A stretch of DNA of 64,000 nucleotides from NCBI GenBank assembly GCA_964387845.1, contig CAYLXA010000013.1, forward strand, positions 1 to 64,000, in the 5' to 3' direction. Positions within the stretch are counted from its first letter, which is position 1. The number at the start of each line of letters is the position of its first letter. Position numbers and translations under genes: made by a program. The notes beneath the pieces were generated by a model. That model saw nothing but the letters and a program-made list of their open reading frames with translations, did not search any database and was not told the origin of the DNA. Shown here in pieces: positions 1 through 64,000 of this stretch. Source of the DNA: an uncultured bacterium. GTDB lineage: Bacteria; Omnitrophota; Omnitrophia; Omnitrophales; Abzuiibacteriaceae.

Positions 1-178
1 ACTTAATACCCGACTATTTTAACTCCAAGTGGTGCACTTGCTTATTGAACTTTTGGTCGTTAATAAACGGTTACTAATACTAATTAGTACTAAATTGTAT
101 ATTTTATACATAATTTACTACCTAATAGCTATAATTCGATGTAAAATTACCTACTTTTAATCTTGCTCAAAGGTTTCT

Positions 179-2479
179 ATGAATTCTTCTCTGAATTACA
201 AACCTTCAATCCAGAAGAGCGTCGCTTTTTTTGTGTTCTTGATATTCACACATACAAGCACAATCGCCGGCCCGGATGCATCATCACTAATTTCCAATTT
301 TAATCAAAACTCTATCTCGCATGCCCGTACCATTCCTATTACGAACGTTTATTCGCGTTCGGAGCTAAGGCAAATTCTTTCAGAGCAAAAAATTCTAGAG
401 GCAGACGGAAAAAATCCACCGACGATTTCGAATCAAGCCAAGCATCCTCCTCATTTTTTTAATAGTGCTGCGGCTAACCAAAATGATTTATTGGATGCGC
501 TCAGGCGGTTCGTGCTGCTTTTAGACAGAGGAGAAAAAAAGCAATTTTTTAATGCAGACTATCTTGCCCTGCATCGTCTTGGAAGAATTCAATCAGAGGC
601 GTCTATTTATCCCGGCGTTAAATTAACATTCATGGCAAAACCGCCGCCGCGTTTTTTAAAGAGAGTTATTGATAAACCGAAATCAAAGAAAGCGGGTTCT
701 TTAATCGTCCAAATTTATCACAAGAAAAATGCGACTACGAATCGCATGCCCGTCGGCATTATCGCCGGTAATTTACAAACGCGGTCCAAAGATCTTTTGC
801 ATATTTTCTTTCTTCAATTAAACAAAGAGTTGCAGGGGATGGGAATTGTGCGGAAAGCGTTTAAACGTATCGGGCATTCTTTGCCCAAAGAAGTTACCAA
901 GATAGAACTCAATATTCTGCATTTTGCGACCCTGACTCAACTGGCACATAGAGCTATTGGTGAGGATCCGGAGTGGGCAAAGGAATTTGATGTGTCTGAT
1001 CTTGTGGTAAAGCAGGACTTCGCGAATTTATACAATGCGCTTGTTGACTTTTTGAAAAGACGGTCAGCAAGACAGGAGCCGATCGCAGGGATTTTCCCAT
1101 CTGATTTTTTAGCAGAAACAGATGAAGGCGCTTTGCTCAGAGAATCCGGTTTTTCAGAGCCGCAATTGGGTTTTCGCGAGTATGAATCGCGTCAAGTGCC
1201 AGGTGAAATACGGGCCGATCTTCATATTATTGCGACCAAAGCAAAAGTGAAAAAGCCGCAAAAATCGGCGATGAAGAAAAAGCCGAATTTTTTCGAAAAT
1301 AGAAATTTTCTGAAAGCTTTTTCTAAATCACCGCTTTTGTTTTTAGACGATCGGCACCGGCGAGTGCTTGAACTTCATTACGGATTAAATGGAAATAAAC
1401 GGCATTCGCTTATAGAAATAGCGCCCTTGATCAATGTCACTACATCAGAACGTGTTCGGCAGCTCGAAGAAGATGCAATGGAAAAAGTAAAATTGTTTTA
1501 TGAAAGCAAATTATGGCATAAAGGTTCGCCAAAGTTTTTAAACACAAGAGGCAAATTGCAGCCAATAATTCTGCAATATATCCTTTCTTTATTACCCCAT
1601 CAATCGGCAAAGAAAGCAAATGATCTGGGCATTGATAACCTTAGAACTCTTTTGTATGCAATAAAACCCAAATCGCTTGTCGGGAGAAAATCGCGGCGCG
1701 ACCGGCGCGAACTGGTTGACGGAATTCTTAGAACCTTTCGGGACCATTTTGATTCAGCCGAAATCCCCGAAACAAAGCCAGATTCTGCCGGCGAAGATAC
1801 AATACGGTCTGAATTACGCAAGAATGCGTTTAATCAAATCCAGTTATCATACACTGACAAAACATTTCAATTCGAAAGCCTGGGCACATCCAACTCAATG
1901 GATGCTTTTATTTTTGACAATGTCGAATTAGCATTGGATCAAGTTGAAGATAATTTGCCGCCAGCGACAACGGACACTCGAAATTCTTTCGGCGGGGCGC
2001 TTGGCATTGATTTGGTTTCAGATCAAATAACAGCAAATCAATCGGATGTGATGCCTATTATCGGTTTGCTGCCGTCCTACGGAAACATTGCTGAAGTGGT
2101 TTTACAAGCGGCAAAGAACATTGACGGCAAATTTCCGTTTGTCGTATTTGTGGAAACACCGCTTCAAAGGCGGACGCTTGAAGCGAGGCTTCCCGACAAT
2201 CGTAACGTTTTGGTCGTGACGGAAGCTAATTTGGATCAACTGATGAATCAAATTCCGGGCCGCGCAGAGCTGCGCGTTGTCGGGAATCACAGTTTCGAAG
2301 ATCGGCGGTATTTTCAGCGGCTTGATATTCTATTGAAAACGCGATATCCGGGCAGAATTGAGCTTAATCCTAAGATGTTTAATCCCAATGAGTTAGATGG
2401 ATTATTGGGCATTGCTGAATTGGCTTCGAATTTAAGATCTAAATTAAGAAAAGCCTGGGCAGTTGCAAGTGCTGCTTAA
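179..2479 (+). CDS. hypothetical 766-aa protein with an N-terminal hydrophobic signal/anchor segment and an internal sigma-70 region-4-like HTH
   Basis: Long ORF with the same codon usage as its neighbours. N-terminal hydrophobic stretch VAFFVFLIFTHTSTIAG. Residues ~388-438 (LDDRHRRVLELHYGLNGNKRHSLIEIAPLINVTTSERVRQLEEDAMEKV) match the sigma-70 region 4.2 consensus. No region 2 recognisable. Confidence 0.6.
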   Translation: MNSSLNYKPSIQKSVAFFVFLIFTHTSTIAGPDASSLISNFNQNSISHARTIPITNVYSRSELRQILSEQKILEADGKNPPTISNQAKHPPHFFNSAAANQNDLLDALRRFVLLLDRGEKKQFFNADYLALHRLGRIQSEASIYPGVKLTFMAKPPPRFLKRVIDKPKSKKAGSLIVQIYHKKNATTNRMPVGIIAGNLQTRSKDLLHIFFLQLNKELQGMGIVRKAFKRIGHSLPKEVTKIELNILHFATLTQLAHRAIGEDPEWAKEFDVSDLVVKQDFANLYNALVDFLKRRSARQEPIAGIFPSDFLAETDEGALLRESGFSEPQLGFREYESRQVPGEIRADLHIIATKAKVKKPQKSAMKKKPNFFENRNFLKAFSKSPLLFLDDRHRRVLELHYGLNGNKRHSLIEIAPLINVTTSERVRQLEEDAMEKVKLFYESKLWHKGSPKFLNTRGKLQPIILQYILSLLPHQSAKKANDLGIDNLRTLLYAIKPKSLVGRKSRRDRRELVDGILRTFRDHFDSAEIPETKPDSAGEDTIRSELRKNAFNQIQLSYTDKTFQFESLGTSNSMDAFIFDNVELALDQVEDNLPPATTDTRNSFGGALGIDLVSDQITANQSDVMPIIGLLPSYGNIAEVVLQAAKNIDGKFPFVVFVETPLQRRTLEARLPDNRNVLVVTEANLDQLMNQIPGRAELRVVGNHSFEDRRYFQRLDILLKTRYPGRIELNPKMFNPNELDGLLGIAELASNLRSKLRKAWAVASAA

Positions 2480-2487
2480 AAAATGAC

Positions 2488-2515
2488 TTGCAATGCATTT
2501 GGCGTTATGTATACT
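2488..2515 (+). promoter_or_regulatory. sigma70-like promoter TTGCAA-16-TATACT upstream of polA
   Basis: -35 TTGCAA at 2488-2493, -10 TATACT at 2510-2515, 16-bp spacer, about 130 nt upstream of the polA start. Confidence 0.4.
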
Positions 2516-2644
2516 TTACCTAATTGCGATTGATCCACACGATCATCCCCACAATTGATAAATTCCCTGAGAAATAAAAATAAATAAGCAGTTGTACTTA
2601 ATAAATCCTAAGCACTAAATCCGAAATCGTTCAATCCTTAATTC

Positions 2645-5332
2645 GTGAAGAAAACCAAATCAGCCTCCGGCAAGCTGCTCTTAATCGATGGACAAGCGTT
2701 TTGTTATAGGGCTTTTTACGCCGTTCGTGACTTAACCAATTCAAAGGGCGAGCCCACAAACGCGATTTACGGATTTATCACGATGCTTAAAAAACTTGTG
2801 CACAAGGAAAAGCCGGATTATCTGGCGGTTTGTTTTGACCGGAAAGAGCCGACTTTTCGGCATACGAAATACGAAAATTACAAGGCGCACCGCAAGCCGA
2901 TGCCGGAACCTTTGGTTGAACAGATTCCGCACATTAAGGAATATGTGCATGCGTCGCATATCGCGACATTTGAGCTGGCCGGTTACGAAGCGGATGACAT
3001 CATCGGCACTCTCGCGCATAAAGCAAAAAAAGAAGGCTGCGACGTTTTAATTGCCACGAACGACAAAGACGCTTATCAATTGATCGAAGATCAGATTTAC
3101 GTGCTGAATCCCGTCACGGAAGAAGTTTTTGACGAAGGAAAAGTAAAAGAAAAATTCGGCGGCCTTGGGCCCCGGCAGATCATCGATTATTTGGGTCTGA
3201 TGGGGGATGCTTCAGACAATATTCCAGGCGTTCCCGGAATCGGCGAAAAAACGGCGCTCACATTGATTCAAGAGCATGGTTCCGTCGAATTGCTTTACAA
3301 GAATTTAGATGATGTGAAAGGAAAAACACAGAAAGTGCTGAAAGAAAACGAAAACCTGGCTACTTTATCGAAAGATTTGGCAACGATTGATTGCCAAGTG
3401 CCTTTGGATTTTGATCTGAGTAAATTAAAAGTTCGCGCTCCGGATGAAGAAAAGCTTTCCGAGTTTTTTAAGCGCTTCGAATTCCGAAGTTTATTGAAGG
3501 ATTTAAAACCGACGGATGAAACCGGTGATGAAAAGCGTCATTATCATACGGTGGATGATGAAAGTAAGCTTGAAAAGTTAATCGAGAAGCTTGAAAAATC
3601 AAAAGCATTCGCAGTCGATACCGAAACCACTTCTGCGGAGCCGATGCTCGCGCATTTGGTGGGTGTGAGTGTTTCTGTAAAACCCTTCGAAGCATATTAC
3701 ATTCCCGTTTCAAGCAAGCATCACAAAGGCGAAGGCTTGAAATCCGAATCGGTCCTTAAAAAATTAAAACCGGTCCTTGAAAATCCAAAAATCGATAAGT
3801 ACGGCCAAAACATCAAATATGATTTGATTGTTTTCGCGCGGCATGGGGTTGATTTGAAAGGCATCGAATTTGACACCATGATTGCTTCTTATTTAATCAA
3901 TCCGGTGAAGCTTAATCACAACATTGATGACATTGCGTTCGATTATTTGGGCGTACGCAAAATCCAGACTACGGAACTTCTGGGAAGCGGCAAAAATCAA
4001 ATCACGATGGACCTGGTTCCGCTTGAGAAAATTACGCAGTATGCCTGCGAAGACGCGGATGTTGTGATGCGGCTTGTGGAACCTTTAAGAAAACTGCTCG
4101 GTGTGCATAAAATCGAGAAAGTATTTCACGAAATCGAAATGCCGCTCATGACCGTGCTTGCCAAAATGGAAATGAGCGGTGTTGCGCTTGATCTCAAATT
4201 TTTGAAAGGGTTGTCGGACACGGCCGAGAAGGATTTGAGCGGATTAACGAAGAAAATTTATAAAGAAGCCGGCGAAGAATTTAATATCAACTCTACGAAA
4301 CAGCTGGCCGATATTTTGTTTACGAAGTTAAAGCTGCCCGTGATCAAGAAAACCAAAACGGGTTATTCGACGGATACCAGCGTACTTGAAAAACTCGCGC
4401 AAAGTTACGATCTTCCGAAACTGCTCTTAGAATACCGGGAAAAATCGAAATTAAAATCAACCTATTTAGATGCATTTCCTGAGCTGATACATCCCGAAAC
4501 GAAATTAATTCACACATCGTTTAACCAAACCGTGACGTCAACGGGGCGGCTTTCGAGCTCAGATCCGAATTTGCAGAATATTCCGATCCGGACGGAAACC
4601 GGAAGGCAGATCAGGCGCGCATTTGTTCCGCGTTCAAAGAATCACAAGATTTTGTCGGCGGATTATTCACAGGTTGAACTCCGGATCTTGGCGCATTTAT
4701 CGGAAGACCCGAATTTAATTAAGGCGTTTAAAGAAGATCTGGACATTCACAACTTCACGGCGACTTTGCTTTATGGCGTAAAAGAAGCGGATGTGTCGCG
4801 CGAGATGCGCGATGCCGCGAAAACCATTAATTTCAGTATCGTGTACGGTGTGAGCGCTTTTGGCCTTGCGGGAAGCCTCAAAGTCTCGTTTCCCGAAGCA
4901 CAGGCATTTATTGATTCGTACTTTGCCCGATACCCGAAAGTTAAAGAATATTTGGAATCCGAAAAAGCGGAAGCACGCGAAAAAGGGTTTTTGACCACGA
5001 TGTACGGCCGCAGGTCTTATTTTCCTGAAATTCGTTCGTCAAACCAAACGTTGCGTCAATTTGCGGAGCGCGCGGCGATTAATGCGCCGATCCAGGGCAC
5101 GGCGGCTGATTTGATTAAATTGGCGATGATCGAAATTCAAAACGAGCTTGAGAAATCAAAATCTGAAAGTTTGATGATTATCCAGGTGCATGACGAACTT
5201 GTGTTCGATGTTCCGAATTCGGAATTAAAGGACACCGAGAAACTTGTCCGGGAGCGCATGGAAGGCGTTTCGAAAATGCATGTTCCGTTAAAAGTCGACG
5301 TGACAACCGGTGAAAGCTGGTTTAAGGAATAA
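2645..5332 (+). CDS. polA: DNA polymerase I
   Basis: 895 aa with a 5'-3' exonuclease N-terminal domain, a 3'-5' exonuclease domain and a family A polymerase domain (DYSQVELRILAHLS, QVHDELVFD). GTG start. Confidence 0.95.
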   Translation: MKKTKSASGKLLLIDGQAFCYRAFYAVRDLTNSKGEPTNAIYGFITMLKKLVHKEKPDYLAVCFDRKEPTFRHTKYENYKAHRKPMPEPLVEQIPHIKEYVHASHIATFELAGYEADDIIGTLAHKAKKEGCDVLIATNDKDAYQLIEDQIYVLNPVTEEVFDEGKVKEKFGGLGPRQIIDYLGLMGDASDNIPGVPGIGEKTALTLIQEHGSVELLYKNLDDVKGKTQKVLKENENLATLSKDLATIDCQVPLDFDLSKLKVRAPDEEKLSEFFKRFEFRSLLKDLKPTDETGDEKRHYHTVDDESKLEKLIEKLEKSKAFAVDTETTSAEPMLAHLVGVSVSVKPFEAYYIPVSSKHHKGEGLKSESVLKKLKPVLENPKIDKYGQNIKYDLIVFARHGVDLKGIEFDTMIASYLINPVKLNHNIDDIAFDYLGVRKIQTTELLGSGKNQITMDLVPLEKITQYACEDADVVMRLVEPLRKLLGVHKIEKVFHEIEMPLMTVLAKMEMSGVALDLKFLKGLSDTAEKDLSGLTKKIYKEAGEEFNINSTKQLADILFTKLKLPVIKKTKTGYSTDTSVLEKLAQSYDLPKLLLEYREKSKLKSTYLDAFPELIHPETKLIHTSFNQTVTSTGRLSSSDPNLQNIPIRTETGRQIRRAFVPRSKNHKILSADYSQVELRILAHLSEDPNLIKAFKEDLDIHNFTATLLYGVKEADVSREMRDAAKTINFSIVYGVSAFGLAGSLKVSFPEAQAFIDSYFARYPKVKEYLESEKAEAREKGFLTTMYGRRSYFPEIRSSNQTLRQFAERAAINAPIQGTAADLIKLAMIEIQNELEKSKSESLMIIQVHDELVFDVPNSELKDTEKLVRERMEGVSKMHVPLKVDVTTGESWFKE

Positions 5333-5922
5333 TGGCGAAGCGTATTTTGCTGGGCTTGACCGGGACTTTCGGAAGCGGAAAAAGTACGGTTGCGAAGATT
5401 TTAAATTCGAAAGGCGCAAAAGTAATCGATTGTGACCGGTTGGCGCACGAAGTTTTTGACAGGCGGAAAGCGCCCAAGATTTATAGAAAACTTCAAAGGC
5501 TCTTTGATTTAGAAAAACTCGACCGGCGCGAAGTTGCAAAAGTGGTTTTTAAAAACCGTTCGAAGCGTAAGAAGCTTGAATCAATCGTTCATCCGTATGT
5601 GAAAAAACGGATTTTTGATTCATTAAAGCGCATGATGCGCGGCTTGGTCGTCATTGAAGTGCCGCTATTATTTGAAAGCGGATTTAACAAGTGGATGGAT
5701 TTTACGGCCACGGTTTCGGCATCAGAAAAAGTGATGCTGAAAAGGTTTAAAAAGCGCGGTATTCCGGCATCGGCTGTGAAGCCAAGATGGAAATCGCAGC
5801 TGCCGCTTAAAGAAAAAGAAAAGCGTTCTGATTTTATTATTGTTAATTCAGGAAACATCAAGCAGTTAAGAAAACAAGCAGTTTCGCTTTATCAGAAGTT
5901 GCAATTAAAACTGGAATCATAA
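5332..5922 (+). CDS. coaE: dephospho-CoA kinase
   Basis: P-loop LGLTGTFGSGKST at the N-terminus and a CoaE-like length (196 aa). The start overlaps the polA stop (TAATG). Confidence 0.85.
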   Translation: MAKRILLGLTGTFGSGKSTVAKILNSKGAKVIDCDRLAHEVFDRRKAPKIYRKLQRLFDLEKLDRREVAKVVFKNRSKRKKLESIVHPYVKKRIFDSLKRMMRGLVVIEVPLLFESGFNKWMDFTATVSASEKVMLKRFKKRGIPASAVKPRWKSQLPLKEKEKRSDFIIVNSGNIKQLRKQAVSLYQKLQLKLES

Positions 5923-5946
5923 TGATTCAAAAGGAGAATTAAGAAA

Positions 5947-7389
<1,443 letters not shown>

Positions 7390-7408
7390 AATTAAAAAGG
7401 AAACTATC

Positions 7409-7693
7409 ATGAAGAAAGATATTCATCCCAAATACGGAGCCGCCGTTATTCGCTGTGCGTGCGGTAACGTTATCGAAACCAAAAGCACGAAACCCGAAAT
7501 TCGCGTGGATATTTGTTCGGCATGCCATCCGTTTTTCACCGGCCAGCAAAAGTTGGTCGATACGGCAGGCAGAATCGATAAGTTCCAGAAGAAATATGCT
7601 GGCAAAGTAGTTTCCAAAGGCACTTCAAAGCCTGTGAAGGTCAAGAAGTCCAAGGAAGAACGCAAGGCCGCTAAAGCCGAAACGAAAAAGTAA
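7409..7693 (+). CDS. rpmE: 50S ribosomal protein L31 (Zn-ribbon type) with a K-rich C-terminal tail
   Basis: MKKDIHPKY ... CACGNV ... [13 protein letters not shown] motif. Confidence 0.9.
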
Positions 7694-7710
7694 ATACGCC
7701 AGACAAACGC

Positions 7711-7744
7711 CGAAATCCGGAACCGAAATGGTTTCGGATTTCGT
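7711..7744 (+). terminator. hairpin downstream of rpmE (no strong U-tract)
   Basis: cgaaatccggaacc / ggtttcggatttcg inverted repeat, about 14 bp with one mismatch. Confidence 0.35.
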
Positions 7745-7769
7745 GCTTTGTGGCACTTAATGAATCACC

Positions 7770-8852
7770 ATGCTTCCGATTGACCGTCTCGAAAAAATAA
7801 AATCCCGCGTGAGCGAGATCCATGCGCTCTTAAGCGATCCGAATGTCTCAAAAGACCGCAATCAAATCCAGTCTTTGGGCAAAGAACTTTCCAAAATTGA
7901 GCCGACCGTCAAACTTTTTGAAAATTATCAGCTGCTCGCGAAGGATCTTTCGGAAGCCGAGCATCAAATCAAATCCGCAAAAGACGAAGAAACGGTCAAA
8001 TTCTACGATGAAGAAAAAAAGTCTCTTTTAGAAAAACAGAAAACGCTTGAAGCCGAAATCGAATCAAAGCTGCTCGGCAGCGACGCCGATAGCGCGGTGA
8101 AAAGCATCATCGTGGAAATCAGGGCCGGAACGGGCGGAGAGGAGGCATCGCTTTTCGCAAAAGACCTCTTCCGGATGTATTCGCGTTATTGCCAAGAGCA
8201 TGGCCTCGCCGTTGAAGTCATGAACACAACCATCAGCGGAAAAGGCGGTTTTAAAGAAATTATTTTTGGTGTTTCAGGCGGCGGCGCTTATTCAGCGCTG
8301 AAATACGAAAGCGGCATTCACCGCGTTCAGCGAGTCCCCGAAACGGAAGCAAGCGGACGCGTGCATACCTCCGCATCCACCGTTGCAGTTCTTCCGGAAG
8401 TTGATGAAGTGGAGATCGAAATTAAACCCGAAGACTTGCGGATTGAAGTGTGCCGTGCAGGCGGCCCCGGCGGACAAGGCGTCAATACGACAGACTCTGC
8501 AGTTCAGATTTGGCACTTGCCGACAGGCCTCATGGTTCGCTGCCAGGATGAACGGTCACAGCTTAAAAACAAAGCAAAAGGCATGCGCGTGCTTCGTGCC
8601 CGGCTTCATCAATTAAAGCAGGACGAACAAAACAAACAAATTTCGGAGGCACGCAAAAGCCAGGTTGGTTCAGGCGACCGGTCGGGGAAAATCCGTACTT
8701 ATAACTTTCCGGACGGCCGTGTGACGGACCATAGAATCGGTTTGACTTTGCACAACTTGCATGATATTTTGGACGGCCATTTGGACGATTTAGTCATATC
8801 GATGCAGCAGGCCGAGAGGGAAGAAAAGCTGAAAAGCGGCGGCGAGGCATGA
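7770..8852 (+). CDS. prfA: peptide chain release factor 1
   Basis: GGQ motif (GGQGVNTTDSAVQIWHLPTG) and an RF1-type PxT tripeptide (RVPETE). Confidence 0.92.
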   Translation: MLPIDRLEKIKSRVSEIHALLSDPNVSKDRNQIQSLGKELSKIEPTVKLFENYQLLAKDLSEAEHQIKSAKDEETVKFYDEEKKSLLEKQKTLEAEIESKLLGSDADSAVKSIIVEIRAGTGGEEASLFAKDLFRMYSRYCQEHGLAVEVMNTTISGKGGFKEIIFGVSGGGAYSALKYESGIHRVQRVPETEASGRVHTSASTVAVLPEVDEVEIEIKPEDLRIEVCRAGGPGGQGVNTTDSAVQIWHLPTGLMVRCQDERSQLKNKAKGMRVLRARLHQLKQDEQNKQISEARKSQVGSGDRSGKIRTYNFPDGRVTDHRIGLTLHNLHDILDGHLDDLVISMQQAEREEKLKSGGEA

Positions 8853-9700
8853 ATTCGAGCGTTCTTGAAGTTCTCCATAAGGGTACGGATTACCTAAAAT
8901 CACGCCATCTTATTAATGAAGAGGCAATCGCTTCTTCACAGCATTTGTTGGCACATATTTTACGTAAACCTAAATCAGATCTATACTTAGAGTCAAATCA
9001 GAGTGTTTCTGACCAGAAAGTTAAGCAGTTCTTTGATTTATTAAAACGAAGAGCCAAGCGCTATCCGGTGCAATATTTAACCAAAGAGACAGGGTTTCGC
9101 TTTTTGGGCTTAGAAGTGCGACCCGGTACTTTGATTCCGCGCCCTGAAACCGAAATTTTAGTAGATATTGTTCTCAAGCGTTTGGCGATTGATGACCCAA
9201 CGATCTTGGATATCGGAACGGGAAGCGGCAATATTGCGATCAGCCTAGCCAGAGAAGTGTCGGGCTCGAAAGTAATCGCCACTGATTTGTCTGCAAATTC
9301 CATTAAGCTTGCTAAGAAAAATGCCGCAAGAAACGGGGTTTTGAAACGTATTAATTTTGTCCGAACAAATTTATGGAAAGGTATCCGGAAGAAGTTTGAT
9401 GCGGTTGTTTCCAATCCGCCATATTTATCGGATCGTGATTTTAAAAATCTGCAGCCGGAAGTCCGTTACGAACCCAAGCTTGCATTGAGCGGCGGGCCGG
9501 ACGGTTTAAAAATGTATCGAGCGATCATTCGTTCGGCGAAAAATATTTTAAAGCCCGAAGCTTTGATCGCATTTGAAGTCGGAATTGATCAAGCTGAAAT
9601 TGTTGCAAAGTTGCTTGAATCGAATCAATTTCATAAAATTGAAATTGCAAAAGACCTTGCCGGAATTGATCGAATTGTTTCGGCGTATTCAAAATCATAA
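8849..9700 (+). CDS. prmC: release factor glutamine N5-methyltransferase
   Basis: NPPY motif (VVSNPPYLSD) and a SAM-binding DIGTGSG motif. ATGA overlap with the prfA stop. Confidence 0.85.
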   Translation: MNSSVLEVLHKGTDYLKSRHLINEEAIASSQHLLAHILRKPKSDLYLESNQSVSDQKVKQFFDLLKRRAKRYPVQYLTKETGFRFLGLEVRPGTLIPRPETEILVDIVLKRLAIDDPTILDIGTGSGNIAISLAREVSGSKVIATDLSANSIKLAKKNAARNGVLKRINFVRTNLWKGIRKKFDAVVSNPPYLSDRDFKNLQPEVRYEPKLALSGGPDGLKMYRAIIRSAKNILKPEALIAFEVGIDQAEIVAKLLESNQFHKIEIAKDLAGIDRIVSAYSKS

Positions 9701-10965
9701 TGGATAAAATTGTTATTCGCGGCGGTGACAAATTAAAGGGCACCGTTAAGATTTCAGGAGCCAAAAATTCGGCACTGCCGATTATGGCTGCTGCTCTTTT
9801 GACAGACGAACCATCGATTTTGTTGGACGTGCCTAATCTGCGGGACGTTTCGACGATGATCAAGCTGCTCAAATTTTTGGGCACTCGTATTACTTATGAA
9901 GACGGCCGGCTCGAAATTAAGCCGATTCGTAAATTAAATCCGATGGCGCCCTACAATTTGGTAAGCACGATGCGCGCTTCGGTTTGCGTATTAGGGCCTC
10001 TTTTGACACGGCTCGGTTATGCGCAGGTTTCGATCCCTGGCGGATGCGTGATTGGCGCTCGGCCCATTGATCTTCATTTAAAGGGGCTTGAAGCGTTAGG
10101 CGCCAAAATTCGGATTGAACACGGTTATGTGCACGCGACCACGAAAAATGGATTGCGGGGCGCCGAAGTTTACTTGGGCGGTGCTTACGGCTCTTCGGTT
10201 CTTGCGACCGGAAACGTGATGATGGCCGCAACGCTAGCAAAAGGTTTGACGCTGATTGAAAACGCGGCTTGCGAGCCGGAAGTTGTCGATTTGGCAAACT
10301 TTTTGATCAAAATGGGCGCCAAAATCGAAGGCCACGGGTCGCATTTAATTAAGATTCAAGGCGTCAAAAAATTGCATGGTGTAACACATACCGTTATTCC
10401 GGACCGGATTGAAGCCGGAACATTTATGGTTGCAGCGGCAATGACGGGCGGTGATTTGACGATTCAAAATTGTTATTACGAGCACAACACGGCTTTAATT
10501 GATAAATTGAGACAAGCCGGCGTTAAAGTCGAACGTTTGAAAAATGCACTTCGCGTGAGCCGCCGGAGCGCTTTGAAGCCGATTGATGTGACGACTCATC
10601 CTTATCCGGGTTTTCCGACGGATCTGCAGGCTCAGATGATGGCCTTGATGGTCACAACGCCCGGGATCAGCGTTATCACGGAAAAAATTTATCCGGACCG
10701 GTTTATGCACGTGAGCGAACTTAATCGCATGGGTTCACGCGTATTTTTGGAAGGTTCCAGCGCGATTGTAAACGGCGTCAAGAGATTGAGCGGTGCACCT
10801 GTGATGGCTTCGGATTTAAGAGCTAGTGCGGCGTTGGTGTTGGCAGGGCTTGTCGCGGACGGCGAAACGCATGTGCATCGCGTTTACCATTTAGACCGCG
10901 GCTATGAGCGAATTGAAGAGAAATTATCTAAATTAGGCGCCATTATTCGAAGAGAGAAAGAATAA
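9700..10965 (+). CDS. murA: UDP-N-acetylglucosamine 1-carboxyvinyltransferase
   Basis: MDKIVIRGGDKLKGTVKISGAKNSALPIMAAALL N-terminus and a typical length (421 aa). Confidence 0.93.
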   Translation: MDKIVIRGGDKLKGTVKISGAKNSALPIMAAALLTDEPSILLDVPNLRDVSTMIKLLKFLGTRITYEDGRLEIKPIRKLNPMAPYNLVSTMRASVCVLGPLLTRLGYAQVSIPGGCVIGARPIDLHLKGLEALGAKIRIEHGYVHATTKNGLRGAEVYLGGAYGSSVLATGNVMMAATLAKGLTLIENAACEPEVVDLANFLIKMGAKIEGHGSHLIKIQGVKKLHGVTHTVIPDRIEAGTFMVAAAMTGGDLTIQNCYYEHNTALIDKLRQAGVKVERLKNALRVSRRSALKPIDVTTHPYPGFPTDLQAQMMALMVTTPGISVITEKIYPDRFMHVSELNRMGSRVFLEGSSAIVNGVKRLSGAPVMASDLRASAALVLAGLVADGETHVHRVYHLDRGYERIEEKLSKLGAIIRREKE

Positions 10966-10967
10966 AG

Positions 10968-11044
10968 GTTTAAATTCAAATATTAAATTTCAAATATCAA
11001 AACGTTGTTGTTTTAGATTTTGAAATTTGAATTTTAGATTTAAG
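10968..11044. repeat. AT-rich palindromic element (CAAATATCAAA family), copy 1
   Basis: Imperfect inverted arms taaattcaaatattaaatttcaaatatcaaaac / gttttagattttgaaatttgaattttagattta. About 85% identical to the arm at 15239. Confidence 0.6.
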
Positions 11045-11061
11045 TACAAGGAGGTTTAAAA

Positions 11062-11313
11062 GTGGCAGTTAGAATCAGACTTAAAAGATTAGGAACAAAA
11101 AACAAACCATTTTGGCGTATTGTGGTGACCGACGGAAAAATGCCGCGTGACGGCAGGTTTATCGAAGAGATCGGCTATTACGATCCAAAAATGAATCCAA
11201 TCAAGCTTCACATTGATCAAGATCGTGCAAAGCATTGGATTTCGGTCGGTGCACAGCCTAGCGATATCGTTAAGCAGCTGATCAAGCGCAACGAAACGCA
11301 AGCTGCGAAGTAA
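11062..11313 (+). CDS. rpsP: 30S ribosomal protein S16
   Basis: MAVRIRLKRLGTKNKPFWRIVV. GTG start with an AAGGAGG RBS. Confidence 0.92.
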   Translation: MAVRIRLKRLGTKNKPFWRIVVTDGKMPRDGRFIEEIGYYDPKMNPIKLHIDQDRAKHWISVGAQPSDIVKQLIKRNETQAAK

Positions 11314-11332
11314 TTTTGCTCACGCAAAAAAT

Positions 11333-12013
11333 TTGGAGTTTGGTTTGAAGATCGATATTGTAACGCTCTTTCCTAAAACATTTGAAGGGCCGCTTCAGGA
11401 GTCGATGATCCGGCTGGCTCAGAAAAAAAAGCTTGTGGATTTCGAAGTCCGTAATTTACGCAACTGGACTCACGATGCCCACAAAACGTGCGACGACAAG
11501 CCGTTTGGCGGCGGTCCCGGCATGGTGATGAAAGTTGAGCCGATTGATGAATGCCTGAAGGAAATCCGTAAAAAAGGGCGCGTGATCATGCTCTCGCCGC
11601 GCGGTGAACCGTTTACGCAAAAAACGGCAAAACGGCTGTCCAAGCAGAAGCATTTGATTTTCTTATGCGGTCACTATGAAGGTGTGGACGAGCGAGTTCA
11701 TCAGCATTTAGCAGATGAAGAAATCTCAATCGGCGATTTCGTAACAACCGGCGGCGAATTTCCGGCGCTGTGCATAATCGATGCCGTTGTGCGGCTGCTA
11801 CCGGGCGTTCTGGGGAATGAAAATTCACTCGATTCGGAATCGTTTGAAAAAAATCTTTTGGAGTATCCGCAATATACGCGGCCTTCTGAGTATAAAGGCT
11901 GGAAAGTTCCGGAAGTTTTAAGATCTGGGAAGCATTCGGAAATAAAAAAATGGCGCGAAGCAGAAGCGCTGAAGATGACCAAGCGTCATCGGCCGGATTT
12001 GTTAAAAAGTTGA
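11333..12013 (+). CDS. trmD: tRNA (guanine37-N1)-methyltransferase
   Basis: IDIVTLFP N-terminus and a SPOUT-family length. TTG start at 11333, or at 11345 preceded by GGAG. Confidence 0.88.
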   Translation: MEFGLKIDIVTLFPKTFEGPLQESMIRLAQKKKLVDFEVRNLRNWTHDAHKTCDDKPFGGGPGMVMKVEPIDECLKEIRKKGRVIMLSPRGEPFTQKTAKRLSKQKHLIFLCGHYEGVDERVHQHLADEEISIGDFVTTGGEFPALCIIDAVVRLLPGVLGNENSLDSESFEKNLLEYPQYTRPSEYKGWKVPEVLRSGKHSEIKKWREAEALKMTKRHRPDLLKS

Positions 12014-12042
12014 AGTACATTGTTTAATTGGAGGAATGAAAC

Positions 12043-12369
12043 ATGAGTAAAATAGGGTTAATTGAAAAAAGTCATTTAAAGCAGGATCTCCCGAAATTCA
12101 GAGTCGGGGACCAGGTTCAGGTTCACGCCAAGGTGCAGGAAGGCGACAAGACCCGCACACAGCTTTTCGAAGGCGTTGTCATCAAGAAGCGAGGAACGGG
12201 GATCGGCTCTTCTTTTACCGTTCTTCGTGATGTGCGCGGCGAGATTGTGGAGAAAGTATTTCCTGTTCATTCACCGCATGTCGAGAAGGTGGTCGTGAAA
12301 AAGAAGGGCAAAGTAACGAAAGCGAAACTTTATTACCTTCGCCATAAAAAGGCCGGTTCCGTTTCCTAA
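12043..12369 (+). CDS. rplS: 50S ribosomal protein L19
   Basis: 108 aa with a conserved L19 sequence and a GGAGG RBS. Confidence 0.92.
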   Translation: MSKIGLIEKSHLKQDLPKFRVGDQVQVHAKVQEGDKTRTQLFEGVVIKKRGTGIGSSFTVLRDVRGEIVEKVFPVHSPHVEKVVVKKKGKVTKAKLYYLRHKKAGSVS

Positions 12370-12381
12370 GCTATTAGCCCT

Positions 12382-13014
12382 GTGAATATATCAAACCCGG
12401 ATTCAAATGAATCATTTGAAAAGATATTCCGGGAAAAAGGTTTTACGAAAATAGCCGGCATCGATGAAGTGGGCCGCGGTCCGTTGGCCGGGCCCGTGGT
12501 TGCAAGTTGTGTTGTGCTGCCCGTTGGTTTTTCCTCTCCGCGTATCCGGGATTCCAAGCAACTCAGCCCCAAGGCGCGCTTAGCAGCCTATTGGGAAATT
12601 CTGCAAGTTGCACGAGTCGGGATTGGTATTGTTAGCCAGGAAATAATCGATCAAATCAATATTTTAAGAGCTTCCTTGCTCGCGATGAAAAAGGCTGTGT
12701 TGTCGCTTGCGTTGACGCCAGACGTGCTATTAATTGATGGAACTTACAGAATCGAGAAAGTTCCGGTTGAACAGATGCCGATTGTTTCCGGAGATCGAAA
12801 GTCCATTTCAATATCTGCGGCATCGATTGTAGCGAAAGTGACGCGCGATAAGTTAATGGAAGTTTATGATGAAAAGTTTCCTGGTTATGGTTTTGCTAAG
12901 CATAAAGGTTATCCAAGTCCCGAGCATTTAGATTTATTACAGCGTTTTGGCCCCTCCCCAATTCACCGAATGAGCTTTGGCCCCGTTGTTAAAGCAAAAT
13001 ATTCGGCTTCGTAA
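12382..13014 (+). CDS. rnhB: ribonuclease HII
   Basis: IAGIDEVGRGPLAGPVV active-site region. Confidence 0.9.
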   Translation: MNISNPDSNESFEKIFREKGFTKIAGIDEVGRGPLAGPVVASCVVLPVGFSSPRIRDSKQLSPKARLAAYWEILQVARVGIGIVSQEIIDQINILRASLLAMKKAVLSLALTPDVLLIDGTYRIEKVPVEQMPIVSGDRKSISISAASIVAKVTRDKLMEVYDEKFPGYGFAKHKGYPSPEHLDLLQRFGPSPIHRMSFGPVVKAKYSAS

Positions 13015-13067
13015 TTAATACACTAAATACTTTAATTAAGTATTTATGACTAAAAAATCAATATTTT

Positions 13068-13439
13068 ATGAGTAAGCACTTCAACACAAAAATTGGAAAA
13101 TTAGGAGAAGAAATTGGTGTAACCTATTTAAATAAAATGGGTTACAAGATTATTGAAACCAACTATCGATGCCCGATTGGAGAAATTGACGTCATAACAA
13201 AGTATAAAGGTTTCATTGTCTTTGTCGAAATTAAATCGAGACTTCAGAATGCCTTTGGCCTGCCCGAGGAAGCAGTTGATTGGGCAAAGCAGCGGAAGAT
13301 AGTCAAAGTTGCTCAGTGGTTCCTGAAGCAAAAAGGGTTATCGGACGCACGATGCAGGTTTGATGTGCTGGCCGTTTCGATAGTTCAGGGCAAAGAGGCA
13401 GAGTTTCGGCTCATTGAGAATGCTTTTGAAGTCGAATAA
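13068..13439 (+). CDS. yraN: YraN/UPF0102 family endonuclease
   Basis: 123 aa with the conserved motif GE.....YL...GY.I...N.R...GEID.I. Confidence 0.75.
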   Translation: MSKHFNTKIGKLGEEIGVTYLNKMGYKIIETNYRCPIGEIDVITKYKGFIVFVEIKSRLQNAFGLPEEAVDWAKQRKIVKVAQWFLKQKGLSDARCRFDVLAVSIVQGKEAEFRLIENAFEVE

Positions 13440-13473
13440 GCAACAATTCGGAATGTTTTTTGACAAAATTGTT

Positions 13474-13501
13474 TTGATTCGGTCTTGTGGCGCAGTATAA
13501 T
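13474..13501 (+). promoter_or_regulatory. sigma70-like promoter TTGATT-16-TATAAT upstream of the porin gene
   Basis: -35 at 13474-13479, -10 at 13496-13501. The downstream gene has a GGGAGG RBS. Confidence 0.45.
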
Positions 13502-13686
13502 ACTGGCCATCTCGCCAAATTGATCAAAAATTTTTAAGTATCTTTTTACGCTTTTCTTTTTAAAGTCAAGACTTGGCATGAGAGTTGTAAAGATTATGTA
13601 ACTTTTAAGTGGCTTTATTATAAAAAATAAGAACAACAAACACCCGTTAGGTTTTATCAACCATAATTAAGGGAGGCTTAAACGCA

Positions 13687-15084
13687 ATGAAAACAAAACA
13701 TCTAATGAAAGTGATATCAGTATTTGTTTGTGCGCTCTTTTTAGCGTCAAATACAGTATTGGCTGATTCTATTGCAGTCGATAATTCCAAGCTTTTGGAC
13801 AAAATCGCTGCTCTGGAATCTAAAATAGCCCAGCTAGAATCAAAAGTGGCTATGCAGGGACATGTAACTCCAACCAAACAAACTCCGGAAATGGCTCCTA
13901 CCGGGTCCGGTTTATTGAAATCCAACGAGGATATCCATTTCGGCGGCTATGTTTCGACCGGTTATAACATTAACTGGTTGAGCCCGAACCCGGATGGTAA
14001 CTCAGGCGCTGTTCCGGCAGCTGGCGCAGCGAATGTCGCTGGCAACAACACCAATATCCGTGCTTTTGATCGCGACTCGAATACATTCCTCCAGAATGGA
14101 AAGATCACAATTGAAAAAGCAGCGACTGATGCAGGAACGGCCGGGTTTCGCGCCGATCTCATGTATGGCCGCGATGCGCAAATTTTAAACTCCGCAACAA
14201 TCGGTGATGCAACCGATAACTTCTTTGTCGAGCAAGCTTATGTCCAATATGTTGCCCCTATCGGCAATGGTATTGACATTAAGGCAGGCCGTTTTGTAAC
14301 GATTGCCGGCGCAGAAGTGATCGAGAGCAAGGACAACTGGAACACTTCCAGAAGCTTGCTTTTCAACAATGCTATTCCTTTTACTCACAATGGTGTCCTA
14401 GCCTCTTATACCATCAATGATATGGTTGATGTGAAGGCCGGTGTTGTGAATGGATGGGATTCTTCTATTGACAACAACAAAGGAAAGACAATTTTAGCCG
14501 CGGTTTCACTTCATCCGATGGCGGGATTGGACATCACCCAAAATTACATTATCGGTAAAGAGCAAGCCCGTACAGTTATGGGTGCGGGCGGAACTCCTAC
14601 TGCCGGTAATGCAGCCGAGCGTAATCTGCGCCACTTGCTTGATACTGTAGTTGCGTGGACACCGAATCCGGAGAATGATCGTTGGAAAGTGCTTGCCAAC
14701 TTTGACCTTGGTTGGGAAGAAAGAGGAACCAGCGTTGAAGGTGTTTCCGTATGGCATGGCGTTGCACTTGGCACTAAGTACGATGTGAATGATAAGCTCA
14801 CATTGGCTGCTCGTTGGGAATATTTCGCTGATAACGATGGCCATCGTATTGGCGCCCTCAACGGTTTAACCATGACAGAACGCACCAACTTTTATGAAAT
14901 GACTTACACGGCTGATTACAAGCTGGCCGCGAACCTCATTTCACGTCTCGAATGGCGCTATGATTGGGCAAACGATTCTGTCTTTGATTTGAGCAACAAC
15001 TTAGGCAACGGTGTAAACGCTACCAACGTTGGCGCAAGAAATTCCCAACATACGGTTGGCGCTGAGCTGATCTACGTTTTCTAA
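13687..15084 (+). CDS. putative outer-membrane porin (signal peptide, short coiled coil, beta-barrel; C-terminal Phe)
   Basis: Signal peptide, heptad segment LLDKIAALESKIAQLESKV, alternating hydrophobic beta-strand pattern, C-terminal ELIYVF. Confidence 0.5.
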   Translation: MKTKHLMKVISVFVCALFLASNTVLADSIAVDNSKLLDKIAALESKIAQLESKVAMQGHVTPTKQTPEMAPTGSGLLKSNEDIHFGGYVSTGYNINWLSPNPDGNSGAVPAAGAANVAGNNTNIRAFDRDSNTFLQNGKITIEKAATDAGTAGFRADLMYGRDAQILNSATIGDATDNFFVEQAYVQYVAPIGNGIDIKAGRFVTIAGAEVIESKDNWNTSRSLLFNNAIPFTHNGVLASYTINDMVDVKAGVVNGWDSSIDNNKGKTILAAVSLHPMAGLDITQNYIIGKEQARTVMGAGGTPTAGNAAERNLRHLLDTVVAWTPNPENDRWKVLANFDLGWEERGTSVEGVSVWHGVALGTKYDVNDKLTLAARWEYFADNDGHRIGALNGLTMTERTNFYEMTYTADYKLAANLISRLEWRYDWANDSVFDLSNNLGNGVNATNVGARNSQHTVGAELIYVF

Positions 15085-15160
15085 GTACTGAATTAAGTTT
15101 GTGCAGTACCGATTTTCTAATTAGAAAATCAGAAGTAAAAGCAACATGTTGTAAGTTTTA

Positions 15161-15220
15161 AGAAAGAACCTGTTCTCGGAAAAACGGACCTCCCCCGGGT
15201 TTTCCAGAACAGGTTCTTTC
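15161..15220. terminator. long hairpin between the convergent porin gene and nuoN1 (bidirectional terminator candidate)
   Basis: Perfect 16-bp inverted repeat agaaagaacctgttct / agaacaggttctttct with an inner GC-rich stem. Sits between a plus-strand and a minus-strand gene end. Confidence 0.55.
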
Positions 15221-15236
15221 TATTCCTGCCTCAGTC

Positions 15237-15357
15237 GATAAATTCAAATATCAAATTTCAAAACTCAAAACAAATTCTAATTTCAAATGTCCCAATAACC
15301 GTTTGGAATTTTGTATTTGATATTATTTTGGATTTTAATATTTGATATTTGAATTTA
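15237..15357. repeat. AT-rich palindromic element (CAAATATCAAA family), copy 2
   Basis: Arms ataaattcaaatatcaaatttcaaaactcaaaac and its near-reverse-complement ~50 bp away. Abuts the nuoN1 stop. Confidence 0.6.
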
Positions 15358-15358
15358 T

Positions 15359-16786
15359 TTAAACGATCTGTGAGATCAAATCAAGAAGCGGCTGCTGGAA
15401 TACGCCAAGTAGTACAATTGCGGTCAGAATGCTAATTAAGCAAAACCGGATACCGGTTGGGACATGGATCAAATCCGGCGTCTCGGGCCGCTCGACGTAG
15501 ATTTGACGGATGACGGAGAGATAATAAAAAAGGGATATGACAACACCCAAAACGCCAACCAAGGCAAGCCACATCATGTTTTCTTGAATCACTGCCTGAA
15601 GCAGCATAAATTTAGCAAAAAAGCCGGCTAACGGTGGAATTCCGGCAAGTGACAACAGGGCAATAAACATAGATGCCGCTAAAAGAGGTGAGCGCGCTGC
15701 CAAACCACGCAACCCCGGAATCGATTCATTTTTAAGTGTTTTAGATACCAAAACGAGCGACATAAAAATCGCCAAATTCGCCAGAGCGTAAACCGGCAAG
15801 TAATACAAAACTGCTTGAACGCCCAATTTCGACCCTGCCGCGATTCCCATTAATAGGTAACCTGCATGGCTGATGCTGGAATATCCCAGTAAGCGTTTGA
15901 GACTGCCTTCAAGCTGAAGGAGGGCTCCCAAATTACCGTATAAAAGTGTTGCAGCAGACAGAAGAGCCATTAAAGGCATCCAGATCGGATTTAAATTGTC
16001 GGTGACGGCAAATAAAAATCGGAGCAATGCAGCAAATCCAATTCCTTTCGAAATCGTTGACAAGAACGCTACCGAAGGTGTCGGCGCTCCTTCATAAACA
16101 TCCGGCGCCCAGAGCTGAAACGGAAACGCGGCAATCTTAAACCCGATTCCTGCGATAACCAGGAAAAACCCAAGGAACAAAAAAGAACTTAAATGTGATG
16201 TGGTCTGTAAGTAAATCCGCAGGCTGTCGAATGAAAAACTCTCAGTAATTCCATAAATAAAACTGATTCCATAAATCATCAAAGCCGACGAAAAAAGGCC
16301 CATCAGAAGATACTTAGTTCCGGCTTCAACAGATCTGGTGTCGGTTCTGAGGAATGAGGTTAAAACATATAAGGAAAGCGTCGCCAGTTCGATGGTGATG
16401 AAAAGAGTGAGAAATCCGTTTGCGGAAGAAACGAATAAAGCGCCCAATAATGCTACCAGCAGAATTAAATAAAATTCACCGGCTCGGCTTTTAAAATAAA
16501 TATCGTATTCACGGCTCATGACCACGATGAGAAATGCACATAATATGAAAAATCCTTTCATGAAAATCGAAAAGCTGTCGATTAAAAAAGCGCCGCCAAG
16601 AATTGCCGTTGCTGTTGTTGGAATTTGGGTGGTGGTGATGAATAAAATTGCCAGGCCGAGCAATGTAAGTCTTGAAAGGGCGCCGCCGCCGGTTCTTCGT
16701 CCGCCGAAGCTCTCGATTAAAGTTAAGGCAGTTAATAGAATCAAAGTTCCAATTTCAACGGATAGCGGATGAAAAACAAAGGACAT
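15359..16786 (-). CDS. nuoN: NADH-quinone oxidoreductase subunit N (orphan cluster, copy 1)
   Basis: About 14 TM helices and a NuoN-type WAPDVYEGAPTP motif. Confidence 0.85.
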   Translation of the reverse strand: MSFVFHPLSVEIGTLILLTALTLIESFGGRRTGGGALSRLTLLGLAILFITTTQIPTTATAILGGAFLIDSFSIFMKGFFILCAFLIVVMSREYDIYFKSRAGEFYLILLVALLGALFVSSANGFLTLFITIELATLSLYVLTSFLRTDTRSVEAGTKYLLMGLFSSALMIYGISFIYGITESFSFDSLRIYLQTTSHLSSFLFLGFFLVIAGIGFKIAAFPFQLWAPDVYEGAPTPSVAFLSTISKGIGFAALLRFLFAVTDNLNPIWMPLMALLSAATLLYGNLGALLQLEGSLKRLLGYSSISHAGYLLMGIAAGSKLGVQAVLYYLPVYALANLAIFMSLVLVSKTLKNESIPGLRGLAARSPLLAASMFIALLSLAGIPPLAGFFAKFMLLQAVIQENMMWLALVGVLGVVISLFYYLSVIRQIYVERPETPDLIHVPTGIRFCLISILTAIVLLGVFQQPLLDLISQIV

Positions 16787-18309
16787 TAAAATTCCCCCTG
16801 ATGTGTTAGATCAACGCTTTTTTTAGCTTGGCTGATAATCGATTCAACTGTTGGCCGGATTGAATCCAGCAGAATCATCGGTTGTGTTCCGAAAAGAAGC
16901 AGCCAAATAAGCAAGAAACCGAACGGAAGCCGCGCCCAAAGCGTTTTTGCATCTTTCAAATTCGACCATTTTGGGTCCAATTTTCCGAAAAAGACATTCT
17001 TAACAAGGCGGAGCATGTAAACTGCCGTAATCACAATTCCAAAAATGGCGCCGATTGTTTGCCACCGGTAAGTTTCGAAACTGCCGAAAAAAATCAGAAT
17101 TTCTGAAGCAAAGTTGGCGAAACCGGGAAGTCCGCTCGATGCCAAAGCAGCCATGACAAAACATGTCGCAACAAACGGCATGATTTTGGCCAGTCCGCCA
17201 AGGTTTTCGATCTGTCGTGTATGGGTTTGATCATAAATGAAACCGATTAAAGCGAAACAAAGCGCTGCCATAACGCCGTGTGCAAACATAAAGAAGACCG
17301 TTCCGGTTAACGCTGTTTCGGTCATAGCGCTAAGGCCCAAAAGGGCGTAGCCCATGTGACTGACGCTCGCAAACCCAACCACAAACTTCAAATCCTTTTG
17401 GGCCATGGCCGCCCAGGCGCCATACAAAATATTGATCACGGCCAAAATTGAAATATAGGGAAGCCAAATCCGGGCACCTTCCGGCATGAGGCCCAGCAGA
17501 ATCCGGATGAGGGCGTAAATACCGATTTTTTTCAGAACGCCCGCATGGAGCATGCTGATGGGAGAAGGTGCTGCCGCATAACCGATCGGCGACCAGCTAT
17601 GGAACGGCCAGAGAGATGCGATAACACCAAATCCGAAAATAAAAAATGGCGCGCAGTACTTCTGGAATAAGACGGGAAGCGGTTGGATCGCAAGATAGTT
17701 CTGAATTTCGATCAAATCAAATGTGTAAAGCCCGGTCATTTGATAAAGTGCAAGCAGCCCAATCAAAGACATGACTGCGCCTGCCGTGATGTAAAGCGTG
17801 AGCTTCATTGCACCGTATTCTTTATTCGTGCTTCCCCAGATGGCGATTAAGGGGTACATCGGAATGACTGCCATTTCGTAAAAAAGGTATAAAAAGAAAA
17901 GATCGACGGCGGTAAATACACCAAAAAGACTTGCAATTAAAACCATCAGGAAAACAAAATACTCCTTCACTCTGGTTTCGATCGAAAAAGAAACCATGAC
18001 GGCTGCGAATGAGCAAATGGCGTTCAAAAGAATCATCACGCATCCGATTCCATCAATTCCGGCGTGATAAGAAATGCCGAAAGAGGGCAGCCATTCGGCT
18101 TTGAATAAAAATTGATATCCGGCGGTTTTGGCATCGTAAATCGAAAAGAGGTAAGCCGAAACCGCAAGCGTTGAAAGCGTAATCAGTGTTGCGATCCAGC
18201 GAATCAGCCGCTTGTTTTCCTTAGGCGTGAATCCGATCAAAAATGCGCCCAAAAGAGGCAGCCATGTTAAAGATGGGACAAGTAATTTGGTTGAGTTTAT
18301 GATTTCCAT
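16786..18309 (-). CDS. nuoM: NADH-quinone oxidoreductase subunit M-like (divergent, copy 1)
   Basis: Antiporter-like membrane subunit in the NuoM position. The usual WLPDAH..AP.P motif reads WSPIGYAAAPSP. Confidence 0.7.
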   Translation of the reverse strand: MEIINSTKLLVPSLTWLPLLGAFLIGFTPKENKRLIRWIATLITLSTLAVSAYLFSIYDAKTAGYQFLFKAEWLPSFGISYHAGIDGIGCVMILLNAICSFAAVMVSFSIETRVKEYFVFLMVLIASLFGVFTAVDLFFLYLFYEMAVIPMYPLIAIWGSTNKEYGAMKLTLYITAGAVMSLIGLLALYQMTGLYTFDLIEIQNYLAIQPLPVLFQKYCAPFFIFGFGVIASLWPFHSWSPIGYAAAPSPISMLHAGVLKKIGIYALIRILLGLMPEGARIWLPYISILAVINILYGAWAAMAQKDLKFVVGFASVSHMGYALLGLSAMTETALTGTVFFMFAHGVMAALCFALIGFIYDQTHTRQIENLGGLAKIMPFVATCFVMAALASSGLPGFANFASEILIFFGSFETYRWQTIGAIFGIVITAVYMLRLVKNVFFGKLDPKWSNLKDAKTLWARLPFGFLLIWLLLFGTQPMILLDSIRPTVESIISQAKKSVDLTHQGEF

Positions 18310-18312
18310 AAG

Positions 18313-20151
18313 CTATTGAATTAAAAACAAGTAAATGATAATGACAACACCACCCAAAAAGACAGTCAGGTAGTTTTGAATTTTTCCGGTCTGCAATTTT
18401 CGGGCCCAGCCGCCGAGCCTTGTAAAATTACGTGCAGTGCCGTTCACAAATCCTTCCACAATGGTTTCTTGCTCAAACCGGTTTAAAAAATGAGAGAAAG
18501 GCTTTTGGACGGATTCCAAAATCCAGTCATAAATTGAGTCGATATAGTACTTTTGTGTCAACAACCCGTAAGTATTTTTAAGTTTCTTCTTTATTTTTTG
18601 TGCGGTCCCTGGTTTTCTTAAATATACGTAAGTTGCTGAAAATAAACCACTTACAGAAATTAAAAAGGCCAATACAGGGATAACTTTATTGTGATGAACA
18701 TGAATATCATTCGGATGATGCAAGACCGATTCAATGCCAAAAAAGCCGGCTGTAATCGACAATACCGCAAGCAAAATCATCGGAAGCAGCATCCATTGTG
18801 CGGGTTCGTGGATTTTCTTCCGGCTGTGTGGCTTTCCAAAAAAAGTCATCACAACAGCGCGCGCGATGTAAAACGACGTCAAAAACGCGGTGAACAAGCT
18901 TACCCAAAAAAGGAGAGTGTTTCGTTCGAAAGCAAGCATCAGAATCTCGTCTTTGCTGAAAAATCCGCTCATCGGATAAATGCCGGCAAGTGCAAGCGAA
19001 CCGATCACGAACAGCCACGTCGTAACCGGCATTGATTTTGAAAGCCCGCCCATATTTTTCATGTCTTGCTCATGTGTAGCGTGCAGTACGCTGCCGGCCG
19101 CTAAAAAAAGGAGCGCTTTGAAAAAAGCATGCGTCGTTAAATGATACATGCCGACTCCGACACTGCCGAGCCCGATCGCTATGACCATGTAACCCAGCTG
19201 GCTTAAAGTAGAATAAGCCAGGACGCGCTTTAAATCCGTTTGGACGAGCGCAATCGTTGCCGAAAAAATCGCGGTGAATCCGCCGACATAAGCGATGACA
19301 GAAAGCGCATCTTGCGACAGAGAGAAAAGAAAAAATGTCCGAGCAAGCAAATAAACGCCTGCGGCCACCATTGTTGCTGCGTGAATCAAAGCACTGACGG
19401 GTGTCGGGCCTTCCATCGCATCCGGCAGCCACACGTGAAGCGGAAATTGTGCGGACTTTCCAAGAACGCCGCAAAAAATAGAAACAGCTGCTAAGAAAAT
19501 GAGAGATTCGTTTCCAAGGACTGCTTGCCCAAGGATATGTTCGAGCTTCAGAAAATTAAGCGTCCGCTCTCCGCTACGTCCCGACAAAATCCAAACCAAC
19601 AAAATACCGATCAAAAATCCGAAATCACCGACACGGTTTGTTAGGAATGCTTTTTTGCCGGCATCAGCAGCCGAATCCTTTTCGTACCAAAACCCGATTA
19701 AAAGATAAGAGCTGAGGCCGACCAGCTCCCAAAAGATAAATAGCTGAAGCAAGTTGTTACTGAGCACAATGCCAAGCATTGAAAAGGCAAAAAGAGAAAG
19801 GTAGGCAAAATAACGCGCAAATCCTGGGTCATCTTCCATGTATTCGATTGAATAATAGAAAACAGCGCTTCCGACGCCAGTCACGATCAAAAGCATAATG
19901 AGTGATACAGCATTAATCAAAATACCGAATTCAAGCACAAGGCCCGGAAGTCTGATCCAGGGAACCGATATTTCCAGGAATCCATGGCCGCCTTGCGAGA
20001 AAAATTCATAGGCGAAACTGCAAGAAATCAAAAAGGAGGCAAAAATGCCGGCAAAAGCTAAGGCGGCACTTAATTTCGGCCGGTTGAGCGTGAAAAACGT
20101 AATCAAAACCGCAGAAGCAAGCGGTAAAAATAATATAAGCCAGGGGTTCAT
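18313..20151 (-). CDS. nuoL: NADH-quinone oxidoreductase subunit L (copy 1)
   Basis: HVWLPDAMEGPTPVSALIHAATMVAAGVY signature and a C-terminal extension with a long helix, as in NuoL. Confidence 0.9.
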   Translation of the reverse strand: MNPWLILFLPLASAVLITFFTLNRPKLSAALAFAGIFASFLISCSFAYEFFSQGGHGFLEISVPWIRLPGLVLEFGILINAVSLIMLLIVTGVGSAVFYYSIEYMEDDPGFARYFAYLSLFAFSMLGIVLSNNLLQLFIFWELVGLSSYLLIGFWYEKDSAADAGKKAFLTNRVGDFGFLIGILLVWILSGRSGERTLNFLKLEHILGQAVLGNESLIFLAAVSIFCGVLGKSAQFPLHVWLPDAMEGPTPVSALIHAATMVAAGVYLLARTFFLFSLSQDALSVIAYVGGFTAIFSATIALVQTDLKRVLAYSTLSQLGYMVIAIGLGSVGVGMYHLTTHAFFKALLFLAAGSVLHATHEQDMKNMGGLSKSMPVTTWLFVIGSLALAGIYPMSGFFSKDEILMLAFERNTLLFWVSLFTAFLTSFYIARAVVMTFFGKPHSRKKIHEPAQWMLLPMILLAVLSITAGFFGIESVLHHPNDIHVHHNKVIPVLAFLISVSGLFSATYVYLRKPGTAQKIKKKLKNTYGLLTQKYYIDSIYDWILESVQKPFSHFLNRFEQETIVEGFVNGTARNFTRLGGWARKLQTGKIQNYLTVFLGGVVIIIYLFLIQ

Positions 20152-20155
20152 GCAG

Positions 20156-20455
20156 TTACCATTTTAATGTTGTGAGCGTTCCGGTATCGATTTTACCTTT
20201 TTGACGGAACAAAAGTACGGCGATCGCAAGCCCGATTGCAACTTCACTTGCTGCAATCGCAATAATAAAAAGAGCAGCGACCTGGCCGCCCAAGTGATTG
20301 CCGAAGCTCGAGAATGCAATGAACGATAAATTGACGGCATTCAGCATGATTTCAGCGGAAAGCAGCATCATAATTAAATTCGTGCGGCGAATCATGCCTA
20401 ACGCGCCGATCGTGAACAAAACACCGCTCAAGATTAAATAATGATGGAGCGTCAT
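20156..20455 (-). CDS. nuoK: NADH-quinone oxidoreductase subunit K (copy 1, both conserved Glu present)
   Basis: 99 aa, 3 TM helices, LSAEIMLNAV and AASEVAIGLAI. Confidence 0.85.
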   Translation of the reverse strand: MTLHHYLILSGVLFTIGALGMIRRTNLIMMLLSAEIMLNAVNLSFIAFSSFGNHLGGQVAALFIIAIAASEVAIGLAIAVLLFRQKGKIDTGTLTTLKW

Positions 20456-20949
20456 ACCTCTTTCCTCGTGAGTGAAATAACGCCAAGGATACCGACCAAA
20501 AGAACTAGCGACACGAGTTCAAATTGCAAAAGGTATTGGGAAAACAGAGTGCGCCCGACGCTTTCGATAGTTCCCAAAACAGATACGGATTTTAATTCGG
20601 TATTTGCCGAAGCATGGACAACGATCCAGATTTCAAGAAAAAAAGCGGTAATGACCGCATAAATCGTCAACCGCTTGAAGGATGAAGCCGTTTTTTGTCC
20701 CTCTTCGGATGTATTAACACCCATCAGCATCAGCATGAATAGGAAAAGAACCAAAATGGCACCCGCGTAAATTAAAATTTGAATAATGGCTACAAAATAA
20801 GCTTCAAGCAGCACAAAAAGACCGGAAAGGGAAAACATCGTAATGACAAGTGCGAGAACGCCTTGGGTCGGGCGTTTTGTGAAGACAACATAAAGAGCGC
20901 TTAAAATGGCGGCGGCCGAGAATAGATAAAACCAAAAAATTTGGGTCAT
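20452..20949 (-). CDS. nuoJ: NADH-quinone oxidoreductase subunit J (copy 1)
   Basis: 165-aa membrane protein in the position and of the length of NuoJ, upstream of nuoK. Confidence 0.75.
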   Translation of the reverse strand: MTQIFWFYLFSAAAILSALYVVFTKRPTQGVLALVITMFSLSGLFVLLEAYFVAIIQILIYAGAILVLFLFMLMLMGVNTSEEGQKTASSFKRLTIYAVITAFFLEIWIVVHASANTELKSVSVLGTIESVGRTLFSQYLLQFELVSLVLLVGILGVISLTRKEV

Positions 20950-20985
20950 GGTGGATGCGCGTAAGTTGCTGATTTGAAAGGCTTT

Positions 20986-21013
20986 AGTATAGCAAACTGT
21001 CTTTAAAAATCAA
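20986..21013 (-). promoter_or_regulatory. sigma70-like promoter TTGATT-16-TATACT (minus strand) for nuoJKLMN copy 1
   Basis: On the minus strand: -35 TTGATT (plus 21008-21013), -10 TATACT (plus 20986-20991), about 30 nt upstream of the nuoJ1 ATG. Confidence 0.45.
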
Positions 21014-21042
21014 ACATTCAGATGCTTTTTGGAAAGCAGAGA

Positions 21043-21309
21043 CTAAGAGGAAGAGGAGGAGGAAACGAGAAAGGTGGCCTTATTTTTGTAGACTTCAAAA
21101 AAGCCATTGCCAACCTGATAGGCCAGTTCTTTTTGATTGGGTTCCCGGATTTTTAGTTTTCCGGGAACCGTTGTGGAAATGAGTCCTGCGTGATTGGCAA
21201 GAACGCCAAACGAACCCTTTTCGCCGGGCACAACAATGGATTCAACGGTGCCGGAATAAGCCCGGCCATCCTGCGTGATCAAATCCAATGTAAATGTAGG
21301 TACAGTCAT
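21043..21309 (-). CDS. atpC: F1 ATP synthase epsilon subunit, short form (beta-sandwich only) with a poly-Ser C-terminus
   Basis: 88 aa matching the epsilon N-terminal domain. No C-terminal helical hairpin. Ends SSSSSS. Confidence 0.8.
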   Translation of the reverse strand: MTVPTFTLDLITQDGRAYSGTVESIVVPGEKGSFGVLANHAGLISTTVPGKLKIREPNQKELAYQVGNGFFEVYKNKATFLVSSSSSS

Positions 21310-21320
21310 GATTTACAATT

Positions 21321-21393
21321 AGTTGTAAGTTTTAAGTTATAAGTGCTAAGTAAATCGAACTACTTACCACTTACAACTTATCACTTAACACTT
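21321..21393. repeat. GTAAGT-heptad hairpin R1 (atpD-atpC intergenic)
   Basis: Left arm of nnTAAGT heptads (21321-21352), right arm of inverted heptads (21361-21393). Confidence 0.7.
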
Positions 21394-21395
21394 GG

Positions 21396-22876
<1,481 letters not shown>

Positions 22877-22879
22877 CGG

Positions 22880-23749
22880 TTATTTAGCTTGCTGCGCTTT
22901 TGACCCGGATACAATTTCAATAAGTTCTTTTGTAATAGAAGCTTGCCTTGCTTTGTTGCGCTGCAAGGTAAGCGAATCGATCATTTCTTTGGCATTGTCG
23001 GTTGCTTGGCGCATGGCCATCATGCGCGAAAGCTGTTCGGACACCAACGCTTCTTTCAACGATTGTTCGACTTTTAATTCCAAAAAATGCGGAATCATGA
23101 CTTCCAAAATTCTTTCCGCTGCAGGCTCCAAGATGTAATCTTTGTCCGAATTTTTTTCGGATTTTTCAGACGGAATTTCCTGCAAAGGAAGCAGCTGTTC
23201 GACTTTTGGCTTATAAGACGACATCGAAATAAATTCCGTGTAAATCAGATATACTTGATCTACTTTTTTATTCAAAAATTCATTTTTCGCGGCATCTAAA
23301 ATTGCAGCCGCCGCTTTTTTGATTTCGGTCGGCCTCGGAATTCCGATTTCGCCCACAACATTGCGATTTTTACGCTTAAAATAACCAAGCCCCTGGCGGC
23401 CAATTGAGAAACAGGATACATTTTCTTTTCGGGAACCAAGAAAAGCCTCGGTTGTTTGAAGCAAATTGAAATTATAAGAGCCGCACAGCCCTGAATCCGA
23501 TGTCAGCAAAAAAACCAAGATATTCTCAGGTTCGCGCACATCAAAGAGCGGGTGATTAAACGACTTCACCTGCGTGCTGACTTTGCCCAAAATACGCCGC
23601 AGCTCACCGGCGTAAAGGCGCGTTTGCCCGAGGAGATCCTGATATTTCTTGAGCTTCGAAGCTGCCACCATTTCCATGGCTTTGGTGAGCTTTTTGGTGT
23701 TGTTGACACTTCGAATGCGCTGCTTAATCTGCCTTAAAGATTCAGCCAT
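22880..23749 (-). CDS. atpG: F1 ATP synthase gamma subunit
   Basis: 289 aa with conserved gamma N- and C-terminal helices (MAESLRQIKQRIRSV... and ...AQQAK). Confidence 0.9.
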   Translation of the reverse strand: MAESLRQIKQRIRSVNNTKKLTKAMEMVAASKLKKYQDLLGQTRLYAGELRRILGKVSTQVKSFNHPLFDVREPENILVFLLTSDSGLCGSYNFNLLQTTEAFLGSRKENVSCFSIGRQGLGYFKRKNRNVVGEIGIPRPTEIKKAAAAILDAAKNEFLNKKVDQVYLIYTEFISMSSYKPKVEQLLPLQEIPSEKSEKNSDKDYILEPAAERILEVMIPHFLELKVEQSLKEALVSEQLSRMMAMRQATDNAKEMIDSLTLQRNKARQASITKELIEIVSGSKAQQAK

Positions 23750-25255
23750 TTATTTTGCAAAATTCTGTTTGTGAGAAGTGATGGCTTGCGTGAGCTTTGA
23801 CTTCAACTCATCGTTCAGCACTTTCTCGGAATTAATTTTCATCGGAATGTCGGGATATTTTTGCTCGATAAATTCAACCAAACTGTTTACGAACGGCCCG
23901 ACCTTATCGATCGCTAGGTCATCCAAATGGCCTTCGGTGCCGGCAAAAATTGAAATAACCTGCCTGCTCAAAGGTTCCGGCGACAAAATATCCTGCTTTA
24001 AAATTTCAACCATCCGTTCGCCGTGCACGAGCTGCTGTTTGGTGGCTTTATCCAGGTCGGTCGAAAGCTGCGAAAATGCCGCAAGTTCGCGGTATTGCGC
24101 AAGACTCAAACGCAACATGCCGGCCACTTGTTTCATGGCTTTGGTTTGCGCGTTTCCGCCGACGCGTGAAACGGAAAGACCAACGTTAATCGCAGGACGA
24201 ATGCCGGAAAAAAAGAGGTCCGATTCCAGGTAAATCTGGCCGTCTGTAATCGAAATCACGTTTGTCGGAATATACGCCGAAACGTCACCAGCCTGTGTTT
24301 CGATAATTGGAAGCGCTGTGAGCGATCCGCCGCCCAACGATTGATGAACTTTTGATGCGCGCTCCAAAAGACGGGAGTGAAGATAAAAAACGTCTCCGGG
24401 ATACGCCTCGCGTCCGGGCGGGCGCTGCAGCAAGAGTGACAATTGGCGATATGCTTGCGCGTGTTTCGACAAATCGTCATAAATGCAAAGTGCGTGCTGC
24501 CCGCTGTACAAAAACTCTTCCGCCATAGCACAACCGCCGTAAGGCGCTAAATATTGCAACGGAGCAGGGTCTTCGGAAGCTGCGACAACGACTGTGGTGT
24601 ATTCCATCGCGCCGTATTTTTCGAGCGTGTTCACAATGCTCACAACACTCGACATTTTTTGGCCGATCGCGACATAAAAACAGAAAACGTTTTTACCTTT
24701 TTGATTAATGATGGTGTCGATCGCGATTGCAGTTTTTCCTGTCTGACGGTCACCGATGATGAGTTCGCGCTGGCCGCGTCCGATCGGAATCATGCCGTCG
24801 ATGGCCTTGATGCCCGTTTCGAGAGGTTCTTTCACAGGTTGGCGCTGAATAACGTTCGGCGGCATGAGTTCAATCGGCCGGAACTTATCCGTTACGATCG
24901 GCCCTTTGCCATCCAGGGGTTCTCCGAGAGGATTGACGACACGTCCCAAGAGGGCTTTGCCGGCCGGAACCTGTGCGATTTTGCCGGTCCGCTTAACCTG
25001 GCTGCCTTCTTTAATATTCTTGTCGGAACCCATAATCACGATACCGACGTTGTTCATTTCAAGGTTGAGAGCAAGGCCTTTCGTGCCGTCAGAAAACTCA
25101 ACAAGCTCAGAGGCCATGACGTCGTCAAGCCCGTAAGCGCGCGCAATGCCGTCGCCGACTTGAAGAACGTAACCCACCGAATCCATTTTGAGTTTGGATT
25201 CGAATTTCTCGATTTCTTTTTTAATTGCAAATGTGACTTCTTCTGGTTTTAACAT
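23750..25255 (-). CDS. atpA: F1 ATP synthase alpha subunit
   Basis: [19 protein letters not shown]-loop, 501 aa. Confidence 0.97.
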
Positions 25256-25270
25256 GACTTCTTTCCCGGG

Positions 25271-25816
25271 TTATGAATTTGATCCGATCATTTGTTGCTT
25301 TAATGAATCCAATTTAGCTCTGACAGAACCGTCAAACAACCGGTGACGGATTTGGACGTTGATGCCTCCCAAAATCGAAGGGTCTACCTTGATCTTCGAA
25401 ATTATTTTCTCGCCTATTTTCTTTTCTAAAATTTTTTCAAGCTGGCTTTTTAAATTTTCGCTTAAAGGTCTGGCAGTCGTAATTAAAACTTCTTCGAAAT
25501 GATTGCTCGCGTTTAAAAGCTCGTGATAACACTCTAAGATTTGATTTAAAATTTCAAACCGGCCCTTTTCCAAAAGGAGCGAGATGAATTCAATCGTGAG
25601 CGCGCTTAGTTTGCCGTGATTTGTTTTAGCAAGAAGCGATTTTTTTTCTTCAAACGAAATAATTGGATTTTTGAAGAATTGCGCAAATTGCTTATTGTTC
25701 TCGATGGCTCCCAGGAAGGCTTTCAGCTCTCCCTCAATCTTCAGCTCGGATTTGGATTGAGCTGCCAATTCAAACAACGCTTTGGCGTATCGGGAGGCAA
25801 GTGCGCGGTCTTTCAT
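25271..25816 (-). CDS. atpH: F1 ATP synthase delta subunit
   Basis: 181 aa in the OSCP/delta position between atpF and atpA. Confidence 0.8.
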   Translation of the reverse strand: MKDRALASRYAKALFELAAQSKSELKIEGELKAFLGAIENNKQFAQFFKNPIISFEEKKSLLAKTNHGKLSALTIEFISLLLEKGRFEILNQILECYHELLNASNHFEEVLITTARPLSENLKSQLEKILEKKIGEKIISKIKVDPSILGGINVQIRHRLFDGSVRAKLDSLKQQMIGSNS

Positions 25817-26331
25817 GACTCTACCAGCGGCCCTTTGGTTTCATCGAGTTCCTTGATGAAATCGATAATAAGCTGCTCATCCTTTTTGTCGGTGAGCTTG
25901 TCTTTAACGATCCGTTCAGTCGCGGAAAATGCAAGTCCCGCGATTTCCCGGCGCAAAGAAACATGCGCCTTGGCGGTTTCAAGCCGGATATCTTCCTTGG
26001 ATTTTTCAAGGATTTCCTTGGCTTGATTGCGCGCTTCATCCTGAAGCTGGCGCGATAGTTTTTTGCCTTCCTGGATTACTTGCTCCATTTTGGCGCGCGC
26101 TTCTTCTTCGATGTGGCGCAATTTGTCGTCGTAATCCGACTTCAATTTGGCCAGCTCTGCCTTGGTGGCATCAATTTCGCGAAATCCACCCTCAATTTTC
26201 TGTCTTCTGCCTTCGAGCATTGCCAAAACCGGTTTCCAGACTTTGGCTTTGAGAAACAGAAAAATGATGATGAATGCAAGAAGCTGAACAAAAACTTCTC
26301 TTAATTGAATATTCGCTGCGAAAAATTCCAT
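25813..26331 (-). CDS. atpF: Fo ATP synthase subunit b
   Basis: Single N-terminal TM helix followed by a long charged helix, 172 aa. Confidence 0.8.
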   Translation of the reverse strand: MEFFAANIQLREVFVQLLAFIIIFLFLKAKVWKPVLAMLEGRRQKIEGGFREIDATKAELAKLKSDYDDKLRHIEEEARAKMEQVIQEGKKLSRQLQDEARNQAKEILEKSKEDIRLETAKAHVSLRREIAGLAFSATERIVKDKLTDKKDEQLIIDFIKELDETKGPLVES

Positions 26332-26349
26332 GTCAAAGTTTCCGGCAGC

Positions 26350-26580
26350 TTAGATTTTTCCCATCAATGAAAAGCCAAACACGAGCGCATAAAGCGTCAA
26401 AGCTTCGATGAGTGCGCAGCCGGCCATCATGTTAACGAGAATCTTCGTAGAAGCTTCAGGCTGGCGTGCGGTCGCATCCATGGCGGCGGCAACGGCTTTT
26501 CCGAGCGCGAAAGCGGAAGCGAGCGCGGTAACGGCAAGCCCGAGGGGAAGTGCAAATGATAATGCAACTTGAGGTGTCAT
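26350..26580 (-). CDS. atpE: Fo ATP synthase subunit c
   Basis: 76-aa two-helix hairpin with the carboxylate Glu in CALIEALTLYAL. Confidence 0.85.
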   Translation of the reverse strand: MTPQVALSFALPLGLAVTALASAFALGKAVAAAMDATARQPEASTKILVNMMAGCALIEALTLYALVFGFSLMGKI

Positions 26581-26604
26581 GATTTTTATTCTCCTTTATT
26601 TTGG

Positions 26605-27465
26605 TTAATGAGCGTGCGCCGCTTCGGCAGCATGCCCGTGGTGATGATCTTCATGAGGTAAAACAAGTGAAATATACACCGTTGAAAGCAGCATAAACAC
26701 AAACGCCTGCACCATGCTGAACGCAATCGCAAGCACGTTGGCGAATATTTGCAGCAGGAACGGTATTCCCTTAAATAAAACGTTTAACTCCGCAAATTTA
26801 AAAAGCAGTTTGTCTTCGCTGGAAACGTTTGCAAATAAACGAAGCGACAAACTCAGGGGCACGGCAACAAACTCGACTGAAAGATTAATAACGAGCATGA
26901 GCGGAATTAAAATGTAGCCAAACAAATTAGAAGGATTTCCGGCCACATGCTTCAAATAATGCACCGGGCCTTGTGCGCGGATTCCGGTCCATTGAACGTA
27001 AGCGGTTGTGAATATTGCAAGCGCCGCGGTAGTTCCCCAAACCGCCGTTGAAGATTTCATCAGAGGCACTAAACCGCTCCAGTTCATGAGAAGAATGTAA
27101 ATAAAAACGGTCCCTAAAAAAGGCACATGCTCGCGGCCCCGGTCTCCGAGAATTCCGGTGACGAAGGTTTCGATGCCTTCAACGAATAATTCCACAAAAT
27201 TTTGGATGCCTTTCGGGATGAAGCTTGCTTTTCGGACTGCCGCAACGCCGACGAAAATAATCAATGCCGCCGCTGTCATCGAGAAAATAACGTTTTCCCA
27301 GCGGTGCAGGAAATGAACGATTTCAGAATCCGGGAAAGTGTTGTTGAGTACGGTAATTAGATTGGCAAGCTCATGATGCGCTTCACCGTGATGGGCGCCG
27401 GCCGCTGCGTGATGAACGGCTTCGGCTGCATGTTCGGCGTGACTTGCGACTTCGTGTTCCGTCAT
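26605..27465 (-). CDS. atpB: Fo ATP synthase subunit a with His-rich N- and C-terminal tails
   Basis: Conserved LSLRLFANV (essential Arg) and 5 TM helices. N-terminal HAEHAAEAVHHAAAGAHHGEAHHE and C-terminal HEDHHHGHAAEAAHAH. Confidence 0.85.
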   Translation of the reverse strand: MTEHEVASHAEHAAEAVHHAAAGAHHGEAHHELANLITVLNNTFPDSEIVHFLHRWENVIFSMTAAALIIFVGVAAVRKASFIPKGIQNFVELFVEGIETFVTGILGDRGREHVPFLGTVFIYILLMNWSGLVPLMKSSTAVWGTTAALAIFTTAYVQWTGIRAQGPVHYLKHVAGNPSNLFGYILIPLMLVINLSVEFVAVPLSLSLRLFANVSSEDKLLFKFAELNVLFKGIPFLLQIFANVLAIAFSMVQAFVFMLLSTVYISLVLPHEDHHHGHAAEAAHAH

Positions 27466-27905
27466 TTCGAATTCAGATTTTGCTTCAGTTGATGAATTAA
27501 TTTATATGATTGAAAACCGGATCCAACGAGGCCTAAAACCATCAAAATCGGTGTTGTTGGCTTAGGCAGTCCCATATATTTGACAAGCCAAAATTCGCCA
27601 AGCAAATATCCGGCCAAAGGACCGCTTAAAAGAATCATGGGGAGCGTTATCGCTAACCCCAACATCCACAATAACTTATAAGTATCTTTACTGTTAGTCA
27701 AAGGAGCCTTCAAGAAGGTTTTCAGACCGTCATGAAAGAAGGGTATTATAGTGAAAAAATCAGATAAAAGGAAGTAAAAAAGGAAAAAAGCGCTGATTTT
27801 TAAAACGTTTCCGGAGCGCCCGGCATTAAATGAAATTGGGCGTACAAAATAGTCATCGCAACGATGATTGTGATAGTTGATACGACAACACCCGGTTTTA
27901 TCCAA
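27462..27905 (-). CDS. AtpI/AtpZ-like small membrane protein preceding atpB (start uncertain)
   Basis: 3-4 TM helices directly upstream of atpB. The full ORF overlaps the upstream transporter gene by 106 nt, so the true start is probably internal. Confidence 0.45.
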   Translation of the reverse strand: MDKTGCCRINYHNHRCDDYFVRPISFNAGRSGNVLKISAFFLFYFLLSDFFTIIPFFHDGLKTFLKAPLTNSKDTYKLLWMLGLAITLPMILLSGPLAGYLLGEFWLVKYMGLPKPTTPILMVLGLVGSGFQSYKLIHQLKQNLNSK

Positions 27906-29206
27906 TCCATAAATTTAATACTTTGCCCGGTTTCTTTTTCAAGCATACCCATGGCCACAATGTTTGCCGTACTGCCGACCACCGTGAGGTTTCCGTACAT
28001 GGTGCCGCCGAACAGCATGGCCCACCAAAACGGAAAGATGTAAACGCCGATTTTTTCGATATCCGCCAGGATCGGGATAAATGTGGCAACCGCCAATACG
28101 TTATCCATAAATCCGGTCAATAAACAAATTGCAGCCGTAAAAATGTTAAGCAAAAACGTATGGCCGCCGCCGGCGACGCTGATCATGCCTTGCGCGATTT
28201 GTTCGGTAACGCCTACGTATTTTAAAGTTCCGACGGATGAGAAAAGCGCCAAAAAGAAGGTGAGTGTCCACCAATCTACGCGGCGCATAAAGAATTCACG
28301 CGCTTCTCCTGCTTTTAAGAAAATAGAAACGGCGCCAAAAAAGAGAGCGGTCCCAAGCAGCATCGAATTTTTTTCAAGATGGAGCAATTCCTCAATCGTG
28401 TGATGCAGCACAAGGCAGATGACGGTGCTCAAAAACAGGATCCAGCACTTCTGAATCCCTGCATTTGTGTAATGCACATGCTTTAATTCGTTCATTTCGC
28501 CGCGCTGTTTCTTCATGGCATCCTGGAGCTTTTGGATGTCCTTCTTAAAAATGAAGAGGGATAGTCCGATGGTGATCGTTAAAGTCACGACGGAAATAGG
28601 CGCTGCCCAGCGGAGAAAATCGGCAAACGTAAGGCCGGATCTCATCGCAATCATGACGCCGATCGGGTTGCCGACCGGAGTTGCGCTGGAGCCGATATTG
28701 GTTGCAAACACAATCATCAAAAGAAAGGGAATTGGGTTCACTTTATAGCGCTTGGTGATGTGAAACATGGTGGACATCATGAAAAGGATGGAAGTGACCT
28801 CATCCACCAGCGCGGCTGACGAAGCGCCTAAGACCATTAAAACCGCCATCATTAGGAATGCTTTTTCGCCGATCCGGTCCACGACTTTCGCAACAACGTA
28901 CTCAAAAAAGTGGTTTTCTTCCAAATAACCGATGATTGTCATCATGCCAACTAAAAACAGAATGATGTCTAATCCGGCAAATTCGATGATGTGCGGAGTA
29001 TCGAGGAGATTGGTGGCCAAAAGGATTGCAATTCCGGAAAATGCGAACGCAAGCCTGAACTTCCAGTAGAAAAGTGTACCGAGCAGGATTAATAAGAAAA
29101 TCAGCGTGGCGATGATTTGCTTTTGGGAAAAAGCAAAATGAGAGAGCGCCAAAGCGGTTCCGATTAAAATTCCGAGTATGATTAAAGGTGTTTTAAGCTT
29201 TTCCAT
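27800..29206 (-). CDS. ion transporter superfamily permease (ArsB/NhaD/citrate-transporter-like)
   Basis: 468 aa, about 12 TM helices, two-repeat architecture typical of the IT superfamily. Confidence 0.65.
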   Translation of the reverse strand: MEKLKTPLIILGILIGTALALSHFAFSQKQIIATLIFLLILLGTLFYWKFRLAFAFSGIAILLATNLLDTPHIIEFAGLDIILFLVGMMTIIGYLEENHFFEYVVAKVVDRIGEKAFLMMAVLMVLGASSAALVDEVTSILFMMSTMFHITKRYKVNPIPFLLMIVFATNIGSSATPVGNPIGVMIAMRSGLTFADFLRWAAPISVVTLTITIGLSLFIFKKDIQKLQDAMKKQRGEMNELKHVHYTNAGIQKCWILFLSTVICLVLHHTIEELLHLEKNSMLLGTALFFGAVSIFLKAGEAREFFMRRVDWWTLTFFLALFSSVGTLKYVGVTEQIAQGMISVAGGGHTFLLNIFTAAICLLTGFMDNVLAVATFIPILADIEKIGVYIFPFWWAMLFGGTMYGNLTVVGSTANIVAMGMLEKETGQSIKFMDWIKPGVVVSTITIIVAMTILYAQFHLMPGAPETF

Positions 29207-29300
29207 TTTTTATGCCCAAATTCAGAAAGTTAGATTATTACGCGAAAGCAATAAAACGTATCATACGAAAAACTTCTGGGAATGTGAAGAGCTAATTCTC

Positions 29301-31103
29301 TCAGGCCTGCGCGGATTTCGGGCGCAAGCAAATCAATTCGCTGCCGGCCGGCAGATTGTTATGCGGAATGAGCAACTGAATTCCGTCCGCAGACCATGCA
29401 AAAACAGGACAGTCCGGATTCAGCTTCGTCATTAAATCCTGTGTGATTTTCTGAGAGGATTCTACTTTTTTAACGTAAAGTTCATACTCCCCGCTTTGAA
29501 GCAGCCGATCCAAACTGAATTGAGTCGGCGCCCCTACCAAAAAGGGTTTTCCCCAAGATGAATCATAATTTTCAGAGGTAACGGCCTGCCAGGAGTCGGT
29601 TTTATCCCAAAGCCTGAAGACGGAATTTCGGTCTAAATATTTTGTAAACGTTTGGCAGCAGAGAACATTGACTTCATGGTTGGTCGTAACCGCAATCATT
29701 TTACCGATGCCTTTTAAGTCAAGAGACTCAAGAAAATCAATATCAAAGCCGCTGCCCTGATAGATTTCAAGATTTTCGGATCGGGCGCGCTCACAATTAA
29801 TGAAGCTGACGTCGATCATCTTGACGTTTACTTTTCGATTTTTGATTTCCCGCGCTAAAAGCAAGCCGGCAGCGGTAGCGCCGACAATCACAATTCCGTT
29901 TCGTTTGCCTTCTTTCAGGCCGAGAATATGCGCAATTAAAATAGAAATAATCGCATAAAAAATAATAGTTCCGGAAATCACAACAAAAGTCAGCGGAAGG
30001 AAATAACCTGTGCCGCTCAGCTCCCTGTGCTCAAATTCGATGGCAAAAAGGGAAGCCAGCGACGCGGAAACAATTCCGCGGGGCGCCATAAAGGACAGGA
30101 ACGTTTTTTCGCGCCAGTTTAAAGATTTGTCGGTGGCTGTGCTGATTAAAACAGAGGCCGGGCGAATTAAAAAGATTACAATCGCCGTCAACCAAAGCCC
30201 TTCCTGAAAAATATGCTTGGCTTCCCGGACGGGAACGTTGCTGGCAAGCAGCACGAAGAGAATGGATAAAGCAAACAAAACAACCTGATCTTTGAAATGG
30301 TCAATCTGGTCTTTTAGCGGAACTTTGGCTTGTCCAAAATAAATACCCGCAACCGTTACCGTCACGAGCCCGGATTCTGTCAGCATGAATTCCGAAAATC
30401 CATACGAGAGCAAAACCATCGAAAGCACAAACAAGCCGCCCAACTCTTCACCCTCGGCCCTCAGAAGCCACCGGTTTGTGAGGCCGTTGACCATGACAAA
30501 CCCTGTGATCCAGCCAAGAATCATGCCGAGCGTCAGACGGCCTCCGAGCGCAGCCAGAGAATGCCATATGGTCCCATGCTGCAGGACAAAGAACTCAAAG
30601 AGCACGACCGCGACGATGACACCAAGCGGGTCTATTAATATCGCTTCCCATTTTAGAATGTTGTGGATTTTCTCCTGTAATCTCAACCTCCGCAGGATGG
30701 GAATCACAACCGTGGGTCCTGTGACGACCATAATCGCGCCGAAAAGGACGGATTTATCCCACGACAAATGAGCGATGTAATGAGCGCCGGCGGCTGCGCC
30801 GACGAGTGTCACGAGCGCGCCAACAGTCAGCAGGTTCCGCAGAGTTTTCGAAATTTCTCGGAATTGCGAAATCTTCAGGGAAGAACCGCCTTCAAAAAGA
30901 ATCAAACCGACCAAGAGCGCAACATAGTCCGGAAAATTAGACTTAAAAACTTGTGGCTGGACCAAATTGGCAAATTCGGGCCCGAGGAGGATACCGAACA
31001 TGAGAAAGAAAAGAATGCTCGGGATCCGCATTTTGGAAGCCAAAATGAGCGACAAAATACCGCCGGCAACCGTGAAAATCAGGGTGGTTAAAGGCTGGAT
31101 CAT
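29301..31103 (-). CDS. monovalent cation:proton antiporter (CPA family) with a C-terminal RCK/TrkA-N domain
   Basis: Na+/H+ exchanger-type membrane domain plus a Rossmann GxGxxG motif (IVIVGATAAGLLLAREIKNRKVNVKMID). Confidence 0.8.
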   Translation of the reverse strand: MIQPLTTLIFTVAGGILSLILASKMRIPSILFFLMFGILLGPEFANLVQPQVFKSNFPDYVALLVGLILFEGGSSLKISQFREISKTLRNLLTVGALVTLVGAAAGAHYIAHLSWDKSVLFGAIMVVTGPTVVIPILRRLRLQEKIHNILKWEAILIDPLGVIVAVVLFEFFVLQHGTIWHSLAALGGRLTLGMILGWITGFVMVNGLTNRWLLRAEGEELGGLFVLSMVLLSYGFSEFMLTESGLVTVTVAGIYFGQAKVPLKDQIDHFKDQVVLFALSILFVLLASNVPVREAKHIFQEGLWLTAIVIFLIRPASVLISTATDKSLNWREKTFLSFMAPRGIVSASLASLFAIEFEHRELSGTGYFLPLTFVVISGTIIFYAIISILIAHILGLKEGKRNGIVIVGATAAGLLLAREIKNRKVNVKMIDVSFINCERARSENLEIYQGSGFDIDFLESLDLKGIGKMIAVTTNHEVNVLCCQTFTKYLDRNSVFRLWDKTDSWQAVTSENYDSSWGKPFLVGAPTQFSLDRLLQSGEYELYVKKVESSQKITQDLMTKLNPDCPVFAWSADGIQLLIPHNNLPAGSELICLRPKSAQA

Positions 31104-31109
31104 ATGGCC

Positions 31110-32330
31110 TTAAAGATGAATCAGGTCGCCTTCGTGAAAGAGGGAAAGGAATAGGAGTAAGTAATCACGGACGTGGCGAGTCAGAAGAAAATTCTGGCGG
31201 ACATGTTCACGGCCGTTTTCGCCTAATTTCTTGGCGTAATCCGGGTTCTGCAAAAGCTGCTTGATTGCATAAGCCGCACCTTCGATACTGTGGCACAGAA
31301 GTCCGGAATATTTGTGTGTGATTTGAAGCGTAATGCCGCCTACTGCCGATGCAACCATCGGGCAGCCCTTCCATAAAGCTTCCGAAATAGTCAGCCCGAA
31401 ACCTTCTTTCAAAGACTTTTGAAGCACCACGGCAGATGCGCGTTGAAGCGCATTAATTTCAAAATCGCTGCCCGAAGGAATTGCAAGAACGTGAATGTCA
31501 GGATTGTCCGCCGCCTTCTCACGGACTTTGGCGAGGACTTCCATGCCTTCCGGGTCGTCGGTGGCTTCGCCGCCCGCGAGAATCAATTGGCAATCCACAT
31601 TCCGTCGGACCATTTCGAATGCTTCGATGACGCCAACCGGGTCTTTGAGATAATCAAACCTGGAAATTTGTGTCACCATCGGTTTTTCAGGATCCAAATT
31701 GAACCGGCTCAAAACACCGTCAATCTCGTGCTGAGTAAGATCTCTATTTTTCTCACTCAGCGGATCAATGGATGGCGCGATTAAGAATTGATGAATCGGT
31801 AATTCCTGGCTGAAAGACGGCGCCGAAAATACGGAAGCATCGTATTGATTCACAAAAGGCCTTAAAAAATTCCAAACTTGCGGATCCGGATTTGAAACAT
31901 CAATATGACAGCGCCAAACCCACTTTCCTTTACGGTCCTTTTTTTGATTAATGAGCGTGATCGGCTGCGGGTCATGAATAAACAAAACATCGCTGTCCAT
32001 CGGCATGTTTTTGTTATTCATTTCGCCGGTTTCAAGAAATACGTCAAAGTCTTCTTTTGTAAAATCTTGCTCTTTTCCGTGAAGCGCGTTGTGGAATTTT
32101 TTGGTGACCTTGTAAAATTTCTCTCCGCCTTTAATCACGTCCCACTTTGCATTAATGCCCAATTCATGAAGCAGGGGAATCATACGGTTTAAAATTTCGG
32201 CAACGCCGCCGCCCACAGCCGTCGAGTTGACATTCTGCACCGTCATGCCCTTTGCTTTTTCGGCAATGACGCGAAGCTCTTCTAATGTTTCAGATCCTAC
32301 AATTGGTTCGTAGTCTTTCAAATTCGGCAT
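31110..32330 (-). CDS. GT4-family glycosyltransferase (possibly a TreT-like or compatible-solute synthase)
   Basis: C-terminal GT-B motif EGFGLTISEALWKGCPMVASAVGGI. Lies upstream of otsB/otsA. Confidence 0.65.
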   Translation of the reverse strand: MPNLKDYEPIVGSETLEELRVIAEKAKGMTVQNVNSTAVGGGVAEILNRMIPLLHELGINAKWDVIKGGEKFYKVTKKFHNALHGKEQDFTKEDFDVFLETGEMNNKNMPMDSDVLFIHDPQPITLINQKKDRKGKWVWRCHIDVSNPDPQVWNFLRPFVNQYDASVFSAPSFSQELPIHQFLIAPSIDPLSEKNRDLTQHEIDGVLSRFNLDPEKPMVTQISRFDYLKDPVGVIEAFEMVRRNVDCQLILAGGEATDDPEGMEVLAKVREKAADNPDIHVLAIPSGSDFEINALQRASAVVLQKSLKEGFGLTISEALWKGCPMVASAVGGITLQITHKYSGLLCHSIEGAAYAIKQLLQNPDYAKKLGENGREHVRQNFLLTRHVRDYLLLFLSLFHEGDLIHL

Positions 32331-32332
32331 CG

Positions 32333-33031
32333 TTATTTGTCCTTTGAATGAGCGGCTGATTTTTGCATGCTTTTCTCTATCAAATGAATAATTTTATCTC
32401 TTAAACGCTCAACCGTGTAAGTGTAAGGATCAAGTTTCGCGATTTTTTTGGCGAGCTCTTTTTCTCCGAGCGAAGTATCAAGCCAATACGAGAAATCGTT
32501 GACTCCTTTTTCCAAGCGAAGACGCGCTTCAAACATATGGAAATAAATAGAATGCACGGTCACTTTTCTTAGAAGCACCGTGAATTCTTCAAGTGAATTG
32601 GCGGTATAAGGCGTTTGAAGAATAAAGCTGACGGATTTAATAAAGTGAAAATCGCGGCCTTCCGGAACATCGTTTAATCGCCTCTTTGATTTTGACAGAT
32701 AAGTTTCGATGGTGGCGATGATTTTTTCCCGCAGCTCTCGAATGGTGTGGTATTCGATGGTGTTAATGCTGGCCAATTTTTCACCCAGCTCTTTGTCGTT
32801 TAAAACCTCGCTGACCCAATAAGCAAAATCATTCGGCGGTTCCGGGTTTAAAAACTGATGCTGTTTCAGAAAATGATGTGTGTGATGGTAAATCACCGAT
32901 CCAGGGACGGCCTTGATGTGTTCGAGGAGTTGAACGAGATTTTTTGCTTTCAAACCCGTCAATTCCGGCAGGTGAACACGCGTATAAAAAGAAAACGGCG
33001 CAAGTGCTTTATGCATTTCTGATTCTGACAT
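32333..33031 (-). CDS. hypothetical protein with an internal tandem duplication
   Basis: Two ~90-aa halves share NDF(A/S)YW...LG(E)KEL(G/A)KK(L/I)A...YT(I/V)(R/E)(E/R)LR(E/D)KII..IE. Confidence 0.55.
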   Translation of the reverse strand: MSESEMHKALAPFSFYTRVHLPELTGLKAKNLVQLLEHIKAVPGSVIYHHTHHFLKQHQFLNPEPPNDFAYWVSEVLNDKELGEKLASINTIEYHTIRELREKIIATIETYLSKSKRRLNDVPEGRDFHFIKSVSFILQTPYTANSLEEFTVLLRKVTVHSIYFHMFEARLRLEKGVNDFSYWLDTSLGEKELAKKIAKLDPYTYTVERLRDKIIHLIEKSMQKSAAHSKDK

Positions 33032-33854
33032 AGCTTTTTGTCCGGTTGTTTTTAAATTTTCTTAGGTCACGGATTAGTTTTAAAAAATCAGATACTTCAA
33101 CTGGTGTCGTCAAAAAATATTCAGCATGCGTTGATTCGTCTAACCGGTTTGTAACACGAATTCCCAACCCCATTTTGTTTTTTCCCAACACACTGAGCGC
33201 GTCTTCGTCGGTCCTGTCATCGCCAATATAAATCGGAAACGTTTTCATGCTTGTATGGGCCATCAATCTGGCGATAATCCATAATACCGCAGCACCTTTA
33301 TTCCATGCAAGCTCTGGCCGGATTTCCCAGACTTTTTTGCCTTCGGTCAGGACAACATGTTTTTCATTGACATAAGGCCGTACAACTTCCATGAAAATCT
33401 GTTTTGCTTTATCAATCTTGTCATGTGCGAGCAGCCGGTAATGAACGGCGATGCTGAACTTTTTATTTTCTACGATAACGCCCCGCATCTTTATTTTGTT
33501 TTTTAATTTCGCCGCAATTTCTAAAAAGAGCTTCTCTTTGATCACGGCATCCGGGTGGGTGTAAGTGATCCGCGGACCTTGGATTTCAAGGCCGTGATTC
33601 CCGACATAAATAATGTCTGGAACATTTACCAGTTTTTTAACATCATCAACGTGCCGGCCGCTGACGATCGAAACCCGGACGTTCTCGAGTTCGGTCAAAT
33701 CTTCGAGTACTTGTCGATTCGGCTTCAATAACTTTGCTTGCCAGGGCTTGTCTTTGATGGCGGTTAAAGTTCCGTCGTAGTCCAAGAAAAGCATCAAGTA
33801 ACAATTTTGGATTTGACCCGAAATTTCATTCCAATGTTTGAACAAATGCTTCAT
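33009..33854 (-). CDS. otsB: trehalose-6-phosphate phosphatase (HAD family)
   Basis: MLFLDYDGTLT motif I, a later GDDRTDEDA motif, 281 aa. Confidence 0.8.
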   Translation of the reverse strand: MKHLFKHWNEISGQIQNCYLMLFLDYDGTLTAIKDKPWQAKLLKPNRQVLEDLTELENVRVSIVSGRHVDDVKKLVNVPDIIYVGNHGLEIQGPRITYTHPDAVIKEKLFLEIAAKLKNKIKMRGVIVENKKFSIAVHYRLLAHDKIDKAKQIFMEVVRPYVNEKHVVLTEGKKVWEIRPELAWNKGAAVLWIIARLMAHTSMKTFPIYIGDDRTDEDALSVLGKNKMGLGIRVTNRLDESTHAEYFLTTPVEVSDFLKLIRDLRKFKNNRTKSYVRIRNA

Positions 33855-35336
33855 TTATACCTCCTGGAATTCAAATTTCAGGAGCTGTGATAAAATTTTC
33901 CCGGTCCAACGGTAAATATTGTTCTGGGCGACGATTTCGCGCATTTTACGCATGCGTTTCTCTTTTTCCTCCTGCGGCATCGCGAACGCTTGCTCAATCG
34001 CATCTGCAAATTGCTCCGAATCGTAAGGATTGATCAAAATCGCATCCGACAACTCTCTGGATGCGCCTGTGAATTTTGACAGGATCAGAGCACCGCCCAA
34101 ATCCTCGCGCGCCGCAACAAATTCCTTTGAAACCAAATTCATTCCGTCGTGAAGCGAGCTCACAACACAAACATCCGCCATCCGGTAAAGGGCTAGAATG
34201 TCGTCATAACTCACATAAGTACGCTTTAATACGATAGGTGCCCACGAATCAGTAGAATGTTTCCAGTTAATTTCCTCTACAAGCCCGTTAATTTCATCAT
34301 TCAGATGTTTATAGCGAGGAATGTGAATTCTTGAGATTTGGCCTATTTGAAGGAAAATAAATTTTTCTTTGTATTGAGGATATTTTTCAAGAAACCGGTC
34401 TATCGCGCGCAGTCTTTCGGGAATGCCCTTAGTGTAATCAATCCGGTCTACGCCGACGATTAATTTCAAATCACCGATTGAATACTCATCACGCAAGTTC
34501 TGAATCCGTGACCGGGTTTTGTCCGACGATGCTTGTTCCGAAATGGCTTCGAAATCAACCGAAATCGGAAATGCGCGTATCAGTGCTTCATGATTTTGAA
34601 ACGAAACCGAGTCACGTTCACGGTCAATCCGGCTTTCAACCTCGCGGTCAACCGTTGCGAAAAAATTATCCATGTGGTAACGAATCTGAAATCCGACAAG
34701 GTCGCACGATAAGAATCCTTCCAAAATTTCCTGTTTTTGCGGGCAAATCCTAAATACTTCCGGATTCGGCCACGGAATATGCCAGAAAATCGATGTGATG
34801 ATATTCAAACGCCCGGAATCACGTAGATATTTGGCAACGAGTGCGAGCTGAAAATCCTGGATCCAGACAAAAGCTTTTTCATTTCCGACTTCTGCTAAAA
34901 CCGCATCCGCGAACATTTTGTTTACCTTCTGATAGGATTTCCAGTCGGCGTCGTTAAATAACGGCCTCGTATAAGCCACATGGCACAATGGCCAAAGCCC
35001 CTCATTGGAAAAACCGTAATAGTATTTGTCACGGTCTTCTTTGCTGAGAAACATGCGTTTTAACTGGTAAGAAGGATTGTGCGGCGGGAGCATGACTTTT
35101 GAATTTGCATCGACCGCTTTTTTGTCGTGCTCACTTGAGGAGGCAGCAATCCAAGTTCCTTGGACGGCTTCCATGACGGGGCTAAGGGCGGTTACGAGGC
35201 CGCCCGGTTCGCGCTGACAGATTAATTTACCGCTTTGCAGAACATGCTTGAACGGCTGCCGATTGGAGACTACGATGAGTTTATAGTCGGACAAACGTTC
35301 TTGTATGGTTTTTTGAAGCGTTTCTTTGGTCCACAT
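33855..35336 (-). CDS. otsA: alpha,alpha-trehalose-phosphate synthase (GT20)
   Basis: LIVVSNRQP N-terminus and GT20-conserved regions (GGLVTAL, WIQDFQLALV). Confidence 0.88.
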   Translation of the reverse strand: MWTKETLQKTIQERLSDYKLIVVSNRQPFKHVLQSGKLICQREPGGLVTALSPVMEAVQGTWIAASSSEHDKKAVDANSKVMLPPHNPSYQLKRMFLSKEDRDKYYYGFSNEGLWPLCHVAYTRPLFNDADWKSYQKVNKMFADAVLAEVGNEKAFVWIQDFQLALVAKYLRDSGRLNIITSIFWHIPWPNPEVFRICPQKQEILEGFLSCDLVGFQIRYHMDNFFATVDREVESRIDRERDSVSFQNHEALIRAFPISVDFEAISEQASSDKTRSRIQNLRDEYSIGDLKLIVGVDRIDYTKGIPERLRAIDRFLEKYPQYKEKFIFLQIGQISRIHIPRYKHLNDEINGLVEEINWKHSTDSWAPIVLKRTYVSYDDILALYRMADVCVVSSLHDGMNLVSKEFVAAREDLGGALILSKFTGASRELSDAILINPYDSEQFADAIEQAFAMPQEEKEKRMRKMREIVAQNNIYRWTGKILSQLLKFEFQEV

Positions 35337-35342
35337 GATTTT

Positions 35343-35388
35343 GCCTTAAAATAGAAACCGCCACCTGAATTTTTCATTCAGATGGCGG
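35343..35388 (-). terminator. intrinsic terminator after nuoN2, only 22 nt upstream of the otsA start
   Basis: Stem ccgccacctgaat / attcagatggcgg (13 bp, one mismatch), loop ttttc, followed on the minus strand by TTTCTATTTT. Confidence 0.6.
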
Positions 35389-35540
35389 CCCGGCCATCAC
35401 TTCAAATTTAACCTCCGGAATATTTCCGGACCCTTTGGCGTAGAAAAGATTTTAAACCGTTTTTAAAATAAGGGCAAGGTTTTTATCCGAGTTTAGGAGA
35501 AATTTTCTACGAATTTTATTTTCGACGGGTGAAAAATATT

Positions 35541-36977
35541 TTAGATTGCGAAGAAATTGACGAGTGCGACCTGGACGAAGGAAATCACGCTGGAAGGAAA
35601 AAGGCCGATTGCGACGGTTCCAAAAAGCGCCACAACAACGCAGGCAATCGCCAAATTGGAAGCCGTAACCGGTGAATGTTTGTCGCTGTGCGTGAGGTAC
35701 ATCGCGCGGACAATTTTGAAATAATAAACCGCTGCGATGGCGCTGTTGATGGCGGCTGCAACTGCGAGCATGATGAAACTATGCTGAATCGCACTCGCAA
35801 ACACAAACCATTTTCCGATAAATCCCGCAAGCGGTGGAATTCCGGCCAAAGACAACATAAAAATCAGCATGCAGGCCGCTAAAAATGGATTTCGTTTAGA
35901 AAGGCCGTTTAACGCCTCAATGCGGCTTGAGCCCTCGCTCTCCTCAATGGCGGCAAGCGTCAAAAAAGCGCCCATATTGGTAAAGATGTAGGTGATGATA
36001 TAAATGAAAACTGCTTCAACGCCGGTTCCTGAGGCCGTGGCAAGTCCCATTAATATGTAGCCGGCTTGCGCAACGCTGGAATAGGCCAAAAGGCGTTTGG
36101 CACTGGCCTGAGAGACAGCCGTGATGTTGCCGATCGTCATAGTCAAAATGGAAAGCACAACCAAAATCGAGCTCCATTCGGCGTGGAAATTTTGAAAAGC
36201 GCTGAATAAAACACGGCAGATCACCAAAAAGCCAATGCCTTTCGGTGCGACGGTCAAAAACGCCGCAATCGGTGTCGGCGCACCTTCATAAACATCCGGC
36301 GCCCAGGCATGAAACGGCACGGATGAAATCTTGAATCCGAATCCGACCAACAGGAACACAAGCGCTACCTTTGCCGTGGCGATGATGGAAGGGCTTGCGG
36401 CTTTAAAAACGGCGTTCATTTGCGTGAGCTCTAACGTTCCCGTGAGGCCAAACAAAATCGACATGCCGAAAAGCATGCAGGCTGATGAAACGCCGCCGAA
36501 GAGAAGGTACTTGAGTGATGCTTCGCTCGAGCGTTTATCGAATTTACGGAAACCGGTCAATATATAGGAAGACAGCGAAACCGATTCGATCGCGAGGAAA
36601 ATCATCAGCAAATTGGTGGTAGAACCCATCAAAACGAGCAGGAATAGCAGAAAAGTGACCAAGAAATAGAATTCTCCCTTTTGCTTTTCCGGAATCAGTT
36701 TGGATTGAATCACGGAAGCGATGGCAAGGCTTGTCGCAATCGCAAGGCCGATCTGGAGAAAATAGCTGAACACATCGTAATAAAAGAGCCCCGAAAAAAG
36801 CGACATGGCTTTTTGCGGATAAGGCAAAAGCCAGAGGGAAACCGTAATGCCGATGAGCGCAATGAGGCCGTTCACTTTTTGTTCGAGGCCAAAAAGATCG
36901 AGCACCAAAACAAGCAGTGCAGCGCCAATTAAGACGGCGTGCGGAATAAAATACGGTAAGCTCGCGAGTGCGTCCAT
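35541..36977 (-). CDS. nuoN: NADH-quinone oxidoreductase subunit N (copy 2)
   Basis: HAWAPDVYEGAPTPIAAF motif, 478 aa. Confidence 0.88.
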   Translation of the reverse strand: MDALASLPYFIPHAVLIGAALLVLVLDLFGLEQKVNGLIALIGITVSLWLLPYPQKAMSLFSGLFYYDVFSYFLQIGLAIATSLAIASVIQSKLIPEKQKGEFYFLVTFLLFLLVLMGSTTNLLMIFLAIESVSLSSYILTGFRKFDKRSSEASLKYLLFGGVSSACMLFGMSILFGLTGTLELTQMNAVFKAASPSIIATAKVALVFLLVGFGFKISSVPFHAWAPDVYEGAPTPIAAFLTVAPKGIGFLVICRVLFSAFQNFHAEWSSILVVLSILTMTIGNITAVSQASAKRLLAYSSVAQAGYILMGLATASGTGVEAVFIYIITYIFTNMGAFLTLAAIEESEGSSRIEALNGLSKRNPFLAACMLIFMLSLAGIPPLAGFIGKWFVFASAIQHSFIMLAVAAAINSAIAAVYYFKIVRAMYLTHSDKHSPVTASNLAIACVVVALFGTVAIGLFPSSVISFVQVALVNFFAI

Positions 36978-36978
36978 A

Positions 36979-38448
36979 TTACATTAAACTTCCGATTTGG
37001 GCCAAAAGCGCGTTCATGCTCGGCGTCATCACATCAAGAATCAGTTTTGGATAAACGCCCAGGACTAAAATAATCACCATGAGCGGAATAATCGTAAAAA
37101 GCTCGCGCGCGTTGATATCCGTCAGTTTTTCCCACTTCTGGTTAAACGGCCCGAGCAATACTTTTTGAATCATGTAAAGCAGGTAGCAGGCAGCCAAGAG
37201 GATTCCGATGCAGGAAATTCCGGTGATCCAGGGATAAATTTTGAATGCGCCGAGCAATACCATAAATTCACTGACGAAACCGCTCAGGCCCGGCAAACCC
37301 ATCGAAGCGAACGTTACAAAAATCAAAACGCCCGAATAAACACTCATTTTCACACCCAAGCCGCCGAAGGCGTTCATGTCGCGTGTATGAGCGCGGTCAT
37401 ATAAAACACCAACCAGCAAGAAGAGCGCGCCGGTGATGGTTCCGTGGTTGAACATTTGAAGCATGGCGCCGTTTAAGCCGTTTTGCGTAAAAACCGCGAG
37501 GCCCAACAGCACAAAACCCATGTGGCTGACGCTGGAATAAGCGACCATTTTTTTGAAATCGGTTTGCGCAAACGCTACGAATCCGCCGTAAACGATTCCG
37601 ATTGCAGCCAAAATGCCCATCGCAAGCGAAAACCAATGTGCCCCAAGCGGCAAAATCGGATAGCTGATCCTGAAAAATCCGTAGGTCCCCATTTTAAGAA
37701 GCACGGCCGCCAGAATCACGCTGATCGGTGTCGGCGCTTCAACGTGCGCATCCGGAAGCCACGTGTGGAACGGGAAAACCGGGACTTTGATCGCAAACCC
37801 GAGGAAAAACGCGAGAAAAATGATTTTTTGGAATTCCAAGCTAAAGGAATTGTTGCGGAGCGCGATCATGTCAAACGTATGCGGCGTGCTCGAGAAAAAG
37901 AGCGCCAAAATACCCAGCAGCATGAACAAACTTCCGGCCAATGTGTAAATAAAAAACTTAATTGCCGCATATTCTTTGCGCGGTCCGCCCCAGATGCCGA
38001 TCAGGAAATACATCGGAACCAGCACCACTTCCCAAAAAACGTAAAAAAGGAAAAGATCGAGAGACAAAAATGTGCCGAACATACCGGTTTCAAGCAACAA
38101 ATAAAGCGCGAAGTATTCTTTTACGCGGTCTTTGATGCCGTAACTTGCGACACAAGCCAGAAGGGAAATCAAGCCGGTGAGGAAAATCATCGTTACGCTG
38201 ATGCCGTCGATTCCGAGTGAATAAAAAACGTTCAACGGCTCGATCCAGCTGATTTTTTCCGCAAATTGAATGCCGGTGTTGGCGGAGTCAAAGTTAAGCG
38301 TGACGTAAGTCGTGAGCAGAAACACGACTGCGCTAACCGACGTTGCGATGGTCCGGATTAATTTTGTGTTTTCCTTCGGCGCGAGCATCGTCAAAATCAT
38401 GCCGACGACCGGCAAAAATATAATGGAAGACAGAATTGGAAAATTCAT
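36979..38448 (-). CDS. nuoM: NADH-quinone oxidoreductase subunit M (copy 2)
   Basis: HTWLPDAHVEAPTPISVILAAVLLKMGTYG motif. Confidence 0.9.
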   Translation of the reverse strand: MNFPILSSIIFLPVVGMILTMLAPKENTKLIRTIATSVSAVVFLLTTYVTLNFDSANTGIQFAEKISWIEPLNVFYSLGIDGISVTMIFLTGLISLLACVASYGIKDRVKEYFALYLLLETGMFGTFLSLDLFLFYVFWEVVLVPMYFLIGIWGGPRKEYAAIKFFIYTLAGSLFMLLGILALFFSSTPHTFDMIALRNNSFSLEFQKIIFLAFFLGFAIKVPVFPFHTWLPDAHVEAPTPISVILAAVLLKMGTYGFFRISYPILPLGAHWFSLAMGILAAIGIVYGGFVAFAQTDFKKMVAYSSVSHMGFVLLGLAVFTQNGLNGAMLQMFNHGTITGALFLLVGVLYDRAHTRDMNAFGGLGVKMSVYSGVLIFVTFASMGLPGLSGFVSEFMVLLGAFKIYPWITGISCIGILLAACYLLYMIQKVLLGPFNQKWEKLTDINARELFTIIPLMVIILVLGVYPKLILDVMTPSMNALLAQIGSLM

Positions 38449-38462
38449 CGAGTAAATCTCCT

Positions 38463-40373
38463 TTATTTAAAAACTCCGTAAAGAATCCACAAAATTCCGA
38501 CAAAAACGAAAAATAGATAATGATGGATAAATCCGGTTTGGAAAAGCCGCAGCACGGAACTCAAAGTTTGCGTGATCCATCCCGTAAAGTTCACCAAGCC
38601 GTCAACGATATGCTGATCGATCCAAAATTTTACCCGAGCACTCCATTTGCCGAAGCGGCCCGTATCATTCACGATGCGGTCGACAACTTTTTGATCGAAT
38701 TGAAATAAGAAATCCGCCTTCCATTGAAATAAGCGGCCGAATGTGGCGCTATAAATTTCATCGAAATAAAGTTTGTTGAGAGAAACCGTGTAAAGCGGTT
38801 TCAGGCTTTGTGCGATTTTAGCCGGAATGTCGGTTCTCACCAGATAAAACACGTAAGCCATTACAGCACCTAGAGTTGCAACAACTATCGATAGAATCAT
38901 CAGCGTGTAATTTGGATGAATTTCCTCCGGATGGCCGCCGTGCAAAAAGGTTTGAAACCAATGATGCATGAAAGGCGAACCGGGAATACCGGCACCGACC
39001 GCAAACACAGCCAAAATCATCAAAGGAACCGTCATCGACGCAGGGGATTCGTGCGCGTGAATGTGGCCGCGTGTTTTTCCGAAGAAAGTCAAAAATGTGA
39101 GCCGGAACATGTAAAAGGAAGTTAAAAATGCAGTGATAACAAGCAGCGCCAAGATAACGTAATGCCCGGACTCGTAAGCGCTGAGCAGAATTTCATCTTT
39201 GCTCCAAAATCCGGCAAACGGCGGAATGCCTGCGATTGCGATTGTCGCGATTAAAAATGTCCACGCCGTTTTCGGCATATGCTTGAACAGCCCGCCCATT
39301 TCACGAATGTCCTGCGTACCTGTGCCGTGAATCACGGAACCGGCGCCCAAAAAGAGCAGTGCTTTGAAAAACGCGTGCGTCATTAAATGAAAAGAGCCGG
39401 CGCTGAATCCTCCGCAGCCCAAAGCTGCGATCATATAACCAAGCTGAGAAATCGTTGAATAGGCGAGCACTTTTTTAATATCCGTTTGCGTCAGTGCAAT
39501 AAAAGCACCGATGCAAGCGGTTGTGGTTCCGATAACAGCCACAACGTCAGCGGAATTTGGAAACGCTTCATAAAGCGGCGTGAGGCGCGCAACCATGTAA
39601 ACGCCTGCGGCCACCATTGTCGCGGCGTGAATCAAAGCACTGACGGGTGTCGGGCCTTCCATCGCATCCGGAAGCCATACGTGAAGCGGAAACTGCGCCG
39701 ATTTTCCGATGGCACCGCAAAAGAGGAAAATTCCGGCAATTCCGACAATCCAGGCATTGTGATGATGGAAGAAGTCGTGATTGAAATCCGCGAAAAGTAC
39801 GGTCCCGGTGGAATAAAAAAGAAGTGCAATGCCGATGAAAAATCCGACGTCGCCGATCCGGTTTGTGATAAACGCTTTCTTGCTGGCGTCAGAAGCGGAT
39901 TTCTTTTCAAACCAGAATCCGATCAAAAAGTAAGAGCAAAGGCCGACAAGCTCCCAGAAAATATACATTTGGACAAGATTGGTTGCGAGCACAAGGCCGA
40001 GCATCGAAAATAAAAAGAGCGCCAAGTAAGCGAAAAAGCGCGAATACCGCGCATCTTCATGCATGTAGCCTGTCGAGTAAATCACGATGAGTGAGCCGAT
40101 GAATGTGACGACAAAAAGCATCATCGCGGTCAAAGGATCCACCATAAATCCGAATTGAAGCGCTTTAGCGCCGAAGGGAAGCCAGTCAAAATTGATGAGA
40201 ATCGTCTCGCCTTTCAGAACCGGCTGAATGACGATCATCGACAAAATAAAAGAACCGACGCTGGCTGCGATGGTGACGAGCGAGGCTTTGTGCTTCAGCG
40301 TTTTTCCGAAGAAAATATTAATCGTAAACGCCGCGAGCGGAAGTAATGGAATTAAAGCGAGTTGAGTTACCAT
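38463..40373 (-). CDS. nuoL: NADH-quinone oxidoreductase subunit L (copy 2)
   Basis: HVWLPDAMEGPTPVSALIHAATMVAAGVY motif, 636 aa. Confidence 0.92.
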   Translation of the reverse strand: MVTQLALIPLLPLAAFTINIFFGKTLKHKASLVTIAASVGSFILSMIVIQPVLKGETILINFDWLPFGAKALQFGFMVDPLTAMMLFVVTFIGSLIVIYSTGYMHEDARYSRFFAYLALFLFSMLGLVLATNLVQMYIFWELVGLCSYFLIGFWFEKKSASDASKKAFITNRIGDVGFFIGIALLFYSTGTVLFADFNHDFFHHHNAWIVGIAGIFLFCGAIGKSAQFPLHVWLPDAMEGPTPVSALIHAATMVAAGVYMVARLTPLYEAFPNSADVVAVIGTTTACIGAFIALTQTDIKKVLAYSTISQLGYMIAALGCGGFSAGSFHLMTHAFFKALLFLGAGSVIHGTGTQDIREMGGLFKHMPKTAWTFLIATIAIAGIPPFAGFWSKDEILLSAYESGHYVILALLVITAFLTSFYMFRLTFLTFFGKTRGHIHAHESPASMTVPLMILAVFAVGAGIPGSPFMHHWFQTFLHGGHPEEIHPNYTLMILSIVVATLGAVMAYVFYLVRTDIPAKIAQSLKPLYTVSLNKLYFDEIYSATFGRLFQWKADFLFQFDQKVVDRIVNDTGRFGKWSARVKFWIDQHIVDGLVNFTGWITQTLSSVLRLFQTGFIHHYLFFVFVGILWILYGVFK

Positions 40374-40675
40374 TTTAAAAGGTCGATTTCGTCTGTGTAA
40401 ATGGTGTCCTGGTTTCTATAGATAGAAAGTACGATCGCAAGGCCGACGCCGGCTGCTGCGGCCGCCATCACAATGATAAAGACCGCAAAAATCTGCCCCA
40501 CTTCCGGGCTTGTATTGGTGTAGCGCGAGAAGGCGACCAAATTAACATTGACGGAATTAATCATGATTTCGATCGCGATTAAAATTCCGACAATATGGCG
40601 GCGCGTCAAAACGCCGTAAAGCCCGATGCAAAAAAGAATCGAGGTAAACACCAAAATATGCTGAAGCGGTACCAT
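40367..40675 (-). CDS. nuoK: NADH-quinone oxidoreductase subunit K (copy 2; TM3 Glu replaced by Ala)
   Basis: 102 aa with IAIEIMINSV present, but TM3 reads VMAAAAAGVGLAI instead of ...AAAEA.... Confidence 0.85.
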   Translation of the reverse strand: MVPLQHILVFTSILFCIGLYGVLTRRHIVGILIAIEIMINSVNVNLVAFSRYTNTSPEVGQIFAVFIIVMAAAAAGVGLAIVLSIYRNQDTIYTDEIDLLKW

Positions 40676-41178
40676 TATTGGTCTCCCCGTGCAATCACAA
40701 TTGCGCCGATCAAAGCCACGACCAAAACAATCGAAATAATTTCAAACGGAAGCACATAATTTCCCATAAACGCTTTTCCGATTGCGACGGCGTCCACGGT
40801 GGTCAAGTTGTCTTTCACCGGCCACGCCGTGTGAGTCATTACTCGGACTAGAAACCCGATTAAAATCGCAATACCGATCGCGACCGGAATTTTTTGCCGG
40901 TTCGATGTCGGAATGGAGGTGTCGCCCATTTTTGAAGTCATCATAACGGCGAAAATAACGAGCGTGACGATGGCGCCCACATACAGCAAAATTTGAATGG
41001 CGCCCAGAAATTCGGCGTGCATGACAAAATAGGTTCCAGCAACACCCAAAAGTGCAAATACGAGCCCGAGCGCGGCGTGGAAAATATTCCGTACGGTCAC
41101 CGCAAGAAGCGCTGACAGTAACGTGATGCCAAAAATGGCATAGATTCCGTATTTGGTAATCGCTGCTAGTACGTCCAT
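40675..41178 (-). CDS. nuoJ: NADH-quinone oxidoreductase subunit J (copy 2)
   Basis: 167-aa membrane protein in the NuoJ position. Confidence 0.78.
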   Translation of the reverse strand: MDVLAAITKYGIYAIFGITLLSALLAVTVRNIFHAALGLVFALLGVAGTYFVMHAEFLGAIQILLYVGAIVTLVIFAVMMTSKMGDTSIPTSNRQKIPVAIGIAILIGFLVRVMTHTAWPVKDNLTTVDAVAIGKAFMGNYVLPFEIISIVLVVALIGAIVIARGDQ

Positions 41179-41189
41179 AAATTCCTTAT

Positions 41190-42329
41190 TTATTCTGCGT
41201 ATCGATAAACCCGCTTCTTGGGAAGCATCGGTTTATTGATTGCCAGTAAAATAAAAACACTGAAAGCCAAAACAACACCTGTCGTGACAAAGTTCATCGG
41301 GAATGCCGAGCTTTTCCAGAGACAAGCGACAAAAATATTGACTAATGATAACGGAAGCAAAAATTTCCACGCAAAACCCATCAGCTGATCGACGCGCAGG
41401 CGCGGAAATGTGCCGCGGAACCACATCATCGTGAAAATAAGTGCGTATGTTTTAATCAAAAACCAAACCCAGCTGGGGAGAAGAGGGCCTTGCCAGCCGC
41501 CCAGATAAACGGTTGCGACCAGGGCTGAAACCGTAAACACATTCATAAATTCGGCCATATAAAAGAGCGCGAACTTCATGCCGCTGTATTCCGTGTGAAA
41601 CCCGGCGATGATTTCGGATTCGGCTTCCGGAAGGTCAAACGGCGTGCGGTTGACTTCGGCAACGGCACAGAGAAAGAAAATAAAAAATCCGACAATTCCC
41701 CAAGGCGAAAATACGAACCAATTCATTCCGGTTTGAGCTTCCACGATTTTTACTGTCGAAAAGGAGCCGACCATTAAAAGAACGGGAACCACGGAAAGAA
41801 TAAACGGAATTTCATACGAAATCATTTGTGCGACGGAACGCATTCCGCCTAAAAGTGAAAACTTATTCCGGGAACCCCACGCAGCCGTGAAAATAAAAAC
41901 GGTTGTGGTGCCTGAAATCGCGAGGAAAAACAAAACGCCGATATTAAGATCGGCCGCGATCATGTTGCGGCCGAAGGGAAGCACGGCAAACACCAAAAGC
42001 GCCGGAATCACAATCGCGATCGGCGCCAGCGTGTGCGCAAATTTGTCGGCACCGGTCGGCACGACGTCTTCTTTTGTCATCATTTTAACGCCGTCCGCCA
42101 AAGGCTGCAGAAGACCGAACGTTCCGACACGGTTTGGGCCGTAACGATTTTGAACACGAGCTAAAATTTTGCGTTCAAACCATGTGAGGTACATCATCGT
42201 AAGTGGCCCGAAAATAGCGACGCCCACAATCGGAATTAAAATCGCGACAATGACCACAAGCCAATCAGGCAGAATGGGCGTTACGATACTCACAATCCCT
42301 GCTTTTAAATTGACGAATAATTGATCCAT
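41190..42329 (-). CDS. nuoH: NADH-quinone oxidoreductase subunit H
   Basis: NuoH-conserved regions (YLTWFERKILARVQNRYGPNRVG). The start is taken at the internal ATG two nt after the nuoI stop; the K/R-rich upstream extension in the ORF track is probably untranslated. Confidence 0.9.
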   Translation of the reverse strand: MDQLFVNLKAGIVSIVTPILPDWLVVIVAILIPIVGVAIFGPLTMMYLTWFERKILARVQNRYGPNRVGTFGLLQPLADGVKMMTKEDVVPTGADKFAHTLAPIAIVIPALLVFAVLPFGRNMIAADLNIGVLFFLAISGTTTVFIFTAAWGSRNKFSLLGGMRSVAQMISYEIPFILSVVPVLLMVGSFSTVKIVEAQTGMNWFVFSPWGIVGFFIFFLCAVAEVNRTPFDLPEAESEIIAGFHTEYSGMKFALFYMAEFMNVFTVSALVATVYLGGWQGPLLPSWVWFLIKTYALIFTMMWFRGTFPRLRVDQLMGFAWKFLLPLSLVNIFVACLWKSSAFPMNFVTTGVVLAFSVFILLAINKPMLPKKRVYRYAE

Positions 42330-42330
42330 G

Positions 42331-42927
42331 TTATGAATTTGCCGGCGGAGTTGGTGGTGTTTGTGGAGCAGCTGCAGCCGCTTTCGCTTGGGCCAATTTC
42401 GCCGCAGCTTCCTGTGCCTTTTTGGCCTCTTCTTTTTTACGGCGGTCTTCAGCGATGCGCGTTGCATCGGTCGGCCGTATCTTCATAAAATATTCCGCCG
42501 GTTTCAGGAGCCTGTCTTTCGTGTAATTCAAATCATTGAAACGGCCGTATTCTCCGAGCTCAAACGTGTGGTCCATGTAAATCGCGTCAAACGGGCAAAC
42601 TTCTTCGCAAATACCGCAGTTCATGCAGATGGAGTAATCGATATTGAATACTTTCGGGCGCTTCAGCGGTTTGTTTTGCTCATCGGCGTCTTTGACGATG
42701 TGAATGCATTTGGGCGGGCATTCTTTCGCGCAAATATCGCACGCCACACAGCGAAGATTATCCGGCGTTGCATCATAAATTAAAAAAGGAAAATTGCGAA
42801 AACGCTCTTTTTCCGGCAAACGCTCTTCCGGAAACTGAACTGTCGTCAAATGATCTTTTGAAAAATAGCTGGCCACAAAGTTTTTAAGCGTGACCGCCAT
42901 TCCTTTTAATACACCTAACCCAAACAT
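42331..42927 (-). CDS. nuoI: NADH-quinone oxidoreductase subunit I (2x[4Fe-4S]) with an A/K/E/P-rich C-terminal tail
   Basis: CVACDICAKECP and CMNCGICEEVCP ferredoxin motifs, plus a ~40-aa low-complexity tail. Confidence 0.9.
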   Translation of the reverse strand: MFGLGVLKGMAVTLKNFVASYFSKDHLTTVQFPEERLPEKERFRNFPFLIYDATPDNLRCVACDICAKECPPKCIHIVKDADEQNKPLKRPKVFNIDYSICMNCGICEEVCPFDAIYMDHTFELGEYGRFNDLNYTKDRLLKPAEYFMKIRPTDATRIAEDRRKKEEAKKAQEAAAKLAQAKAAAAAPQTPPTPPANS

Positions 42928-42936
42928 CTAAACTCC

Positions 42937-43016
42937 TAGTTGTAAGTTGTAAGTGGTAAGAGATAAGTAAAAAGCTTTTAACTTAACACTTATCACTTAC
43001 CACTTATGCCTTATCT
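42937..43016. repeat. GTAAGT-heptad hairpin R3 at the nuoD/nuoI junction
   Basis: Left arm tagttgtaagttgtaagtggtaagagataagta, right arm aacttaacacttatcacttaccacttatgccttatct. Confidence 0.7.
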
Positions 43017-44174
43017 ATCAACTTCCCCTAAAACGATATCAACACTTCCAAGAATAATGACAGCATCCGCCACTTTGTGGCCGAGGCACATATCTTCTAA
43101 AATCGTCAAATTAACAAAGCTGGGCGCACGGACGTGATAACGATATGGTTTGTTCGTGCCGTCGGAAACCAGATAAAATCCAAGCTCGCCCTTAGGCGCT
43201 TCGATGCGGCTGTAAACATCGCCTTTCGGCGGCTTGAAGTTACGCGGCGTTTTTCCGATTGTGGCACCTTGCTTTGAAATATGCTCACCGGCCGGAATTT
43301 CTTTTACGGCCTGCTCCAGAATCTTGATACTTTCACGCATTTCCAAAATACGGACATAATAACGGTCATACACATCGCCATGGTCGCCTAGCGGCACGCG
43401 GAACTTGAAACGATTATAAATTCCGTAACCATCAACTTTGCGAATGTCGTAATCAACACCGGCCGCGCGAAGCATGGGGCCTGTGACACCTGCATTAATT
43501 GCCAAATCTTTGGGTAAAACACCGACGCCTTGCGTGCGGGACATTAAAATTTCGTTTTCGGAAAGCAATTTTTCGAATTCATCGAGAAACTTCGGATATT
43601 TTTGGATAACTTCTTTCACGCGAGGCAAAAAATCCTCCGTCACATCCAGTTTTTGTCCGCCGAAGCGGAAATAATTACACATCATGCGTGAGCCGGCAAC
43701 GCTTTCGAATAAATCGAGAATTTTTTCGCGCTCGCGGAATGCATAAAGCACGGGCGTAAAGAATGCGCCCAAGTCATTCAGCAAAAATCCGACGAGGAGC
43801 GTGTGATTCACAAGCCGCGTGAGTTCCGCCATGATGATTCGAATATACTGTGCGCGCTCTGAAACCTCGATTTTGGCGAGTTTTTCAACCGCCATTGCGT
43901 AAGAAAAATTGTTGGTCATCGAGCAGAGATAATCCAAGCGGTCCGTAAAGGGCATCGAGGCCAAGTAAGTCATATTTTCGGCGAGTTTTTCGTGATTGCG
44001 GTGCAGATAGCCCATGAAAGGCTTCAGCTGAACAATGTTTTCGCCGTCGAGTTTAATATCCATCCGGAACACGCCGTGCGTGGAAGGGTGCTGCGGCCCG
44101 AGGCTGACTTCGAGCGTTTGCGTGTCGAGCGTTTTATCGAGTAAATTATGTTCCATATTTATTTTCGTCGTCAT
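43011..44174 (-). CDS. nuoD: NADH-quinone oxidoreductase subunit D (49 kDa)
   Basis: 387 aa with the NiFe-hydrogenase-large-subunit-like fold signature and the conserved C-terminus [12 protein letters not shown]. Confidence 0.93.
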
Positions 44175-44232
44175 TCTGAGGCGCAGCCGAAGAATCTAGA
44201 TCCTTCGCTTCGCTCAGGATGACGATTAATTC

Positions 44233-44700
44233 TTATCCTGTCGCCTTCTGGATGACTTCGCTTTGATCATCCGACACATAGTCTTTGCGCATCGGATAAA
44301 ACTGAAAACCTTCCCACATCAAAATTCTGCGTAAGTCCGGATGTCCTTCGAATTGAATCCCGAACAAATCGTACGCTTCGCGCTCTTGAAACTCGGCACT
44401 CCGCCAAACAGGTGTCACGGACGGAATTTTCCCCGTTTCGCGGTCGGTACGGACTTTGATGGCGAGCGGGCCATGTTTTTTTGTCATGGAATACAAATGA
44501 TAAACCGCTTCAAGATGCGTGGTGTAGTCAACGCCCGAAACGCTTGAAAGGAAATTAAGCTCATAATCGGGATTTCCCTTAAGAAACATGGCCACTTCAA
44601 GCCATTTTTCTTTGGGAACTATCAAACTATCCGCTTCAATCGTAATTTGCGAAGACGTACGTGATTCGATGTCTTTTTTAATTTCTTCTAGGGATTTCAC
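44233..44700 (-). CDS. nuoC: NADH-quinone oxidoreductase subunit C (30 kDa)
   Basis: NuoC conserved core (LKVRTD...[11 protein letters not shown]). The start is placed at the GTG overlapping the nuoB TGA stop (GTGA). Confidence 0.85.
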
Positions 44701-45344
44701 GAATACACCGTAATGTCTTTGCGGGAATTGGCCTGCGGATTCCAAATTTCAGGATTGTACTTCGGGATTAAACCGTTCGGCCCGTATTCCGGAACCGGAA
44801 ATTCACGTTTCAGGCCTTTTTGATACCACTCGGTTTTTTCAATTTCTTGCGAATCGATTTTCTCTTGAAGCTTCATTAAACCATGCAAGAGCGCTTCCGG
44901 GCGCGGCGGGCAACCGGGCAGGTGAACATCGACCGGAATGTAACGATCAATTCCTTTTAACACATTGTATCCGTCGATAAACGGGCCGCCCGAAATGGAA
45001 CAAGCGCCCATCGTGATGCAATATTTCGGCTCCGGCATTTGATTGTAGAGACGAACCACATTCGGCGCCATTTTTTTGGTGACTGTGCCGGCGATGATGA
45101 TGAGGTCAGCTTGACGCGGCGAAGCGCGGAAAAGTCCCGCGCCGAATCGATCGATGTCGTAGCGTGCGCAGGCCGTGGCGATCATTTCAATCGCGCAGCA
45201 AGCAAGTCCGAACTGGAGCGGCCAAATAGAAGAGCGGCGGCCCCAATTGTAAAGCGCTTCAAGGGGCGTAATGTAAACGCCCTTTTTTGATAGTTCGTTT
45301 TTTAAACCGTCTTCAACTTGATTAACATTCGGTGTGAAAGCCAT
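44697..45344 (-). CDS. nuoB: NADH-quinone oxidoreductase subunit B (20 kDa) with a ~55-aa C-terminal extension
   Basis: GLACCAIEM and the cysteines ligating cluster N2. The start is taken at the ATG overlapping the nuoA TAA stop. Confidence 0.88.
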
Positions 45345-45718
45345 TATTTCCATTCCAGCGCGTGTTTGCGCCATGCGTAGGCAAGCCCGAGAGCAAGAAT
45401 TGCGATGAAAATTAACATTTCAATAAAAGCAAAAAGCCCGAGCTGGTTGTAAGCAACCGCCCAAGGGTAGATAAAGACGGTTTCGACATCGAAAATCACG
45501 AAAATCAGCGCGAAGATGTAATACTGGACCTTAAATTGAATCCATGCGTCACCCTTGGCTTCAAGGCCGCATTCGTAAGAGGCATTTTTTATCTGATTGG
45601 GTTTCTTGGGTGCGACGATTTTGGCTAGTATTATAGGAAGCGCTGGGAAAACAATGGCGACCAGAAGAAACACACCCAGAAACCAATAATTGTATAAATA
45701 CGAATCGATATTGTTCAT
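45344..45718 (-). CDS. nuoA: NADH-quinone oxidoreductase subunit A
   Basis: 3-TM protein with a conserved ECG motif (YECGLEA). The ATG at 45718 is preferred over the TTG at 45739 because a promoter -10 lies at 45752-45757. Confidence 0.8.
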
Positions 45719-45751
45719 CTGAAATAGGGAATTGGACAACGATATCCGTTG

Positions 45752-45779
45752 ATTATAGTTAATCTGTAAGAAGTGTCAA
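45752..45779 (-). promoter_or_regulatory. consensus sigma70 promoter TTGACA-16-TATAAT (minus strand) for the nuoA-N operon
   Basis: On the minus strand: TTGACA (plus 45774-45779) and TATAAT (plus 45752-45757) with a 16-bp spacer, immediately upstream of nuoA. Confidence 0.6.
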
Positions 45780-45890
45780 CACTGTGCTACTTATATAACG
45801 TTGGGAACATTTTCAAAGAAAGCGCAGGGTAGTCATGACTTCAACTAATTTAACGATTGAAAAATAAAAGGGAAGTCATGGCAACAACAC

Positions 45891-48800
45891 TTAAACCGAG
45901 AGAGAAATTGTGGTTGGTGCTTTCTCGACTAAAATTTCAAAAAGGATTTCGAAAAATGTTTTCACCGGATTTCCGGAAGGTTTTGGGCCGCCGCGCAAAC
46001 GGATCATTTCGCCGTTGAATTTGTCCAATTGCTGTAATGACGCAACGCCGATTTGCAGAGGGGCGACACGGGTTGAGCTTTGGATTAAAGACTTGGCAGT
46101 TGAAATCGGTTCATTCTGAACTACCGCAGATTCATCAAGCGTTTCCAAACCTCCGGTTATTGTAGCAATTGCACCGGAAACATTTGCTTTTGTATTGGAG
46201 GCAGCCTGTCGCGGAACATTGCCGCTGCCGGATGCTGCCGCAGGCTGTGTTCCAGGGCTTGGGTTATTATAGGGCACAATCACGCCGACAATTCCCGGCG
46301 TATAATATCCGCCTGTGTTTTGAGGATTTGCCGTCTCTTGCGGTGAACCGTTTTCCGGCCCGCCTTCGTCCGGATTGGAATCCGGAGGATTCTGGGTTTC
46401 ACCGTTGGTAGCGGGGCTTTCCGGGATAACTGCAAATGTTGCTTCTATCGTATGATCAGAAGTGACGTTATTAAATGTATAACTCGAAACCGCGCCGACG
46501 GAGGTTGAATTCACAAGTACATCTTGGATTTCGTAGCGCGAATCGGGCGTAATTGTAAAAGTCGCATTGTCACCTTCGTTGACCACAACATCTCCAACCG
46601 GTGAAATTTGGCCGCCTTCCGAAGCGCTTGCGGTAATTGTGAAGGCTAGTGGATTACATGGAGCGCCTTCCGGGCAAATACACATATCGTTTGCTTCATC
46701 GCATTCTTCACCGGTGTCACAGGCAGAAGTTCCGGATTGGCATCCTGCTGTTGCATTACAAGTCTCGCTTCCGTTGCAGAATAATCCATCCGAACAAATC
46801 GAATCATCCGGCGTATTGGCGCAGCCGTTTACGGAATCGCAGGAATCATTTGTGCAGGAGACGCCATCATCACACACAAGCGGTGCGCTCGCCTGACAAC
46901 CTAAGCCGGGGTCACAGGTCTCCGTACCGTTACACACATTGGCGTCATCGCACACAAGCGGTGTTCCGGCCTGACAGGTATTATTTACACAAGCTTCAGC
47001 GCCGTTACATAAATTTCCGTCGCCACACTCCGAATCACTGATACAAGCAAAACACTGATCATTCGGTTCATCACAATGGTCCGGATCCGAGCAAGGCTCG
47101 GTTCCGTTTTGGCAAATTCCGGCAATACAAATTTCGGCTCCTGTGCAGAATAACCCGTCAGAACAGCTCATACCATCCACAACCGGGGTTGATTCGCAGC
47201 CCGTTGCAGGATCACAAGCTTCCGCGGTGCATGGATTGCCGTCATCACAGACAAGCGGCGCGCCTGTTTGACAACCCAGCGTTGAGTCGCAACTTTCAGG
47301 GCCGTTACAGACATTTCCGTCATCACATGTTAGCGGTATCCCGGATTGGCAACCCAAGGCAGAATCGCAGGTTTCTGTTCCGTTGCAGATGTTGCCATCA
47401 TCGCAAACGAGAGAAGTTCCGGCTGTACAGATGCCTGCCTGGCAAGTTTCCGTTCCATTACAAGCGTTGCTGTCATCACAGTCGGAGTCATTAAGGCATC
47501 CTGTGCATTGATCGTTTGTTTCGTCGCAGATCAGGTTTGGTCCTGAGCAAGGTGCCGGATTTGATTGGCAACCCAGAGCGGCGTTGCAGATTTCAGCTCC
47601 CGTGCAAAATAATCCGTCCGAGCAAACCGAATTGTCTGTTGTATGCACACATCCGCTCAAAGAATCGCAGGAATCATTCGTACAAGCAATTCCATCATCA
47701 CAATTAAGAGGAACACCCGATAAACAACCCAAAGTTGGATCGCAAGATTCAATACCGTTACACGCATCGGCGTCTCCGCAGTTTAATGGCGCACCCAACT
47801 GACAGCCAAGGACAGAATCACAGGTTTCTGTTCCGTTGCAGAGGTTGCCGTCATCGCAAGCAAGCGGAGTTCCTGGCTGGCATGAACCCGAGACGCAGGT
47901 TTCTGTGCCATTACAGGTATTGTTGTCTGAGCAATTTGCATCGGTTAAACATGCTTGCACTACGATAGTGATTGCCGGTGAAAATCCGCTGCCGAAACCG
48001 CCATCCTGAGGCGGCTGGGACCAAGCCTGTACACGGGCGTAGTAAGTTCCGGTTTGTGAAATTACAAACGGTTCAAAAATTCCCGATGGCCAGCGTTCAT
48101 CGATATTCTGTACAAAATTTGGATCCGGCGACAATTGTACTTGATAGATCGCAGCGCCCGGAACCGCGTCCCATTCCAAATTGAATGCTCCTAAATTCGG
48201 CGAAGGCGGATTTGCGCTCACGCCGGGCGGCGCCGAGAAATTCACGGAAATCATAATATCGTCGGAACCTGTGAGCATCGAGTCATCTGCGGTCAACCGT
48301 AATTGATAAGAACCCGGATGCGAAAATGTAACGGACGTGCTGGTATTGTTCGGCGGATTGAATGTGGCGATACCGCCGGAGCTGGTTACTTGCGACCAGC
48401 TGACCGTCACCGCACCGGGCGGATTCGGCAGACCATCATCCGTCACGCCGCCGTTAATGATTGCCGAAGTGCCGAAAGCGACGGTTTGATCATTTCCAAG
48501 GTCAACGGTTGGATTTTCATTCTGTAAAGTCGATTGGTACTCATACGGACCGATGTCGGTTTGCGCATCGCGCGGGCGGTCTCTGACGTCGGTATGCAAA
48601 TTCGGCATCGGAAATCCCGCGTCAATGGCGGCTGATTCGCTGTGCAAATCGTAATCGTTGACCGAAGGAGCTTCTGAAAAATTAACCATCAACACATCCG
48701 TTGCGGTTTGCAGGCTCGAATATGTGTCGACGCCGTTGAGAAATGACCGCCAGTTGTTGAAATTGGTTATGGGATCTGGTGACGACCACTCGATCCCGCC

Positions 48801-51800
48801 GGCTGCGAAATACTGACAGTCGATATAGATATTGTTGTTGTGCTGAATCGCCGCAAAATCTGTGTAGTTGAAGTAAGCTGCGCAATAAGCCGGCGCCGCT
48901 TCTTTTTTGTAAACGATGTTGTTTAAGAACTGAATGTTGGGGGCGCTTGACGGACTTGCCTCTGCGCCGATGAGGACCACGTAACTATCGTATCCGTTGC
49001 CGATCAGTAAATTGTTATAGAATCGGCCGTTTTCTTGGACGTTGTCCAAAGACAAAGCTTTTCCGATCGATGCGTCTACCACGTTATTAAAGAATTCAAT
49101 GTTGGAACCTATGCCGCCGACCGTGCCGTTGATGTAATTGTTGTAATAGCGGCTGTTACGGTTGAGTTGAAGTGCGCCCGAAAGGCCGGCGTTGATCGTT
49201 ATGTTGTTCGAAAATAAATTGCCAGCAGCATGTCCATAAATCACATGGCCGTATCGGTCATAGGTGTATTGCCAAGGATCTGATATTTCTGAAAGGCATA
49301 TCTCAACAGGATAGCTGGAGTCGTCGGCAATGACGAGAGGCCCGATATTTTCAAATCGGTTGTTCTGATAAGTAAAATAGTTATCAATTGTCGGGTGGGG
49401 CGTTAGATCCGCGATACCCATGCTATTAAGGCTTCTGAGAGTACTGTCATAAACTTCGATATATTGACCGGGATTTCCGCCGGGCAGCGGGTTCATTTTA
49501 ATACCTTCCTCGCCATGCTGAATGGTTAAGCCGATGAAACGGATGTAGGATGCTGACGTGTAAAACCGGTTTTGTCCGGGAAAGTAAAACGAATGTTCTG
49601 ACGGGTTGGTCCCGGACGGGAGGCGAATGTATAAGCGCCCACTTGTGCAATCGATAAAATAAGCGTTGAATGAAGTATTGGAATTCGGGATTGTTAATAC
49701 ATCAAGCATATCTTGATGACGGAGCATGCGGCTGAAGGGCCGTTCAAGATCCATGATTATGCCTCTCGGATAATTTCCTTCACCGCCGTTTGCGTTAGGA
49801 TCGTATGTTCCAAGCGATGTATCAGTCCACCAGATTGAATAATTGCCCGCGTTTTCTGAAAATGTCCAGTTTGAAGGAATGCTTGCTCCCGAATCAATGA
49901 CCGGTGTTTCGCCGGGATAGTTTCGAATGGTTACCCACTGATTCGGCGCTCCGCCGCGATCCATAAGGTTGTAGGATCCAAACGGCTGTGTTCCACCGCG
50001 GATGTAAACCGTATCTCCAGGATTGAGCTGATCAAACGTTGCGCTTACATTGCAAATCGGCTGGGCAAGAGATCCGGGGCCGCTGTTGCTGCACGCCGGA
50101 TTATTTGCATCAACTACGTAGTAATTTCCCGCGCAATCGTTTGAACAATCAAAATGGCTTTCACGCCGGAGATCACAGTAACCGTCACCGCAAGTCCCGG
50201 CGCAATCCTGCGAGCAGGTTTGAACCGTCTCTGGCGCTTCACAAATACCGTCGCCGCAAAGTGCGGTAGTGGTAACCGAAAAAGACGCTTCAATGGTGTG
50301 GGTTGTTTGTACGTTGTTAAACGTATAACTGGAAATAGCGCCTTGCGAAACGCTGTCGACGAGCACATCCGTAATTTCGTAACCGATATTGGGCGTGATT
50401 GTAAATATTTGATCGCTGCCTTCGGCAACATTGACCGTGCCGTTCGGTACAATGTAGCCGCCGTTATTTGCTGTTGCATTAATTGAATGTGAAGGGCCTT
50501 CTACTTGGCAGATTGAGCTGCAGCCGTCGCCGCTTGCCGTATTGCCGTCGTCGCAAGTTTCATTGCCGACGACTAAACCGTCACCGCAAATTGGATTACA
50601 TTCTGGGTTGCTGCCGGGATTTACAGTGTCAACGGAACAGGTCCAACCGGCCTCGTAATAAATCGTGTCTTGCATAATGGCCGAAATGTTTCCAACACTA
50701 TCAATCAATCTGGCAAACACTGTCCGTTCACCGCTCGGCCCGCTGGCAAGTTTCCAGCGCATGACGTTTTCATACGGAGTCGGGTCACTCCAAATTGTTC
50801 CGTTATTAGAAAATATTACGGATGTGATCGAGGATCCGCCTGAGTCAGAAACCGTTAAGTAGATATGCGAGTCTAACGAATAAGTAACCGCCGCGTCATT
50901 CTCAATCAGTATTGTTCCGCTCGGCGGTTCAAGATCAACGACAAACTGAACCACATTGGAATATTCGGTTGGGTTCCGCCCAAGTTGAAACGGCGGCACG
51001 GGCGGTGATTCCCATCCGCGCACGCGGGCGTGATAAGTATTTGAGGTGCTCAACGAAACAGGAACAAACGTATCGTTTGACCAAAGAGTCGTAACATTGG
51101 AAGCAAAATTAGGGTCGGTTGAAATTTTGATTTCGTAAGCATTTGAGCCCAGCGACGGAGTCCAAGCGAGATTAAAATCGCCGTCATTGGGCGTTGCGGG
51201 TTGCGCCAGAACAGGCTGGACGGCGGCTTGTGACGCAAAAGCCCCAATGTGGCAGCCTGTGCTTCCGGTTGGCGTGACGGAAACATTAAAACCGTTTTCG
51301 ATGACATTAAGGCACATGCCCGAGTGGCTTGCAGGACTGCCCGGTTGAAGATTGAAATCAGCGTTTGCGAGATCCACAAATTGCGGATCTGCTTGAATAT
51401 TTGAATCTGCCAGATTGAAGTTATTAAAATCAGCTACTGAGTAAAGCCCGCTCACCACGATTTGCCCGTTTCCGCCGCCATCTTTTAAAGCTCTAATAAC
51501 CGAAGTTTCGTGGGCCGGATTAGACGAGTAAATCAAATTATTTCGAATGTCATCGCCGTATCCGCCAAAATTCGTATCAACATATTCCAGCGGATCGTAA
51601 TGAAGCATTAGTAGCTCAGCATTGAAAGTATTGCCGAAAGAGACTGGTGAAACATAATCATGGTTGGCATCCATCAAAATATTGTTCCAGATGCGGACAT
51701 TATATATAGCATTCAGGGCGTCCGGAGGATTCCAGTTGAAATTGGCAGTATAAATTCCACGCGGCCCCGGACTGTGAATGGTATTGTTAAAGATGTATAC

Positions 51801-54800
51801 GTCCTGAATTAAATTTTGGTCAGCAACATTTGCAACGAGCGTGATTCCGGTAGAATCGTTAAATCCGTCATAAATAACGTTATTGTAAATGTAAAGTCGT
51901 TCTGTTTTTCCGGGCCCGATTTGAATTGCGCCGCCGCGGTGATTTGATTCTGAAGGGAATTGGTTGGTTCCAAAAAACGTGTTATTTCGAATAATCGTAT
52001 TTTGTGAAATGCCGGGATTTCCGTCAATTGAACCGATGCCGAATGAAGTGTGAAACCGATTTCGGAATGTATTATTCTCTATTAAAACATTTTCAGAATT
52101 CCGGAAACCGACAGTTCCATGTCCGCAATCACCGAACCAGCTGTTTTTAATAGTCGTATTTCTTGCATCATCGCCAACAATTCCGTCAACGCCGCCGCCG
52201 TTCATCAGAAGCAAGCTCGGGCTTGCCGTGCAATTTAAATTTAAATTGTCAATCTCTACTCCATCGGTATCGAGAACTTTAATTCCGTTTGCCCAAGGTT
52301 CCGCGTAACTTTGCTCCGGCGGCCAGCGGTGGCCAATGCCGATATCATCATTTCCGGTGAATGAAGTGACTGATATATTTTTGAGCTTGACGCCATTTGA
52401 CCGTTGAATGCCAAGCACGTAGGGTGCATACAATCTTCCGCCTGCGGTATCGATATGCCCAATGAAATTTAATGAATCAAAAGTAATGTCGTTTGCCAAA
52501 TAAGTTGTCAGCATATATATGCCGATATTGCTGCCTTGAGCCGTCATACTGCTGCCGTGTAAATTCACGGTTTCATTCGGATAGCCGCGAATCGTAATCG
52601 GGTTTGCCTCAGTTCCCGAACTTCGGATGACAATAAAATTGTTTGCATCAATGTAGGGGAGGAAGTAATCGCCGCCCCGAATGTAAACCGTATCGCCGAT
52701 ATTTAATTTTTCATAAGGAGACGTTTCACGAAGCGCTCTCGGCGTGCACCACGGCGTATTGGGATCGAGTGCTTGAGTTCTTGAGTAACTGTCCGAACAG
52801 TCACAATTATTTTGATCAATGAAAAGCATATTAGTTCCGTTCGCAAGCTCTTGCGGGTCGGAACTGCCGACCGTGCATCCGCCTTCGGATTGGCTTGTAT
52901 ATTCAAATGCGCCGGGCGCGCAACTTCCGCTTTCAGGACGCGGATTTCCGTCAAAATCCACCGCAACTTCCGGAAGACAAGGGACCGAGCCGATCGCAGG
53001 GCTGTCCTGCTGTAAATGAAAATCGCCGATACCAGCGTTTACGAAAAGCGGGTTGCCGTCTACGTTGTCTTCGGCGAATGACAGTGCATTAAATTCGTCG
53101 ATGGTGTAGTGATAACGCTGCGTGTTCCGATTGTTGGTGCTTTGGACCGGGTCTTCGGCAGGATTGAGTTCTTTGACCCAGTTATTTTCAAACACATTTC
53201 CATAGCCATTTTGGCCTTCAAAATCCCAGCCGCCCAGCCGGATTTCGCCGTGAATTTGTTCTCCTTCGCCCGTATAAGTTTGAATTCCGTAGAAAATATT
53301 ATTTTTGATTTGATTATTATTGGCCCAATTATTTTGGCCGAAAACGCCGTTATTGCCGACGCTCATGTTGGCGTAGCCTGTGTTGTAAACCGTGTTGTGA
53401 AAGATTTTATTGTTGTTGGCTTCAAAGAATCCGGTGCCGGGCCCGTTTTGATCCTGAGAATTGGCAATCGAAATTCCGTTTCCATTTAATGCGCCGTTGT
53501 AAATCACATTGTTATAAATCAGGTTGTCACTGGCCCCCAAAATCTGAATGCTGTTTGCGCGAAGCGTGGTCTCCGAAGGAATTGAATTGTAAGTATGAAA
53601 CGTGTTATTCCGGATGATGTTATCGTGAGAACCGACACCAACGGCGATATTGGTATGGAGCGTATTTGAAAAATCATTATTTTGCACCAAAACGTCATGC
53701 GTATTAAAACGAAGCACAAGTAGAATGTGGCCGCAGTCACGGAATGTATTGTTTTCGATTAAGCCGCCCGAGACATAATCCATCATGATGCCATCGCCGG
53801 AATAGCGGTTGTCCGGGTTAATTTGATCGTTAACTTGCATGCATCGGAAAAAACTATTCTTCACTGTGATGTTGCTTGCATTATCAAATTCGATGCCGTT
53901 GCCATAAGGTGCATTAGGAGCGCGATCGTCGTAGCCGATGTCATCGGTGCCTTTGAAGTCAACAACCGAAATGCTGTCAAATACAATATCGCTGCTTCCG
54001 CTGACAACCTCAATGACTCGCGGGCCATACAATTTTCCGTTTGGGTTACCAACATCCACGTTGCCGACAAAATGAAGATTTTCAAATGTGATGAAATGAA
54101 CGTCATTCAGAACAAATGTGCGTTCGAACGCTGTGTGCGCACCGCGGATGACTGCCGTTTCGCCGGGATATGAAGTGAATGTAATTCGGTTGCTATCGCT
54201 TGTGCCCGATGAATTGATTCTGACTGTGGTATCGACGATCGGATATTCACCGCCGCGAATATAAACGGTGTCGCCTGCGTTTAATTTGTGATTGGGCCGG
54301 TTTTCATGAAAGCCAAGAGGCGAACACCAGGGTGTATAAGGATCGCGTGCCGCATACCGGTCTCCAGCGTCGCTGCAGTTGCAATTATTTTTATCCACAA
54401 AGAGAACATTGGCGCCGTTGGCAAGCCCTTGCGGGTCAGAGCTTCCGGCTATGCAGCCTCCGAGCTCTGATGGGTGATTGTTGGGATCGTTGGGATTAAA
54501 TCCGCCTGCAAATTCTTCACCGTCTGAGTAGCCGTCACCGTCTGTGTCCGGATTATTAGGATCCGTGCCGTTTTGAAATTCCTGCAGATTGATAAATTGA
54601 TCATTGTCCGGGTCATCCGTGCCGTTTTGATTGAGATTGCCGAAGTGCAGCATTTCCCAAACGTCCGGCAAACCGTCTTGATCTGTATCTGAAGTGTCGT
54701 TGTAAACATACTCGAATGGACCGATGTCGCAGGCAGCGCCTTGCGGCCGGATATGGTTGTCAAAATCAAAATCTACTTCAGGAACACAGATTCCGGCATC

Positions 54801-56777
54801 CACTGCCGAGCTTTGCTCGGTTGGGTGAAAATCGTGATTCTGCGGATCGACAAATAAAGGCACGGTTCCGAGATTATCTACGATTGTTCCAGTCCCAAAA
54901 AGGTTATCCAGATTTTGAAGTGTGTAATCAAAGTGTATATACGGAGGATTGGAAGTTCCAAAATTTCGCGTAGACATCACAAATCCGCCCGGGTTGTCAG
55001 TCACCAGCAAATTATTTTTGATTTCATTTCCGTAACCCTGATTGGGTTCGAAGCCATAAATATCAAAGAAAATAGGACGGTTGAGATAATACGCATATGT
55101 CTGAGAGTAAGGTCCGTCGGCAGCTCCGCCGGTTTTAAGCTGGATGATATTGTTTTGCACTTTGTTGTCATGCACATAATTGGTATTTGGCAACAGGACG
55201 TCATTTATATCCGGACGATTATTAAACTCAATCGCTTTTACCATAGAGTTGTGCGTGGTTGCTGTCGGGTCGTCCATATAAATTAAATTATGATAAACCT
55301 GGTTCCGGTCGGAATTCGAATCGCCGTTTCCGATAAAAGTAATGCCGTGCAAGGAACGCCGCCTCGGCTCGTCAGCGTCGTAGTAAATGATGTTGTTGTG
55401 GATTTGGCTGTCGGAAGCCGAGAGCATTTCAATGGCATGGCCGCCTTGGTTTCCCGTGGTCGGGTACACATTCCAGTTGTAAATCAAATTATTTTTAATA
55501 GTCATTTGACTGCCGCCGAATGCAAAGCAGGTATGAAGTTCGTTATTACAGGAATTATTTTCAACCGTTATGTTGTCAGACCATCTAACCGTTAAGCTGA
55601 TATGTCCGCAATTTCCAAAAGTACTATTTTTTACGCTGCCACCGGATACGCGATTAAATTGAATCCCGTCGCCCGAGAAGCGAAAATCTTCGGTCGGGCG
55701 CTCAGAGTATTCAGAGCAGCTGACAGATGCATTCTCGATTTTAATATTAGAAACGTCATCAAATTGTATTGCACTCCCCCAAGTTTCATAGTCTTCCCCG
55801 GTTTTCCGCCACCTAAAGCCGTAACCGATGTCATTGAGGCTTTGAAAATTAAGAACGCTTGTATCTAAAATTTGAATATCTTGGGCTGGATTTCCAACAG
55901 TCCCGCTAATTCTCAACGGATTCGGCATGTAAAGTCTGCCTTCCGGCGTATCTTCATAGGCAATAAAATTAAGCCCCTTTAACGTAATGTAGCTGGCGTT
56001 ATTCAAGATCAGAATCCACGAATAATTATAAGAGCCGCCGCGTATGGTAACCGGCTCATAACCACTCGGTTCAGTTTGAGAGGGATATGCTTGGATCGTG
56101 ATCCGCTGCGCAGGCCCGGCGCCGGACGTATTAACGCTCGCATTATGTTCCGTATAGTCGCCGCGGCGAATGAAGACTGTATCGCCCGGATTCAATTTAT
56201 GGTTTGGCCTGTATTCGGTTAACCCGCGCAAACTACACCACGGTGTTGCGGGATTTAAGGCTTCCGGGCGTTCACGGTTATCGCGGCAATTACAATTGCT
56301 CTGATCGACAAACAGAACATTCAGCCCATTTGCCAAATTCAAAGGATCTGTATTGTTGTCACACTGACGAAGTGGAATACTGCTTGCGTTGGTCGGGCTA
56401 CTGCCTAATCTGATCTCGTCGTCATCATTGACGCCATCTCCGTCTGTGTCATATCCGATGTTTCCGTTGCCCACAGTTGGATTGGTATTAAAAGCAACTT
56501 CCCGAAAGTTGGGCACTCCGTCTCTATCCGGATCGTCGTATTGATCATAACTTGTGATATCGCCAAAGTATTGAATTTCCCAATCATCTGAAAGGCCATC
56601 AAAATCAGTGTCAATTTCACCGGCGGCAATTTGGGGAAGGGGAATGCCCATGAAGACGAGCGTGAAAATAATGATCAAAGAAACAAAATCAGAAAGAAAT
56701 TTGGAAACAACTTTCTTGAACTGCCGGGATTTTATTTTTTTTTTGTGTGATTTATCTGATTCGGAGCTTCGTCCCAT
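45891..56777 (-). CDS. giant (3628 aa) secreted/surface protein of repeated modules
   Basis: Uninterrupted 10.9-kb ORF with an N-terminal K-rich/hydrophobic signal. Four modules each begin ...LANG.N.LF.D..NC.C...PWC... GDTVYIRGG, followed by NN.I..N beta-helix-like turns. Modules: calcium-binding (thrombospondin type-3-like) DxDxDG repeats, four ~550-aa right-handed beta-helix (pectate-lyase-fold-like) domains, fibronectin-III-like stretches, two InlB B-repeat-like segments (YTFNNV..HTIEA.F), and about a dozen tandem ~38-aa Cys-rich repeats (CDDGN.CNGTETC). Confidence 0.85.
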   Translation of the reverse strand: MGRSSESDKSHKKKIKSRQFKKVVSKFLSDFVSLIIIFTLVFMGIPLPQIAAGEIDTDFDGLSDDWEIQYFGDITSYDQYDDPDRDGVPNFREVAFNTNPTVGNGNIGYDTDGDGVNDDDEIRLGSSPTNASSIPLRQCDNNTDPLNLANGLNVLFVDQSNCNCRDNRERPEALNPATPWCSLRGLTEYRPNHKLNPGDTVFIRRGDYTEHNASVNTSGAGPAQRITIQAYPSQTEPSGYEPVTIRGGSYNYSWILILNNASYITLKGLNFIAYEDTPEGRLYMPNPLRISGTVGNPAQDIQILDTSVLNFQSLNDIGYGFRWRKTGEDYETWGSAIQFDDVSNIKIENASVSCSEYSERPTEDFRFSGDGIQFNRVSGGSVKNSTFGNCGHISLTVRWSDNITVENNSCNNELHTCFAFGGSQMTIKNNLIYNWNVYPTTGNQGGHAIEMLSASDSQIHNNIIYYDADEPRRRSLHGITFIGNGDSNSDRNQVYHNLIYMDDPTATTHNSMVKAIEFNNRPDINDVLLPNTNYVHDNKVQNNIIQLKTGGAADGPYSQTYAYYLNRPIFFDIYGFEPNQGYGNEIKNNLLVTDNPGGFVMSTRNFGTSNPPYIHFDYTLQNLDNLFGTGTIVDNLGTVPLFVDPQNHDFHPTEQSSAVDAGICVPEVDFDFDNHIRPQGAACDIGPFEYVYNDTSDTDQDGLPDVWEMLHFGNLNQNGTDDPDNDQFINLQEFQNGTDPNNPDTDGDGYSDGEEFAGGFNPNDPNNHPSELGGCIAGSSDPQGLANGANVLFVDKNNCNCSDAGDRYAARDPYTPWCSPLGFHENRPNHKLNAGDTVYIRGGEYPIVDTTVRINSSGTSDSNRITFTSYPGETAVIRGAHTAFERTFVLNDVHFITFENLHFVGNVDVGNPNGKLYGPRVIEVVSGSSDIVFDSISVVDFKGTDDIGYDDRAPNAPYGNGIEFDNASNITVKNSFFRCMQVNDQINPDNRYSGDGIMMDYVSGGLIENNTFRDCGHILLVLRFNTHDVLVQNNDFSNTLHTNIAVGVGSHDNIIRNNTFHTYNSIPSETTLRANSIQILGASDNLIYNNVIYNGALNGNGISIANSQDQNGPGTGFFEANNNKIFHNTVYNTGYANMSVGNNGVFGQNNWANNNQIKNNIFYGIQTYTGEGEQIHGEIRLGGWDFEGQNGYGNVFENNWVKELNPAEDPVQSTNNRNTQRYHYTIDEFNALSFAEDNVDGNPLFVNAGIGDFHLQQDSPAIGSVPCLPEVAVDFDGNPRPESGSCAPGAFEYTSQSEGGCTVGSSDPQELANGTNMLFIDQNNCDCSDSYSRTQALDPNTPWCTPRALRETSPYEKLNIGDTVYIRGGDYFLPYIDANNFIVIRSSGTEANPITIRGYPNETVNLHGSSMTAQGSNIGIYMLTTYLANDITFDSLNFIGHIDTAGGRLYAPYVLGIQRSNGVKLKNISVTSFTGNDDIGIGHRWPPEQSYAEPWANGIKVLDTDGVEIDNLNLNCTASPSLLLMNGGGVDGIVGDDARNTTIKNSWFGDCGHGTVGFRNSENVLIENNTFRNRFHTSFGIGSIDGNPGISQNTIIRNNTFFGTNQFPSESNHRGGAIQIGPGKTERLYIYNNVIYDGFNDSTGITLVANVADQNLIQDVYIFNNTIHSPGPRGIYTANFNWNPPDALNAIYNVRIWNNILMDANHDYVSPVSFGNTFNAELLMLHYDPLEYVDTNFGGYGDDIRNNLIYSSNPAHETSVIRALKDGGGNGQIVVSGLYSVADFNNFNLADSNIQADPQFVDLANADFNLQPGSPASHSGMCLNVIENGFNVSVTPTGSTGCHIGAFASQAAVQPVLAQPATPNDGDFNLAWTPSLGSNAYEIKISTDPNFASNVTTLWSNDTFVPVSLSTSNTYHARVRGWESPPVPPFQLGRNPTEYSNVVQFVVDLEPPSGTILIENDAAVTYSLDSHIYLTVSDSGGSSITSVIFSNNGTIWSDPTPYENVMRWKLASGPSGERTVFARLIDSVGNISAIMQDTIYYEAGWTCSVDTVNPGSNPECNPICGDGLVVGNETCDDGNTASGDGCSSICQVEGPSHSINATANNGGYIVPNGTVNVAEGSDQIFTITPNIGYEITDVLVDSVSQGAISSYTFNNVQTTHTIEASFSVTTTALCGDGICEAPETVQTCSQDCAGTCGDGYCDLRRESHFDCSNDCAGNYYVVDANNPACSNSGPGSLAQPICNVSATFDQLNPGDTVYIRGGTQPFGSYNLMDRGGAPNQWVTIRNYPGETPVIDSGASIPSNWTFSENAGNYSIWWTDTSLGTYDPNANGGEGNYPRGIIMDLERPFSRMLRHQDMLDVLTIPNSNTSFNAYFIDCTSGRLYIRLPSGTNPSEHSFYFPGQNRFYTSASYIRFIGLTIQHGEEGIKMNPLPGGNPGQYIEVYDSTLRSLNSMGIADLTPHPTIDNYFTYQNNRFENIGPLVIADDSSYPVEICLSEISDPWQYTYDRYGHVIYGHAAGNLFSNNITINAGLSGALQLNRNSRYYNNYINGTVGGIGSNIEFFNNVVDASIGKALSLDNVQENGRFYNNLLIGNGYDSYVVLIGAEASPSSAPNIQFLNNIVYKKEAAPAYCAAYFNYTDFAAIQHNNNIYIDCQYFAAGGIEWSSPDPITNFNNWRSFLNGVDTYSSLQTATDVLMVNFSEAPSVNDYDLHSESAAIDAGFPMPNLHTDVRDRPRDAQTDIGPYEYQSTLQNENPTVDLGNDQTVAFGTSAIINGGVTDDGLPNPPGAVTVSWSQVTSSGGIATFNPPNNTSTSVTFSHPGSYQLRLTADDSMLTGSDDIMISVNFSAPPGVSANPPSPNLGAFNLEWDAVPGAAIYQVQLSPDPNFVQNIDERWPSGIFEPFVISQTGTYYARVQAWSQPPQDGGFGSGFSPAITIVVQACLTDANCSDNNTCNGTETCVSGSCQPGTPLACDDGNLCNGTETCDSVLGCQLGAPLNCGDADACNGIESCDPTLGCLSGVPLNCDDGIACTNDSCDSLSGCVHTTDNSVCSDGLFCTGAEICNAALGCQSNPAPCSGPNLICDETNDQCTGCLNDSDCDDSNACNGTETCQAGICTAGTSLVCDDGNICNGTETCDSALGCQSGIPLTCDDGNVCNGPESCDSTLGCQTGAPLVCDDGNPCTAEACDPATGCESTPVVDGMSCSDGLFCTGAEICIAGICQNGTEPCSDPDHCDEPNDQCFACISDSECGDGNLCNGAEACVNNTCQAGTPLVCDDANVCNGTETCDPGLGCQASAPLVCDDGVSCTNDSCDSVNGCANTPDDSICSDGLFCNGSETCNATAGCQSGTSACDTGEECDEANDMCICPEGAPCNPLAFTITASASEGGQISPVGDVVVNEGDNATFTITPDSRYEIQDVLVNSTSVGAVSSYTFNNVTSDHTIEATFAVIPESPATNGETQNPPDSNPDEGGPENGSPQETANPQNTGGYYTPGIVGVIVPYNNPSPGTQPAAASGSGNVPRQAASNTKANVSGAIATITGGLETLDESAVVQNEPISTAKSLIQSSTRVAPLQIGVASLQQLDKFNGEMIRLRGGPKPSGNPVKTFFEILFEILVEKAPTTISLSV

Positions 56778-57005
56778 TTTAGCTGTTCTGCTTTCTTCTT
56801 AACTGATAAAAGTTTATCATCTTATTAAAGCATTTACAAAAGATTACAAAACTATTTTAAAAATAATTAGTATATCCGGATATTAAGGAAATATAAGCGG
56901 TTTTGAATTTTGAATTAGCCGTCGTGGGCGCTAAAAATTAGACGACAGGGTACTATTCCATAGGCTTGAAAATGCCAAATTCTATGCTAAATTTTGCCTT
57001 CTAAA

Positions 57006-57032
57006 TTGACACAAAACGCGTGCTGTGATAAT
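57006..57032 (+). promoter_or_regulatory. promoter TTGACA-15-(TGt)GATAAT upstream of the peroxiredoxin gene
   Basis: -35 at 57006-57011, extended -10 tgtGATAAT at 57024-57032. Confidence 0.4.
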
Positions 57033-57096
57033 TTCAATGGCTCCAAAGCAATTTTAACTGGATATTAATAGCAGTTTGAGTCATCAGGAGGTTGTT

Positions 57097-57621
57097 ATGT
57101 CAGTACAAGTAGGTTCACCCGCGCCCGATTTTAAAATGCAGGCCGTTGTGGATGGCGGAAAGTTCCAAGATGTAAAGTTGAGCGATTACAAAGGAAAATG
57201 GGTGGTGCTGTATTTTTATCCGCTCGATTTTACCTTTGTTTGCCCGACGGAAATCACGGCTTTTCGTGAAAAATTGGAAGAGTTTAAAAAGTTAAATACT
57301 GTCATTGTTGGAGCCAGTATTGACAGCGTTTATTCGCACAAAGCTTGGATCGAGCAGCAGCTCAAGGATTTACACTATCCTTTGGCAAGCGATCTTTCAA
57401 AGGATGTTTCACGTCGCTATGGAATTCTCTTGGAAGAAAAGGGAATTACACTTCGCGGAACTTTCATCATCGATCCGAACGGTATTTTGAAATGGCAGCT
57501 TGTCAACGATCTCGGAATCGGACGCAATGTGGATGAGGTTTTGAGAGTGCTCCAAGCGCTTCAGACCGGCGAGCTTTGCCAGGCCAACTGGAAGCCGGGC
57601 CAAAAGACCTTAGGCAAATAA
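57097..57621 (+). CDS. 2-Cys peroxiredoxin (AhpC/Prx1 family)
   Basis: FTFVCPTEI peroxidatic-Cys motif and a resolving Cys near the C-terminus. The internal ATG with an AGGAGG RBS is preferred over the ORF-track start. Confidence 0.88.
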   Translation: MSVQVGSPAPDFKMQAVVDGGKFQDVKLSDYKGKWVVLYFYPLDFTFVCPTEITAFREKLEEFKKLNTVIVGASIDSVYSHKAWIEQQLKDLHYPLASDLSKDVSRRYGILLEEKGITLRGTFIIDPNGILKWQLVNDLGIGRNVDEVLRVLQALQTGELCQANWKPGQKTLGK

Positions 57622-57646
57622 ACTAGTTCAGATTTTAAAAAAATAG

Positions 57647-57680
57647 CCCACGCAAAGAAAAAGCGTGGGTTATTTTTTTG
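57647..57680 (+). terminator. rho-independent terminator after the peroxiredoxin gene
   Basis: cccacgc / gcgtggg stem followed by TTATTTTTTT. Confidence 0.7.
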
Positions 57681-57766
57681 TGTCCTTTTGCTACATTTTT
57701 AGGTGTAGTTTAAGGAAAAACCAGATCAAAATTCGCCGTAAAAATCTTTTATTCACTTGCCAATTT

Positions 57767-57794
57767 AGGCGCGGTCGGTATAATAACCGCCCTT
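57767..57794 (+). promoter_or_regulatory. promoter TTGCCA-16-TATAAT upstream of the NUDIX gene
   Basis: -35 at 57767-57772, -10 at 57789-57794. Lies very close to the RBS/ATG at 57806, so the transcription start is uncertain. Confidence 0.35.
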
Positions 57795-57805
57795 TTGAGG
57801 AAACC

Positions 57806-58249
57806 ATGATTAAAGTAGCCAGAACAAGAAAACCAAAGAAACAGCACGTCGAAGCGGTTGCGGCGTTAATCCGCAACGAAAAGGACGGTTCTTTCTTTAT
57901 TACCCAGCGGCACTTGGATGATTTTTTAGGGGGGCTTTGGGAATTTCCGGGCGGAAAGCGCCGCCGCGGTGAAAGCTTTGAGCAAGCACTTCGCCGGGAA
58001 GTCAAAGAAGAAACTGACTTGATCATTGAAGTGGGCGCCCGTCACCGCGCGTCGTCATTCGAATATCCTGACCGTGTTGTAAATCTTTATTTCTATTGGG
58101 CTCGTGTTTTAAAGGGAAAGCCCAGAGCGATTGGCTGCCGCGATTTTAAGTGGGTCCAGCCTGCCGAACTTCTCAATTATACGTTCCCGCCGGCAGATGC
58201 CGAGTTGATTTTGGAACTTTCCAAGCCGACTGAGCTATTCTGCAACTAA
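57806..58249 (+). CDS. NUDIX hydrolase (MutT-like)
   Basis: Nudix box GG.WEFPGGKRRRGESFEQALRREVKEETDL. Internal start with a GAGGAAACC RBS is preferred. Confidence 0.8.
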   Translation: MIKVARTRKPKKQHVEAVAALIRNEKDGSFFITQRHLDDFLGGLWEFPGGKRRRGESFEQALRREVKEETDLIIEVGARHRASSFEYPDRVVNLYFYWARVLKGKPRAIGCRDFKWVQPAELLNYTFPPADAELILELSKPTELFCN

Positions 58250-58258
58250 GCTAGTACT

Positions 58259-58342
58259 GTCATTGCGAGATACGTTATTTGGTATCGAAGCAATCTCGGT
58301 ACTTAGATTGCTTCGGCACTGCACAACGCGCCTCGCAATGAC
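58259..58342. repeat. 85-bp palindromic element with ATTGCGAG terminal inverted repeats, copy A (5' of the membrane-protein gene)
   Basis: tGTCATTGCGAG ... CTCGCAATGAC terminal inverted repeats and an internal 12-bp hairpin cgaagcaatctc / gagattgcttcg. Confidence 0.65.
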
Positions 58343-58412
58343 GACTTGACCTTCCTTAGCAATTTGACGATAATCAATTCATCGATTTTTTGATAACCAG
58401 GAGGAGGAAAAT

Positions 58413-59042
58413 ATGGCGTTGTCCGATCTTTATAGCAATTTTCATTTGTTTTTCAGATGGCTTCACGTATTTGTCGGTATTATTTGGATCGGCCATCTGT
58501 ATTTTTTCAATTTTGTGAACGTCCCGCTTCAAGCCTCACTAGATGATGCCGGCAAGAAAGTCGTCAACCCAAAACTGATGCCGCGCGCACTTTGGTGGTT
58601 CCGCTGGGGCGCCATGCTCACGTTTATTTCCGGGTTGATTCTTTATACGATGATTTACATGTATACGCCGGGAGCCGGATTTGGCCCTTCATCCGCGTTT
58701 CGTGATCTTTTCGGTAATATTACGGGTAGATCAATTTGGATTTTAATCGGAATGTTATTTGGCACGATTATGTGGTTCAACGTGTGGTTTATTATTTGGC
58801 CTGCTCAGAAAGCTCTTTTATCCGGAAAAGTTCCGGCCGATCAAGCCGCCGGCGTTCGCCGCAGAGCCTATTTGGCGTCACGTACAAATACCTATCTGTC
58901 GGGCCCCATGCTTTATGGTATGTTGGCTCCGGGGCATTACGGCGCGTTTAGCTGGGTGACGTTTTTGGTGTTTGGTTTGGTGGCGGTGGCCTTGATTTTC
59001 CACGCCATTCAGAAATCCCCCAAAGTCGGTACGTCAGTTTGA
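58413..59042 (+). CDS. conserved polytopic membrane protein of unknown function (weak resemblance to the COG3748 / PuuD N-terminal membrane domain)
   Basis: 209 aa with 4-5 TM helices and the motif RWLHVFVGIIWIGHLYFFNF. AGGAGG RBS. Confidence 0.55.
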   Translation: MALSDLYSNFHLFFRWLHVFVGIIWIGHLYFFNFVNVPLQASLDDAGKKVVNPKLMPRALWWFRWGAMLTFISGLILYTMIYMYTPGAGFGPSSAFRDLFGNITGRSIWILIGMLFGTIMWFNVWFIIWPAQKALLSGKVPADQAAGVRRRAYLASRTNTYLSGPMLYGMLAPGHYGAFSWVTFLVFGLVAVALIFHAIQKSPKVGTSV

Positions 59043-59048
59043 TCTAAT

Positions 59049-59133
59049 CGTTATTGCGAGGCGCCTTAATCAGCGTCGCGGCAATCCCTGTTCTGAGATT
59101 GCTTCGGCGTTAATCAACGCGCCTCGCAATGAC
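59049..59133. repeat. 85-bp palindromic element with ATTGCGAG terminal inverted repeats, copy B (3' of the membrane-protein gene)
   Basis: ATTGCGAGGCGC ... GCGCCTCGCAATGAC. The 3' half is nearly identical to copy A (gattgcttcggc...caacgcgcctcgcaatgac). Confidence 0.65.
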
Positions 59134-59154
59134 AGTTCAATTTATACTTTAAAA

Positions 59155-59412
59155 TTATTCTAATTCCTGCAAAAACGAATTCCGGCTTTTCAAATCGACA
59201 AACACAACCTGGTCTGGATAATTTAACCCCGCTTCACTGACAAATACTGTGGTGCCGTTGATCTGAAACGCCATTACCTCGCAACCCTCGATGGGAAGTT
59301 TGTTCCCGCCCCCTATGATTTTATCGACAATTTCCTGGCTTACGGCTTTGGCTTTTTGGCCGCGCGCGTCGAGGTAATTCACCAGGATTGTCTTTAGGTC
59401 TTGGATTGTCAT
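59155..59412 (-). CDS. hypothetical 85-aa protein (candidate target of the adjacent LacI-family regulator)
   Basis: ORF with a GGAGAAAAGAGG RBS. A LacI-type palindrome lies 29 bp upstream of its ATG. Confidence 0.5.
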   Translation of the reverse strand: MTIQDLKTILVNYLDARGQKAKAVSQEIVDKIIGGGNKLPIEGCEVMAFQINGTTVFVSEAGLNYPDQVVFVDLKSRNSFLQELE

Positions 59413-59440
59413 TGTTATTTCCTCTTTTCTCCGGTTTTAT

Positions 59441-59454
59441 TGTAACCGGTTACA
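59441..59454. promoter_or_regulatory. LacI-family operator palindrome TGTAACCGGTTACA (site 1, upstream of the 85-aa ORF)
   Basis: Perfect 14-bp palindrome fitting the LacI/CcpA-type TG.AA.CG.TT.CA pattern. Overlaps a TACAAT -10-like hexamer on the minus strand. Confidence 0.6.
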
Positions 59455-59472
59455 TAAAAATTAAAAAAAATA

Positions 59473-60489
59473 TCAATCCGATTTTCTTATAACCAATTCC
59501 GGATCAAATTTGGTTTGAACAGGAGCTTTTACCTTATTTGTCACTAAGTTAATTAGAGTTTCGCATGCAGTGCGTCCCATGGTTTCGAGTGGTTGGCGCA
59601 CGGAAGTAAGCGGCGGCGTGAACGTTTCGTTTTTAGGCGAGTCATCAAAGCCGGCGATGGCTACATCATCCGGGATGCGAAGCCTCGCTTCTTTGATAGC
59701 ACGGACAGCTCCCCGTGCCAAATCATCATTGGCGCAGAAAATCGCGCGCGGCAGTTTCTTATTTTTAATCCAATTTGCAGTTACGACAAAACCATCTTGT
59801 TCGTCAAACCGGGCCGCTTGCGGTAAAAATTCATCACGAAGCTTAAATTTTAGATTTCTTGAAGCGGATTTAAATGCTTTGAATCGGGCTCTTGCGTCCA
59901 GGGAAATATACTCCGGCCCTCTGAGCATCCCGATGGTTCGGTAACCCCGCCTGATGAATCGTGAACAGATGGCTTCGACTCCGCTTTGATTACTGCAGTA
60001 AACGATACTGGATTTAACGCTAGGCTCATAGTCATTAATGAGCACGACGGGAAGTTTTGAATGAGTTTCGATTTCCCGGATTAATTTTGGGAAGAGGCGC
60101 CAGGTCAAAAAAATGATGCCATCAACAGCGTGTTTCTGCAGAAGGTCTTTGAGGTTGCATTGTTCAATTTCAGCATCGCGGATCATGATCCATTTCAAAT
60201 CATATGTGCAAGCGTACATTCCTGTGATGATTCCCGAAATAAGGCCTTCATAGTAATTGCTTTTCACAAGATCGGTTGAAAATGGCGTCACCATGCCGAC
60301 CGTGTTGGTGGTTTGCTTGCTCAGCGCGCGCGCAGATTGACTGGGAATGTAATTGAGTTTACGAATTACTTTTTCAATTTGTTTTTGCGTTTCGGAGTGC
60401 ACAAGGTGCTTTTTGTCGGGATCCATGTAGCGGGATATGCTTGCTACCGAAACTCCCGCTTGCTTTGCCACATCTCTGATTGTTGCCAT
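59473..60489 (-). CDS. LacI-family transcriptional regulator
   Basis: N-terminal HTH MATIRDVAKQAGVSVASISRY and a periplasmic-binding-protein-like effector domain. Internal start with an AAAGGAG RBS is preferred. Confidence 0.85.
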   Translation of the reverse strand: MATIRDVAKQAGVSVASISRYMDPDKKHLVHSETQKQIEKVIRKLNYIPSQSARALSKQTTNTVGMVTPFSTDLVKSNYYEGLISGIITGMYACTYDLKWIMIRDAEIEQCNLKDLLQKHAVDGIIFLTWRLFPKLIREIETHSKLPVVLINDYEPSVKSSIVYCSNQSGVEAICSRFIRRGYRTIGMLRGPEYISLDARARFKAFKSASRNLKFKLRDEFLPQAARFDEQDGFVVTANWIKNKKLPRAIFCANDDLARGAVRAIKEARLRIPDDVAIAGFDDSPKNETFTPPLTSVRQPLETMGRTACETLINLVTNKVKAPVQTKFDPELVIRKSD

Positions 60490-60502
60490 AAAGCTCCTTT
60501 TT

Positions 60503-60516
60503 TGTAACCGGTTACA
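60503..60516. promoter_or_regulatory. LacI-family operator palindrome TGTAACCGGTTACA (site 2, upstream of the regulator gene itself)
   Basis: Identical 14-bp palindrome 14-27 nt upstream of the lacI-family ATG, implying autoregulation. Confidence 0.6.
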
Positions 60517-60692
60517 TTGGAAAGGTAGCACAGCTTTGCCCTTTGTCAAGGTGCCGATTTATGAGTGCGCCGCGTTTTTGAAAAACAGGTTGGCCGGTCG
60601 ATATATTCGGCCGGATTGTCGGATATGCGGGAGATGTATTTTTTAAGTTTATCGAGATAAGCCTATAACTGACTATATTAGTCGGAATTTGG

Positions 60693-60721
60693 TTTGACAG
60701 TTCCGCCGAAGTGGACTATGA
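60693..60721 (+). promoter_or_regulatory. sigma70-like promoter TTGACA-17-TATGAT upstream of the sulfite/nitrite reductase gene
   Basis: -35 at 60693-60698, -10 at 60716-60721. Downstream AAGGTGAAAA RBS and ATG at 60776. Confidence 0.5.
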
Positions 60722-60775
60722 TAGGCGTCACTTTCAGCAAGATTCCAAGCCGAGAGTCCCCAAATAAGGTGAAAA

Positions 60776-62503
60776 ATGCTCGATAAATTGGTATTGCCTT
60801 CAGAAATTAAGAAGTTTGAGGAGATGGTGATTAAGCTCGAAAAGGGCGAAATCTCATCCGATGAATTCAAAAAATTCCGCCTCAATAATGGTGTCTACGG
60901 AATCCGCAATTCTGACGACACCCACATGATCCGCATTAAAATCCCGTTCGGCGCTTTGAGTTCCGAACAGCTGGAAGCCATTGCAGATGCGACCGAGAAA
61001 TACGCGCCGCTGAAGATGGGGCACGTCACGACCCGTCAATGTATTCAGGTTCACAAGATCAAGCGCGAAGATGTTGCTAAATATTTGGATATCATCGGAA
61101 AAGCCGGTGTCACGAGCCGTGAAGCGTGCGGCAACACAGTTCGAAATGTGACCGCATGTCCCTACGCAGGTGTTTCAAAATCCGAAGCTTTTGACGTGAG
61201 GCCCTACGCTGAAGTCATAGTCGAATATTTTCTGCGCAATCCGCTCAATCAAAATTTACCGCGGAAATTCAAAATCGCACTCGAAGGATGCCCGGAAGAT
61301 CACGCACGCACGCCGATTCATGATTTGGGGCTTGTGGCTGCGATTCGCAAGGTGAACGGAAAAGAAGAGCGCGGCTTTAAAATTTATGCGGGCGGCGGCT
61401 TGGGAAGCCACCCGGTCAGCGCCGTGCTGCTCGAACCTTTCACGCCGATGGAACTCGTTTTGCCGACGTGCGATGCGACGGTCCGCATTTTTGAGCGCCA
61501 CGGAGACCGCAAGAACCGTTCACGTGCTCGGATTAAGTTTTTGCTTGAAGATTGGGGCGAAGAAAAATTCCGCAAAGCGATTTTAGATGAGCGGGCTGCT
61601 GTTCTTTTCACACGATCGGGCCTAGCGTATCCTAAATTTGATATTCAGGACGAAAAACCGCCGGTTGTAAAAGAAAAGGCTGAAAAAGTGACATCGCCTG
61701 CGTTCGAAAAGTGGCGAAAGACCAACGCGGTTGAACAAAAACAAAAAGGTTTTTACTCGGTCGCAATCCGCTGCCCGCTGGGTGATGTGACGGTTTCCCA
61801 GATGCGCGATATCGCAAAAATCGCGCGCAAATTCTGCGGAGGCAGAATTGTAACTACTATCACACAAAATTTCATATTCGCGTGGGTGCACGAAAATTAT
61901 CTGGGGTCTGTTTATAAAGAGCTCGAAAAAATTAATCTCGCATTTGATGGCGCCGAGCGCTTCATTGATGTGACGCGCTGCCCGGGAGCTGACACTTGTA
62001 ATCTCGCGATTACAAAATCGCGCGGGCTTGCGCAGGCAGTCGATCAGCTTTTCAATAACGGATTGAGCCCGCTTTCAGATCTCGAGGGAATCGACATTAA
62101 AATTTCAGGCTGCCCGAATTCTTGCGGCCAGCACCATATTGCTTCGATGGGTTTTTACGGAACTGCCCGGAATGTAAACGGAAAACTCGTGCCGCACTAT
62201 GAATTAATGATCGGCGGCGGAACGGTAGAGGGAAAAGCCACGTTTGGCGTTGCCACGATCCGGATCCCTGCGCGCAAGACGCCGGATGCCGTCAAACACT
62301 TGGCCGGCATTTATCAAAAGGAAAAAAAGTCGGACGAGACATTTAATCAATTCGCTGCCCGCATCGGAAACGAGCGGATCAAGAAAGAGCTCGAACCGTT
62401 TACGCATTTGGAAGCGTATGATACCGATCCCGAAAACTATCAGGATTGGACCGACGAAGCACCGTTTAAACTTCAGGTCGGCAAGGGCGAATGTGCAGCT
62501 TAA
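60776..62503 (+). CDS. ferredoxin-dependent sulfite/nitrite reductase hemoprotein (siroheme-[4Fe-4S])
   Basis: Two NIR/SIR repeats and cluster-binding Cys motifs C-x5-C (CPGADTC) and C-x3-C (CPNSC). Confidence 0.85.
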   Translation: MLDKLVLPSEIKKFEEMVIKLEKGEISSDEFKKFRLNNGVYGIRNSDDTHMIRIKIPFGALSSEQLEAIADATEKYAPLKMGHVTTRQCIQVHKIKREDVAKYLDIIGKAGVTSREACGNTVRNVTACPYAGVSKSEAFDVRPYAEVIVEYFLRNPLNQNLPRKFKIALEGCPEDHARTPIHDLGLVAAIRKVNGKEERGFKIYAGGGLGSHPVSAVLLEPFTPMELVLPTCDATVRIFERHGDRKNRSRARIKFLLEDWGEEKFRKAILDERAAVLFTRSGLAYPKFDIQDEKPPVVKEKAEKVTSPAFEKWRKTNAVEQKQKGFYSVAIRCPLGDVTVSQMRDIAKIARKFCGGRIVTTITQNFIFAWVHENYLGSVYKELEKINLAFDGAERFIDVTRCPGADTCNLAITKSRGLAQAVDQLFNNGLSPLSDLEGIDIKISGCPNSCGQHHIASMGFYGTARNVNGKLVPHYELMIGGGTVEGKATFGVATIRIPARKTPDAVKHLAGIYQKEKKSDETFNQFAARIGNERIKKELEPFTHLEAYDTDPENYQDWTDEAPFKLQVGKGECAA

Positions 62504-62505
62504 TT

Positions 62506-62539
62506 TAGTGATAAGTTGTAAGTGGTAAGTGCTAAGTTA
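62506..62539. repeat. GTAAGT-heptad repeat arm R4
   Basis: tagtgataagttgtaagtggtaagtgctaagtta. A single arm between convergent gene ends. Confidence 0.6.
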
Positions 62540-63068
62540 ACTGCCAAGCAAGTTCCAAAAAATCTTTCTTCGTAGAATCCCAGCCGAATAATTTCGCACC
62601 GCGGGCTTTACCCCTGACTCGAACGGAGTCAGGGACTGCGTCGGCCGCGAAGCGATCGGCTTCGCTGTCCGCGCTGTCTTTTGTAACGTCGACTACTAAA
62701 TAATTCACATCAGGCATCAGAGGGCTGCCATCAAACGTCGCTTGTTTTTTATCTTCGTCCGAAAAATAAGAACCGACATCAACGTGAGAATGATAAATAA
62801 TCCGGATGACCTCGTCTTTTGTACGGGCGACTTTTTCGATATTCAAAAGGTCTTTGGGATCTAAAAAGTAGGCAGTTTTGCTTGTTCGCGGAAACTTTTG
62901 AGGGTCGCTTGCGTGCATTTCATCCTGCAAATTCCGGCAGGGAAACGAGTTTTCAAGACTTGCGGGAATCCCTTTTTTGCCGGTAATGATACCGCAACAT
63001 TCGGAAGGATAGGCTGAAATAGCATGGCGATAAACCGCGTCTATGATTCGTTTTTTGATTGTAACCAT
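62532..63068 (-). CDS. JAB/MPN (JAMM) metalloprotease, Mec+-like
   Basis: JAMM motif E...HSHVDVGSYFSDED (H-S-H-x7-S-x2-D). Confidence 0.75.
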   Translation of the reverse strand: MVTIKKRIIDAVYRHAISAYPSECCGIITGKKGIPASLENSFPCRNLQDEMHASDPQKFPRTSKTAYFLDPKDLLNIEKVARTKDEVIRIIYHSHVDVGSYFSDEDKKQATFDGSPLMPDVNYLVVDVTKDSADSEADRFAADAVPDSVRVRGKARGAKLFGWDSTKKDFLELAWQLT

Positions 63069-63100
63069 AGTTGTAAGTGGTAAGCGCTAAGTGTTAAGTA
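63068..63100. repeat. GTAAGT-heptad repeat arm R5
   Basis: tagttgtaagtggtaagcgctaagtgttaagta. Contains the JAB start codon and the last 4 codons of the four-helix-bundle gene. Confidence 0.6.
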
Positions 63101-63455
63101 AAAGGGATTTTTGAAAACCGCAAAGCATTCTTCCGACCTCATCACAATTTTCTGAAATTAGTTCAAACTTTTCATGACTAATATAAGCCAAATCAAAGCC
63201 TAATAACAGATGATATTTAGTTTCTTCTAGAGAGCTATCAGCTAAGTTTAGAAAATGCAGAAATTCTTTCCTGCTTTTTCTCTTTTGTCCTTCTACGATG
63301 TTTGTAGAAATGGAAGCGGCAGCTCTGCGTAATTGACTAGATAATCCGAATTTTTCGTCTGACGGGAAGCTTTTAGTAATTTTATAAACTTCCAAAACCA
63401 ATCGATGAGCTTTTTGCCAGACTTTTAAATCACGAAATGTACTAATTTTATTCAT
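63087..63455 (-). CDS. four-helix-bundle protein of the 23S rRNA intervening-sequence protein / Avd-like family
   Basis: 122 aa with the family-typical DLKVWQKAH...EKFGL.SQLRRAA.SI..NI.EG pattern. Confidence 0.7.
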   Translation of the reverse strand: MNKISTFRDLKVWQKAHRLVLEVYKITKSFPSDEKFGLSSQLRRAAASISTNIVEGQKRKSRKEFLHFLNLADSSLEETKYHLLLGFDLAYISHEKFELISENCDEVGRMLCGFQKSLLLNT

Positions 63456-63500
63456 AAACCCTCCTTGAATTAATATGATTATTTAATTCGTGGAGGGAAA

Positions 63501-63537
63501 AACTTATCACTTACAACTTACCACTTAAAACTTAGTA
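63501..63537. repeat. GTAAGT-heptad repeat arm R6 (inverted relative to R5)
   Basis: aacttatcacttacaacttaccacttaaaacttagta is the reverse-complement type of R4/R5. Confidence 0.6.
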
Positions 63538-64000
63538 CCTTGCCATGCTCGGATCAACGCGCTCAGCCCACACATCGATTCCGCCGGTCAGGTTTTTCAA
63601 CTTCTTAAACCCGCGCGATTGAAGGATTTGCAGCGCTTTCATGCTGCGCCCTCCGTGATGGCATTGCAGCACAATCTCTTTTGAGGGATCAAGCTCTCCG
63701 GTTCGATTTTGAATTTCACCCAGCGGAATGAGTTTTGAACCTTCAATGTGGCAAATGTCGTATTCAAACGGCTCGCGAACATCAATCAAAACCACTTCTT
63801 TCCTGTCGAGTCTCTTTTTGAGTTCTTCAACCGTGATTTCAATCGAATCGCCTTTTCCTTTTGCTGCATCTTCACCGACAGATTCCTGGCCGATCCGCAG
63901 GCCGCAAAATTGTTCGTAATCGATTAATTTTTTAATCGTCGGATTTTTTCCGCAGATGGGGCACTCCGGATCTTTTCTTAGTTTCAATTCGTGAAAGCGC
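63532..64000 (-). CDS. MoeZ/MoeB-type E1-like adenylyltransferase fused to a rhodanese domain (C-terminal part; the gene runs off the window)
   Basis: CPICGK (C-terminal Zn CxxC of the ThiF/MoeB fold) followed by a rhodanese domain with active-site CHHGGR. The N-terminus lies beyond 64000. Confidence 0.75.
   Translation of the reverse strand, partial: RFHELKLRKDPECPICGKNPTIKKLIDYEQFCGLRIGQESVGEDAAKGKGDSIEITVEELKKRLDRKEVVLIDVREPFEYDICHIEGSKLIPLGEIQNRTGELDPSKEIVLQCHHGGRSMKALQILQSRGFKKLKNLTGGIDVWAERVDPSMARY

Follow-up and report, generated by a model that had tools for sequence, protein, structure and literature searches.

Sigma-70 region 4 as possible cargo in a small, pentapeptide-punctuated modular protein of an uncultured bacterium

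How is a single sigma-70 region 4 to be understood when it lies in the interior of a 766-residue protein that opens with a hydrophobic leader? The question arises at one end of a 64-kb stretch of DNA from an uncultured Omnitrophota bacterium (64,000 nucleotides, the whole of which is called the window here), where an initial annotation, made from the sequence alone, described an orphan protein with a stand-alone region 4 in an architecture standard for neither sigma nor anti-sigma factors. The open reading frame is present as described (Table 1), and an identical gene occurs on an independent Logan assembly contig (L001). Downstream lie polA, coaE, rho, rpmE, prfA and prmC, and the remainder of the window is given over to housekeeping genes.

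The helix-turn-helix reported at residues ~388-438 is real: in a profile-HMM search, Pfam Sigma70_r4 (PF04545) scores 29 bits on residues 389-438, above its gathering threshold of 24.1 (E 7.8e-7), nothing but the final ~60-70 positions of full-length NCBIfam sigma models (RpoD, RpoS, RpoH and others) can be aligned, and PDB sequence matches of the protein are to sigma domain 4 in every case. The LuxR/GerE-type model GerE (PF00196) was not the best model for this helix-turn-helix. The segment is 33-54% identical to many sigma region 4 segments, and its likeness to domain 4 of group 1/2 sigma-70 factors (RpoD, SigA, RpoS) resides in its sequence, in the 4.1 motif LELHYGLNG and in the recognition-helix residues E-R-x-R-Q, both of which are retained. 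In E. coli RpoD numbering, the protein retains counterparts of four residues with which sigma-70 reads bases (E585, R586, R588 and Q589), whereas that of R584 is serine; the basic patch that contacts activators is lost in part, with D432 and E435 replacing K593 and R596 by the same numbering. The turn carries a one-residue insertion. As judged from sequence and predicted structure, this region 4 is structurally intact and of the group-1/2 type.

The remainder of a sigma factor is missing. Regions 1.2, 2 and 3 had no match in Pfam, NCBIfam (E<=10 for regions 2 and 3) or PDB, whether the whole protein or the isolated N-domain was the query, in keeping with the earlier report that regions 2 and 3 are lacking; the HMM search returned a region-4 match and no cryptic region 2 of the kind that would make this an ECF sigma factor. 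Unlike sigma-70 factors, the protein holds its region 4 internally, in a leader-bearing, cysteine-free, modular chain, and the proposed non-sigma, non-anti-sigma architecture with a hydrophobic N-terminal leader is supported. Pfam at E<=10 found nothing else in the whole protein. Among known anti-phage defence and phage families there was no whole-protein match, PADLOC returning none and PHROGs matching region 4 only, to a sigma factor family; the viral contigs searched held no relatives.

Table 1. Features of the 766-residue protein and its gene (nucleotide positions in the window)
Feature	Residues	Nucleotides	Strand	Basis or remark
Whole ORF, ATG start	766 aa + stop	179..2479	+	No shorter member of the R[SA]ELR-punctuated family is known
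Leader	1-31	179..271	+	Hydropathy and charge analysis; 40% identity to residues 19-95 of P0008
Post-leader box SHARTIPITNVYS, then first RSELR	RSELR 60-64	314..370 (RSELR 356-370)	+	Near-identical SHARPIPTSNVYSRAELR in P0008; degenerate in P0013
N-domain of cargo module, pI 9.7	89-350	443..1228	+	60% identical to P0008; predicted mixed alpha/beta
Lys-rich linker (KAKVKKPQKSAMKKKP...), pI 10.9	351-384	1229..1330	+	Character conserved in P0008 (KIKDPAKKAEMPKKKKPE)
Sigma-70 region 4 (domain 4) HTH	385-442 (Pfam match 389-438)	1331..1504 (Pfam match 1343-1492)	+	Pfam, NCBIfam, PDB, AlphaFold
Helical basic tail	443-542	1505..1804	+	AlphaFold helices, pLDDT 67-76 in part; low identity to P0008
Second RSELR, boundary of cargo module and C-terminal part	543-547	1805..1819	+	Motif scan and P0008 homology blocks
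Acidic spacer, pI 4.1, poorly structured	548-604	1820..1990	+	pLDDT <50 at model start; composition
Family-defining C-terminal domain	605-766	1991..2476	+	Predicted Rossmann-like five-stranded alpha/beta fold and long terminal helix
RAELR inside C-terminal domain	695-699	2261-2275	+	
RSKLR inside C-terminal domain	753-757	2435-2449	+	

The description as an orphan does not survive an exhaustive HMMER search of 1.84 billion representative proteins, in which the module, region 4 included, recurs in one other protein and the C-terminal domain in three. BLASTP against the 3,491-aa relative P0008 gives three colinear blocks (residues 23-96 against 19-95, 60-547 against 938-1429 and 520-766 against 3257-3491), the ends of which coincide with R[SA]ELR pentapeptides; the shorter protein consists of a leader, one ~480-aa module with region 4 and a ~200-aa C-terminal domain, all of them pieces of P0008. 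A search for additional, cryptic copies of region 4 in that giant left one real copy only, plus a non-significant partial. Two further members, P0009 and P0013 (1,788 and 1,250 aa), have only the C-terminal ~200 aa in common with the 766-aa protein, and their cargo is different, namely RidA (in two copies), a methyltransferase, a Pol-beta nucleotidyltransferase and HATPase_c; none of the cargo modules is a paralogue of another. Region 4 is lone, as annotated, but the protein is no isolated oddity: it is built of three pieces and belongs to a modular family, where region 4 is one interchangeable cargo among many.

That family currently counts four full-length proteins and a fragment, none of which clusters with more than one other sequence, and generalisations about it rest on a very small sample. 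A scan of GTDB genomes found nothing with the whole protein and, with the module alignment, nothing beyond a Patescibacteria MAG that matched in region 4; a metagenome scan re-found P0008 and P0009 only; and word-indexed searches (whole protein, C-terminal profile, P0013 C-terminus) returned the query or nothing, missing even P0008 and P0013, so that a negative from them carries no information for this family. The 3,628-aa ORF on the minus strand of the window (45891..56777) was considered as a paralogue and rejected, being cysteine-rich and having no similarity. We tentatively regard the family as very rare, undescribed, modular, cysteine-poor and built like beads on a string, with the 766-aa protein as its shortest member.

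The beads are separated by countable punctuation. The 766-aa protein holds three strict copies of the motif plus RSKLR against 0.003 expected, the P0008 giant 12 against 0.03; across the four full-length members the counts of R[SAV]ELR are 3, 12, 5 and 3 (shuffle expectation 0.003-0.03), and the motif is absent from all other ORFs of the loci examined. Around the second RSELR the flanks have diverged from P0008 and the pentapeptide itself is identical. Copies adjoin the ends of Pfam domains: HATPase_c of P0013 spans residues 924-1039 and is followed by RSELR at 1040, and in P0009 RSELR at 638 lies ahead of a RidA domain that starts at 651. A DNA-level repeat or recombination site was rejected because codons vary among the copies, which argues for selection on the peptide. 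The folded C-terminal domain holds copies too, at member-specific positions, and this placement would suit a motif that is bound no less than one that is cut. No protease domain or conserved Cys/His/Ser triad was detected in any family member, and a literature search for RSELR and RAELR gave only unrelated text matches.

The C-terminal domain is 28-40% identical to those of P0008, P0009, P0013 and P0037 over ~200 aa (phmmer E 6e-5 to 1.5e-25 against 1.84 billion proteins) and had no Pfam or NCBIfam match; its invariant residues are T, N, D, G and P, and its predicted fold is generic. The final residues, KAWAVASAA, follow a family pattern, ...LR[S/A]xLRxxWxxAxAA-COOH. Cysteine is depleted throughout: none of the 766 residues, and 4 of 7,295 in the four full-length members together, against ~0.7% in neighbouring proteins. 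The gene has a GC3 of 0.40 against 0.50-0.56 in its conserved neighbours, and that of the P0008 giant is also 0.40. The giant occupies the same slot, upstream of polA, in the genome of a close relative (PolA 92% and Rho 96% identical). Neighbouring proteins are 72-96% identical between the two genomes and the 766-aa gene 38-50%, with a difference in content of ~2,700 aa, and the locus is hypervariable between close relatives.

Within the cargo module (pI 9.9), the N-domain and region 4 are the parts best conserved with P0008 (~60% identity); the tail is poorly conserved. The isolated N-domain had no Pfam or PDB sequence match, its profile found no sigma factor in PDB, and its AlphaFold model is of low confidence (pLDDT 30-76). 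A GNAT-like reading of this domain, suggested by a QGMGIV loop and the order of strands and helices, was dropped for want of Pfam or PDB support, the model being of low confidence and the loop not conserved in P0008. A second three-helix, HTH-like unit may be present in the tail (~aa 461-494) according to the predicted structure; a DUF4096 match there is weak and non-significant (E 0.04).

Where such a module would act depends on the leader. The hydrophobic segment previously noted as a signal or anchor exists (residues 14-32, mean Kyte-Doolittle 1.43); the anchor reading finds no support, as K8 and K13 followed by a 9-residue core (VAFFVFLIF) and then TIA|G give the shape of a Sec signal peptide rather than of a 19-residue membrane helix. 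The possible signal peptidase I site at TIA|G is a heuristic reading, taken from hydropathy and charge rather than from a predictor, and on this reading the leader resembles a signal peptide that would be cleaved off. By the positive-inside rule the bulk of the protein lies outside, as two lysines precede the hydrophobic core and the 15 residues that follow it contain none, and from the leader alone export is predicted. A signal-like leader and the conserved box occur in three of the four full-length members. The fourth, P0009, is leaderless, and its bulk must, to judge from its sequence, be cytoplasmic. Hydrophobic stretches in the larger members look like hairpins and are flanked by positive charges, which would agree with a cytoplasmic bulk, and the bulk of the P0008 giant could lie on either side of the membrane. 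Location signals across the family are contradictory: the 766-aa leader predicts export, P0009 has no leader and P0008 is ambiguous. A predicted export signal would keep region 4 away from DNA and RNA polymerase, unless the protein is delivered into another cell.

The explanation that best accommodates these observations, and which we put forward as a good possibility falling just short of probable, is that the protein is a minimal member of the modular family, with a pentapeptide-bounded cargo whose region-4 module binds nucleic acid or polymerase. The grammar of the family would run from a signal-like leader with its conserved box, through a series of unrelated cargo modules (from one to about ten) with R-[S/A]-E-L-R at the boundaries of each, to a conserved Rossmann-like domain of ~170 aa that closes on the C-terminal pattern given above. 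In the 766-aa protein the single cargo module would comprise the alpha/beta domain, the Lys-rich linker, the region 4 HTH and the helical tail. We infer that the pentapeptides serve as processing or docking sites by which modules are released or displayed, and the region-4 module may bind nucleic acid at a -35-like site or the beta-flap of RNA polymerase. Region 4 itself is quite possibly a captured cargo domain rather than part of a sigma or anti-sigma factor. The roles first proposed for the protein, a -35-binding regulator or a sigma mimic, are possible on sequence grounds: the equivalents of the base-reading residues are retained and the module is strongly basic. An extended version holds that R[SA]ELR is a dedicated signal for processing and that the family represents a novel type of polyprotein in bacteria. 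A single cysteine-free precursor, made up of leader, interchangeable cargo modules and a C-terminal handling domain with an ssrA-like AxAA tail, would be cut at the pentapeptides into separate proteins, and the freed region-4 module would bind -35 DNA or the beta-flap, whether in the producing cell or in a target cell; we consider this somewhat unlikely.

The same observations can be read in other ways. Firstly, the protein might be an exported multi-effector, its modules delivered into a prey, host or competitor cell where region 4 would disturb transcription through competition at the beta-flap or at -35 elements. Such a role would account for the signal-peptide-like leaders, for the near-complete avoidance of cysteine even in enzyme-like cargo, and for conserved termini around variable cargo at a hypervariable locus; region 4, the methyltransferase, the nucleotidyltransferase, RidA and the HATPase are all cytoplasm-type cargo, and a conserved Lys-rich tract adjoins region 4. 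There is a functional analogy to MARTX toxins and gingipain polyproteins, which combine conserved ends, variable cargo, short and possibly cuttable linkers and a content that varies among close relatives. However, P0009 has no leader, the cargo types are not classical toxins, no secretion-system gene (T1SS included) was found in the neighbourhoods of family members, and neither RTX repeats nor a cysteine protease domain (CPD), T9SS C-terminal domain or toxin domain was found in the 766-aa protein, P0008, P0009 or P0013 (Pfam, NCBIfam, PADLOC). The family differs from MARTX and gingipain systems, also in lacking a protease domain; those systems in turn are not known to have a fixed pentapeptide between modules, and cleavage here is putative. 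T9SS cargo carries a beta-sandwich Por_Secre_tail after a Sec signal peptide, whereas the family C-terminal domain is predicted to be alpha/beta and Rossmann-like. We rate delivery of this kind as rather unlikely.

Secondly, the module might be tethered to the membrane until a cut at the first R[SA]ELR frees region 4 into the cytoplasm, by analogy with pro-sigma-K and with the regulated intramembrane proteolysis of anti-sigma/sigma-E. The conserved box and motif directly after the leader would suit such a release, as would an intact region 4 that has kept its DNA-reading residues, a basic module and the hairpin-like stretches of larger members. Yet the positive-inside rule places the bulk of the protein outside, the 61 kb downstream hold neither a region-2 partner gene nor a site-2-type protease (the upstream sequence amounts to 178 nt), and the unrelated enzyme cargo and cysteine avoidance of other members would be left unexplained, making tethering distinctly unlikely. 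Thirdly, the ORF may be a decaying remnant, a non-functional deletion derivative of a giant like P0008 in which region 4 has no role. It shares a genomic slot with the giant in a genome whose neighbouring genes are 90-96% identical, it has lost the hydrophobic hairpin modules with a change in predicted topology, and it combines low GC3 with fast divergence. Against this, the frame is intact across 2.3 kb, every element of the grammar is kept, the motif lies precisely at each of the two deletion joints, conservation is highest in the N-domain and region 4, and composition does not single out the 766-aa gene, since the giant has the same GC3; decay is improbable. Finally, a divergent true sigma, or a PhyR-like or split-sigma component (as in SigO-RsoA) with an undetected or separately encoded region 2, would draw on the above-threshold, group-1-like match, but is barely credible given that no region 2 or 3 signal emerged from Pfam or NCBIfam at E<=10 or from profile searches of PDB, that the domain before region 4 is predicted (in a low-confidence AlphaFold model) to be mixed alpha/beta rather than all-helical, that 328 residues follow region 4, including a domain common to proteins without sigma parts, and that there is neither a receiver domain in the protein (Pfam) nor a small region-2 gene within 61 kb downstream.

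Use of region 4 outside canonical sigma factors is not confined to this family. Region-4-like units occur in the non-sigma proteins P0010-P0026 (5-9 in tandem) and, several each, in P0020 and P0067, and P0030 joins an ATPase-like N-terminus to region 4 and a DnaA-C-like HTH. All have an ELxYGLNG motif in common with the 766-aa protein, but they lack R[SA]ELR punctuation, the family C-terminal domain and the leader, and present region 4 as tandem arrays or combined with different partners. In Omnitrophota and other uncultivated bacteria, giant proteins are suspected of being cut into several products at cleavage points that are unknown (bioRxiv 10.1101/2023.11.21.568195). Such giants resemble the family in being very long, modular, derived from groundwater-type metagenomes and suspected of multi-product cutting, but exceed it 10- to 100-fold in length and abound in surface, adhesion and protease domains; two Omnitrophota preprints, that study being one, make no mention of sigma domains or of a punctuation motif.

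For the family proposed here, region 4 as a portable cargo outside sigma and anti-sigma factors would bear on how bacteria or their competitors might target the beta-flap or -35 elements. The weightier point lies in the countable punctuation between unrelated domains, together with cysteine avoidance and the conservation of C-terminal domain and tail. The 766-aa member, having a single module between two boundary motifs, offers a tractable construct for the question of whether punctuation is a processing signal and, if the polyprotein reading is true, the family would for the first time supply an explicit grammar of cleavage for large bacterial proteins of modular build.

The 766-aa protein, which starts at an ATG directly upstream of polA, coaE, rho, rpmE, prfA and prmC, contains a domain belonging to the sigma-70 region 4 family: Sigma70_r4 (PF04545) is its sole Pfam family at E<=10, scoring 29 bits (gathering cut-off 24.1). 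Regions 1.2, 2 and 3 gave no signal anywhere in the protein, and the 262-residue domain before region 4, searched in isolation, had no Pfam match and no significant PDB sequence match. The lone region 4 of the initial annotation is thus upheld, with neither a missing region-4 match nor a cryptic region 2 found.

Its description as an orphan did not survive. A word-indexed homologue search returned only the protein itself; an exhaustive HMMER search over 1.84 billion representatives recovered P0008, a giant of 3,491 aa aligning to residues 87-550 at 49% identity with the region-4 motif included, together with P0009 (1,788 aa), P0013 (1,250 aa) and the fragment P0037, all three matching only the last ~200 residues of the 766-aa protein. 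A close relative's genome carries the P0008 gene at the equivalent position, upstream of polA, and by BLASTP the 766-aa protein comprises three colinear blocks of the giant (see table), the middle one starting and ending exactly at RSELR; on sequence evidence it is a piece of a modular family. Members of that family are rare: clusters at 90% hold one or two sequences per member among about 15 billion. The locus is hypervariable: while identity between the two related genomes is 96% for Rho, 92% for AroA and PolA, 90% for RF1, 75% for CoaE and 72% for PrmC, the 766-aa protein and P0008 (38-50% identical, with ~2,700 residues of content difference) are far more divergent. GC3 is 0.40 in both genes versus 0.50-0.56 in conserved neighbours. 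Genomic contexts are unrelated housekeeping loci (upstream of polA for the 766-aa gene, inside an arginine operon for P0013), the P0009 gene adjoins a FAD-dependent oxidoreductase gene with bipA nearby, and no shared partner gene was evident across the family neighbourhoods compared. PADLOC and PHROGs gave no whole-protein match to the 766-aa protein, and the viral contigs searched held no relatives of it.

Coordinates of features in the window, the family proteins and related loci
Feature	Position	Position in P0008	Identity
766-aa ORF	window 179..2479 (+)
Leader block	766-aa protein 23-96	19-95	40%
Module with region 4	766-aa protein 60-547	938-1429	50%
C-terminal part	766-aa protein 520-766	3257-3491	38%
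Sigma70_r4	766-aa protein 389-438
R[SAV]ELR copies	766-aa protein 60, 543, 695
RSKLR	766-aa protein 753
HATPase_c; RSELR	P0013 924-1039; from 1040
RSELR; first RidA; RVELR	P0009 638; from 651; 880
RSELR; methyltransferase		3012; 3037-3155
RPELR; RPELE		294-298; ~408-412
PilT-like T2SSE ATPase	L008 8756..9838; L009 76..1158
Rho	window 5947..7389 (+)
NADH-dehydrogenase-type clusters	window 15359..20949 (-); 35541..45374 (-)
Trehalose-6-phosphate synthase-like gene	window 33855..35336
nhaA-I RNA (RF03057)	window 35380..35433 (-)
3,628-aa ORF	window 45891..56777 (-)

The gene directly upstream of P0008 in its own genome encodes a PilT-like T2SSE ATPase of 360 aa; the window holds only 178 nt 5' of the 766-aa ORF, so the corresponding region falls outside it. 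The remainder of the window encodes ATP synthase, two NADH dehydrogenase clusters, trehalose synthesis, porin and similar functions. Both distinct NADH-dehydrogenase-type clusters have subunit 6 and L/M/N-like large subunits, the second additionally 49-kDa, 30-kDa, 20-kDa, NuoH and NuoI-like subunits. Rho bears an Arg/Asp-rich low-complexity N-terminal insertion ahead of Rho_N, and an nhaA-I RNA (Rfam, 44.1 bits; gathering score 37) lies not in a cation transporter setting but upstream of the trehalose-6-phosphate synthase-like gene and a trehalose-phosphatase/DUF5752/TreT cluster. A 3,628-aa ORF, with no BLAST relation to the 766-aa protein, looks like a giant surface protein given its 3.2% Cys and Asp-rich, calcium-binding-like N-terminus; a similar 4,347-aa PKD/TSP3/Flg_new_2 protein is encoded near P0009 (locus L004).

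The pentapeptide R[SAV]ELR occurs three times in the 766-aa protein, which also has RSKLR, 12 times in P0008, five in P0009 and three in P0013, where composition-preserving shuffles predict 0.003-0.03 copies; no other ORF of at least 80 aa, in any frame of all loci compared, contains it. Its codons vary (CGT TCG GAG CTA AGG; CGG TCT GAA TTA CGC; CGC GCA GAG CTG CGC), so selection acts at the level of the peptide and not of the DNA. Motifs are located at domain ends: after HATPase_c in P0013, before one RidA copy and after the second in P0009, and ahead of the methyltransferase in P0008. Around the second motif of the 766-aa protein, ~45 flanking residues have almost wholly diverged from P0008 and the pentapeptide is identical. 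AlphaFold confidence below 50 near inter-module motifs is consistent with flexible linkers. Copies also fall within the C-terminal domain, at positions varying from member to member. In P0008, the Pro variant RPELR and the near-copy RPELE lie either side of a hydrophobic hairpin region, which suggests that the membrane-embedded part is also handled as a punctuated module.

The module itself (residues 65-542) is strongly basic (pI 9.9). Its best conserved part is the N-domain, 60% identical to P0008, and a Lys-rich linker just before region 4 reaches pI 10.9, a character kept in the giant, which has only one genuine region 4. Aligned at 33% identity to E. coli sigma-70, region 4 retains the equivalents of R554, E585, R586, R588 and Q589; the R584 position is Ser here and Arg in P0008, and the basic activator-contact patch is partly acidic. 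The HTH turn carries a one-residue insertion relative to sigma-70, which need not disable the domain because sigma-like P0027 has it too. This 113-aa product of an 874-bp contig, probably the C-terminal portion of a normal sigma factor of group 1/2, has both the insertion (VGVTSRERVRQLE) and an EIAPLV motif in common with region 4 of the 766-aa protein, a likeness that may point to the lineage that donated the cargo domain. Three short helices follow at residues ~461-494 (AlphaFold pLDDT 67-76) and may tentatively form a second HTH-like unit.

By the same HMMER search, region 4 outside sigma factors is not in itself unique. P0010, P0011, P0012, P0016-P0019, P0021-P0023 and P0026, also P0020 and P0067, are tandem proteins of 500-1,700 aa with 5-9 units of ~80 residues, each with one region-4-like HTH (IELKYGLNG...); P0010 starts with a segment resembling sigma region 2, and P0030 joins a single region 4 to an ATPase-like N-terminus and a DnaA-C-like HTH. 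All of these families are separate from the R[SA]ELR family, and no description of them was found.

Across the R[SA]ELR family the cargo modules are mutually unrelated by BLASTP and of cytoplasmic type (region 4, SAM methyltransferase, RidA/L-PSP, Pol-beta nucleotidyltransferase, HATPase_c). All members end in A-x-A-A-COOH, which resembles, as a lead only, the short apolar C-termini that tail-specific proteases and ClpX recognise. Cysteine is nearly missing, with 0 in 766 residues, 1 in 3,491 (P0008), 2 in 1,788 (P0009) and 1 in 1,250 (P0013) compared with ~0.7% among 25 ordinary window proteins.

Location is the main weakness of any mechanism, the members' topologies being in conflict. The hydrophobic N-terminal segment previously read as signal or anchor exists (residues 14-32, SVAFFVFLIFTHTSTIAGP; uncharged, mean hydropathy 1.43), and is not hydrophobic enough to pass the customary cut-off for a 19-residue membrane helix. 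Two lysines precede it, no basic residue occurs in the next 15, and TIA|G satisfies the -3/-1 rule; there is no twin arginine, and a lipoprotein signal is ruled out because Cys is absent. Heuristically, the leader is shaped like a Sec signal peptide, not a membrane anchor, and export is predicted; an exported multi-effector is nonetheless rather doubtful, as P0009 lacks a leader and forms a hairpin of two helices, so most of that protein must be cytoplasmic. For P0008 and P0013 the long uncharged stretches are compatible with either location, and a membrane-tethered regulator freed by proteolysis, with the sub-threshold segment as its tether, is unlikely. A decaying deletion derivative seems less likely still beside boundaries falling exactly at RSELR. 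A cryptic sigma factor, with region 4 present and regions 2 and 3 undetected, is highly improbable.

Among known systems, a sigma factor or ECF sigma with an extension, a PhyR-like mimic, a LuxR/GerE regulator, a MARTX toxin and a T9SS cargo protein were each rejected for the 766-aa protein, their defining features being absent. The family's grammar of pentapeptide punctuation, C-terminal domain with tail, and Cys avoidance had no counterpart in Pfam, NCBIfam, PADLOC, PHROGs, PDB or the literature searched. For the products of giant bacterial genes, a 2023 preprint proposes that they are cut after translation, and notes that where they are cleaved is not known (10.1101/2023.11.21.568195). The 766-aa protein is a modular multi-domain protein with a known HTH, and its anatomy, judged from four full-length sequences, is strange and statistically solid. 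Beyond the architecture, motif statistics, Cys depletion and hypervariability, which are demonstrated, we infer that R[SA]ELR would most likely mark sites of module separation or docking and that the basic region-4 module would most likely bind either nucleic acid or the beta-flap of RNA polymerase; tentatively, the family may represent a new polyprotein-type processing system.

What the first reader, a model, noticed from the sequence alone, without database searches (positions are those of the whole stretch)
15359..20949. Orphan second copy of nuoJKLMN with its own promoter, directly downstream of the ATP synthase operon
A partial complex-I cluster contains only the membrane-arm subunits J, K, L, M and N. 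It sits immediately after atpC on the same strand and has its own TTGATT-16-TATACT promoter at 20986-21013. The paralogues are old: NuoK1 and NuoK2 are only about 40% identical. NuoM1 carries WSPIGYAAAPSP where the canonical WLPDAH..APTP motif sits; copy 2 is canonical. This suggests an alternative proton-pumping module that could swap into the single Q-module and nuoA-I encoded 20 kb away, or serve an Mrp-like antiporter role.
Basis: partly seen in the sequence, partly recalled or inferred. Interest (0 to 1): 0.6.

Follow-up and report, generated by a model that had tools for sequence, protein, structure and literature searches.

The report
Separate complex I membrane-arm gene cluster
A second, separately transcribed set of the five membrane-arm genes of respiratory complex I (nuoJKLMN) sits after the ATP synthase genes of an Omnitrophota-like bacterium; it is most likely the detached half of a second complex I, and it is not a new kind of ion pump.

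Summary
nuoJ-K-L-M-N lie tightly packed on the minus strand, 93 nt after atpC. They are 31-43% identical to the J-N genes of the complete 11-gene nuo operon further upstream.

- **Functional and independent.** dN/dS is 0.04-0.08. The proteins are complex-I-type, not Mrp-type. A promoter box is conserved in relatives, where opposite-strand genes separate the cluster from atpC.
- **Conserved neighbourhood.** The atp...nuoJKLMN...porin arrangement recurs in at least nine related contigs.
- **The NuoM motif is ordinary.** It marks a very large NuoM subfamily that lacks the TM7 lysine. That subfamily supplies the sole NuoM of ordinary nuoA-N operons in many phyla.
- **Likely partner.** In more distant Omnitrophota this J-N lineage lies beside a nuoBCD-E/F-G-H-I module. 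In a Glassbacteria MAG the two are contiguous. The best reading is therefore the distal half of a split second complex I, with its proximal half outside the window. I could not search the rest of the genome, so this is unproven.
- **Unexpected.** The 'canonical' operon's NuoL carries the 26-residue lateral-helix insertion typical of four-pump '2M' complexes, yet that operon has one nuoM. The missing NuoM type is the one encoded in the orphan cluster, so subunit sharing stays open.

The parts
20452..20949 (-). nuoJ, orphan copy (165 aa)
   Evidence: PF00499 at 2.1e-34. The only solved-structure hits are NuoJ/ND6/NdhG chains. It is 31% identical to the main-operon NuoJ.
20156..20455 (-). nuoK, orphan copy (99 aa); both membrane glutamates are present
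   Evidence: PF00420 at 1.9e-27. The only solved-structure hits are NuoK/ND4L chains. The SAEIML and ASEVAI motifs are present. It is 38% identical to the main-operon NuoK.
18313..20151 (-). nuoL, orphan copy (612 aa), with a lateral helix of normal length for a three-pump arm
   Evidence: PF00662, PF00361 and PF06455. It aligns end to end with E. coli NuoL, T. thermophilus Nqo12 and NdhF1. Its lateral-helix segment is 32 residues, as in 82 one-M operons. The TM5 Glu, TM7 Lys, TM8 His and TM12 Lys-Asp motifs are present.
16786..18309 (-). nuoM, orphan copy (507 aa), of the subfamily without the TM7 lysine ('M*')
   Evidence: PF00361. The best solved-structure hits are NuoM of Paracoccus (269 bits) and E. 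coli (243 bits), against about 139 bits for MrpD. Ile stands at the E. coli K234 position, WSPIGY replaces WLPDAH, and a new His appears in SMLHAG. The motif is nearly invariant across the homologues.
15359..16786 (-). nuoN, orphan copy (475 aa)
   Evidence: PF00361. It is 36% identical to the main-operon NuoN but only 24-27% identical to the L and M paralogues. The TM5 Glu, TM7 Lys, TM8 Lys and TM12 Lys motifs are present.
20986..21013 (-). sigma-70-like promoter of the orphan cluster (TTGATT-16-TgcTATACT)
   Evidence: Consensus scan. The box is conserved in position and sequence upstream of nuoJ in L002, L004, L006, L008 and L090.
17560..17622 (-). TM7 region of the orphan NuoM: Ile230 at the position of the conserved lysine, then HSWSPIGYAAAPSP
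   Evidence: Alignment to E. coli NuoM 3rko_M. Column analysis of 114 NuoM ORFs from the fetched loci and the window. Coordinates.
21043..27465 (-). F1Fo ATP synthase operon atpB-E-F-H-A-G-D-C directly upstream (context, not part of the unit)
   Evidence: Pfam hits; the c subunit ORF is at 26350-26580. In relatives, one to six opposite-strand genes lie between atpC and nuoJ.
35541..45739 (-). main 11-gene operon nuoA-B-C-D-I-H-J-K-L-M-N, with no nuoEFG
   Evidence: Pfam hits. The same gene order and content occur in L092, L093 and L094 at 50-83% identity.
38604..38681 (-). 26-residue insertion (DRIVNDTGRFGKWSARVKFWIDQHIV) in the lateral helix of the main-operon NuoL, of the kind found in four-pump '2M' complexes
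   Evidence: Alignment with NuoL of 2M and 1M operons. Census of 125 NuoL ORFs. There are 34 query residues where solved NdhF1 has 8. Coordinates.

Best explanation
The five genes encode a complete, ordinary three-pump distal membrane arm of a complex-I-type enzyme: NuoJ and NuoK, then NuoN, NuoM and NuoL with a lateral helix of normal length. They are transcribed from their own promoter. The cluster belongs to a J-N lineage that several Omnitrophota keep as a gene block separate from the proximal genes. The most likely reading is that it is the distal half of a second, split complex I. Its proximal half (nuoA-B-C-D-E/F-G-H-I, the NADH-oxidising and quinone-reducing part plus NuoA/H) would be encoded outside this window. 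Assembled, that enzyme would pump protons like any complex I. The position after the ATP synthase operon is conserved gene order, not co-transcription.

Shown: gene identity, independence as a transcription unit, purifying selection, complex-I type, and the pairing seen in relatives. Inferred: that this genome has the partner module.
For: 1. **Identity.** Pfam and solved-structure matches are all complex I / NDH-1. The proton-path residues of L, N and K are present.
2. **Function.** dN/dS against the 83%-identical relative L002 is 0.04-0.08 for all five genes.
3. **Own transcription unit.** The promoter box is conserved. Opposite-strand genes lie between atpC and nuoJ in L002, L004, L006, L008, L090 and L091.
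4. **Partner in relatives.**
   - In L003 (GCA_023818695.1) and L019 the orthologous J-N block (NuoM 49-53% identical) is convergent with nuoB/C-D-E/F-G-H-I, with one gene in between (ubiE-like in L003, a CPA2-like transporter in L019).
   - In L013 (Glassbacteria) the order is contiguous: CD-E-F-G-H-I-J-K-L-M-N.
   - Those A-I proteins are only 34-40% identical to the window's A-I, so they are a different lineage.
5. **Split encoding occurs elsewhere in this A-I lineage.** L173 (Omnitrophica) has A-B-C-D...EF-G-H-I with no J-N after nuoI. L172 has its J-N block upstream of nuoA.
6. **Self-consistent arm.** The cluster has one M and a short lateral helix, as do 82 of 82 one-M operons.
Against: - No second nuoA-I was seen for this genome or for any member of the atp-linked clade. 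The window (64 kb of an 89.5-kb contig) holds only one.
- The NCBI contig is not in the position index.
- The NuoD search seeded from L003 was swamped by 74-84% identical sequences from other lineages, including ones named Acidobacteria and Acidimicrobiia. None lay on a contig of the window's clade.
- The main operon appears to have a vacant fourth pump position that the orphan NuoM type could fill. That hints at an interaction between the two sets.
Confidence: 0.5

Rival explanations
1. Subunit or module sharing with the main operon. The organism has only one nuoA-I set. The orphan cluster either supplies its M*-type NuoM to fill the fourth pump position implied by the extended lateral helix of the main-operon NuoL, or its whole J-N arm docks on the same NuoA/H and Q-module as an alternative arm. 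Sharing of NuoM alone could also hold alongside the best explanation.
For: - The main-operon NuoL has the 26-residue lateral-helix insertion. Its segment is 52 residues against 27-32 in 82 one-M operons.
- The 34 long-helix loci whose L-M-M-N region could be read all carry two M genes (K-type plus M*). L110 is included from its gene map, because the automatic typing missed one of its Ms.
- The only clear exceptions with a contiguous L-M-N are the window and its relatives L092, L093 and L094.
- The insertion is kept between window and L092, whose NuoL proteins are 64% identical.
- The only M*-type gene in the window is in the orphan cluster.
- Both gene sets co-occur in the same two datasets (Ga0209515 and OBEQ01) at matching divergence: orphan M 68% and L 61%; main M 72% and L 64%.
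- No relocated 2M-type M* turned up on contigs of the clade (a weak negative).
- A-I and J-N modules have changed partners in evolution. L172 and L003 share A-I (61-78% identical) but have different J-N modules.
Against: - The orphan cluster carries its own J, K, L and N, all under the same strong constraint as M. That is unnecessary if only M were borrowed.
- Orphan NuoM groups with the sole-M proteins of one-M arms, not with the M* of 2M operons.
- Relatives show that this J-N lineage has its own A-I partner.
- Lateral-helix insertions without an extra pump gene are already reported in 'Ca. Manganitrophaceae' (PMC9040806), so the insertion need not mean a filled slot.
- No physical evidence exists.
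Confidence: 0.27
2. A stand-alone Mrp-like cation/proton antiporter built from J, K, L, M and N alone. It would work beside the ATP synthase to interconvert or balance ion gradients.
For: - J, K, L, M and N are the homologues of the MrpA/C/D core (established knowledge; Mrp structure paper PMC7419157, listed).
- The cluster keeps a conserved position next to the atp operon in at least nine loci.
- No partner A-I was seen.
Against: - Solved-structure scores favour complex I over Mrp. NuoM scores 269 bits against 139 for MrpD. NuoL scores 424 against 234 for MrpA. J and K have no Mrp hit at E <= 1e-3.
- No MrpB/E/F/G-like genes are in or beside the cluster.
- The same lineage is linked to nuoA-I in L003, L019 and L013.
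- The ATP synthase c subunit reads as proton-type: Ala and Leu follow the carboxylate Glu where Na+-binding c subunits have Ser/Thr. This is my reading and was not tested.
- The atp link is not operonic in relatives.
Confidence: 0.08
3. A decaying or silent remnant of a lost second complex I.
For: No partner genes lie in the window. Some Omnitrophota lineages are described as host-dependent with reduced genomes (PMC10066038).
Against: - All five reading frames are intact and tightly coupled.
- dN/dS is 0.04-0.08.
- The catalytic residues are kept.
- The promoter is conserved.
- The cluster is retained across a clade whose NuoM identity falls to 51-57% (L010, L016).
Confidence: 0.03

Closest known systems
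Split or rearranged complex I gene sets, with proximal (nuoA-I) and distal (nuoJ-N) genes in separate blocks. Examples here: L003, L019, L173 and the L172 arrangement. L172's two MrpD-like proteins in place of NuoL fit the description of rhizobial 'green complex I' quoted in PMC9040806. Chloroflexi 2M operons with nuoBCDI encoded apart are described in PMC7117926.
   Same: The J-N block is an independent unit. The orphan proteins are 43-54% identical to the J-N block that lies beside nuoB-I in L003.
   Different: No partner A-I is visible here. The block instead sits after the ATP synthase operon, in a genome that also has a complete 11-gene nuo operon.
2M complex I of Nitrospira and Chloroflexi (Chadwick et al. 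2018, as cited in PMC9040806 and PMC7117926)
   Same: The main-operon NuoL has the same roughly 26-residue lateral-helix insertion. Its closest A-I relatives (L099, L174) are 2M operons with the same D-I-H gene order. The orphan NuoM belongs to the same broad lysine-less subfamily as the second M of 2M operons.
   Different: The main operon has one nuoM, not two. The orphan NuoM clusters with the sole-M proteins of one-M arms and comes with its own J, K, L and N.
Multiple complex I versions of 'Ca. Manganitrophaceae', where NuoL insertions occur without an extra pump gene (PMC9040806)
   Same: Several complex I gene sets in one genome. A lateral-helix insertion occurs in a NuoL whose own cluster lacks the extra pump subunit.
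   Different: A different phylum. There the other sets are complete operons. No J-N-only cluster next to atp is described in the passages I read.
Cyanobacterial NDH-1 variants that share one core and exchange NdhD/NdhF paralogues (from my own knowledge; solved entries 6hum and 6tjv appear)
   Same: Paralogous antiporter-like subunits are encoded away from the core genes. This is a possible model for alternative membrane modules on one core.
   Different: In cyanobacteria only the NdhD and NdhF equivalents are exchanged, with CupA/CupS partners. Here J and K are duplicated too, and no Cup-like genes are present.
Mrp multisubunit cation/proton antiporter
   Same: Homologous core: MrpA resembles NuoL (+J), MrpC resembles NuoK, and MrpD resembles NuoM/N.
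   Different: There are no MrpB/E/F/G genes. Sequence similarity is clearly higher to complex I.

Membership tests
Complex I (NDH-1) distal membrane arm, NuoJ/K/L/M/N | Domain composition: PF00499, PF00420, and three PF00361 proteins, one of them with PF00662 and the NuoL C-terminus | tested here: met
Complex I (NDH-1) distal membrane arm, NuoJ/K/L/M/N | Closer in sequence to complex I / NDH-1 subunits than to Mrp or MBH subunits | tested here: met
   M scores 269 bits against 139, and L 424 against 234. J and K hit only complex I chains.
Complex I (NDH-1) distal membrane arm, NuoJ/K/L/M/N | Conserved charged residues of the proton path: TM5 Glu and TM7/TM8/TM12 Lys in L, M and N, plus two Glu in NuoK | tested here: inconclusive
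   All are present in L, N and K. NuoM lacks the TM7 Lys (Ile230) but keeps the TM5 Glu, TM8 Lys and TM12 Glu. The same loss marks the sole NuoM of many complete operons, so it does not argue against membership.
Complex I (NDH-1) distal membrane arm, NuoJ/K/L/M/N | NuoL lateral helix plus C-terminal anchor helix, with a length matched to the number of pump subunits | tested here: met
   End-to-end alignment with solved NuoL/Nqo12/NdhF1. The helix segment is 32 residues, as in all 82 one-M operons.
Complex I (NDH-1) distal membrane arm, NuoJ/K/L/M/N | A dedicated proximal module (NuoA, NuoH, NuoB/C/D/I) encoded in the same genome | not testable with these tools
   Only one A-I set is in the window. 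The genome could not be retrieved. Relatives L003, L019 and L013 have one.
Mrp-type antiporter | MrpB, MrpE, MrpF and MrpG subunits, and an MrpA with its extra C-terminal domain | tested here: not met
   The cluster has five genes, flanked by atpC and a BBP2 porin gene. NuoL is 612 aa and aligns end to end with NuoL.
2M (four-pump) complex I - asked of the main operon at 35541-45739 | A roughly 26-residue insertion in the NuoL lateral helix | tested here: met
   The definition is taken from PMC9040806.
2M (four-pump) complex I - asked of the main operon at 35541-45739 | Two nuoM genes between nuoL and nuoN | tested here: not met
   L, M and N are contiguous, with a 14-nt gap and a 1-nt gap. 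The same holds in L092-L094.

The most novel reading that the evidence does not exclude
In this Omnitrophota clade the main 11-subunit enzyme may be a four-pump ('2M'-type) complex I that has lost its own second NuoM gene. It would then borrow the lysine-less NuoM, or alternately the whole J-N arm, from the separately transcribed cluster beside the ATP synthase genes. Two complex I gene sets would then share subunits in trans.
Probability: 0.2. Interest if true: 0.7.

Novelty: new member of a known kind. Interest (0 to 1): 0.4.

Why it matters
If the best reading is right, this is an ordinary second complex I with split genes. Its main use is as an annotation warning. Marker-based surveys that count NuoD or whole operons will mis-score such genomes. 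A lysine-less NuoM should not be read as a defective or exotic pump.

The less likely reading would matter more. It would be a natural case of pump subunits exchanged between complex I gene sets. That bears on how the number of pump modules, and so the H+/e- ratio, is tuned, and on how modular this enzyme family really is.

The data already show evolutionary re-pairing of proximal and distal modules. They also show a clade-wide '2M' NuoL without a second nuoM.

Tried and rejected
**Finding the source genome**
1. Looking up the orphan NuoM by exact sequence returned only a 5-kb Logan contig. The NCBI contig of 89,520 bp is not in the position index.
It did not return this genome. It did yield 80 useful operon contexts.

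**Finding a second nuoA-I in the clade**
3. A NuoD search seeded from L003 listed only 74-84% identical sequences, some named Omnitrophica, Acidobacteria or Acidimicrobiia. None lay on a contig whose length matched a contig of the window's clade.
It did reveal the L092-L094 and 2M relatives.
5. Cluster look-ups gave no accession numbers that tie proteins to samples.

**Finding a relocated 2M-type second NuoM**
6. One search found none on clade contigs. Only the best 120 hits are listed, so this is a weak negative.

**Literature**
7. I found no description of a nuoJKLMN-only cluster in Omnitrophota.

**Readings considered and rejected**
8. A Na+-coupled ATP synthase linked to an antiporter: the c subunit lacks the Ser/Thr of the Na+ site (my reading).
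9. A pseudogene remnant.
10. The 'odd NuoM motif means a new function' argument.


Full report
**Anatomy**

The minus strand between 15359 and 20949 carries five tightly packed genes. Pfam identifies them as NuoJ, NuoK, NuoL (with the N-terminal and C-terminal NuoL domains) and two further PF00361 proteins. By pairwise comparison those two are the M and N paralogues. The junctions are a 4-nt overlap, 4-nt and 3-nt gaps, and a 1-nt overlap.

atpC ends 93 nt upstream on the same strand, and the whole F1Fo operon precedes it. Downstream, a BBP2 porin gene converges on nuoN.

A complete 11-gene operon, nuoA-B-C-D-I-H-J-K-L-M-N, lies at 45739..35541 with no nuoEFG. The two J-N sets are 31-43% identical.

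**Source organism**

The orphan NuoM has no named exact match. Its homologues at 52-63% identity that carry a name are labelled Candidatus Omnitrophica, with a few labelled Chlamydiae. A single-cell genome of Ca. Omnitrophus fodinae has the same neighbourhood (L010). A 3628-aa beta-helix protein next to nuoA fits the very long proteins reported for this phylum (bioRxiv 10.64898/2026.06.07.730766). Omnitrophota is therefore an inference, not a demonstrated assignment.

**Is the cluster real, functional and independent?**

- Against the 83%-identical relative L002, dN/dS is 0.04-0.08 for all five genes. dS is saturated, so these are rough values.
- The proton-path residues of NuoL, NuoN and NuoK are all present.
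The raw count of promoter-like sites is not above shuffles.
- The same box, (c)TT(t/g)ATTT-N16/17-GCTATACT, stands at the same distance from nuoJ in five relatives.
- In L002, L004, L006, L008, L090 and L091, one to six genes on the opposite strand lie between atpC and nuoJ.

The cluster is therefore its own transcription unit. Its position after atp is conserved synteny (atp, nuoJKLMN, porin; at least nine loci), not an operon link. Read-through from atpC in this genome is not excluded, because no terminator was found in the gap.

**What kind of proteins are these?**

Against all solved structures:
- The orphan NuoM scores 269 and 243 bits on Paracoccus and E. coli NuoM, against about 139 on MrpD and MbhH.
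- NuoL scores 424 bits on NdhF1 and 331-371 on E. coli and T. thermophilus NuoL, aligned end to end, against 234 on MrpA.
- NuoJ and NuoK hit only complex I and NDH-1 chains.
- No MrpB/E/F/G genes are present.

This is a complex-I-type arm, not an Mrp system.

**The NuoM motif**

Aligned to E. coli NuoM, the orphan protein has Ile at K234, WSPIGY for WLPDAH, Ala for the following acidic or polar residue, and a new His in TM8 (SMLHAG). E144, K265 and E407 are kept.

This is not a private oddity. The motif is almost invariant across the homologues inspected. It occurs in many of the 150 closest 50%-identity cluster representatives. It marks the only NuoM of contiguous nuoA-N operons in Neomoorella, Desulfosporosinus, Dehalococcoidia, Deltaproteobacteria, Planctomycetota, Verrucomicrobiota and others. 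It also marks the second M of Nitrospira and Chloroflexi 2M operons. The motif says which NuoM subfamily this is. It does not say the gene has a new role.

**Who is the partner?**

- In L003 (an Omnitrophica MAG, 697-kb contig) the orthologous J-N block plus a ubiE-like gene converges on nuoB-C-D-EF(fused)-G-H-I.
- L019 (Omnitrophota) has the same convergent layout, with separate E and F.
- L013 (Glassbacteria) has CD-E-F-G-H-I-J-K-L-M-N in one row.
- These proximal proteins are only 34-40% identical to the window's A-I, so they are a different complex I lineage.
- Split encoding recurs in that lineage. L173 has A-B-C-D...EF-G-H-I with nothing after nuoI. L172 has its J-N block upstream of nuoA.

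By homology, the orphan cluster is most simply the distal half of such a split enzyme.

I could not verify this for the genome itself. Every capped route to the rest of the genome failed. I therefore give this reading a confidence of 0.5.

**An unexpected feature of the 'canonical' operon**

Its NuoL (636 aa) has a 26-residue insertion, residues 565-590, that looks like a tandem duplicate of the D-x-x-V-D-G-x-V-N stretch of the lateral helix. Against solved NdhF1, 34 query residues stand where the structure has 8.

In a census of 125 NuoL ORFs from the fetched loci, the helix segment is bimodal:
- 27-32 residues: 82 proteins, all from operons with one nuoM.
- 52-56 residues: 43 proteins.

Of the long class, the 34 loci whose L-M-M-N region could be read have two Ms, a K-type followed by the lysine-less type. 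This count includes L110, whose two Ms are seen. The exceptions are:
- The window and its relatives L092, L093 and L094, where L, M and N are contiguous.
- L161, whose insertion has a different sequence.
- Cases cut by a contig end or by an inserted restriction-modification-like cassette.

The closest proximal-gene relatives outside the clade (L099: NuoD 75%; L174) share the unusual D-I-H order and are intact 2M operons.

The literature describes this insertion as the adaptation that lets NuoL span four pump subunits. It also notes NuoL insertions without an extra pump gene in 'Ca. Manganitrophaceae' (PMC9040806).

So the main operon looks like a 2M enzyme that has lost its second, lysine-less NuoM, and the only such NuoM in the window is the orphan one. 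Both gene sets co-occur in two other datasets at matching divergence.

Arguments against simple borrowing:
- The orphan NuoM groups with sole-M proteins of one-M arms.
- It comes with equally constrained J, K, L and N.

I treat subunit or module sharing as the main rival (0.27). It could hold alongside the split-operon reading.

**Modularity in evolution**

- L172 and L003 share proximal genes (61-78% identical) but carry different distal modules. L172 has two MrpD-like proteins in place of NuoL and a K-type NuoM.
- The window's proximal genes are closest to L099. Its NuoM is closest to L118 (64% over a partial ORF) and to Anaerolineae 2M operons.

The boundary between nuoI/H and nuoJ thus appears to be a recurrent break point. 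That makes re-pairing plausible over evolutionary time. It does not show physiological swapping.

**Verdict**

The finding is a real, conserved and functional gene cluster of a known kind. The swap idea is untested and less likely than a split second complex I. Interest is moderate, mainly because of the 2M-type NuoL with a single nuoM in the neighbouring operon.

Noticed in passing
window 38463-40373 (insertion at 38604-38681), within the operon 35541-45739: The main-operon NuoL has the 26-residue lateral-helix insertion typical of four-pump 2M complex I, but the operon has a single nuoM. The same holds in relatives L092-L094. The 34 other long-helix loci that could be read have two nuoM genes.
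   Followed up: yes
window 41190-42927; also L087, L099, L103, L110, L111, L123, L126, L174: The gene order is nuoD-nuoI-nuoH instead of the usual D-H-I. This order is shared with a group of 2M-type operons.
   Followed up: partly
NuoM alignment of the fetched loci (for example window 16786-18309, L003, L029, L038): Within the lysine-less NuoM subfamily two positions co-vary. His at the E. coli H248 position goes with Met before the TM8 Lys ('GH...LMK'). Tyr goes with Lys ('GY...LKK'), as in the window.
   Followed up: no
L172 1253-16413 (ENA ERZ25039547 contig_935): The order is nuoJ-K, then two MrpD-like proteins (487 and 587 aa) with a 62-aa ORF between them, then M and N, directly upstream of nuoA-B-C-D-EF-G-H-I. 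The proximal genes are 61-78% identical to those of Omnitrophica L003, but the distal module is different. The layout resembles descriptions of 'green complex I'.
   Followed up: partly
window 45891-56777 (-): A 3628-aa ORF with beta-helix, bacterial TSP3, PKD-like and other repeat domains lies directly upstream of nuoA. L099 also has a 1490-aa ORF before nuoA, but the two show no detectable similarity.
   Followed up: partly
window 31110-35336 (-): A trehalose gene cluster (glycosyltransferase family 20/OtsA-like, trehalose phosphatase, DUF5752, TreT-like synthase) lies between the ATP synthase region and the main nuo operon.
   Followed up: no
window 27462-31103 (-): Upstream of atpB lie a 147-aa ORF with no Pfam match (possibly an AtpI-like protein), a CitMHS/ArsB-type transporter and a Na+/H+ exchanger with a TrkA-N domain. 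L174 also has an ArsB/CitMHS gene directly before nuoA.
   Followed up: no
L008, L090, L091 (about 15.0-17.8 kb in each locus): Relatives carry a TLC-family ATP/ADP translocase-like gene (about 810 aa) a few genes beyond the porin next to the nuoJKLMN cluster. The window has no such gene at that place.
   Followed up: no
L139 16529-19101: A cassette with restriction-modification-like (HsdS-like, by eye) and unrelated ORFs follows nuoM in an otherwise normal operon with a long-helix NuoL. It apparently interrupts the operon before the remaining distal genes.
   Followed up: no
window 60776-62503 (+), 63087-63455 (-): A nitrite/sulfite reductase-family gene and a 23S rRNA intervening-sequence protein (bAvd-like) gene lie near the window end.
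   Followed up: no

What the first reader, a model, noticed from the sequence alone, without database searches (positions are those of the whole stretch)
40367..40675. NuoK of the complete operon lacks the conserved TM3 glutamate (E to A); the orphan-cluster NuoK keeps it
Canonical NuoK/ND4L carries two membrane-embedded glutamates: TM2 (..GLEIMIN..) and TM3 (..AAAEA.IGLA..). These form part of the central hydrophilic axis of the membrane arm. NuoK2 reads IAIEIMINSV (present) but VMAAAAAGVGLAI (Glu replaced by Ala). NuoK1 in the orphan nuoJKLMN cluster has both (LSAEIMLNAV, AASEVAIGLAI). This is a complementarity pattern. The two membrane modules might therefore differ in pumping properties or be used under different conditions.
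Basis: partly seen in the sequence, partly recalled or inferred. Interest (0 to 1): 0.55.

Follow-up and report, generated by a model that had tools for sequence, protein, structure and literature searches.

The report
Complex I NuoK missing one glutamate
In a whole lineage of the uncultured phylum Omnitrophota, a small membrane subunit of respiratory complex I has replaced one of its two "essential" buried glutamates with a small neutral residue and kept it that way under strong selection, which gives a natural test of how the proton pump is coupled.

Summary
NuoK2 (40367-40675, minus strand) keeps the TM2 glutamate (E36). It has Ala74 exactly where E. coli NuoK has E72 and where the window's second NuoK (K1, 20156-20455) has E71.

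It is not a lesion or an artefact.
- All 68 non-Glu NuoK sequences I found (Ala/Thr/Ser/Gly) form one clade with no Glu-bearing sequence inside. All named members are Omnitrophota.
- About 180 other NuoK sequences from many phyla all keep Glu.
- dN/dS against a 95%-identical relative is 0.014.
- No acidic residue occurs anywhere else in TM3, so the Glu has not shifted.
- Every other conserved charged residue of the membrane arm is intact in operon 2 (nuoABCDIHJKLMN, which has no nuoEFG).

Most likely this is a working proton pump in which E36 is the only NuoK carboxylate.

- The orphan nuoJKLMN module is itself conserved across Omnitrophota, usually beside the ATP synthase operon.
- The two sets are shown on one contig only for this organism and its closest relative.
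- One Thr-type relative has no orphan set next to its ATP synthase operon.
- The orphan NuoM lacks the TM7 lysine, so that module is not simply canonical either.

This is a new variant of a known kind, of moderate interest.

The parts
40367..40675 (-). nuoK2: 102-aa NuoK/ND4L of the 11-gene operon. TM2 Glu present, TM3 Glu replaced by Ala.
   Evidence: PF00420 at E=1.7e-27. Translation. Alignment to solved NdhE/NuoK chains.
40454..40456 (-). Codon GCA = Ala74, at the position of E. coli NuoK E72 / ND4L E70.
40568..40570 (-). Codon GAA = Glu36, the conserved TM2 glutamate, retained.
   Evidence: Glu in 68/68 clade members.
40502..40504 (-). Codon GAA = Glu58, a clade-typical acid at the start of helix 3. 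It is at the membrane surface, not buried.
   Evidence: Glu in 53/68 clade members against Leu/Ile/Val elsewhere. Helix 3 starts at residue 57.
40675..41178 (-). nuoJ2. The TM3 Tyr66 is conserved. Thr72 (codon 40963-40965) is a frequent but not obligatory clade signature.
   Evidence: PF00499..
41190..42329 (-). nuoH2. The likely start is the Met of MDQLFVNL; the longer ORF to 42467 overlaps nuoI2. All conserved E-channel acids are present.
   Evidence: PF00146 at E=4e-120..
42331..42927 (-). nuoI2, lying before nuoH (unusual D-I-H order), with a Lys/Ala/Pro-rich C-terminal tail.
   Evidence: Fer4 families. The order is conserved in L008, L011, L015, L016, L100 and L182.
43011..45739 (-). nuoD2 (43011-44174), nuoC2 (44233-44745), nuoB2 (44697-45374), nuoA2 (45344-45739). 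NuoA D84/E86 (E. coli D79/E81) are present. The NuoD HPSTHG and DRLDY motifs and the NuoB cluster-N2 cysteine motifs are present.
35541..40373 (-). nuoL2 (38463-40373), nuoM2 (36979-38448), nuoN2 (35541-36977). All canonical TM5 Glu and TM7/TM8/TM12 Lys/Glu residues are present.
15359..20949 (-). Orphan nuoJ1 (20452-20949), nuoK1 (20156-20455; E35 and E71 present), nuoL1 (18313-20151), nuoM1 (16786-18309; Ile230 in place of the TM7 Lys), nuoN1 (15359-16786).
21043..27465 (-). F1Fo ATP synthase operon atpB-E-F-H-A-G-D-C, ending 93 bp upstream of nuoJ1. This neighbourhood is conserved for the orphan module.
   Evidence: Same neighbourhood in L095, L097 and L183.

Best explanation
NuoK2 is the genuine NuoK subunit of an 11-subunit complex I (nuoABCDIHJKLMN, no NADH-oxidising EFG module) in an Omnitrophota bacterium. 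An ancestor of this lineage replaced the buried TM3 glutamate with a small uncharged residue. The position has since drifted only among Ala, Thr, Ser and Gly, and has never returned to Glu.

The rest of the charge relay is intact: the NuoH glutamates, NuoA Asp84/Glu86, NuoJ Tyr66, NuoK Glu36, NuoN Glu131/Lys216/Lys246/Lys389, and all key NuoM and NuoL residues.

Inferred, not shown: the enzyme still works as a redox-driven proton pump. Glu36 would be the single titratable group of NuoK. The space left by the missing carboxylate would be filled by water, or in many members by a Ser/Thr hydroxyl, to pass the proton or charge signal on to the NuoN Lys-Glu pair.
For: - Distribution. All 61 closest homologues (99-56% identity; the named ones are Omnitrophica) have A, S, T or G at the site. 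The other 59 listed hits have Glu. All 120 K1-type homologues have both glutamates. All 78 NuoK genes from the other-phylum loci of the genome scan keep Glu. Of the best 150 representatives of 50%-identity clusters, 141 have both Glu, 6 are non-acidic and carry the clade signature, and 1 has Asp.
- Single origin. A neighbour-joining tree built with the site masked puts all 68 non-Glu sequences in one clade with no Glu sequence inside.
- Selection. dN/dS is 0.014 against L008 and 0.10 against L100.
- Operon context. The same 11-gene operon surrounds Ala, Thr, Ser and Gly variants in L008, L011/L012, L015, L016, L100 and L182.
- Other residues. Every background-conserved charged residue in NuoA, H, J, N, M and L is retained in operon-2-type loci.
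- Mechanistic context. Complex I is described as having 'two essential glutamates' in NuoK (PMC7419157). Protonation of the E36/E72 site is proposed to trigger the NuoN K217-E133 pair (PMC13324432). From my own recollection of Kervinen 2004 and Kao 2005, which I could not read here, E. coli E72 mutants keep part of the activity while E36 mutants lose nearly all.
Against: - No biochemical, expression or structural data exist for this enzyme, so activity is inferred only from conservation.
- The clade reflects one ancestral event, so the statistics count sequences rather than independent losses.
- No obligatory compensating residue was found. The mechanism of bridging (water or hydroxyl) is conjecture.
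- The electron donor and quinone type of this 11-subunit enzyme are unknown.
Confidence: 0.6

Rival explanations
1. Complementation or division of labour. The orphan JKLMN set is an alternative distal membrane arm that docks onto the single A/B/C/D/I/H core. The cell would then build two complexes, with a one-Glu or a two-Glu NuoK, that differ in pumping properties or in the conditions of use.
For: Both sets lie in this window and on one 525 kb contig of a close relative. The orphan set always comes as exactly J-K-L-M-N without A or H, so it has no Q-module connector of its own. The two sets are old paralogues: K1 and K2 share 38% identity. Each departs from the canonical pattern at a different residue, K2 lacking the TM3 Glu and M1 lacking the TM7 Lys.
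Against: Co-occurrence is shown for one species group only. In L127, a Thr-type lineage, no orphan set follows the atp operon. No other long contig in the best-120 hit lists carries both types. NuoJ and NuoK contact NuoA and NuoH, so swapping them would require interfaces compatible between two distantly related lineages; this was not tested. No known precedent exists for exchanging NuoJ and NuoK. Cyanobacteria exchange only NdhD and NdhF (own knowledge).
Confidence: 0.15
2. Re-tuned stoichiometry. Removing one of the carboxylates that store protons at the NuoK/NuoN junction lowers the number of protons moved per two electrons, for example 3 instead of 4. This would adapt the pump to a smaller redox span or a high back-pressure in these very small, often anaerobic cells.
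For: In the 'domino' model the E-channel glutamates deprotonate each cycle, and the E-channel accounts for one of the four pumped protons (PMC10212512). The site is held as small and neutral across the clade. The enzyme lacks the NADH module, so its donor and driving force may differ.
Against: This is purely inferential. The three antiporter-like subunits are fully canonical. Nothing in the sequence reports stoichiometry.
Confidence: 0.15
3. The orphan JKLMN is an independent Mrp-like cation/proton antiporter or a partner of the adjacent ATP synthase, unrelated to operon 2. On this view the K1/K2 contrast is a coincidence of two separate machines.
For: NuoL, M, N, K and J are homologous to MrpA, D, C and the MrpA C-terminal domain (PMC7419157). 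The module is conserved beside atpIBEFHAGDC and a BBP2 porin in several genera.
Against: There are no MrpE/F/G-like genes. K1 has the complex-I type two glutamates rather than the Mrp histidines. In L004 and L095 the set is separated from the atp operon by intervening genes on the opposite strand, and L099 has no atp genes nearby.
Confidence: 0.07
4. Artefact, misalignment or a decaying gene.
For: None found.
Against: The same state appears in independent assemblies from NCBI, JGI, ENA and Logan. The alignments to solved structures are gap-free. dN/dS is 0.014. The operon is intact.
Confidence: 0.02

Closest known systems
Canonical NuoK / ND4L / Nqo11 of respiratory complex I (E. coli E36 and E72; solved in 3rko, 7nyr, 4hea, 8qby)
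   Same: It has the same Pfam family, length, three-helix fold and position between nuoJ and nuoL. It also shares the TM2 Glu, the Arg25/Arg26 loop and Asn40.
   Different: The TM3 Glu, invariant in about 180 other sequences examined here, is Ala in this window and Ala/Thr/Ser/Gly across the clade. Gly30 on TM2 is an invariant clade signature.
NdhE of cyanobacterial/chloroplast NDH-1 (6hum_E, 6khi_E, 7wff_E)
   Same: It is the best solved sequence and fold match (E=1e-30, about 50% identity). It also belongs to an 11-core-subunit enzyme without NuoEFG.
   Different: NdhE keeps the TM3 Glu. The oxygenic-specific Ndh subunits were not looked for and are not expected here.
Laboratory E. coli NuoK E72 mutants (Kervinen 2004; Kao 2005; Torres-Bacete 2012; listed as references in PMC13324432)
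   Same: They carry the same substitution class at the same residue.
   Different: Those are engineered single mutants with reduced activity (own recollection; the papers were not readable here). This is a natural state, long fixed and under purifying selection across a clade.
MrpC / MbhG of Mrp antiporters and membrane-bound hydrogenases
   Same: They are homologous three-helix subunits in which the complex-I glutamates are not both present. MrpC has His37/His40 instead (PMC7419157).
   Different: NuoK2 keeps Glu36 and Asn40, has no histidines, and sits in a full nuo operon with a Q-module.
Alternative distal modules of cyanobacterial NDH-1 (NdhD/NdhF paralogues), as a precedent for module swapping (own knowledge)
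   Same: One core enzyme is combined with paralogous membrane subunits.
   Different: There only the antiporter-like subunits are exchanged. Here the spare set would also include NuoJ and NuoK, and exchange is not demonstrated.

Membership tests
NuoK/ND4L (PF00420, complex I subunit K) | Significant match to the family profile over its full length | tested here: met
   PF00420 at 95.4 bits against a cutoff of 26.1, profile positions 2-95 of 95.
NuoK/ND4L (PF00420, complex I subunit K) | Three transmembrane helices; fold matches solved NuoK/NdhE | tested here: met
   The AF2 model has helices 4-24, 28-51 and 57-94. The top Foldseek hits are NdhE/NuoK chains.
NuoK/ND4L (PF00420, complex I subunit K) | Encoded between nuoJ and nuoL in a nuo operon | tested here: met
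   The same holds in relatives.
NuoK/ND4L (PF00420, complex I subunit K) | Membrane-embedded TM2 glutamate (E. coli E36) | tested here: met
   E36 is present here and in 68/68 clade members.
NuoK/ND4L (PF00420, complex I subunit K) | Membrane-embedded TM3 glutamate (E. coli E72) | tested here: not met
   Ala74 occupies the site, and no acid occurs at positions 60-86 in any clade member. This is a conserved functional residue rather than a criterion of homology, so I still file the protein as a variant NuoK.
MrpC/MbhG-type subunit | Two conserved histidines on TM2 (H37/H40) in place of the glutamates; mrp or mbh gene context | tested here: not met
   The sequence has E36 and N40 and no His in TM2 or TM3. 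The context is nuoABCDIHJKLMN. The MBS MrpC-like chain 6u8y_G is only a weak match (E=2e-4).
11-subunit complex I (NDH-1 type without NuoEFG) | nuoA, B, C, D, H, I, J, K, L, M and N present; no nuoE, F or G in the operon | tested here: met
   All eleven match their Pfam families. None of the 15 other window ORFs scanned against Pfam matches a NuoE, F or G family. The rest of the genome was not available.
11-subunit complex I (NDH-1 type without NuoEFG) | Intact quinone-site and cluster-N2 motifs (NuoD His/Tyr; NuoB Cys ligands) | tested here: met
   Read directly from the translations. NuoD has GPQHPSTHG and TDRLDY. NuoB has [14 protein letters not shown] and PGCPP. Assigning these motifs to their functions rests on my own knowledge.
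11-subunit complex I (NDH-1 type without NuoEFG) | Proton pumping and the identity of the electron donor | not testable with these tools
   This needs biochemistry.

The most novel reading that the evidence does not exclude
Omnitrophota would run a naturally re-engineered complex I whose E-channel carries one carboxylate fewer, giving a lower proton-to-electron ratio. The same core could also accept a second, separately encoded J-K-L-M-N arm with a two-Glu NuoK and a Lys-less NuoM. That would make two pumps with different gearing from one redox module, which would be the first case of exchangeable NuoJ/NuoK-containing membrane arms.
Probability: 0.1. Interest if true: 0.85.

Novelty: new variant of a known kind. 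Interest (0 to 1): 0.5.

Why it matters
The two NuoK/ND4L glutamates sit at the hand-over point between the quinone-site E-channel and the first antiporter-like subunit. Current coupling models disagree about what happens there.

This lineage has lived for a long time with only one of the two glutamates while every other pump residue stayed canonical. That makes it a ready-made natural mutant. It says the TM3 carboxylate is not indispensable, and it names the substitutions that are tolerated (Ala, Thr, Ser, Gly, always together with Gly30). It also supplies sequences for structural, simulation and stoichiometry work.

I found no mention of this in the Omnitrophota or complex I papers I searched. 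They describe Omnitrophota complex I only as present or 'fragmentary'.

Tried and rejected
1. Genome scan with an alignment of the Glu-less clade. Only L015, L016 and L049 were relevant. The other 77 loci served as a cross-phylum control.
2. Metagenome scan centred on AtpH, meant to capture both NuoK genes in one locus. It yielded one useful locus, L127, which shows nuo2 followed by atp with no orphan set after atpC.
3. Testing genome-level co-occurrence through protein accession numbers. The K1-type and K2-type accessions of the Rifle genomes appear to fall in different assemblies, so this was inconclusive.
4. Matching 'longest contig' values between hit lists. The shared 10,607 bp value was a coincidence: L100 carries only the K2-type gene.
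5. Search for a compensating acid in NuoK, J, A, H and N. None is buried in the membrane. E58 is at the helix cap.
6. NuoJ Thr72 as an obligatory partner. Rejected, because several operon-2-type NuoJ have Ile or Val there, and an outgroup carries Thr one residue earlier.
7. Na+ coupling hinted at by the neighbouring ATP synthase. The c subunit reads ALIEALTLY and has Lys where Na+-binding c subunits have Gln, so it looks H+-type (motif assignment is my own knowledge).
8. Torres-Bacete 2012 (PMC3522275) is not held in the library.
Full report
**What is at the coordinates**

The minus-strand ORF 40367..40675 encodes a 102-aa protein. It matches Pfam PF00420 (NuoK/ND4L) over the whole profile at E=1.7e-27.

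It lies in an 11-gene minus-strand operon, and every gene matches its Pfam family:
- nuoA 45344-45739
- nuoB 44697-45374
- nuoC 44233-44745
- nuoD 43011-44174
- nuoI 42331-42927
- nuoH 41190-42329
- nuoJ 40675-41178
- nuoK 40367-40675
- nuoL 38463-40373
- nuoM 36979-38448
- nuoN 35541-36977

There is no nuoE, F or G in the operon or among the window ORFs I scanned. nuoI precedes nuoH. So the 'complete operon' is the 11-subunit form.

A second set, nuoJ-K-L-M-N only, lies at 15359-20949. It starts 93 bp downstream of an F1Fo ATP synthase operon at 21043-27465.

NuoK2 has Glu36 (GAA, 40568-40570). It has Ala74 (GCA, 40454-40456) where K1 has Glu71 and E. coli NuoK has Glu72.

Gap-free alignments to solved NdhE and NuoK chains place Ala74 under their 'AAAEA' glutamate. 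An AlphaFold2 model built on 34 clade sequences has helices 4-24, 28-51 and 57-94, which puts both positions mid-helix. Its best fold matches are NdhE/NuoK chains.

The Glu has not moved. No clade member has Asp or Glu anywhere in positions 60-86.

**It is a clade trait, not a lesion**

- In a search of 5.8 billion proteins, the 61 closest homologues (99-56% identity) all have Ala, Thr, Ser or Gly at the site. The named ones are Candidatus Omnitrophica, including Ca. Danuiimicrobium aquiferis. The remaining 59 listed hits, from Latescibacteria, Chloroflexi, Actinobacteria, Bacillus and others, all have Glu.
- All 120 best homologues of K1 keep both glutamates.
- In 80 genome loci returned by a broad NuoK pattern, the only non-Glu cases were two Omnitrophota (L015 Ser, L016 Thr) and one unclassified 'bacterium BP4.bin41' (L049, Ala). 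The other 77 loci span cyanobacteria, Acidobacteriota, Chloroflexota, Actinomycetota, Bacillota, NC10 and Methanosarcinaceae, and their NuoK genes (78 in all) keep Glu.
- Among the best 150 representatives of 50%-identity clusters from 1.84 billion proteins, 141 have Glu/Glu, 6 are non-acidic and all carry the clade's GIL..IE signature, one has Asp, and two are truncated.
- A neighbour-joining tree of 250 NuoK sequences, built with the column masked, puts all 68 non-Glu sequences in one clade with no Glu-bearing sequence inside. The states are Ala 29, Thr 29, Ser 9 and Gly 1. L182 adds another Gly.
- The gene is under strong purifying selection. dN/dS is 0.014 against the 95%-identical L008 copy, at 83% nucleotide identity, and 0.10 against L100.

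**Everything else in the pump is canonical**

I extracted NuoA, H, J, K, N, M and L from the Glu-less operons (window, L008, L011, L013, L015, L016, L049). I did the same for the K1-type clusters (window, L004, L095, L097, L099) and for the cross-phylum loci, then compared conserved charged columns.

Operon-2-type proteins keep every conserved charged residue:
- NuoA: Asp84 and Glu86 (E. coli D79/E81)
- NuoH: all conserved acids, including E173, E225, E237, E239 and E247
- NuoJ: Tyr66 and Glu146
- NuoN: Glu131, Lys216, His223, Lys246, Lys389
- NuoM: Glu140, Lys221, His228, Lys252, Glu394
- NuoL: Glu141, Arg172, Asp175, Lys224, His249, Lys337, Lys392, Asp393

The NuoD quinone-site motifs (HPSTHG, DRLDY) and the NuoB cysteine motifs are visible in the translations.

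No membrane-embedded acid is gained in NuoK, J, A, H or N. Three changes do co-vary with the loss:
- Gly30 on TM2, in 68/68 clade members against Ile/Val/Met elsewhere.
- Glu58 at the cap of helix 3, in 53/68 against hydrophobic residues elsewhere.
- Thr72 in NuoJ TM3, at the E. coli V65 position, frequent in the clade.

Thr72 is not obligatory. Several operon-2-type NuoJ have Ile or Val, and an outgroup has Thr one residue earlier.

**How it most likely works**

In current models a proton or charge passes from NuoH E157 through NuoA D79 to the NuoK E36/E72 site. Protonation of that site flips the NuoN K217-E133 pair and starts the wave along NuoN, M and L (PMC13324432).

The two NuoK glutamates are called essential (PMC7419157). 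In the 'domino' model the E-channel accounts for one of the four pumped protons (PMC10212512).

The conservation evidence shows an enzyme that is maintained, intact and missing only this carboxylate. From that I infer that it still pumps. Glu36 would be the only titratable group on NuoK, and water, or the Ser/Thr hydroxyl in half of the clade, would bridge the gap.

A lower proton-to-electron ratio is a plausible consequence but is untested.

**The orphan module and the complementarity idea**

The J-K-L-M-N-only set is itself a conserved Omnitrophota feature. It is found in:
- L004, a JGI 525 kb contig
- L095/L096, Ca. Abzuiibacterium crystallinum
- L097/L098
- L183
- L099, a MAG labelled Chlamydiae

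It is usually next to or near atpIBEFHAGDC and is followed by a BBP2 porin.

It shares a contig with the Glu-less operon only in the window's lineage. In that relative K1 lies at 261966-282265 and K2 at 288638-308946 of contig Ga0268299_1000036.

In the Thr-type Ca. Danuiimicrobium contig the order is nuo2, then atp, then unrelated genes (L127). No other long contig appears in both the K1-type and the K2/J2-type hit lists. Those lists are truncated, however, and whole genomes could not be searched.

The orphan NuoM is also non-canonical. It has Ile230 in place of the TM7 lysine (E. coli K234) and WSPIGY in place of WLPDAH, in 5 of 5 clusters. The same Lys-less NuoM is the sole NuoM in 11-subunit operons of Dehalococcoidia, Bacillota and Syntrophomonas.

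So each set departs from the textbook pattern at a different residue. That is compatible with two differently geared arms, but it is equally compatible with two unrelated machines.

**Novelty and verdict**

Searches of the held literature found mutagenesis and modelling of E36/E72 and general statements on Omnitrophota complex I. None describes a natural Glu-less NuoK lineage or the orphan J-K-L-M-N module.

I rate this a new variant of a known kind. It is well supported as an observation, moderately interesting for complex I mechanism, and its functional reading still needs experiments.

Noticed in passing
window 16786-18309 (-), codon 17620-17622; also L004, L095, L097, L099: The orphan NuoM1 has Ile (Val in one relative) where NuoM/ND4 has the TM7 lysine (E. 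coli K234), and WSPIGY instead of WLPDAH. The TM5 Glu, TM8 Lys and TM12 Glu are kept. The same Lys-less NuoM is the only NuoM in 11-subunit operons of Dehalococcoidia, Bacillota and Syntrophomonas (L021, L029, L036, L056, L022, L061). It is the second NuoM in L017 and L033.
   Followed up: partly
window 15359-27465 (-); L095, L097, L183: A nuoJ-K-L-M-N-only module directly or closely follows the F1Fo ATP synthase operon and is followed by a divergently oriented BBP2 porin. This neighbourhood is conserved across several Omnitrophota genera. In L097 and L183, DUF5329 and an ATP/ADP translocase (TLC) gene follow.
   Followed up: partly
window 41190-44174 (-); L008, L011, L015, L016, L100, L182 versus L049: The gene order nuoD-nuoI-nuoH (I before H) is conserved in the Omnitrophota operons. 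The more distant Glu-less locus L049 has the usual H-I order.
   Followed up: partly
L013/L014 7953-15381: A Ser-type member of the Glu-less clade sits in a membrane-arm-only cluster, nuoA-H-J-K-L-M-N, with no nuoB, C, D or I nearby. Similar A-H-J-K-L-M-M-N clusters occur in Chloroflexia and Anaerolineales (L017, L033).
   Followed up: no
window 42331-42927 (-): NuoI2 carries a C-terminal tail of about 45 residues rich in Lys, Ala and Pro (…RRKKEEAKKAQEAAAKLAQAKAAAAAPQTPPTPPANS). The long upstream extension of the nuoH ORF (to 42467) overlaps this tail and is probably not translated.
   Followed up: no
window 21043-21309 (-): The ATP synthase epsilon subunit is only 88 aa and matches only the N-terminal domain family. 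Relatives have 88-104 aa. The C-terminal inhibitory helices appear to be missing.
   Followed up: no
window 45891-56777 (-): A giant 3628-aa ORF lies immediately upstream of nuoA2. The relative L008 has a beta-helix giant protein of more than 3181 aa in the same place, and L182 has a 5786-aa AAA_5 giant protein just after nuoN.
   Followed up: no
window 40502-40504 and 40586-40588 (-): Two NuoK residues co-vary with the Glu loss. Gly30 on TM2 is found in 68/68 clade members and is not among the common residues elsewhere. Glu58 at the start of helix 3 is found in 53/68, against hydrophobic residues elsewhere. Their role is unknown.
   Followed up: partly
window 31110-35336 (-): Trehalose genes (OtsA-like 33855-35336, OtsB-like 33009-33854, DUF5752, TreT-like 31110-32330) directly follow nuoN2, here and in L008. 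otsA and otsB also flank the atp operon in L097.
   Followed up: no
P0412 (representative search): One NuoK representative outside the clade has Asp instead of Glu at the TM3 site (…AAADAAVGLAIV…). It was the only conservative replacement seen among about 400 sequences.
   Followed up: no

Follow-up and report, generated by a model that had tools for sequence, protein, structure and literature searches.

A heptad-repeat hairpin between nuoD and nuoI of an Omnitrophota bacterium, probably a gene-less copy of a dispersed cassette associated with PF05635 genes

The 64-kb stretch of DNA from an uncultured Omnitrophota bacterium that we analysed (hereafter 'the window') carries a nuo operon on its minus strand, with the gene order nuoA-B-C-D-hairpin-I-H according to Pfam. 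The hairpin that interrupts this order, between nuoD and nuoI, is built of tandem seven-nucleotide repeats. Is it a control element of the operon, or an insertion that the operon tolerates? A first-pass annotation of the window had leaned towards the former, placing the hairpin at the boundary between Q-module and membrane-arm genes and suggesting that it could partition mRNA stability or be an RNase processing site. NuoI, however, is a peripheral-arm (Q-module) iron-sulfur subunit of complex I, not a membrane-arm subunit, so the hairpin marks no boundary between the two modules. The gene positions are given in Table 1, and the named NuoD homologues come from Candidatus Omnitrophota. An exact look-up of the 387-aa NuoD returned no protein on record; the 381-aa version is P0001.

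The hairpin is an imperfect palindrome of 78 nt (42938-43015), in which tandem heptads of the form (GTAAGTN)n are followed by (NACTTAC)n, and it fills the gap of 83 nt that separates the nuoD stop from the nuoI start, both genes being on the minus strand. Its location and hairpin structure were correctly given in the first-pass annotation, as were its limits: it reaches into nuoD by a single codon and stops about 10 nt short of the nuoI ATG, in agreement with the mRNA sequence at the junction (...GUU GAU AGA UAA-GGCAUAAGUGGUAAGUGAUAAGUGUUAAGUUAAAAGCUUUUUACUUAUCUCUUACCACUUACAACUUACAACU-AGGAG-UUUAG-AUG). The nuoD stop codon (TAA, 43011-43013) falls within the last heptad of the right arm. Tandem Repeats Finder (TRF) detects an array of period 7 on each side, with 3.3 copies at 42938-42960 and 5.0 copies at 42981-43015, and in a repeat search the arms measure 32-37 nt, with a complementarity of 84-86%.

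Table 1. Positions of the nuo genes, of the parts of the nuoD-nuoI hairpin and of the other members of the heptad family in the window
Feature	Position	Strand	Description
nuoA	45344-45739	minus	Pfam
nuoD	43011-44174	minus	PF00346, E = 8e-97; public assemblies also have a version with a shorter start (381 aa)
Hairpin right arm	42981-43015		plus-strand ACTTAACACTTATCACTTACCACTTATGCCTTATC; five tandem (ACTTAYN) heptads; mRNA 5' arm, (GUAAGUN)n
Hairpin loop	42969-42980		plus-strand AAAAAGCTTTTA; 12 nt
Hairpin left arm	42938-42968		plus-strand AGTTGTAAGTTGTAAGTGGTAAGAGATAAGT; 4-5 tandem (GTAAGTN) heptads; mRNA 3' arm, (NACUUAC)n
nuoI Shine-Dalgarno AGGAG	42933-42937	minus	abuts the 3' arm and precedes the AUG by 5 nt; not paired in the predicted fold
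nuoI	42331-42927	minus	2x[4Fe-4S] ferredoxin-type subunit; ATG at 42925-42927; Pfam and gene order
nuoH	41190-42467	minus	Pfam
ORF-less sibling hairpin, atpD-atpC	21318-21394		-31.4 kcal/mol, z = -4.7
ORF-less sibling hairpin, atpG-atpD	22804-22876		-31.0 kcal/mol, z = -6.1
Solo left-type heptad arm	62507-62538		between a sulfite-reductase-like gene (+) and the end of a JAB gene (-); no partner arm nearby
Full-length cassette	63073-63534	minus	heptad arms 63073-63099 and 63501-63534, about 400 nt apart, around the PF05635 gene
PF05635 gene	63087-63455	minus	122-aa four-helix-bundle protein, '23S rRNA intervening-sequence protein'

As minus-strand (mRNA-sense) RNA, the hairpin folds with an energy of -33.4 kcal/mol, compared with -17.6 +/- 2.8 for dinucleotide shuffles (z = -5.57; none of 200 shuffles was as good). 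The predicted stem consists of 11 + 8 + 5 bp with small internal loops, plus outer pairs, that is, about 24-30 bp with imperfections, a length sufficient for RNase III. A stem-loop of this strength might be taken for an intrinsic terminator or attenuator between nuoD and nuoI, but the stem is A/U-rich, no U-tract follows it (the sequence after the stem is CAACUAGGAGUUUAGAUG (CAACUAGGAG)), and the operon continues downstream with essential genes of complex I. A scan for terminators and promoters predicted nothing at the hairpin, so we reject the terminator idea, to which we give next to no chance. With no terminator-like feature and essential genes beyond it, the hairpin is therefore most likely transcribed within the nuo mRNA. 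None of 4227 Rfam models matched any heptad hairpin of the window at gathering score; the sole Rfam match in the window is an nhaA-I element at 35380-35433. The likeness of GUAAGU to the eukaryotic 5' splice-site consensus was dismissed as coincidental in a bacterial operon.

The heptads are not confined to nuoD-nuoI. The pattern GTAAGTNGTAAGT, allowing up to two mismatches, matches the window 33 times against 1.44 expected, a number reached in none of 100 shuffles, and scanning at lag 7 yields 10 heptad arrays for the window but none for shuffles. The first-pass annotation had rightly recognised the same family in the atp operon; altogether we find three complete hairpins (atpD-atpC, atpG-atpD and nuoD-nuoI), one solo arm and one split copy. 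Each of the three complete hairpins is placed precisely between the stop codon of one gene and the start codon of the next, co-directional one, the two atp hairpins being likewise at or overlapping the upstream stop. Both the number of heptads and their variable positions differ between copies.

The split copy is a longer cassette that encloses a gene in its loop. The 122-aa product of this gene matches PF05635 (23S_rRNA_IVP, E = 1.7e-41) and TIGR02436 (four helix bundle protein, E = 3e-38), and is related to the proteins in PDB 2gsc and 2rld, each with five chains per entry. In the minimum-energy fold of the 486-nt full-length cassette RNA (-134.5 kcal/mol, z = -6.5), the heptad arms pair as a long closing stem and the GGAGGG Shine-Dalgarno of the ORF pairs with an upstream CCCUCC. 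This ORF-bearing copy has the same heptads and the same termini as the rest of the family. The loop boundaries TAAGTAAAAG ... AAACTTA are common to ORF-less and ORF-bearing copies, and the arm/loop boundary at nuoD-nuoI, TAAGTAAAAAG, resembles TAAGTAAAAGGG of the ORF-carrying copy. Because these strings are short and A/T-rich, they suggest only weakly that the short hairpins may be internal-deletion (MITE-like) versions of the cassette.

We compared the nuoD-nuoI junction across ten Omnitrophota lineages, counting L006-L008 as one and the window together with L001 (the percentages that follow are NuoD identities). L001 (100%) has this same element; it probably represents the same population as the window, and is therefore not an independent confirmation. 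In L002 (93%) a spacer of 174 nt holds an unrelated palindrome (GTCATTGCGA...GAAGCAATC / GATTGCTTCG...CTCGCAATGAC) with a nested insert, and palindromes of this GTCATTGCGA type are also found in L002 at nuoC-D, H-J and K-L. L336 (85%) has no spacer (TAATG) at nuoD-nuoI and bears a different heptad hairpin, (TTCAGCG)n/(CGCTGAA)n, at nuoC-nuoD; L003, L005 and L329 (83%) also have no spacer (TGATG or TAATG). A remnant of a GTCATTCCCCGC-type palindrome is present in L330 (83%), a different hairpin of heptads, (GAATGAA)n ... (TTCATTC)n, whose loop has 45 nt, in L006-L008 (82%), a GTCATTCTGAGCGAAGCGAAGAATC-type palindrome that recurs at I-H, H-J and L-M in L331 (81%), and a GGGACTGTCCC inverted repeat in L332 (78%). 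The tally for the ten lineages is four with an overlap (L003, L005, L329, L336), five with other palindromes and one with the element studied here.

Some hairpin, whatever its sequence, stands at nuoD-nuoI in 6 of the 10 lineages, and this might be a sign that a hairpin is of some advantage at that place.

Relative to the empty sites (L003, L005, L336: ...GACCGNTAATG...), the insertion lies between TAA and ATG, and no clear target-site duplication is visible. The junctions of the ten lineages point to a stop/start overlap as the ancestral state of nuoD-nuoI, on which at least five different palindromic families have settled independently. The first-pass annotation had proposed to judge its idea in part by the conservation of the element at this junction in relatives. 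The element is present in one lineage of ten, and by that criterion a conserved, junction-specific function is refuted.

How general is the association of heptad arrays with PF05635 genes? We aligned 31 homologues of the PF05635 protein of the window and used the alignment to fetch 80 loci from species-representative genomes of many phyla. At each locus the 160 nt upstream of the gene were searched against the 160 nt downstream, and the highest-scoring inverted repeat was retained; the same search shifted by +/-700 nt served as control. A flanking inverted repeat scoring above the 95th percentile of the control is found in 64 of the 80 loci, with a median score of 18 versus 8. Under a strict definition of a heptad-periodic flank (lag-7 identity of 80% or more across 28 nt), 34 of the 80 flanks upstream of the gene qualify and 34 of the 79 downstream of it, compared with 2 of 148 control segments that have any period. 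The arms are mostly tandem heptads whose sequence is lineage-specific (GTAAGTN/TAAGNNN in Omnitrophota; GTGACTG, TCAGCAG, TTAGCTG, GTGAATC, GGGTCAG and more in other lineages), and a few have a period of 8 or 9. Inverted heptad arrays accompany PF05635 genes in Omnitrophota, Nitrospirota, Planctomycetota, Acidobacteriota, Gemmatimonadota, Verrucomicrobiota, Bacteroidota, Chloroflexota and Proteobacteria. In a sister genome, on the 525-kb JGI contig that also carries L002, a PF05635 gene has (GTAAGTC)n on one side and (GACTTAC)n on the other and lies between two co-directional genes.

A literature search of limited reach retrieved no paper tying PF05635 genes to heptad arrays; the association appears to be unreported, and is itself the interesting part of our observations. 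We also scanned metagenome and viral contigs for (TAAGTNN)x4. This returned a heterogeneous set of mostly solitary tandem arrays, in sequences of 35-63% G+C, together with only 9 hairpins with a short loop, 7 pairs with a medium loop and 2 ORF-bearing cassettes. A pattern of such low specificity does not lend itself to a census, and we use these hits as illustration only.

Is the pairing of the two arms itself maintained by selection? Permuting the order of heptads in one arm did not lower the complementarity of the arms (median p = 0.31, with p <= 0.05 at 6 of 40 loci), and the same permutation applied to the GTAAGT copies of the window gave p = 0.35-1.0. Complementarity is therefore a property of the motif, and there is no covariation support for selected pairing. 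The composition of the heptads shows other biases. A stop triplet is contained in 29 of 40 consensus heptads of the 5' (upstream) arm, versus 21.2 +/- 2.6 after letter shuffling (p about 0.003), and in the consensus heptad of either arm at 35 of 40 loci, versus 27.3 expected. The 5' arms are poor in C (A 80, G 80, T 76, C 44), with AG in 33 and GT in 31 of the 40 consensus heptads. Judging from these sequences, the cassette may be self-insulating for translation in any landing frame and orientation. This would explain why it survives in compact operons at just the point where one gene's stop codon is followed by the next gene's start.

We consider that the nuoD-nuoI hairpin is probably a recently inserted, non-autonomous, ORF-less copy of a dispersed heptad hairpin cassette, with RNA processing as a side effect. 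Given the ORF-bearing sibling in the window and the 64/80 flanked loci elsewhere, it is best read as the gene-less, MITE-like form of a cassette that resembles an intervening sequence (IVS). The cassette would have inserted recently into an originally tight nuoD/nuoI overlap of the TAATG type. In its full-length form it carries the PF05635 four-helix-bundle gene in its loop, the architecture of ORF-bearing 23S rRNA IVSs, in which terminal inverted repeats close off some 400 nt with the gene inside. Once inserted, the hairpin would be co-transcribed with the nuo operon and tolerated for several possible reasons. Because 7 is not a multiple of 3, three copies of the heptad are enough for a stop in each frame, and the (GUAAGUN)n of the 5' arm puts UAA in all three frames. 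Lacking a U-tract, the hairpin should not terminate transcription, and the unpaired AGGAG after the stem would restore initiation at nuoI, replacing the translational coupling lost with the overlap. The most likely consequence would be endonucleolytic cleavage by RNase III, a barrier to 3'-exonucleases being the alternative; by analogy, a role as RNase III site or as mRNA stabiliser is plausible. Such an effect on the nuo mRNA would be the side effect of a selfish or neutral element, and not the action of an evolved nuo regulator. As to how the cassette spreads, we identified no target-site duplication, transposase or other mobility function, the longer element encoding only the PF05635 protein; spread by transposition is therefore not demonstrated, and recurrent local generation by slippage plus recombination is another route to consider.

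Could the hairpin instead have been selected as a cis-regulatory RNA of nuo, one that acts on processing or stability and sets the level of nuoABCD against that of nuoIHJKLMN, along the lines of the first-pass annotation? A stable hairpin does stand inside a polycistronic unit, at a junction where six of ten lineages have some palindromic element in exactly the same place, and REP hairpins, for example at malE-malF in E. coli, are known to stabilise the part of the mRNA upstream of them. RNase III, moreover, cuts the stems of IVSs (PMC4990558). However, the occupants of the junction come from at least five unrelated sequence families, and four lineages have no element and have kept the TAATG or TGATG overlap. 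The same families are present at many other junctions (nuoC-D, H-J, K-L, I-H, L-M and atp), which argues for opportunistic insertion rather than for a dedicated nuo device. The pairing shows no compensatory covariation, NuoI is on the Q-module side of complex I, and the subunits of the complex are needed 1:1, so that unequal stability of the two mRNA segments would bring no obvious benefit. We find such a regulator improbable. The earlier interpretation is partly supported as a whole: the structure and its family were right and RNase processing is plausible, whereas the element is neither conserved nor specific to this junction, and delimits no module.

Two other explanations concern the heptads rather than the operon. 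They could be iterated binding sites, recognised in DNA or in single strands by a protein such as a pentameric PF05635 product, and the potential to form a hairpin would then be a by-product of the inverted orientation of the two arrays. The motif-level complementarity, unreduced by permutation of the heptads, fits this idea, as do the solo arrays (the one in the window and many in the metagenome and viral contig scans), the consistent strand asymmetry (C-poor 5' arms with frequent AG, 33/40, and GT, 31/40) and the five chains per entry of 2gsc and 2rld. The heptad core also appears to track the clade of the protein among the relatives that we inspected, with a TAAG core in the closest ones (L009-L015, 57-67% identity; L017, 52%; L334, 63%) and TGAC, TAGC, TGAA or other cores in most of those further away (about 42-58% identity). 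If protein and arms descended together, however, the same correlation would result without any recognition. The binding itself is putative, the inverted arrangement around the gene is near-universal (64/80), as a function in closing a stem predicts, and the IVS precedent in the literature works on RNA. We hold a binding array to be unlikely. The heptads could also be a simple-sequence repeat (SSR) generated locally by slippage at gene ends, with no mobility, tied to PF05635 only through a shared sequence preference. Among the long SSRs of bacteria, heptamers form the class most over-represented according to Mrazek and colleagues (2007; cited in PMC4679880 and PMC4692102); the copies differ from one another in repeat number and in their variable positions, and the outcome of the permutation fits turnover within arrays. 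Yet the heptad family recurs with similar termini (TAGTTG...) and loop boundaries at five loci in 64 kb, and again around PF05635 genes in other Omnitrophota. Slippage explains neither the paired inverted arrays nor the gene that they enclose, and related genomes have no spacer at all at the site. We regard local generation of this kind as very unlikely.

For the nuo operon, the reading as a gene-less cassette is deflationary: the hairpin would be a recent passenger and not a conserved control point between respiratory modules, nuoD-nuoI being one of many stop/start boundaries colonised by palindromic elements in Omnitrophota. More broadly, we put forward as a tentative possibility, and one that we think has less than even chances, that PF05635/TIGR02436 genes and inverted heptad arrays form one widespread and undescribed class of hairpin cassettes. 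The 23S rRNA IVSs would be a special case that landed in rRNA, and ORF-less derivatives would sit at operon junctions in many phyla. The arms would be recognition sites of an Avd-like pentamer that mediates spread or RNA processing, and the period of 7 would have been selected for stops in all three frames. The rule that inverted heptad arrays accompany PF05635 genes would connect the unexplained over-representation of intergenic heptamers in bacteria, the origin of ORF-bearing 23S rRNA IVSs, and the very abundant PF05635 family, which is related to Avd, the accessory protein of diversity-generating retroelements (DGRs). The function of this family becomes testable in terms of heptad binding, RNase III processing and mobility, and annotators gain a way to recognise the cassettes and their ORF-less remnants. 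The latter probably also cause assembly breaks, since many PF05635 homologues are on contigs of 0.5-2 kb.

How do these elements compare with known systems? ORF-bearing 23S rRNA IVSs have been described as selfish elements with terminal-repeat stems, and that of Coxiella burnetii holds a gene of the same PF05635 family and a 28-bp terminal-repeat stem, within which RNase III cuts (PMC4990558). Compared with the IVSs of Leptospira and Coxiella, the full-length cassette of the window is of the same size class (about 460 versus 428-444 nt), contains a PF05635 gene and is closed by terminal repeats. The nuoD-nuoI copy resembles such an element without its ORF, having the terminal-repeat stem and a loop of 12 nt only. 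The IVSs are located in rRNA helix 9, 25 or 45, whereas the elements described here lie between protein-coding genes, and Rfam finds no rRNA in the window. The arms here are tandem heptads. The enclosed protein also matches, more weakly, bAvd (PF22296, E = 3.7e-13), and belongs to the same four-helix-bundle fold family as the Avd of DGRs. We rejected membership of the gene in a DGR: its DivGenRetAVD (NCBIfam) score of 60.6 bits is below the cut-off of 80, its immediate neighbours are a JAB gene and a gene with a rhodanese domain, and neither a reverse transcriptase nor a template/variable repeat pair lies beside it.

Intergenic heptamer arrays have been described in Xanthomonas (GGGAATC) and Nostoc (GGGGAYT) (Rehm et al. 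2015, PMC4692102). Those of Xanthomonas have about four units, lie near or overlap a stop codon between co-directional ORFs, often form convergent pairs, are transcribed and vary between close relatives (PMC4692102). Direct repeats of heptamers occur as well in Beggiatoaceae (TAACTGA), cyanobacteria (STRR) and Bacteroidetes (PMC4679880). The nuoD-nuoI hairpin shares with the Xanthomonas and Nostoc arrays the 7-nt unit, about four units per array, the inverted (convergent) pairing of arrays, the co-directional flanking ORFs and the overlap with the upstream stop codon. The latter arrays are G-rich and capable of forming G-quadruplexes, whereas GTAAGTN is A/T-rich, has no G-runs and cannot form such a structure; G-quadruplex formation is therefore not a general feature of heptamer arrays. 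Neither PMC4692102 nor PMC4679880, which stress G-quadruplexes or translational regulators, mentions a link with PF05635, and the term 'S23' occurs zero times in them.

With REP/BIME, ERIC, Correia and MITE-like elements, the hairpins have in common that they are short, dispersed, imperfect palindromes in operon junctions, present or absent from one close relative to the next. Palindromes of these kinds are transcribed along with their operon, as the hairpins most likely are, and can create RNase III sites or stabilise upstream mRNA. The arms of the heptad cassette differ in being internally heptad-periodic, and the only gene linked to them is PF05635; we know of no RAYT or transposase partner for the cassette. 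REPs are imperfect palindromes, about 35 nt long, that bear a conserved 5' GTAG and owe their mobility to a RAYT (Y1 transposase); the hairpin differs from them in sequence and in heptad periodicity. A Y1_Tnp gene was seen in one relative only, L330. The terminal inverted repeats and the small size (78 nt) are those of a MITE, whereas the longer related element encodes only the four-helix-bundle protein and no transposase. The nuoD-nuoI element is a new sequence family, in a new context, of kinds that are already known, and in itself it is an ordinary element.

Palindromic elements of other families also lie in the window and in nuo operons of related Omnitrophota (see table). One of them, the GTCATTGCGAG...GCAATC / GATTGCTTCG...CTCGCAATGAC family, is present both in the window and in the 93%-identical sister genome (L002), where it occupies four nuo junctions; at two of these a further palindrome is nested in it. 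In three further related loci (L329-L331), nuo junctions are occupied by GTCATTCCCG and GTCATTCTGAGCGAAGCGAAGAATC variants related to this family. Two more heptad-hairpin families were found in the nuo operons of Omnitrophota, built on (GAATGAA)n/(TTCATTC)n and (TTCAGCG)n/(CGCTGAA)n.

The window itself holds a second heptad-hairpin family, (AAATTTC/AAATATC)n facing its complement, with the architecture of the GTAAGT family and a different heptad. Its two copies fold at -18.6 kcal/mol (z = -3.5, copy 1) and -34.8 kcal/mol (z = -5.9, copy 2), and copy 2 is alone among the window copies in having arm pairing above that obtained when the heptad order of one arm is permuted (p = 0).

Other features of the window include an nhaA-I riboswitch match, the only hit to any family in an Rfam scan of the window, and a 3628-aa ORF whose syntenic counterpart in L002 exceeds 3181 aa and carries beta-helix, DUF4215 and Flg_new domains. 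The ORFs following atpC resemble NuoL, NuoK and NuoJ types in sequence, which suggests that genes for complex I or antiporter-like subunits occur a second time, as an incomplete set, next to the atp operon.

Coordinates of the features discussed (in the window unless a locus is named)
Feature	Position	Strand	Remark
GTCATTGCGAG...GCAATC family	58259-58342; 59050-59133		
Same family, L002	9870-10020; 11190-11345; 13105-13180; 14025-14105		nuo junctions
(AAATTTC/AAATATC)n, copy 1	10970-11043		between two plus-strand ORFs
(AAATTTC/AAATATC)n, copy 2	15238-15358		between convergent ORFs
(GAATGAA)n/(TTCATTC)n	L006 7156-7250; also L007, L008		nuoD-nuoI; 45-nt loop
(TTCAGCG)n/(CGCTGAA)n	L336 2130-2215		nuoC-nuoD
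nhaA-I riboswitch	35380-35433	minus	44.1 bits; gathering score 37
3628-aa ORF	45891-56777	minus	immediately upstream of nuoA
NuoL-, NuoK-, NuoJ-type-like ORFs	18313-20949	minus	directly after atpC
Prok-JAB gene	62532-63068	minus	
CCCCTGACTC...GAGTCAGGG hairpin	62590-62640		
GGAGGG/CCCUCC pairing	63459-63497	minus	PF05635 gene

The Prok-JAB protein extends some 60 aa beyond its Pfam domain. Since this C-terminal tail crosses the small CCCCTGACTC...GAGTCAGGG hairpin and terminates in the solo heptad arm, it may be a repeat-derived read-through. At the other end of the gene, a heptad arm directly adjoins the ATG, without a Shine-Dalgarno sequence.

Among the proteins closely homologous to the PF05635 member enclosed in the heptad cassette, many are encoded on contigs of only 0.5-2 kb (homologue match table), as would be expected if the cassettes were multi-copy and broke short-read assemblies. 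A NuoD homologue (P0003, 91% identity) is likewise on a 1283-bp contig, whose ends coincide with the gene borders. Inside the cassette, a CCCUCC upstream of the PF05635 gene's GGAGGG Shine-Dalgarno is predicted to base-pair with it, and this modelled pairing suggests that the enclosed gene is translationally masked. By comparison, the Coxiella S23p is reportedly not synthesised in vivo (PMC4990558).
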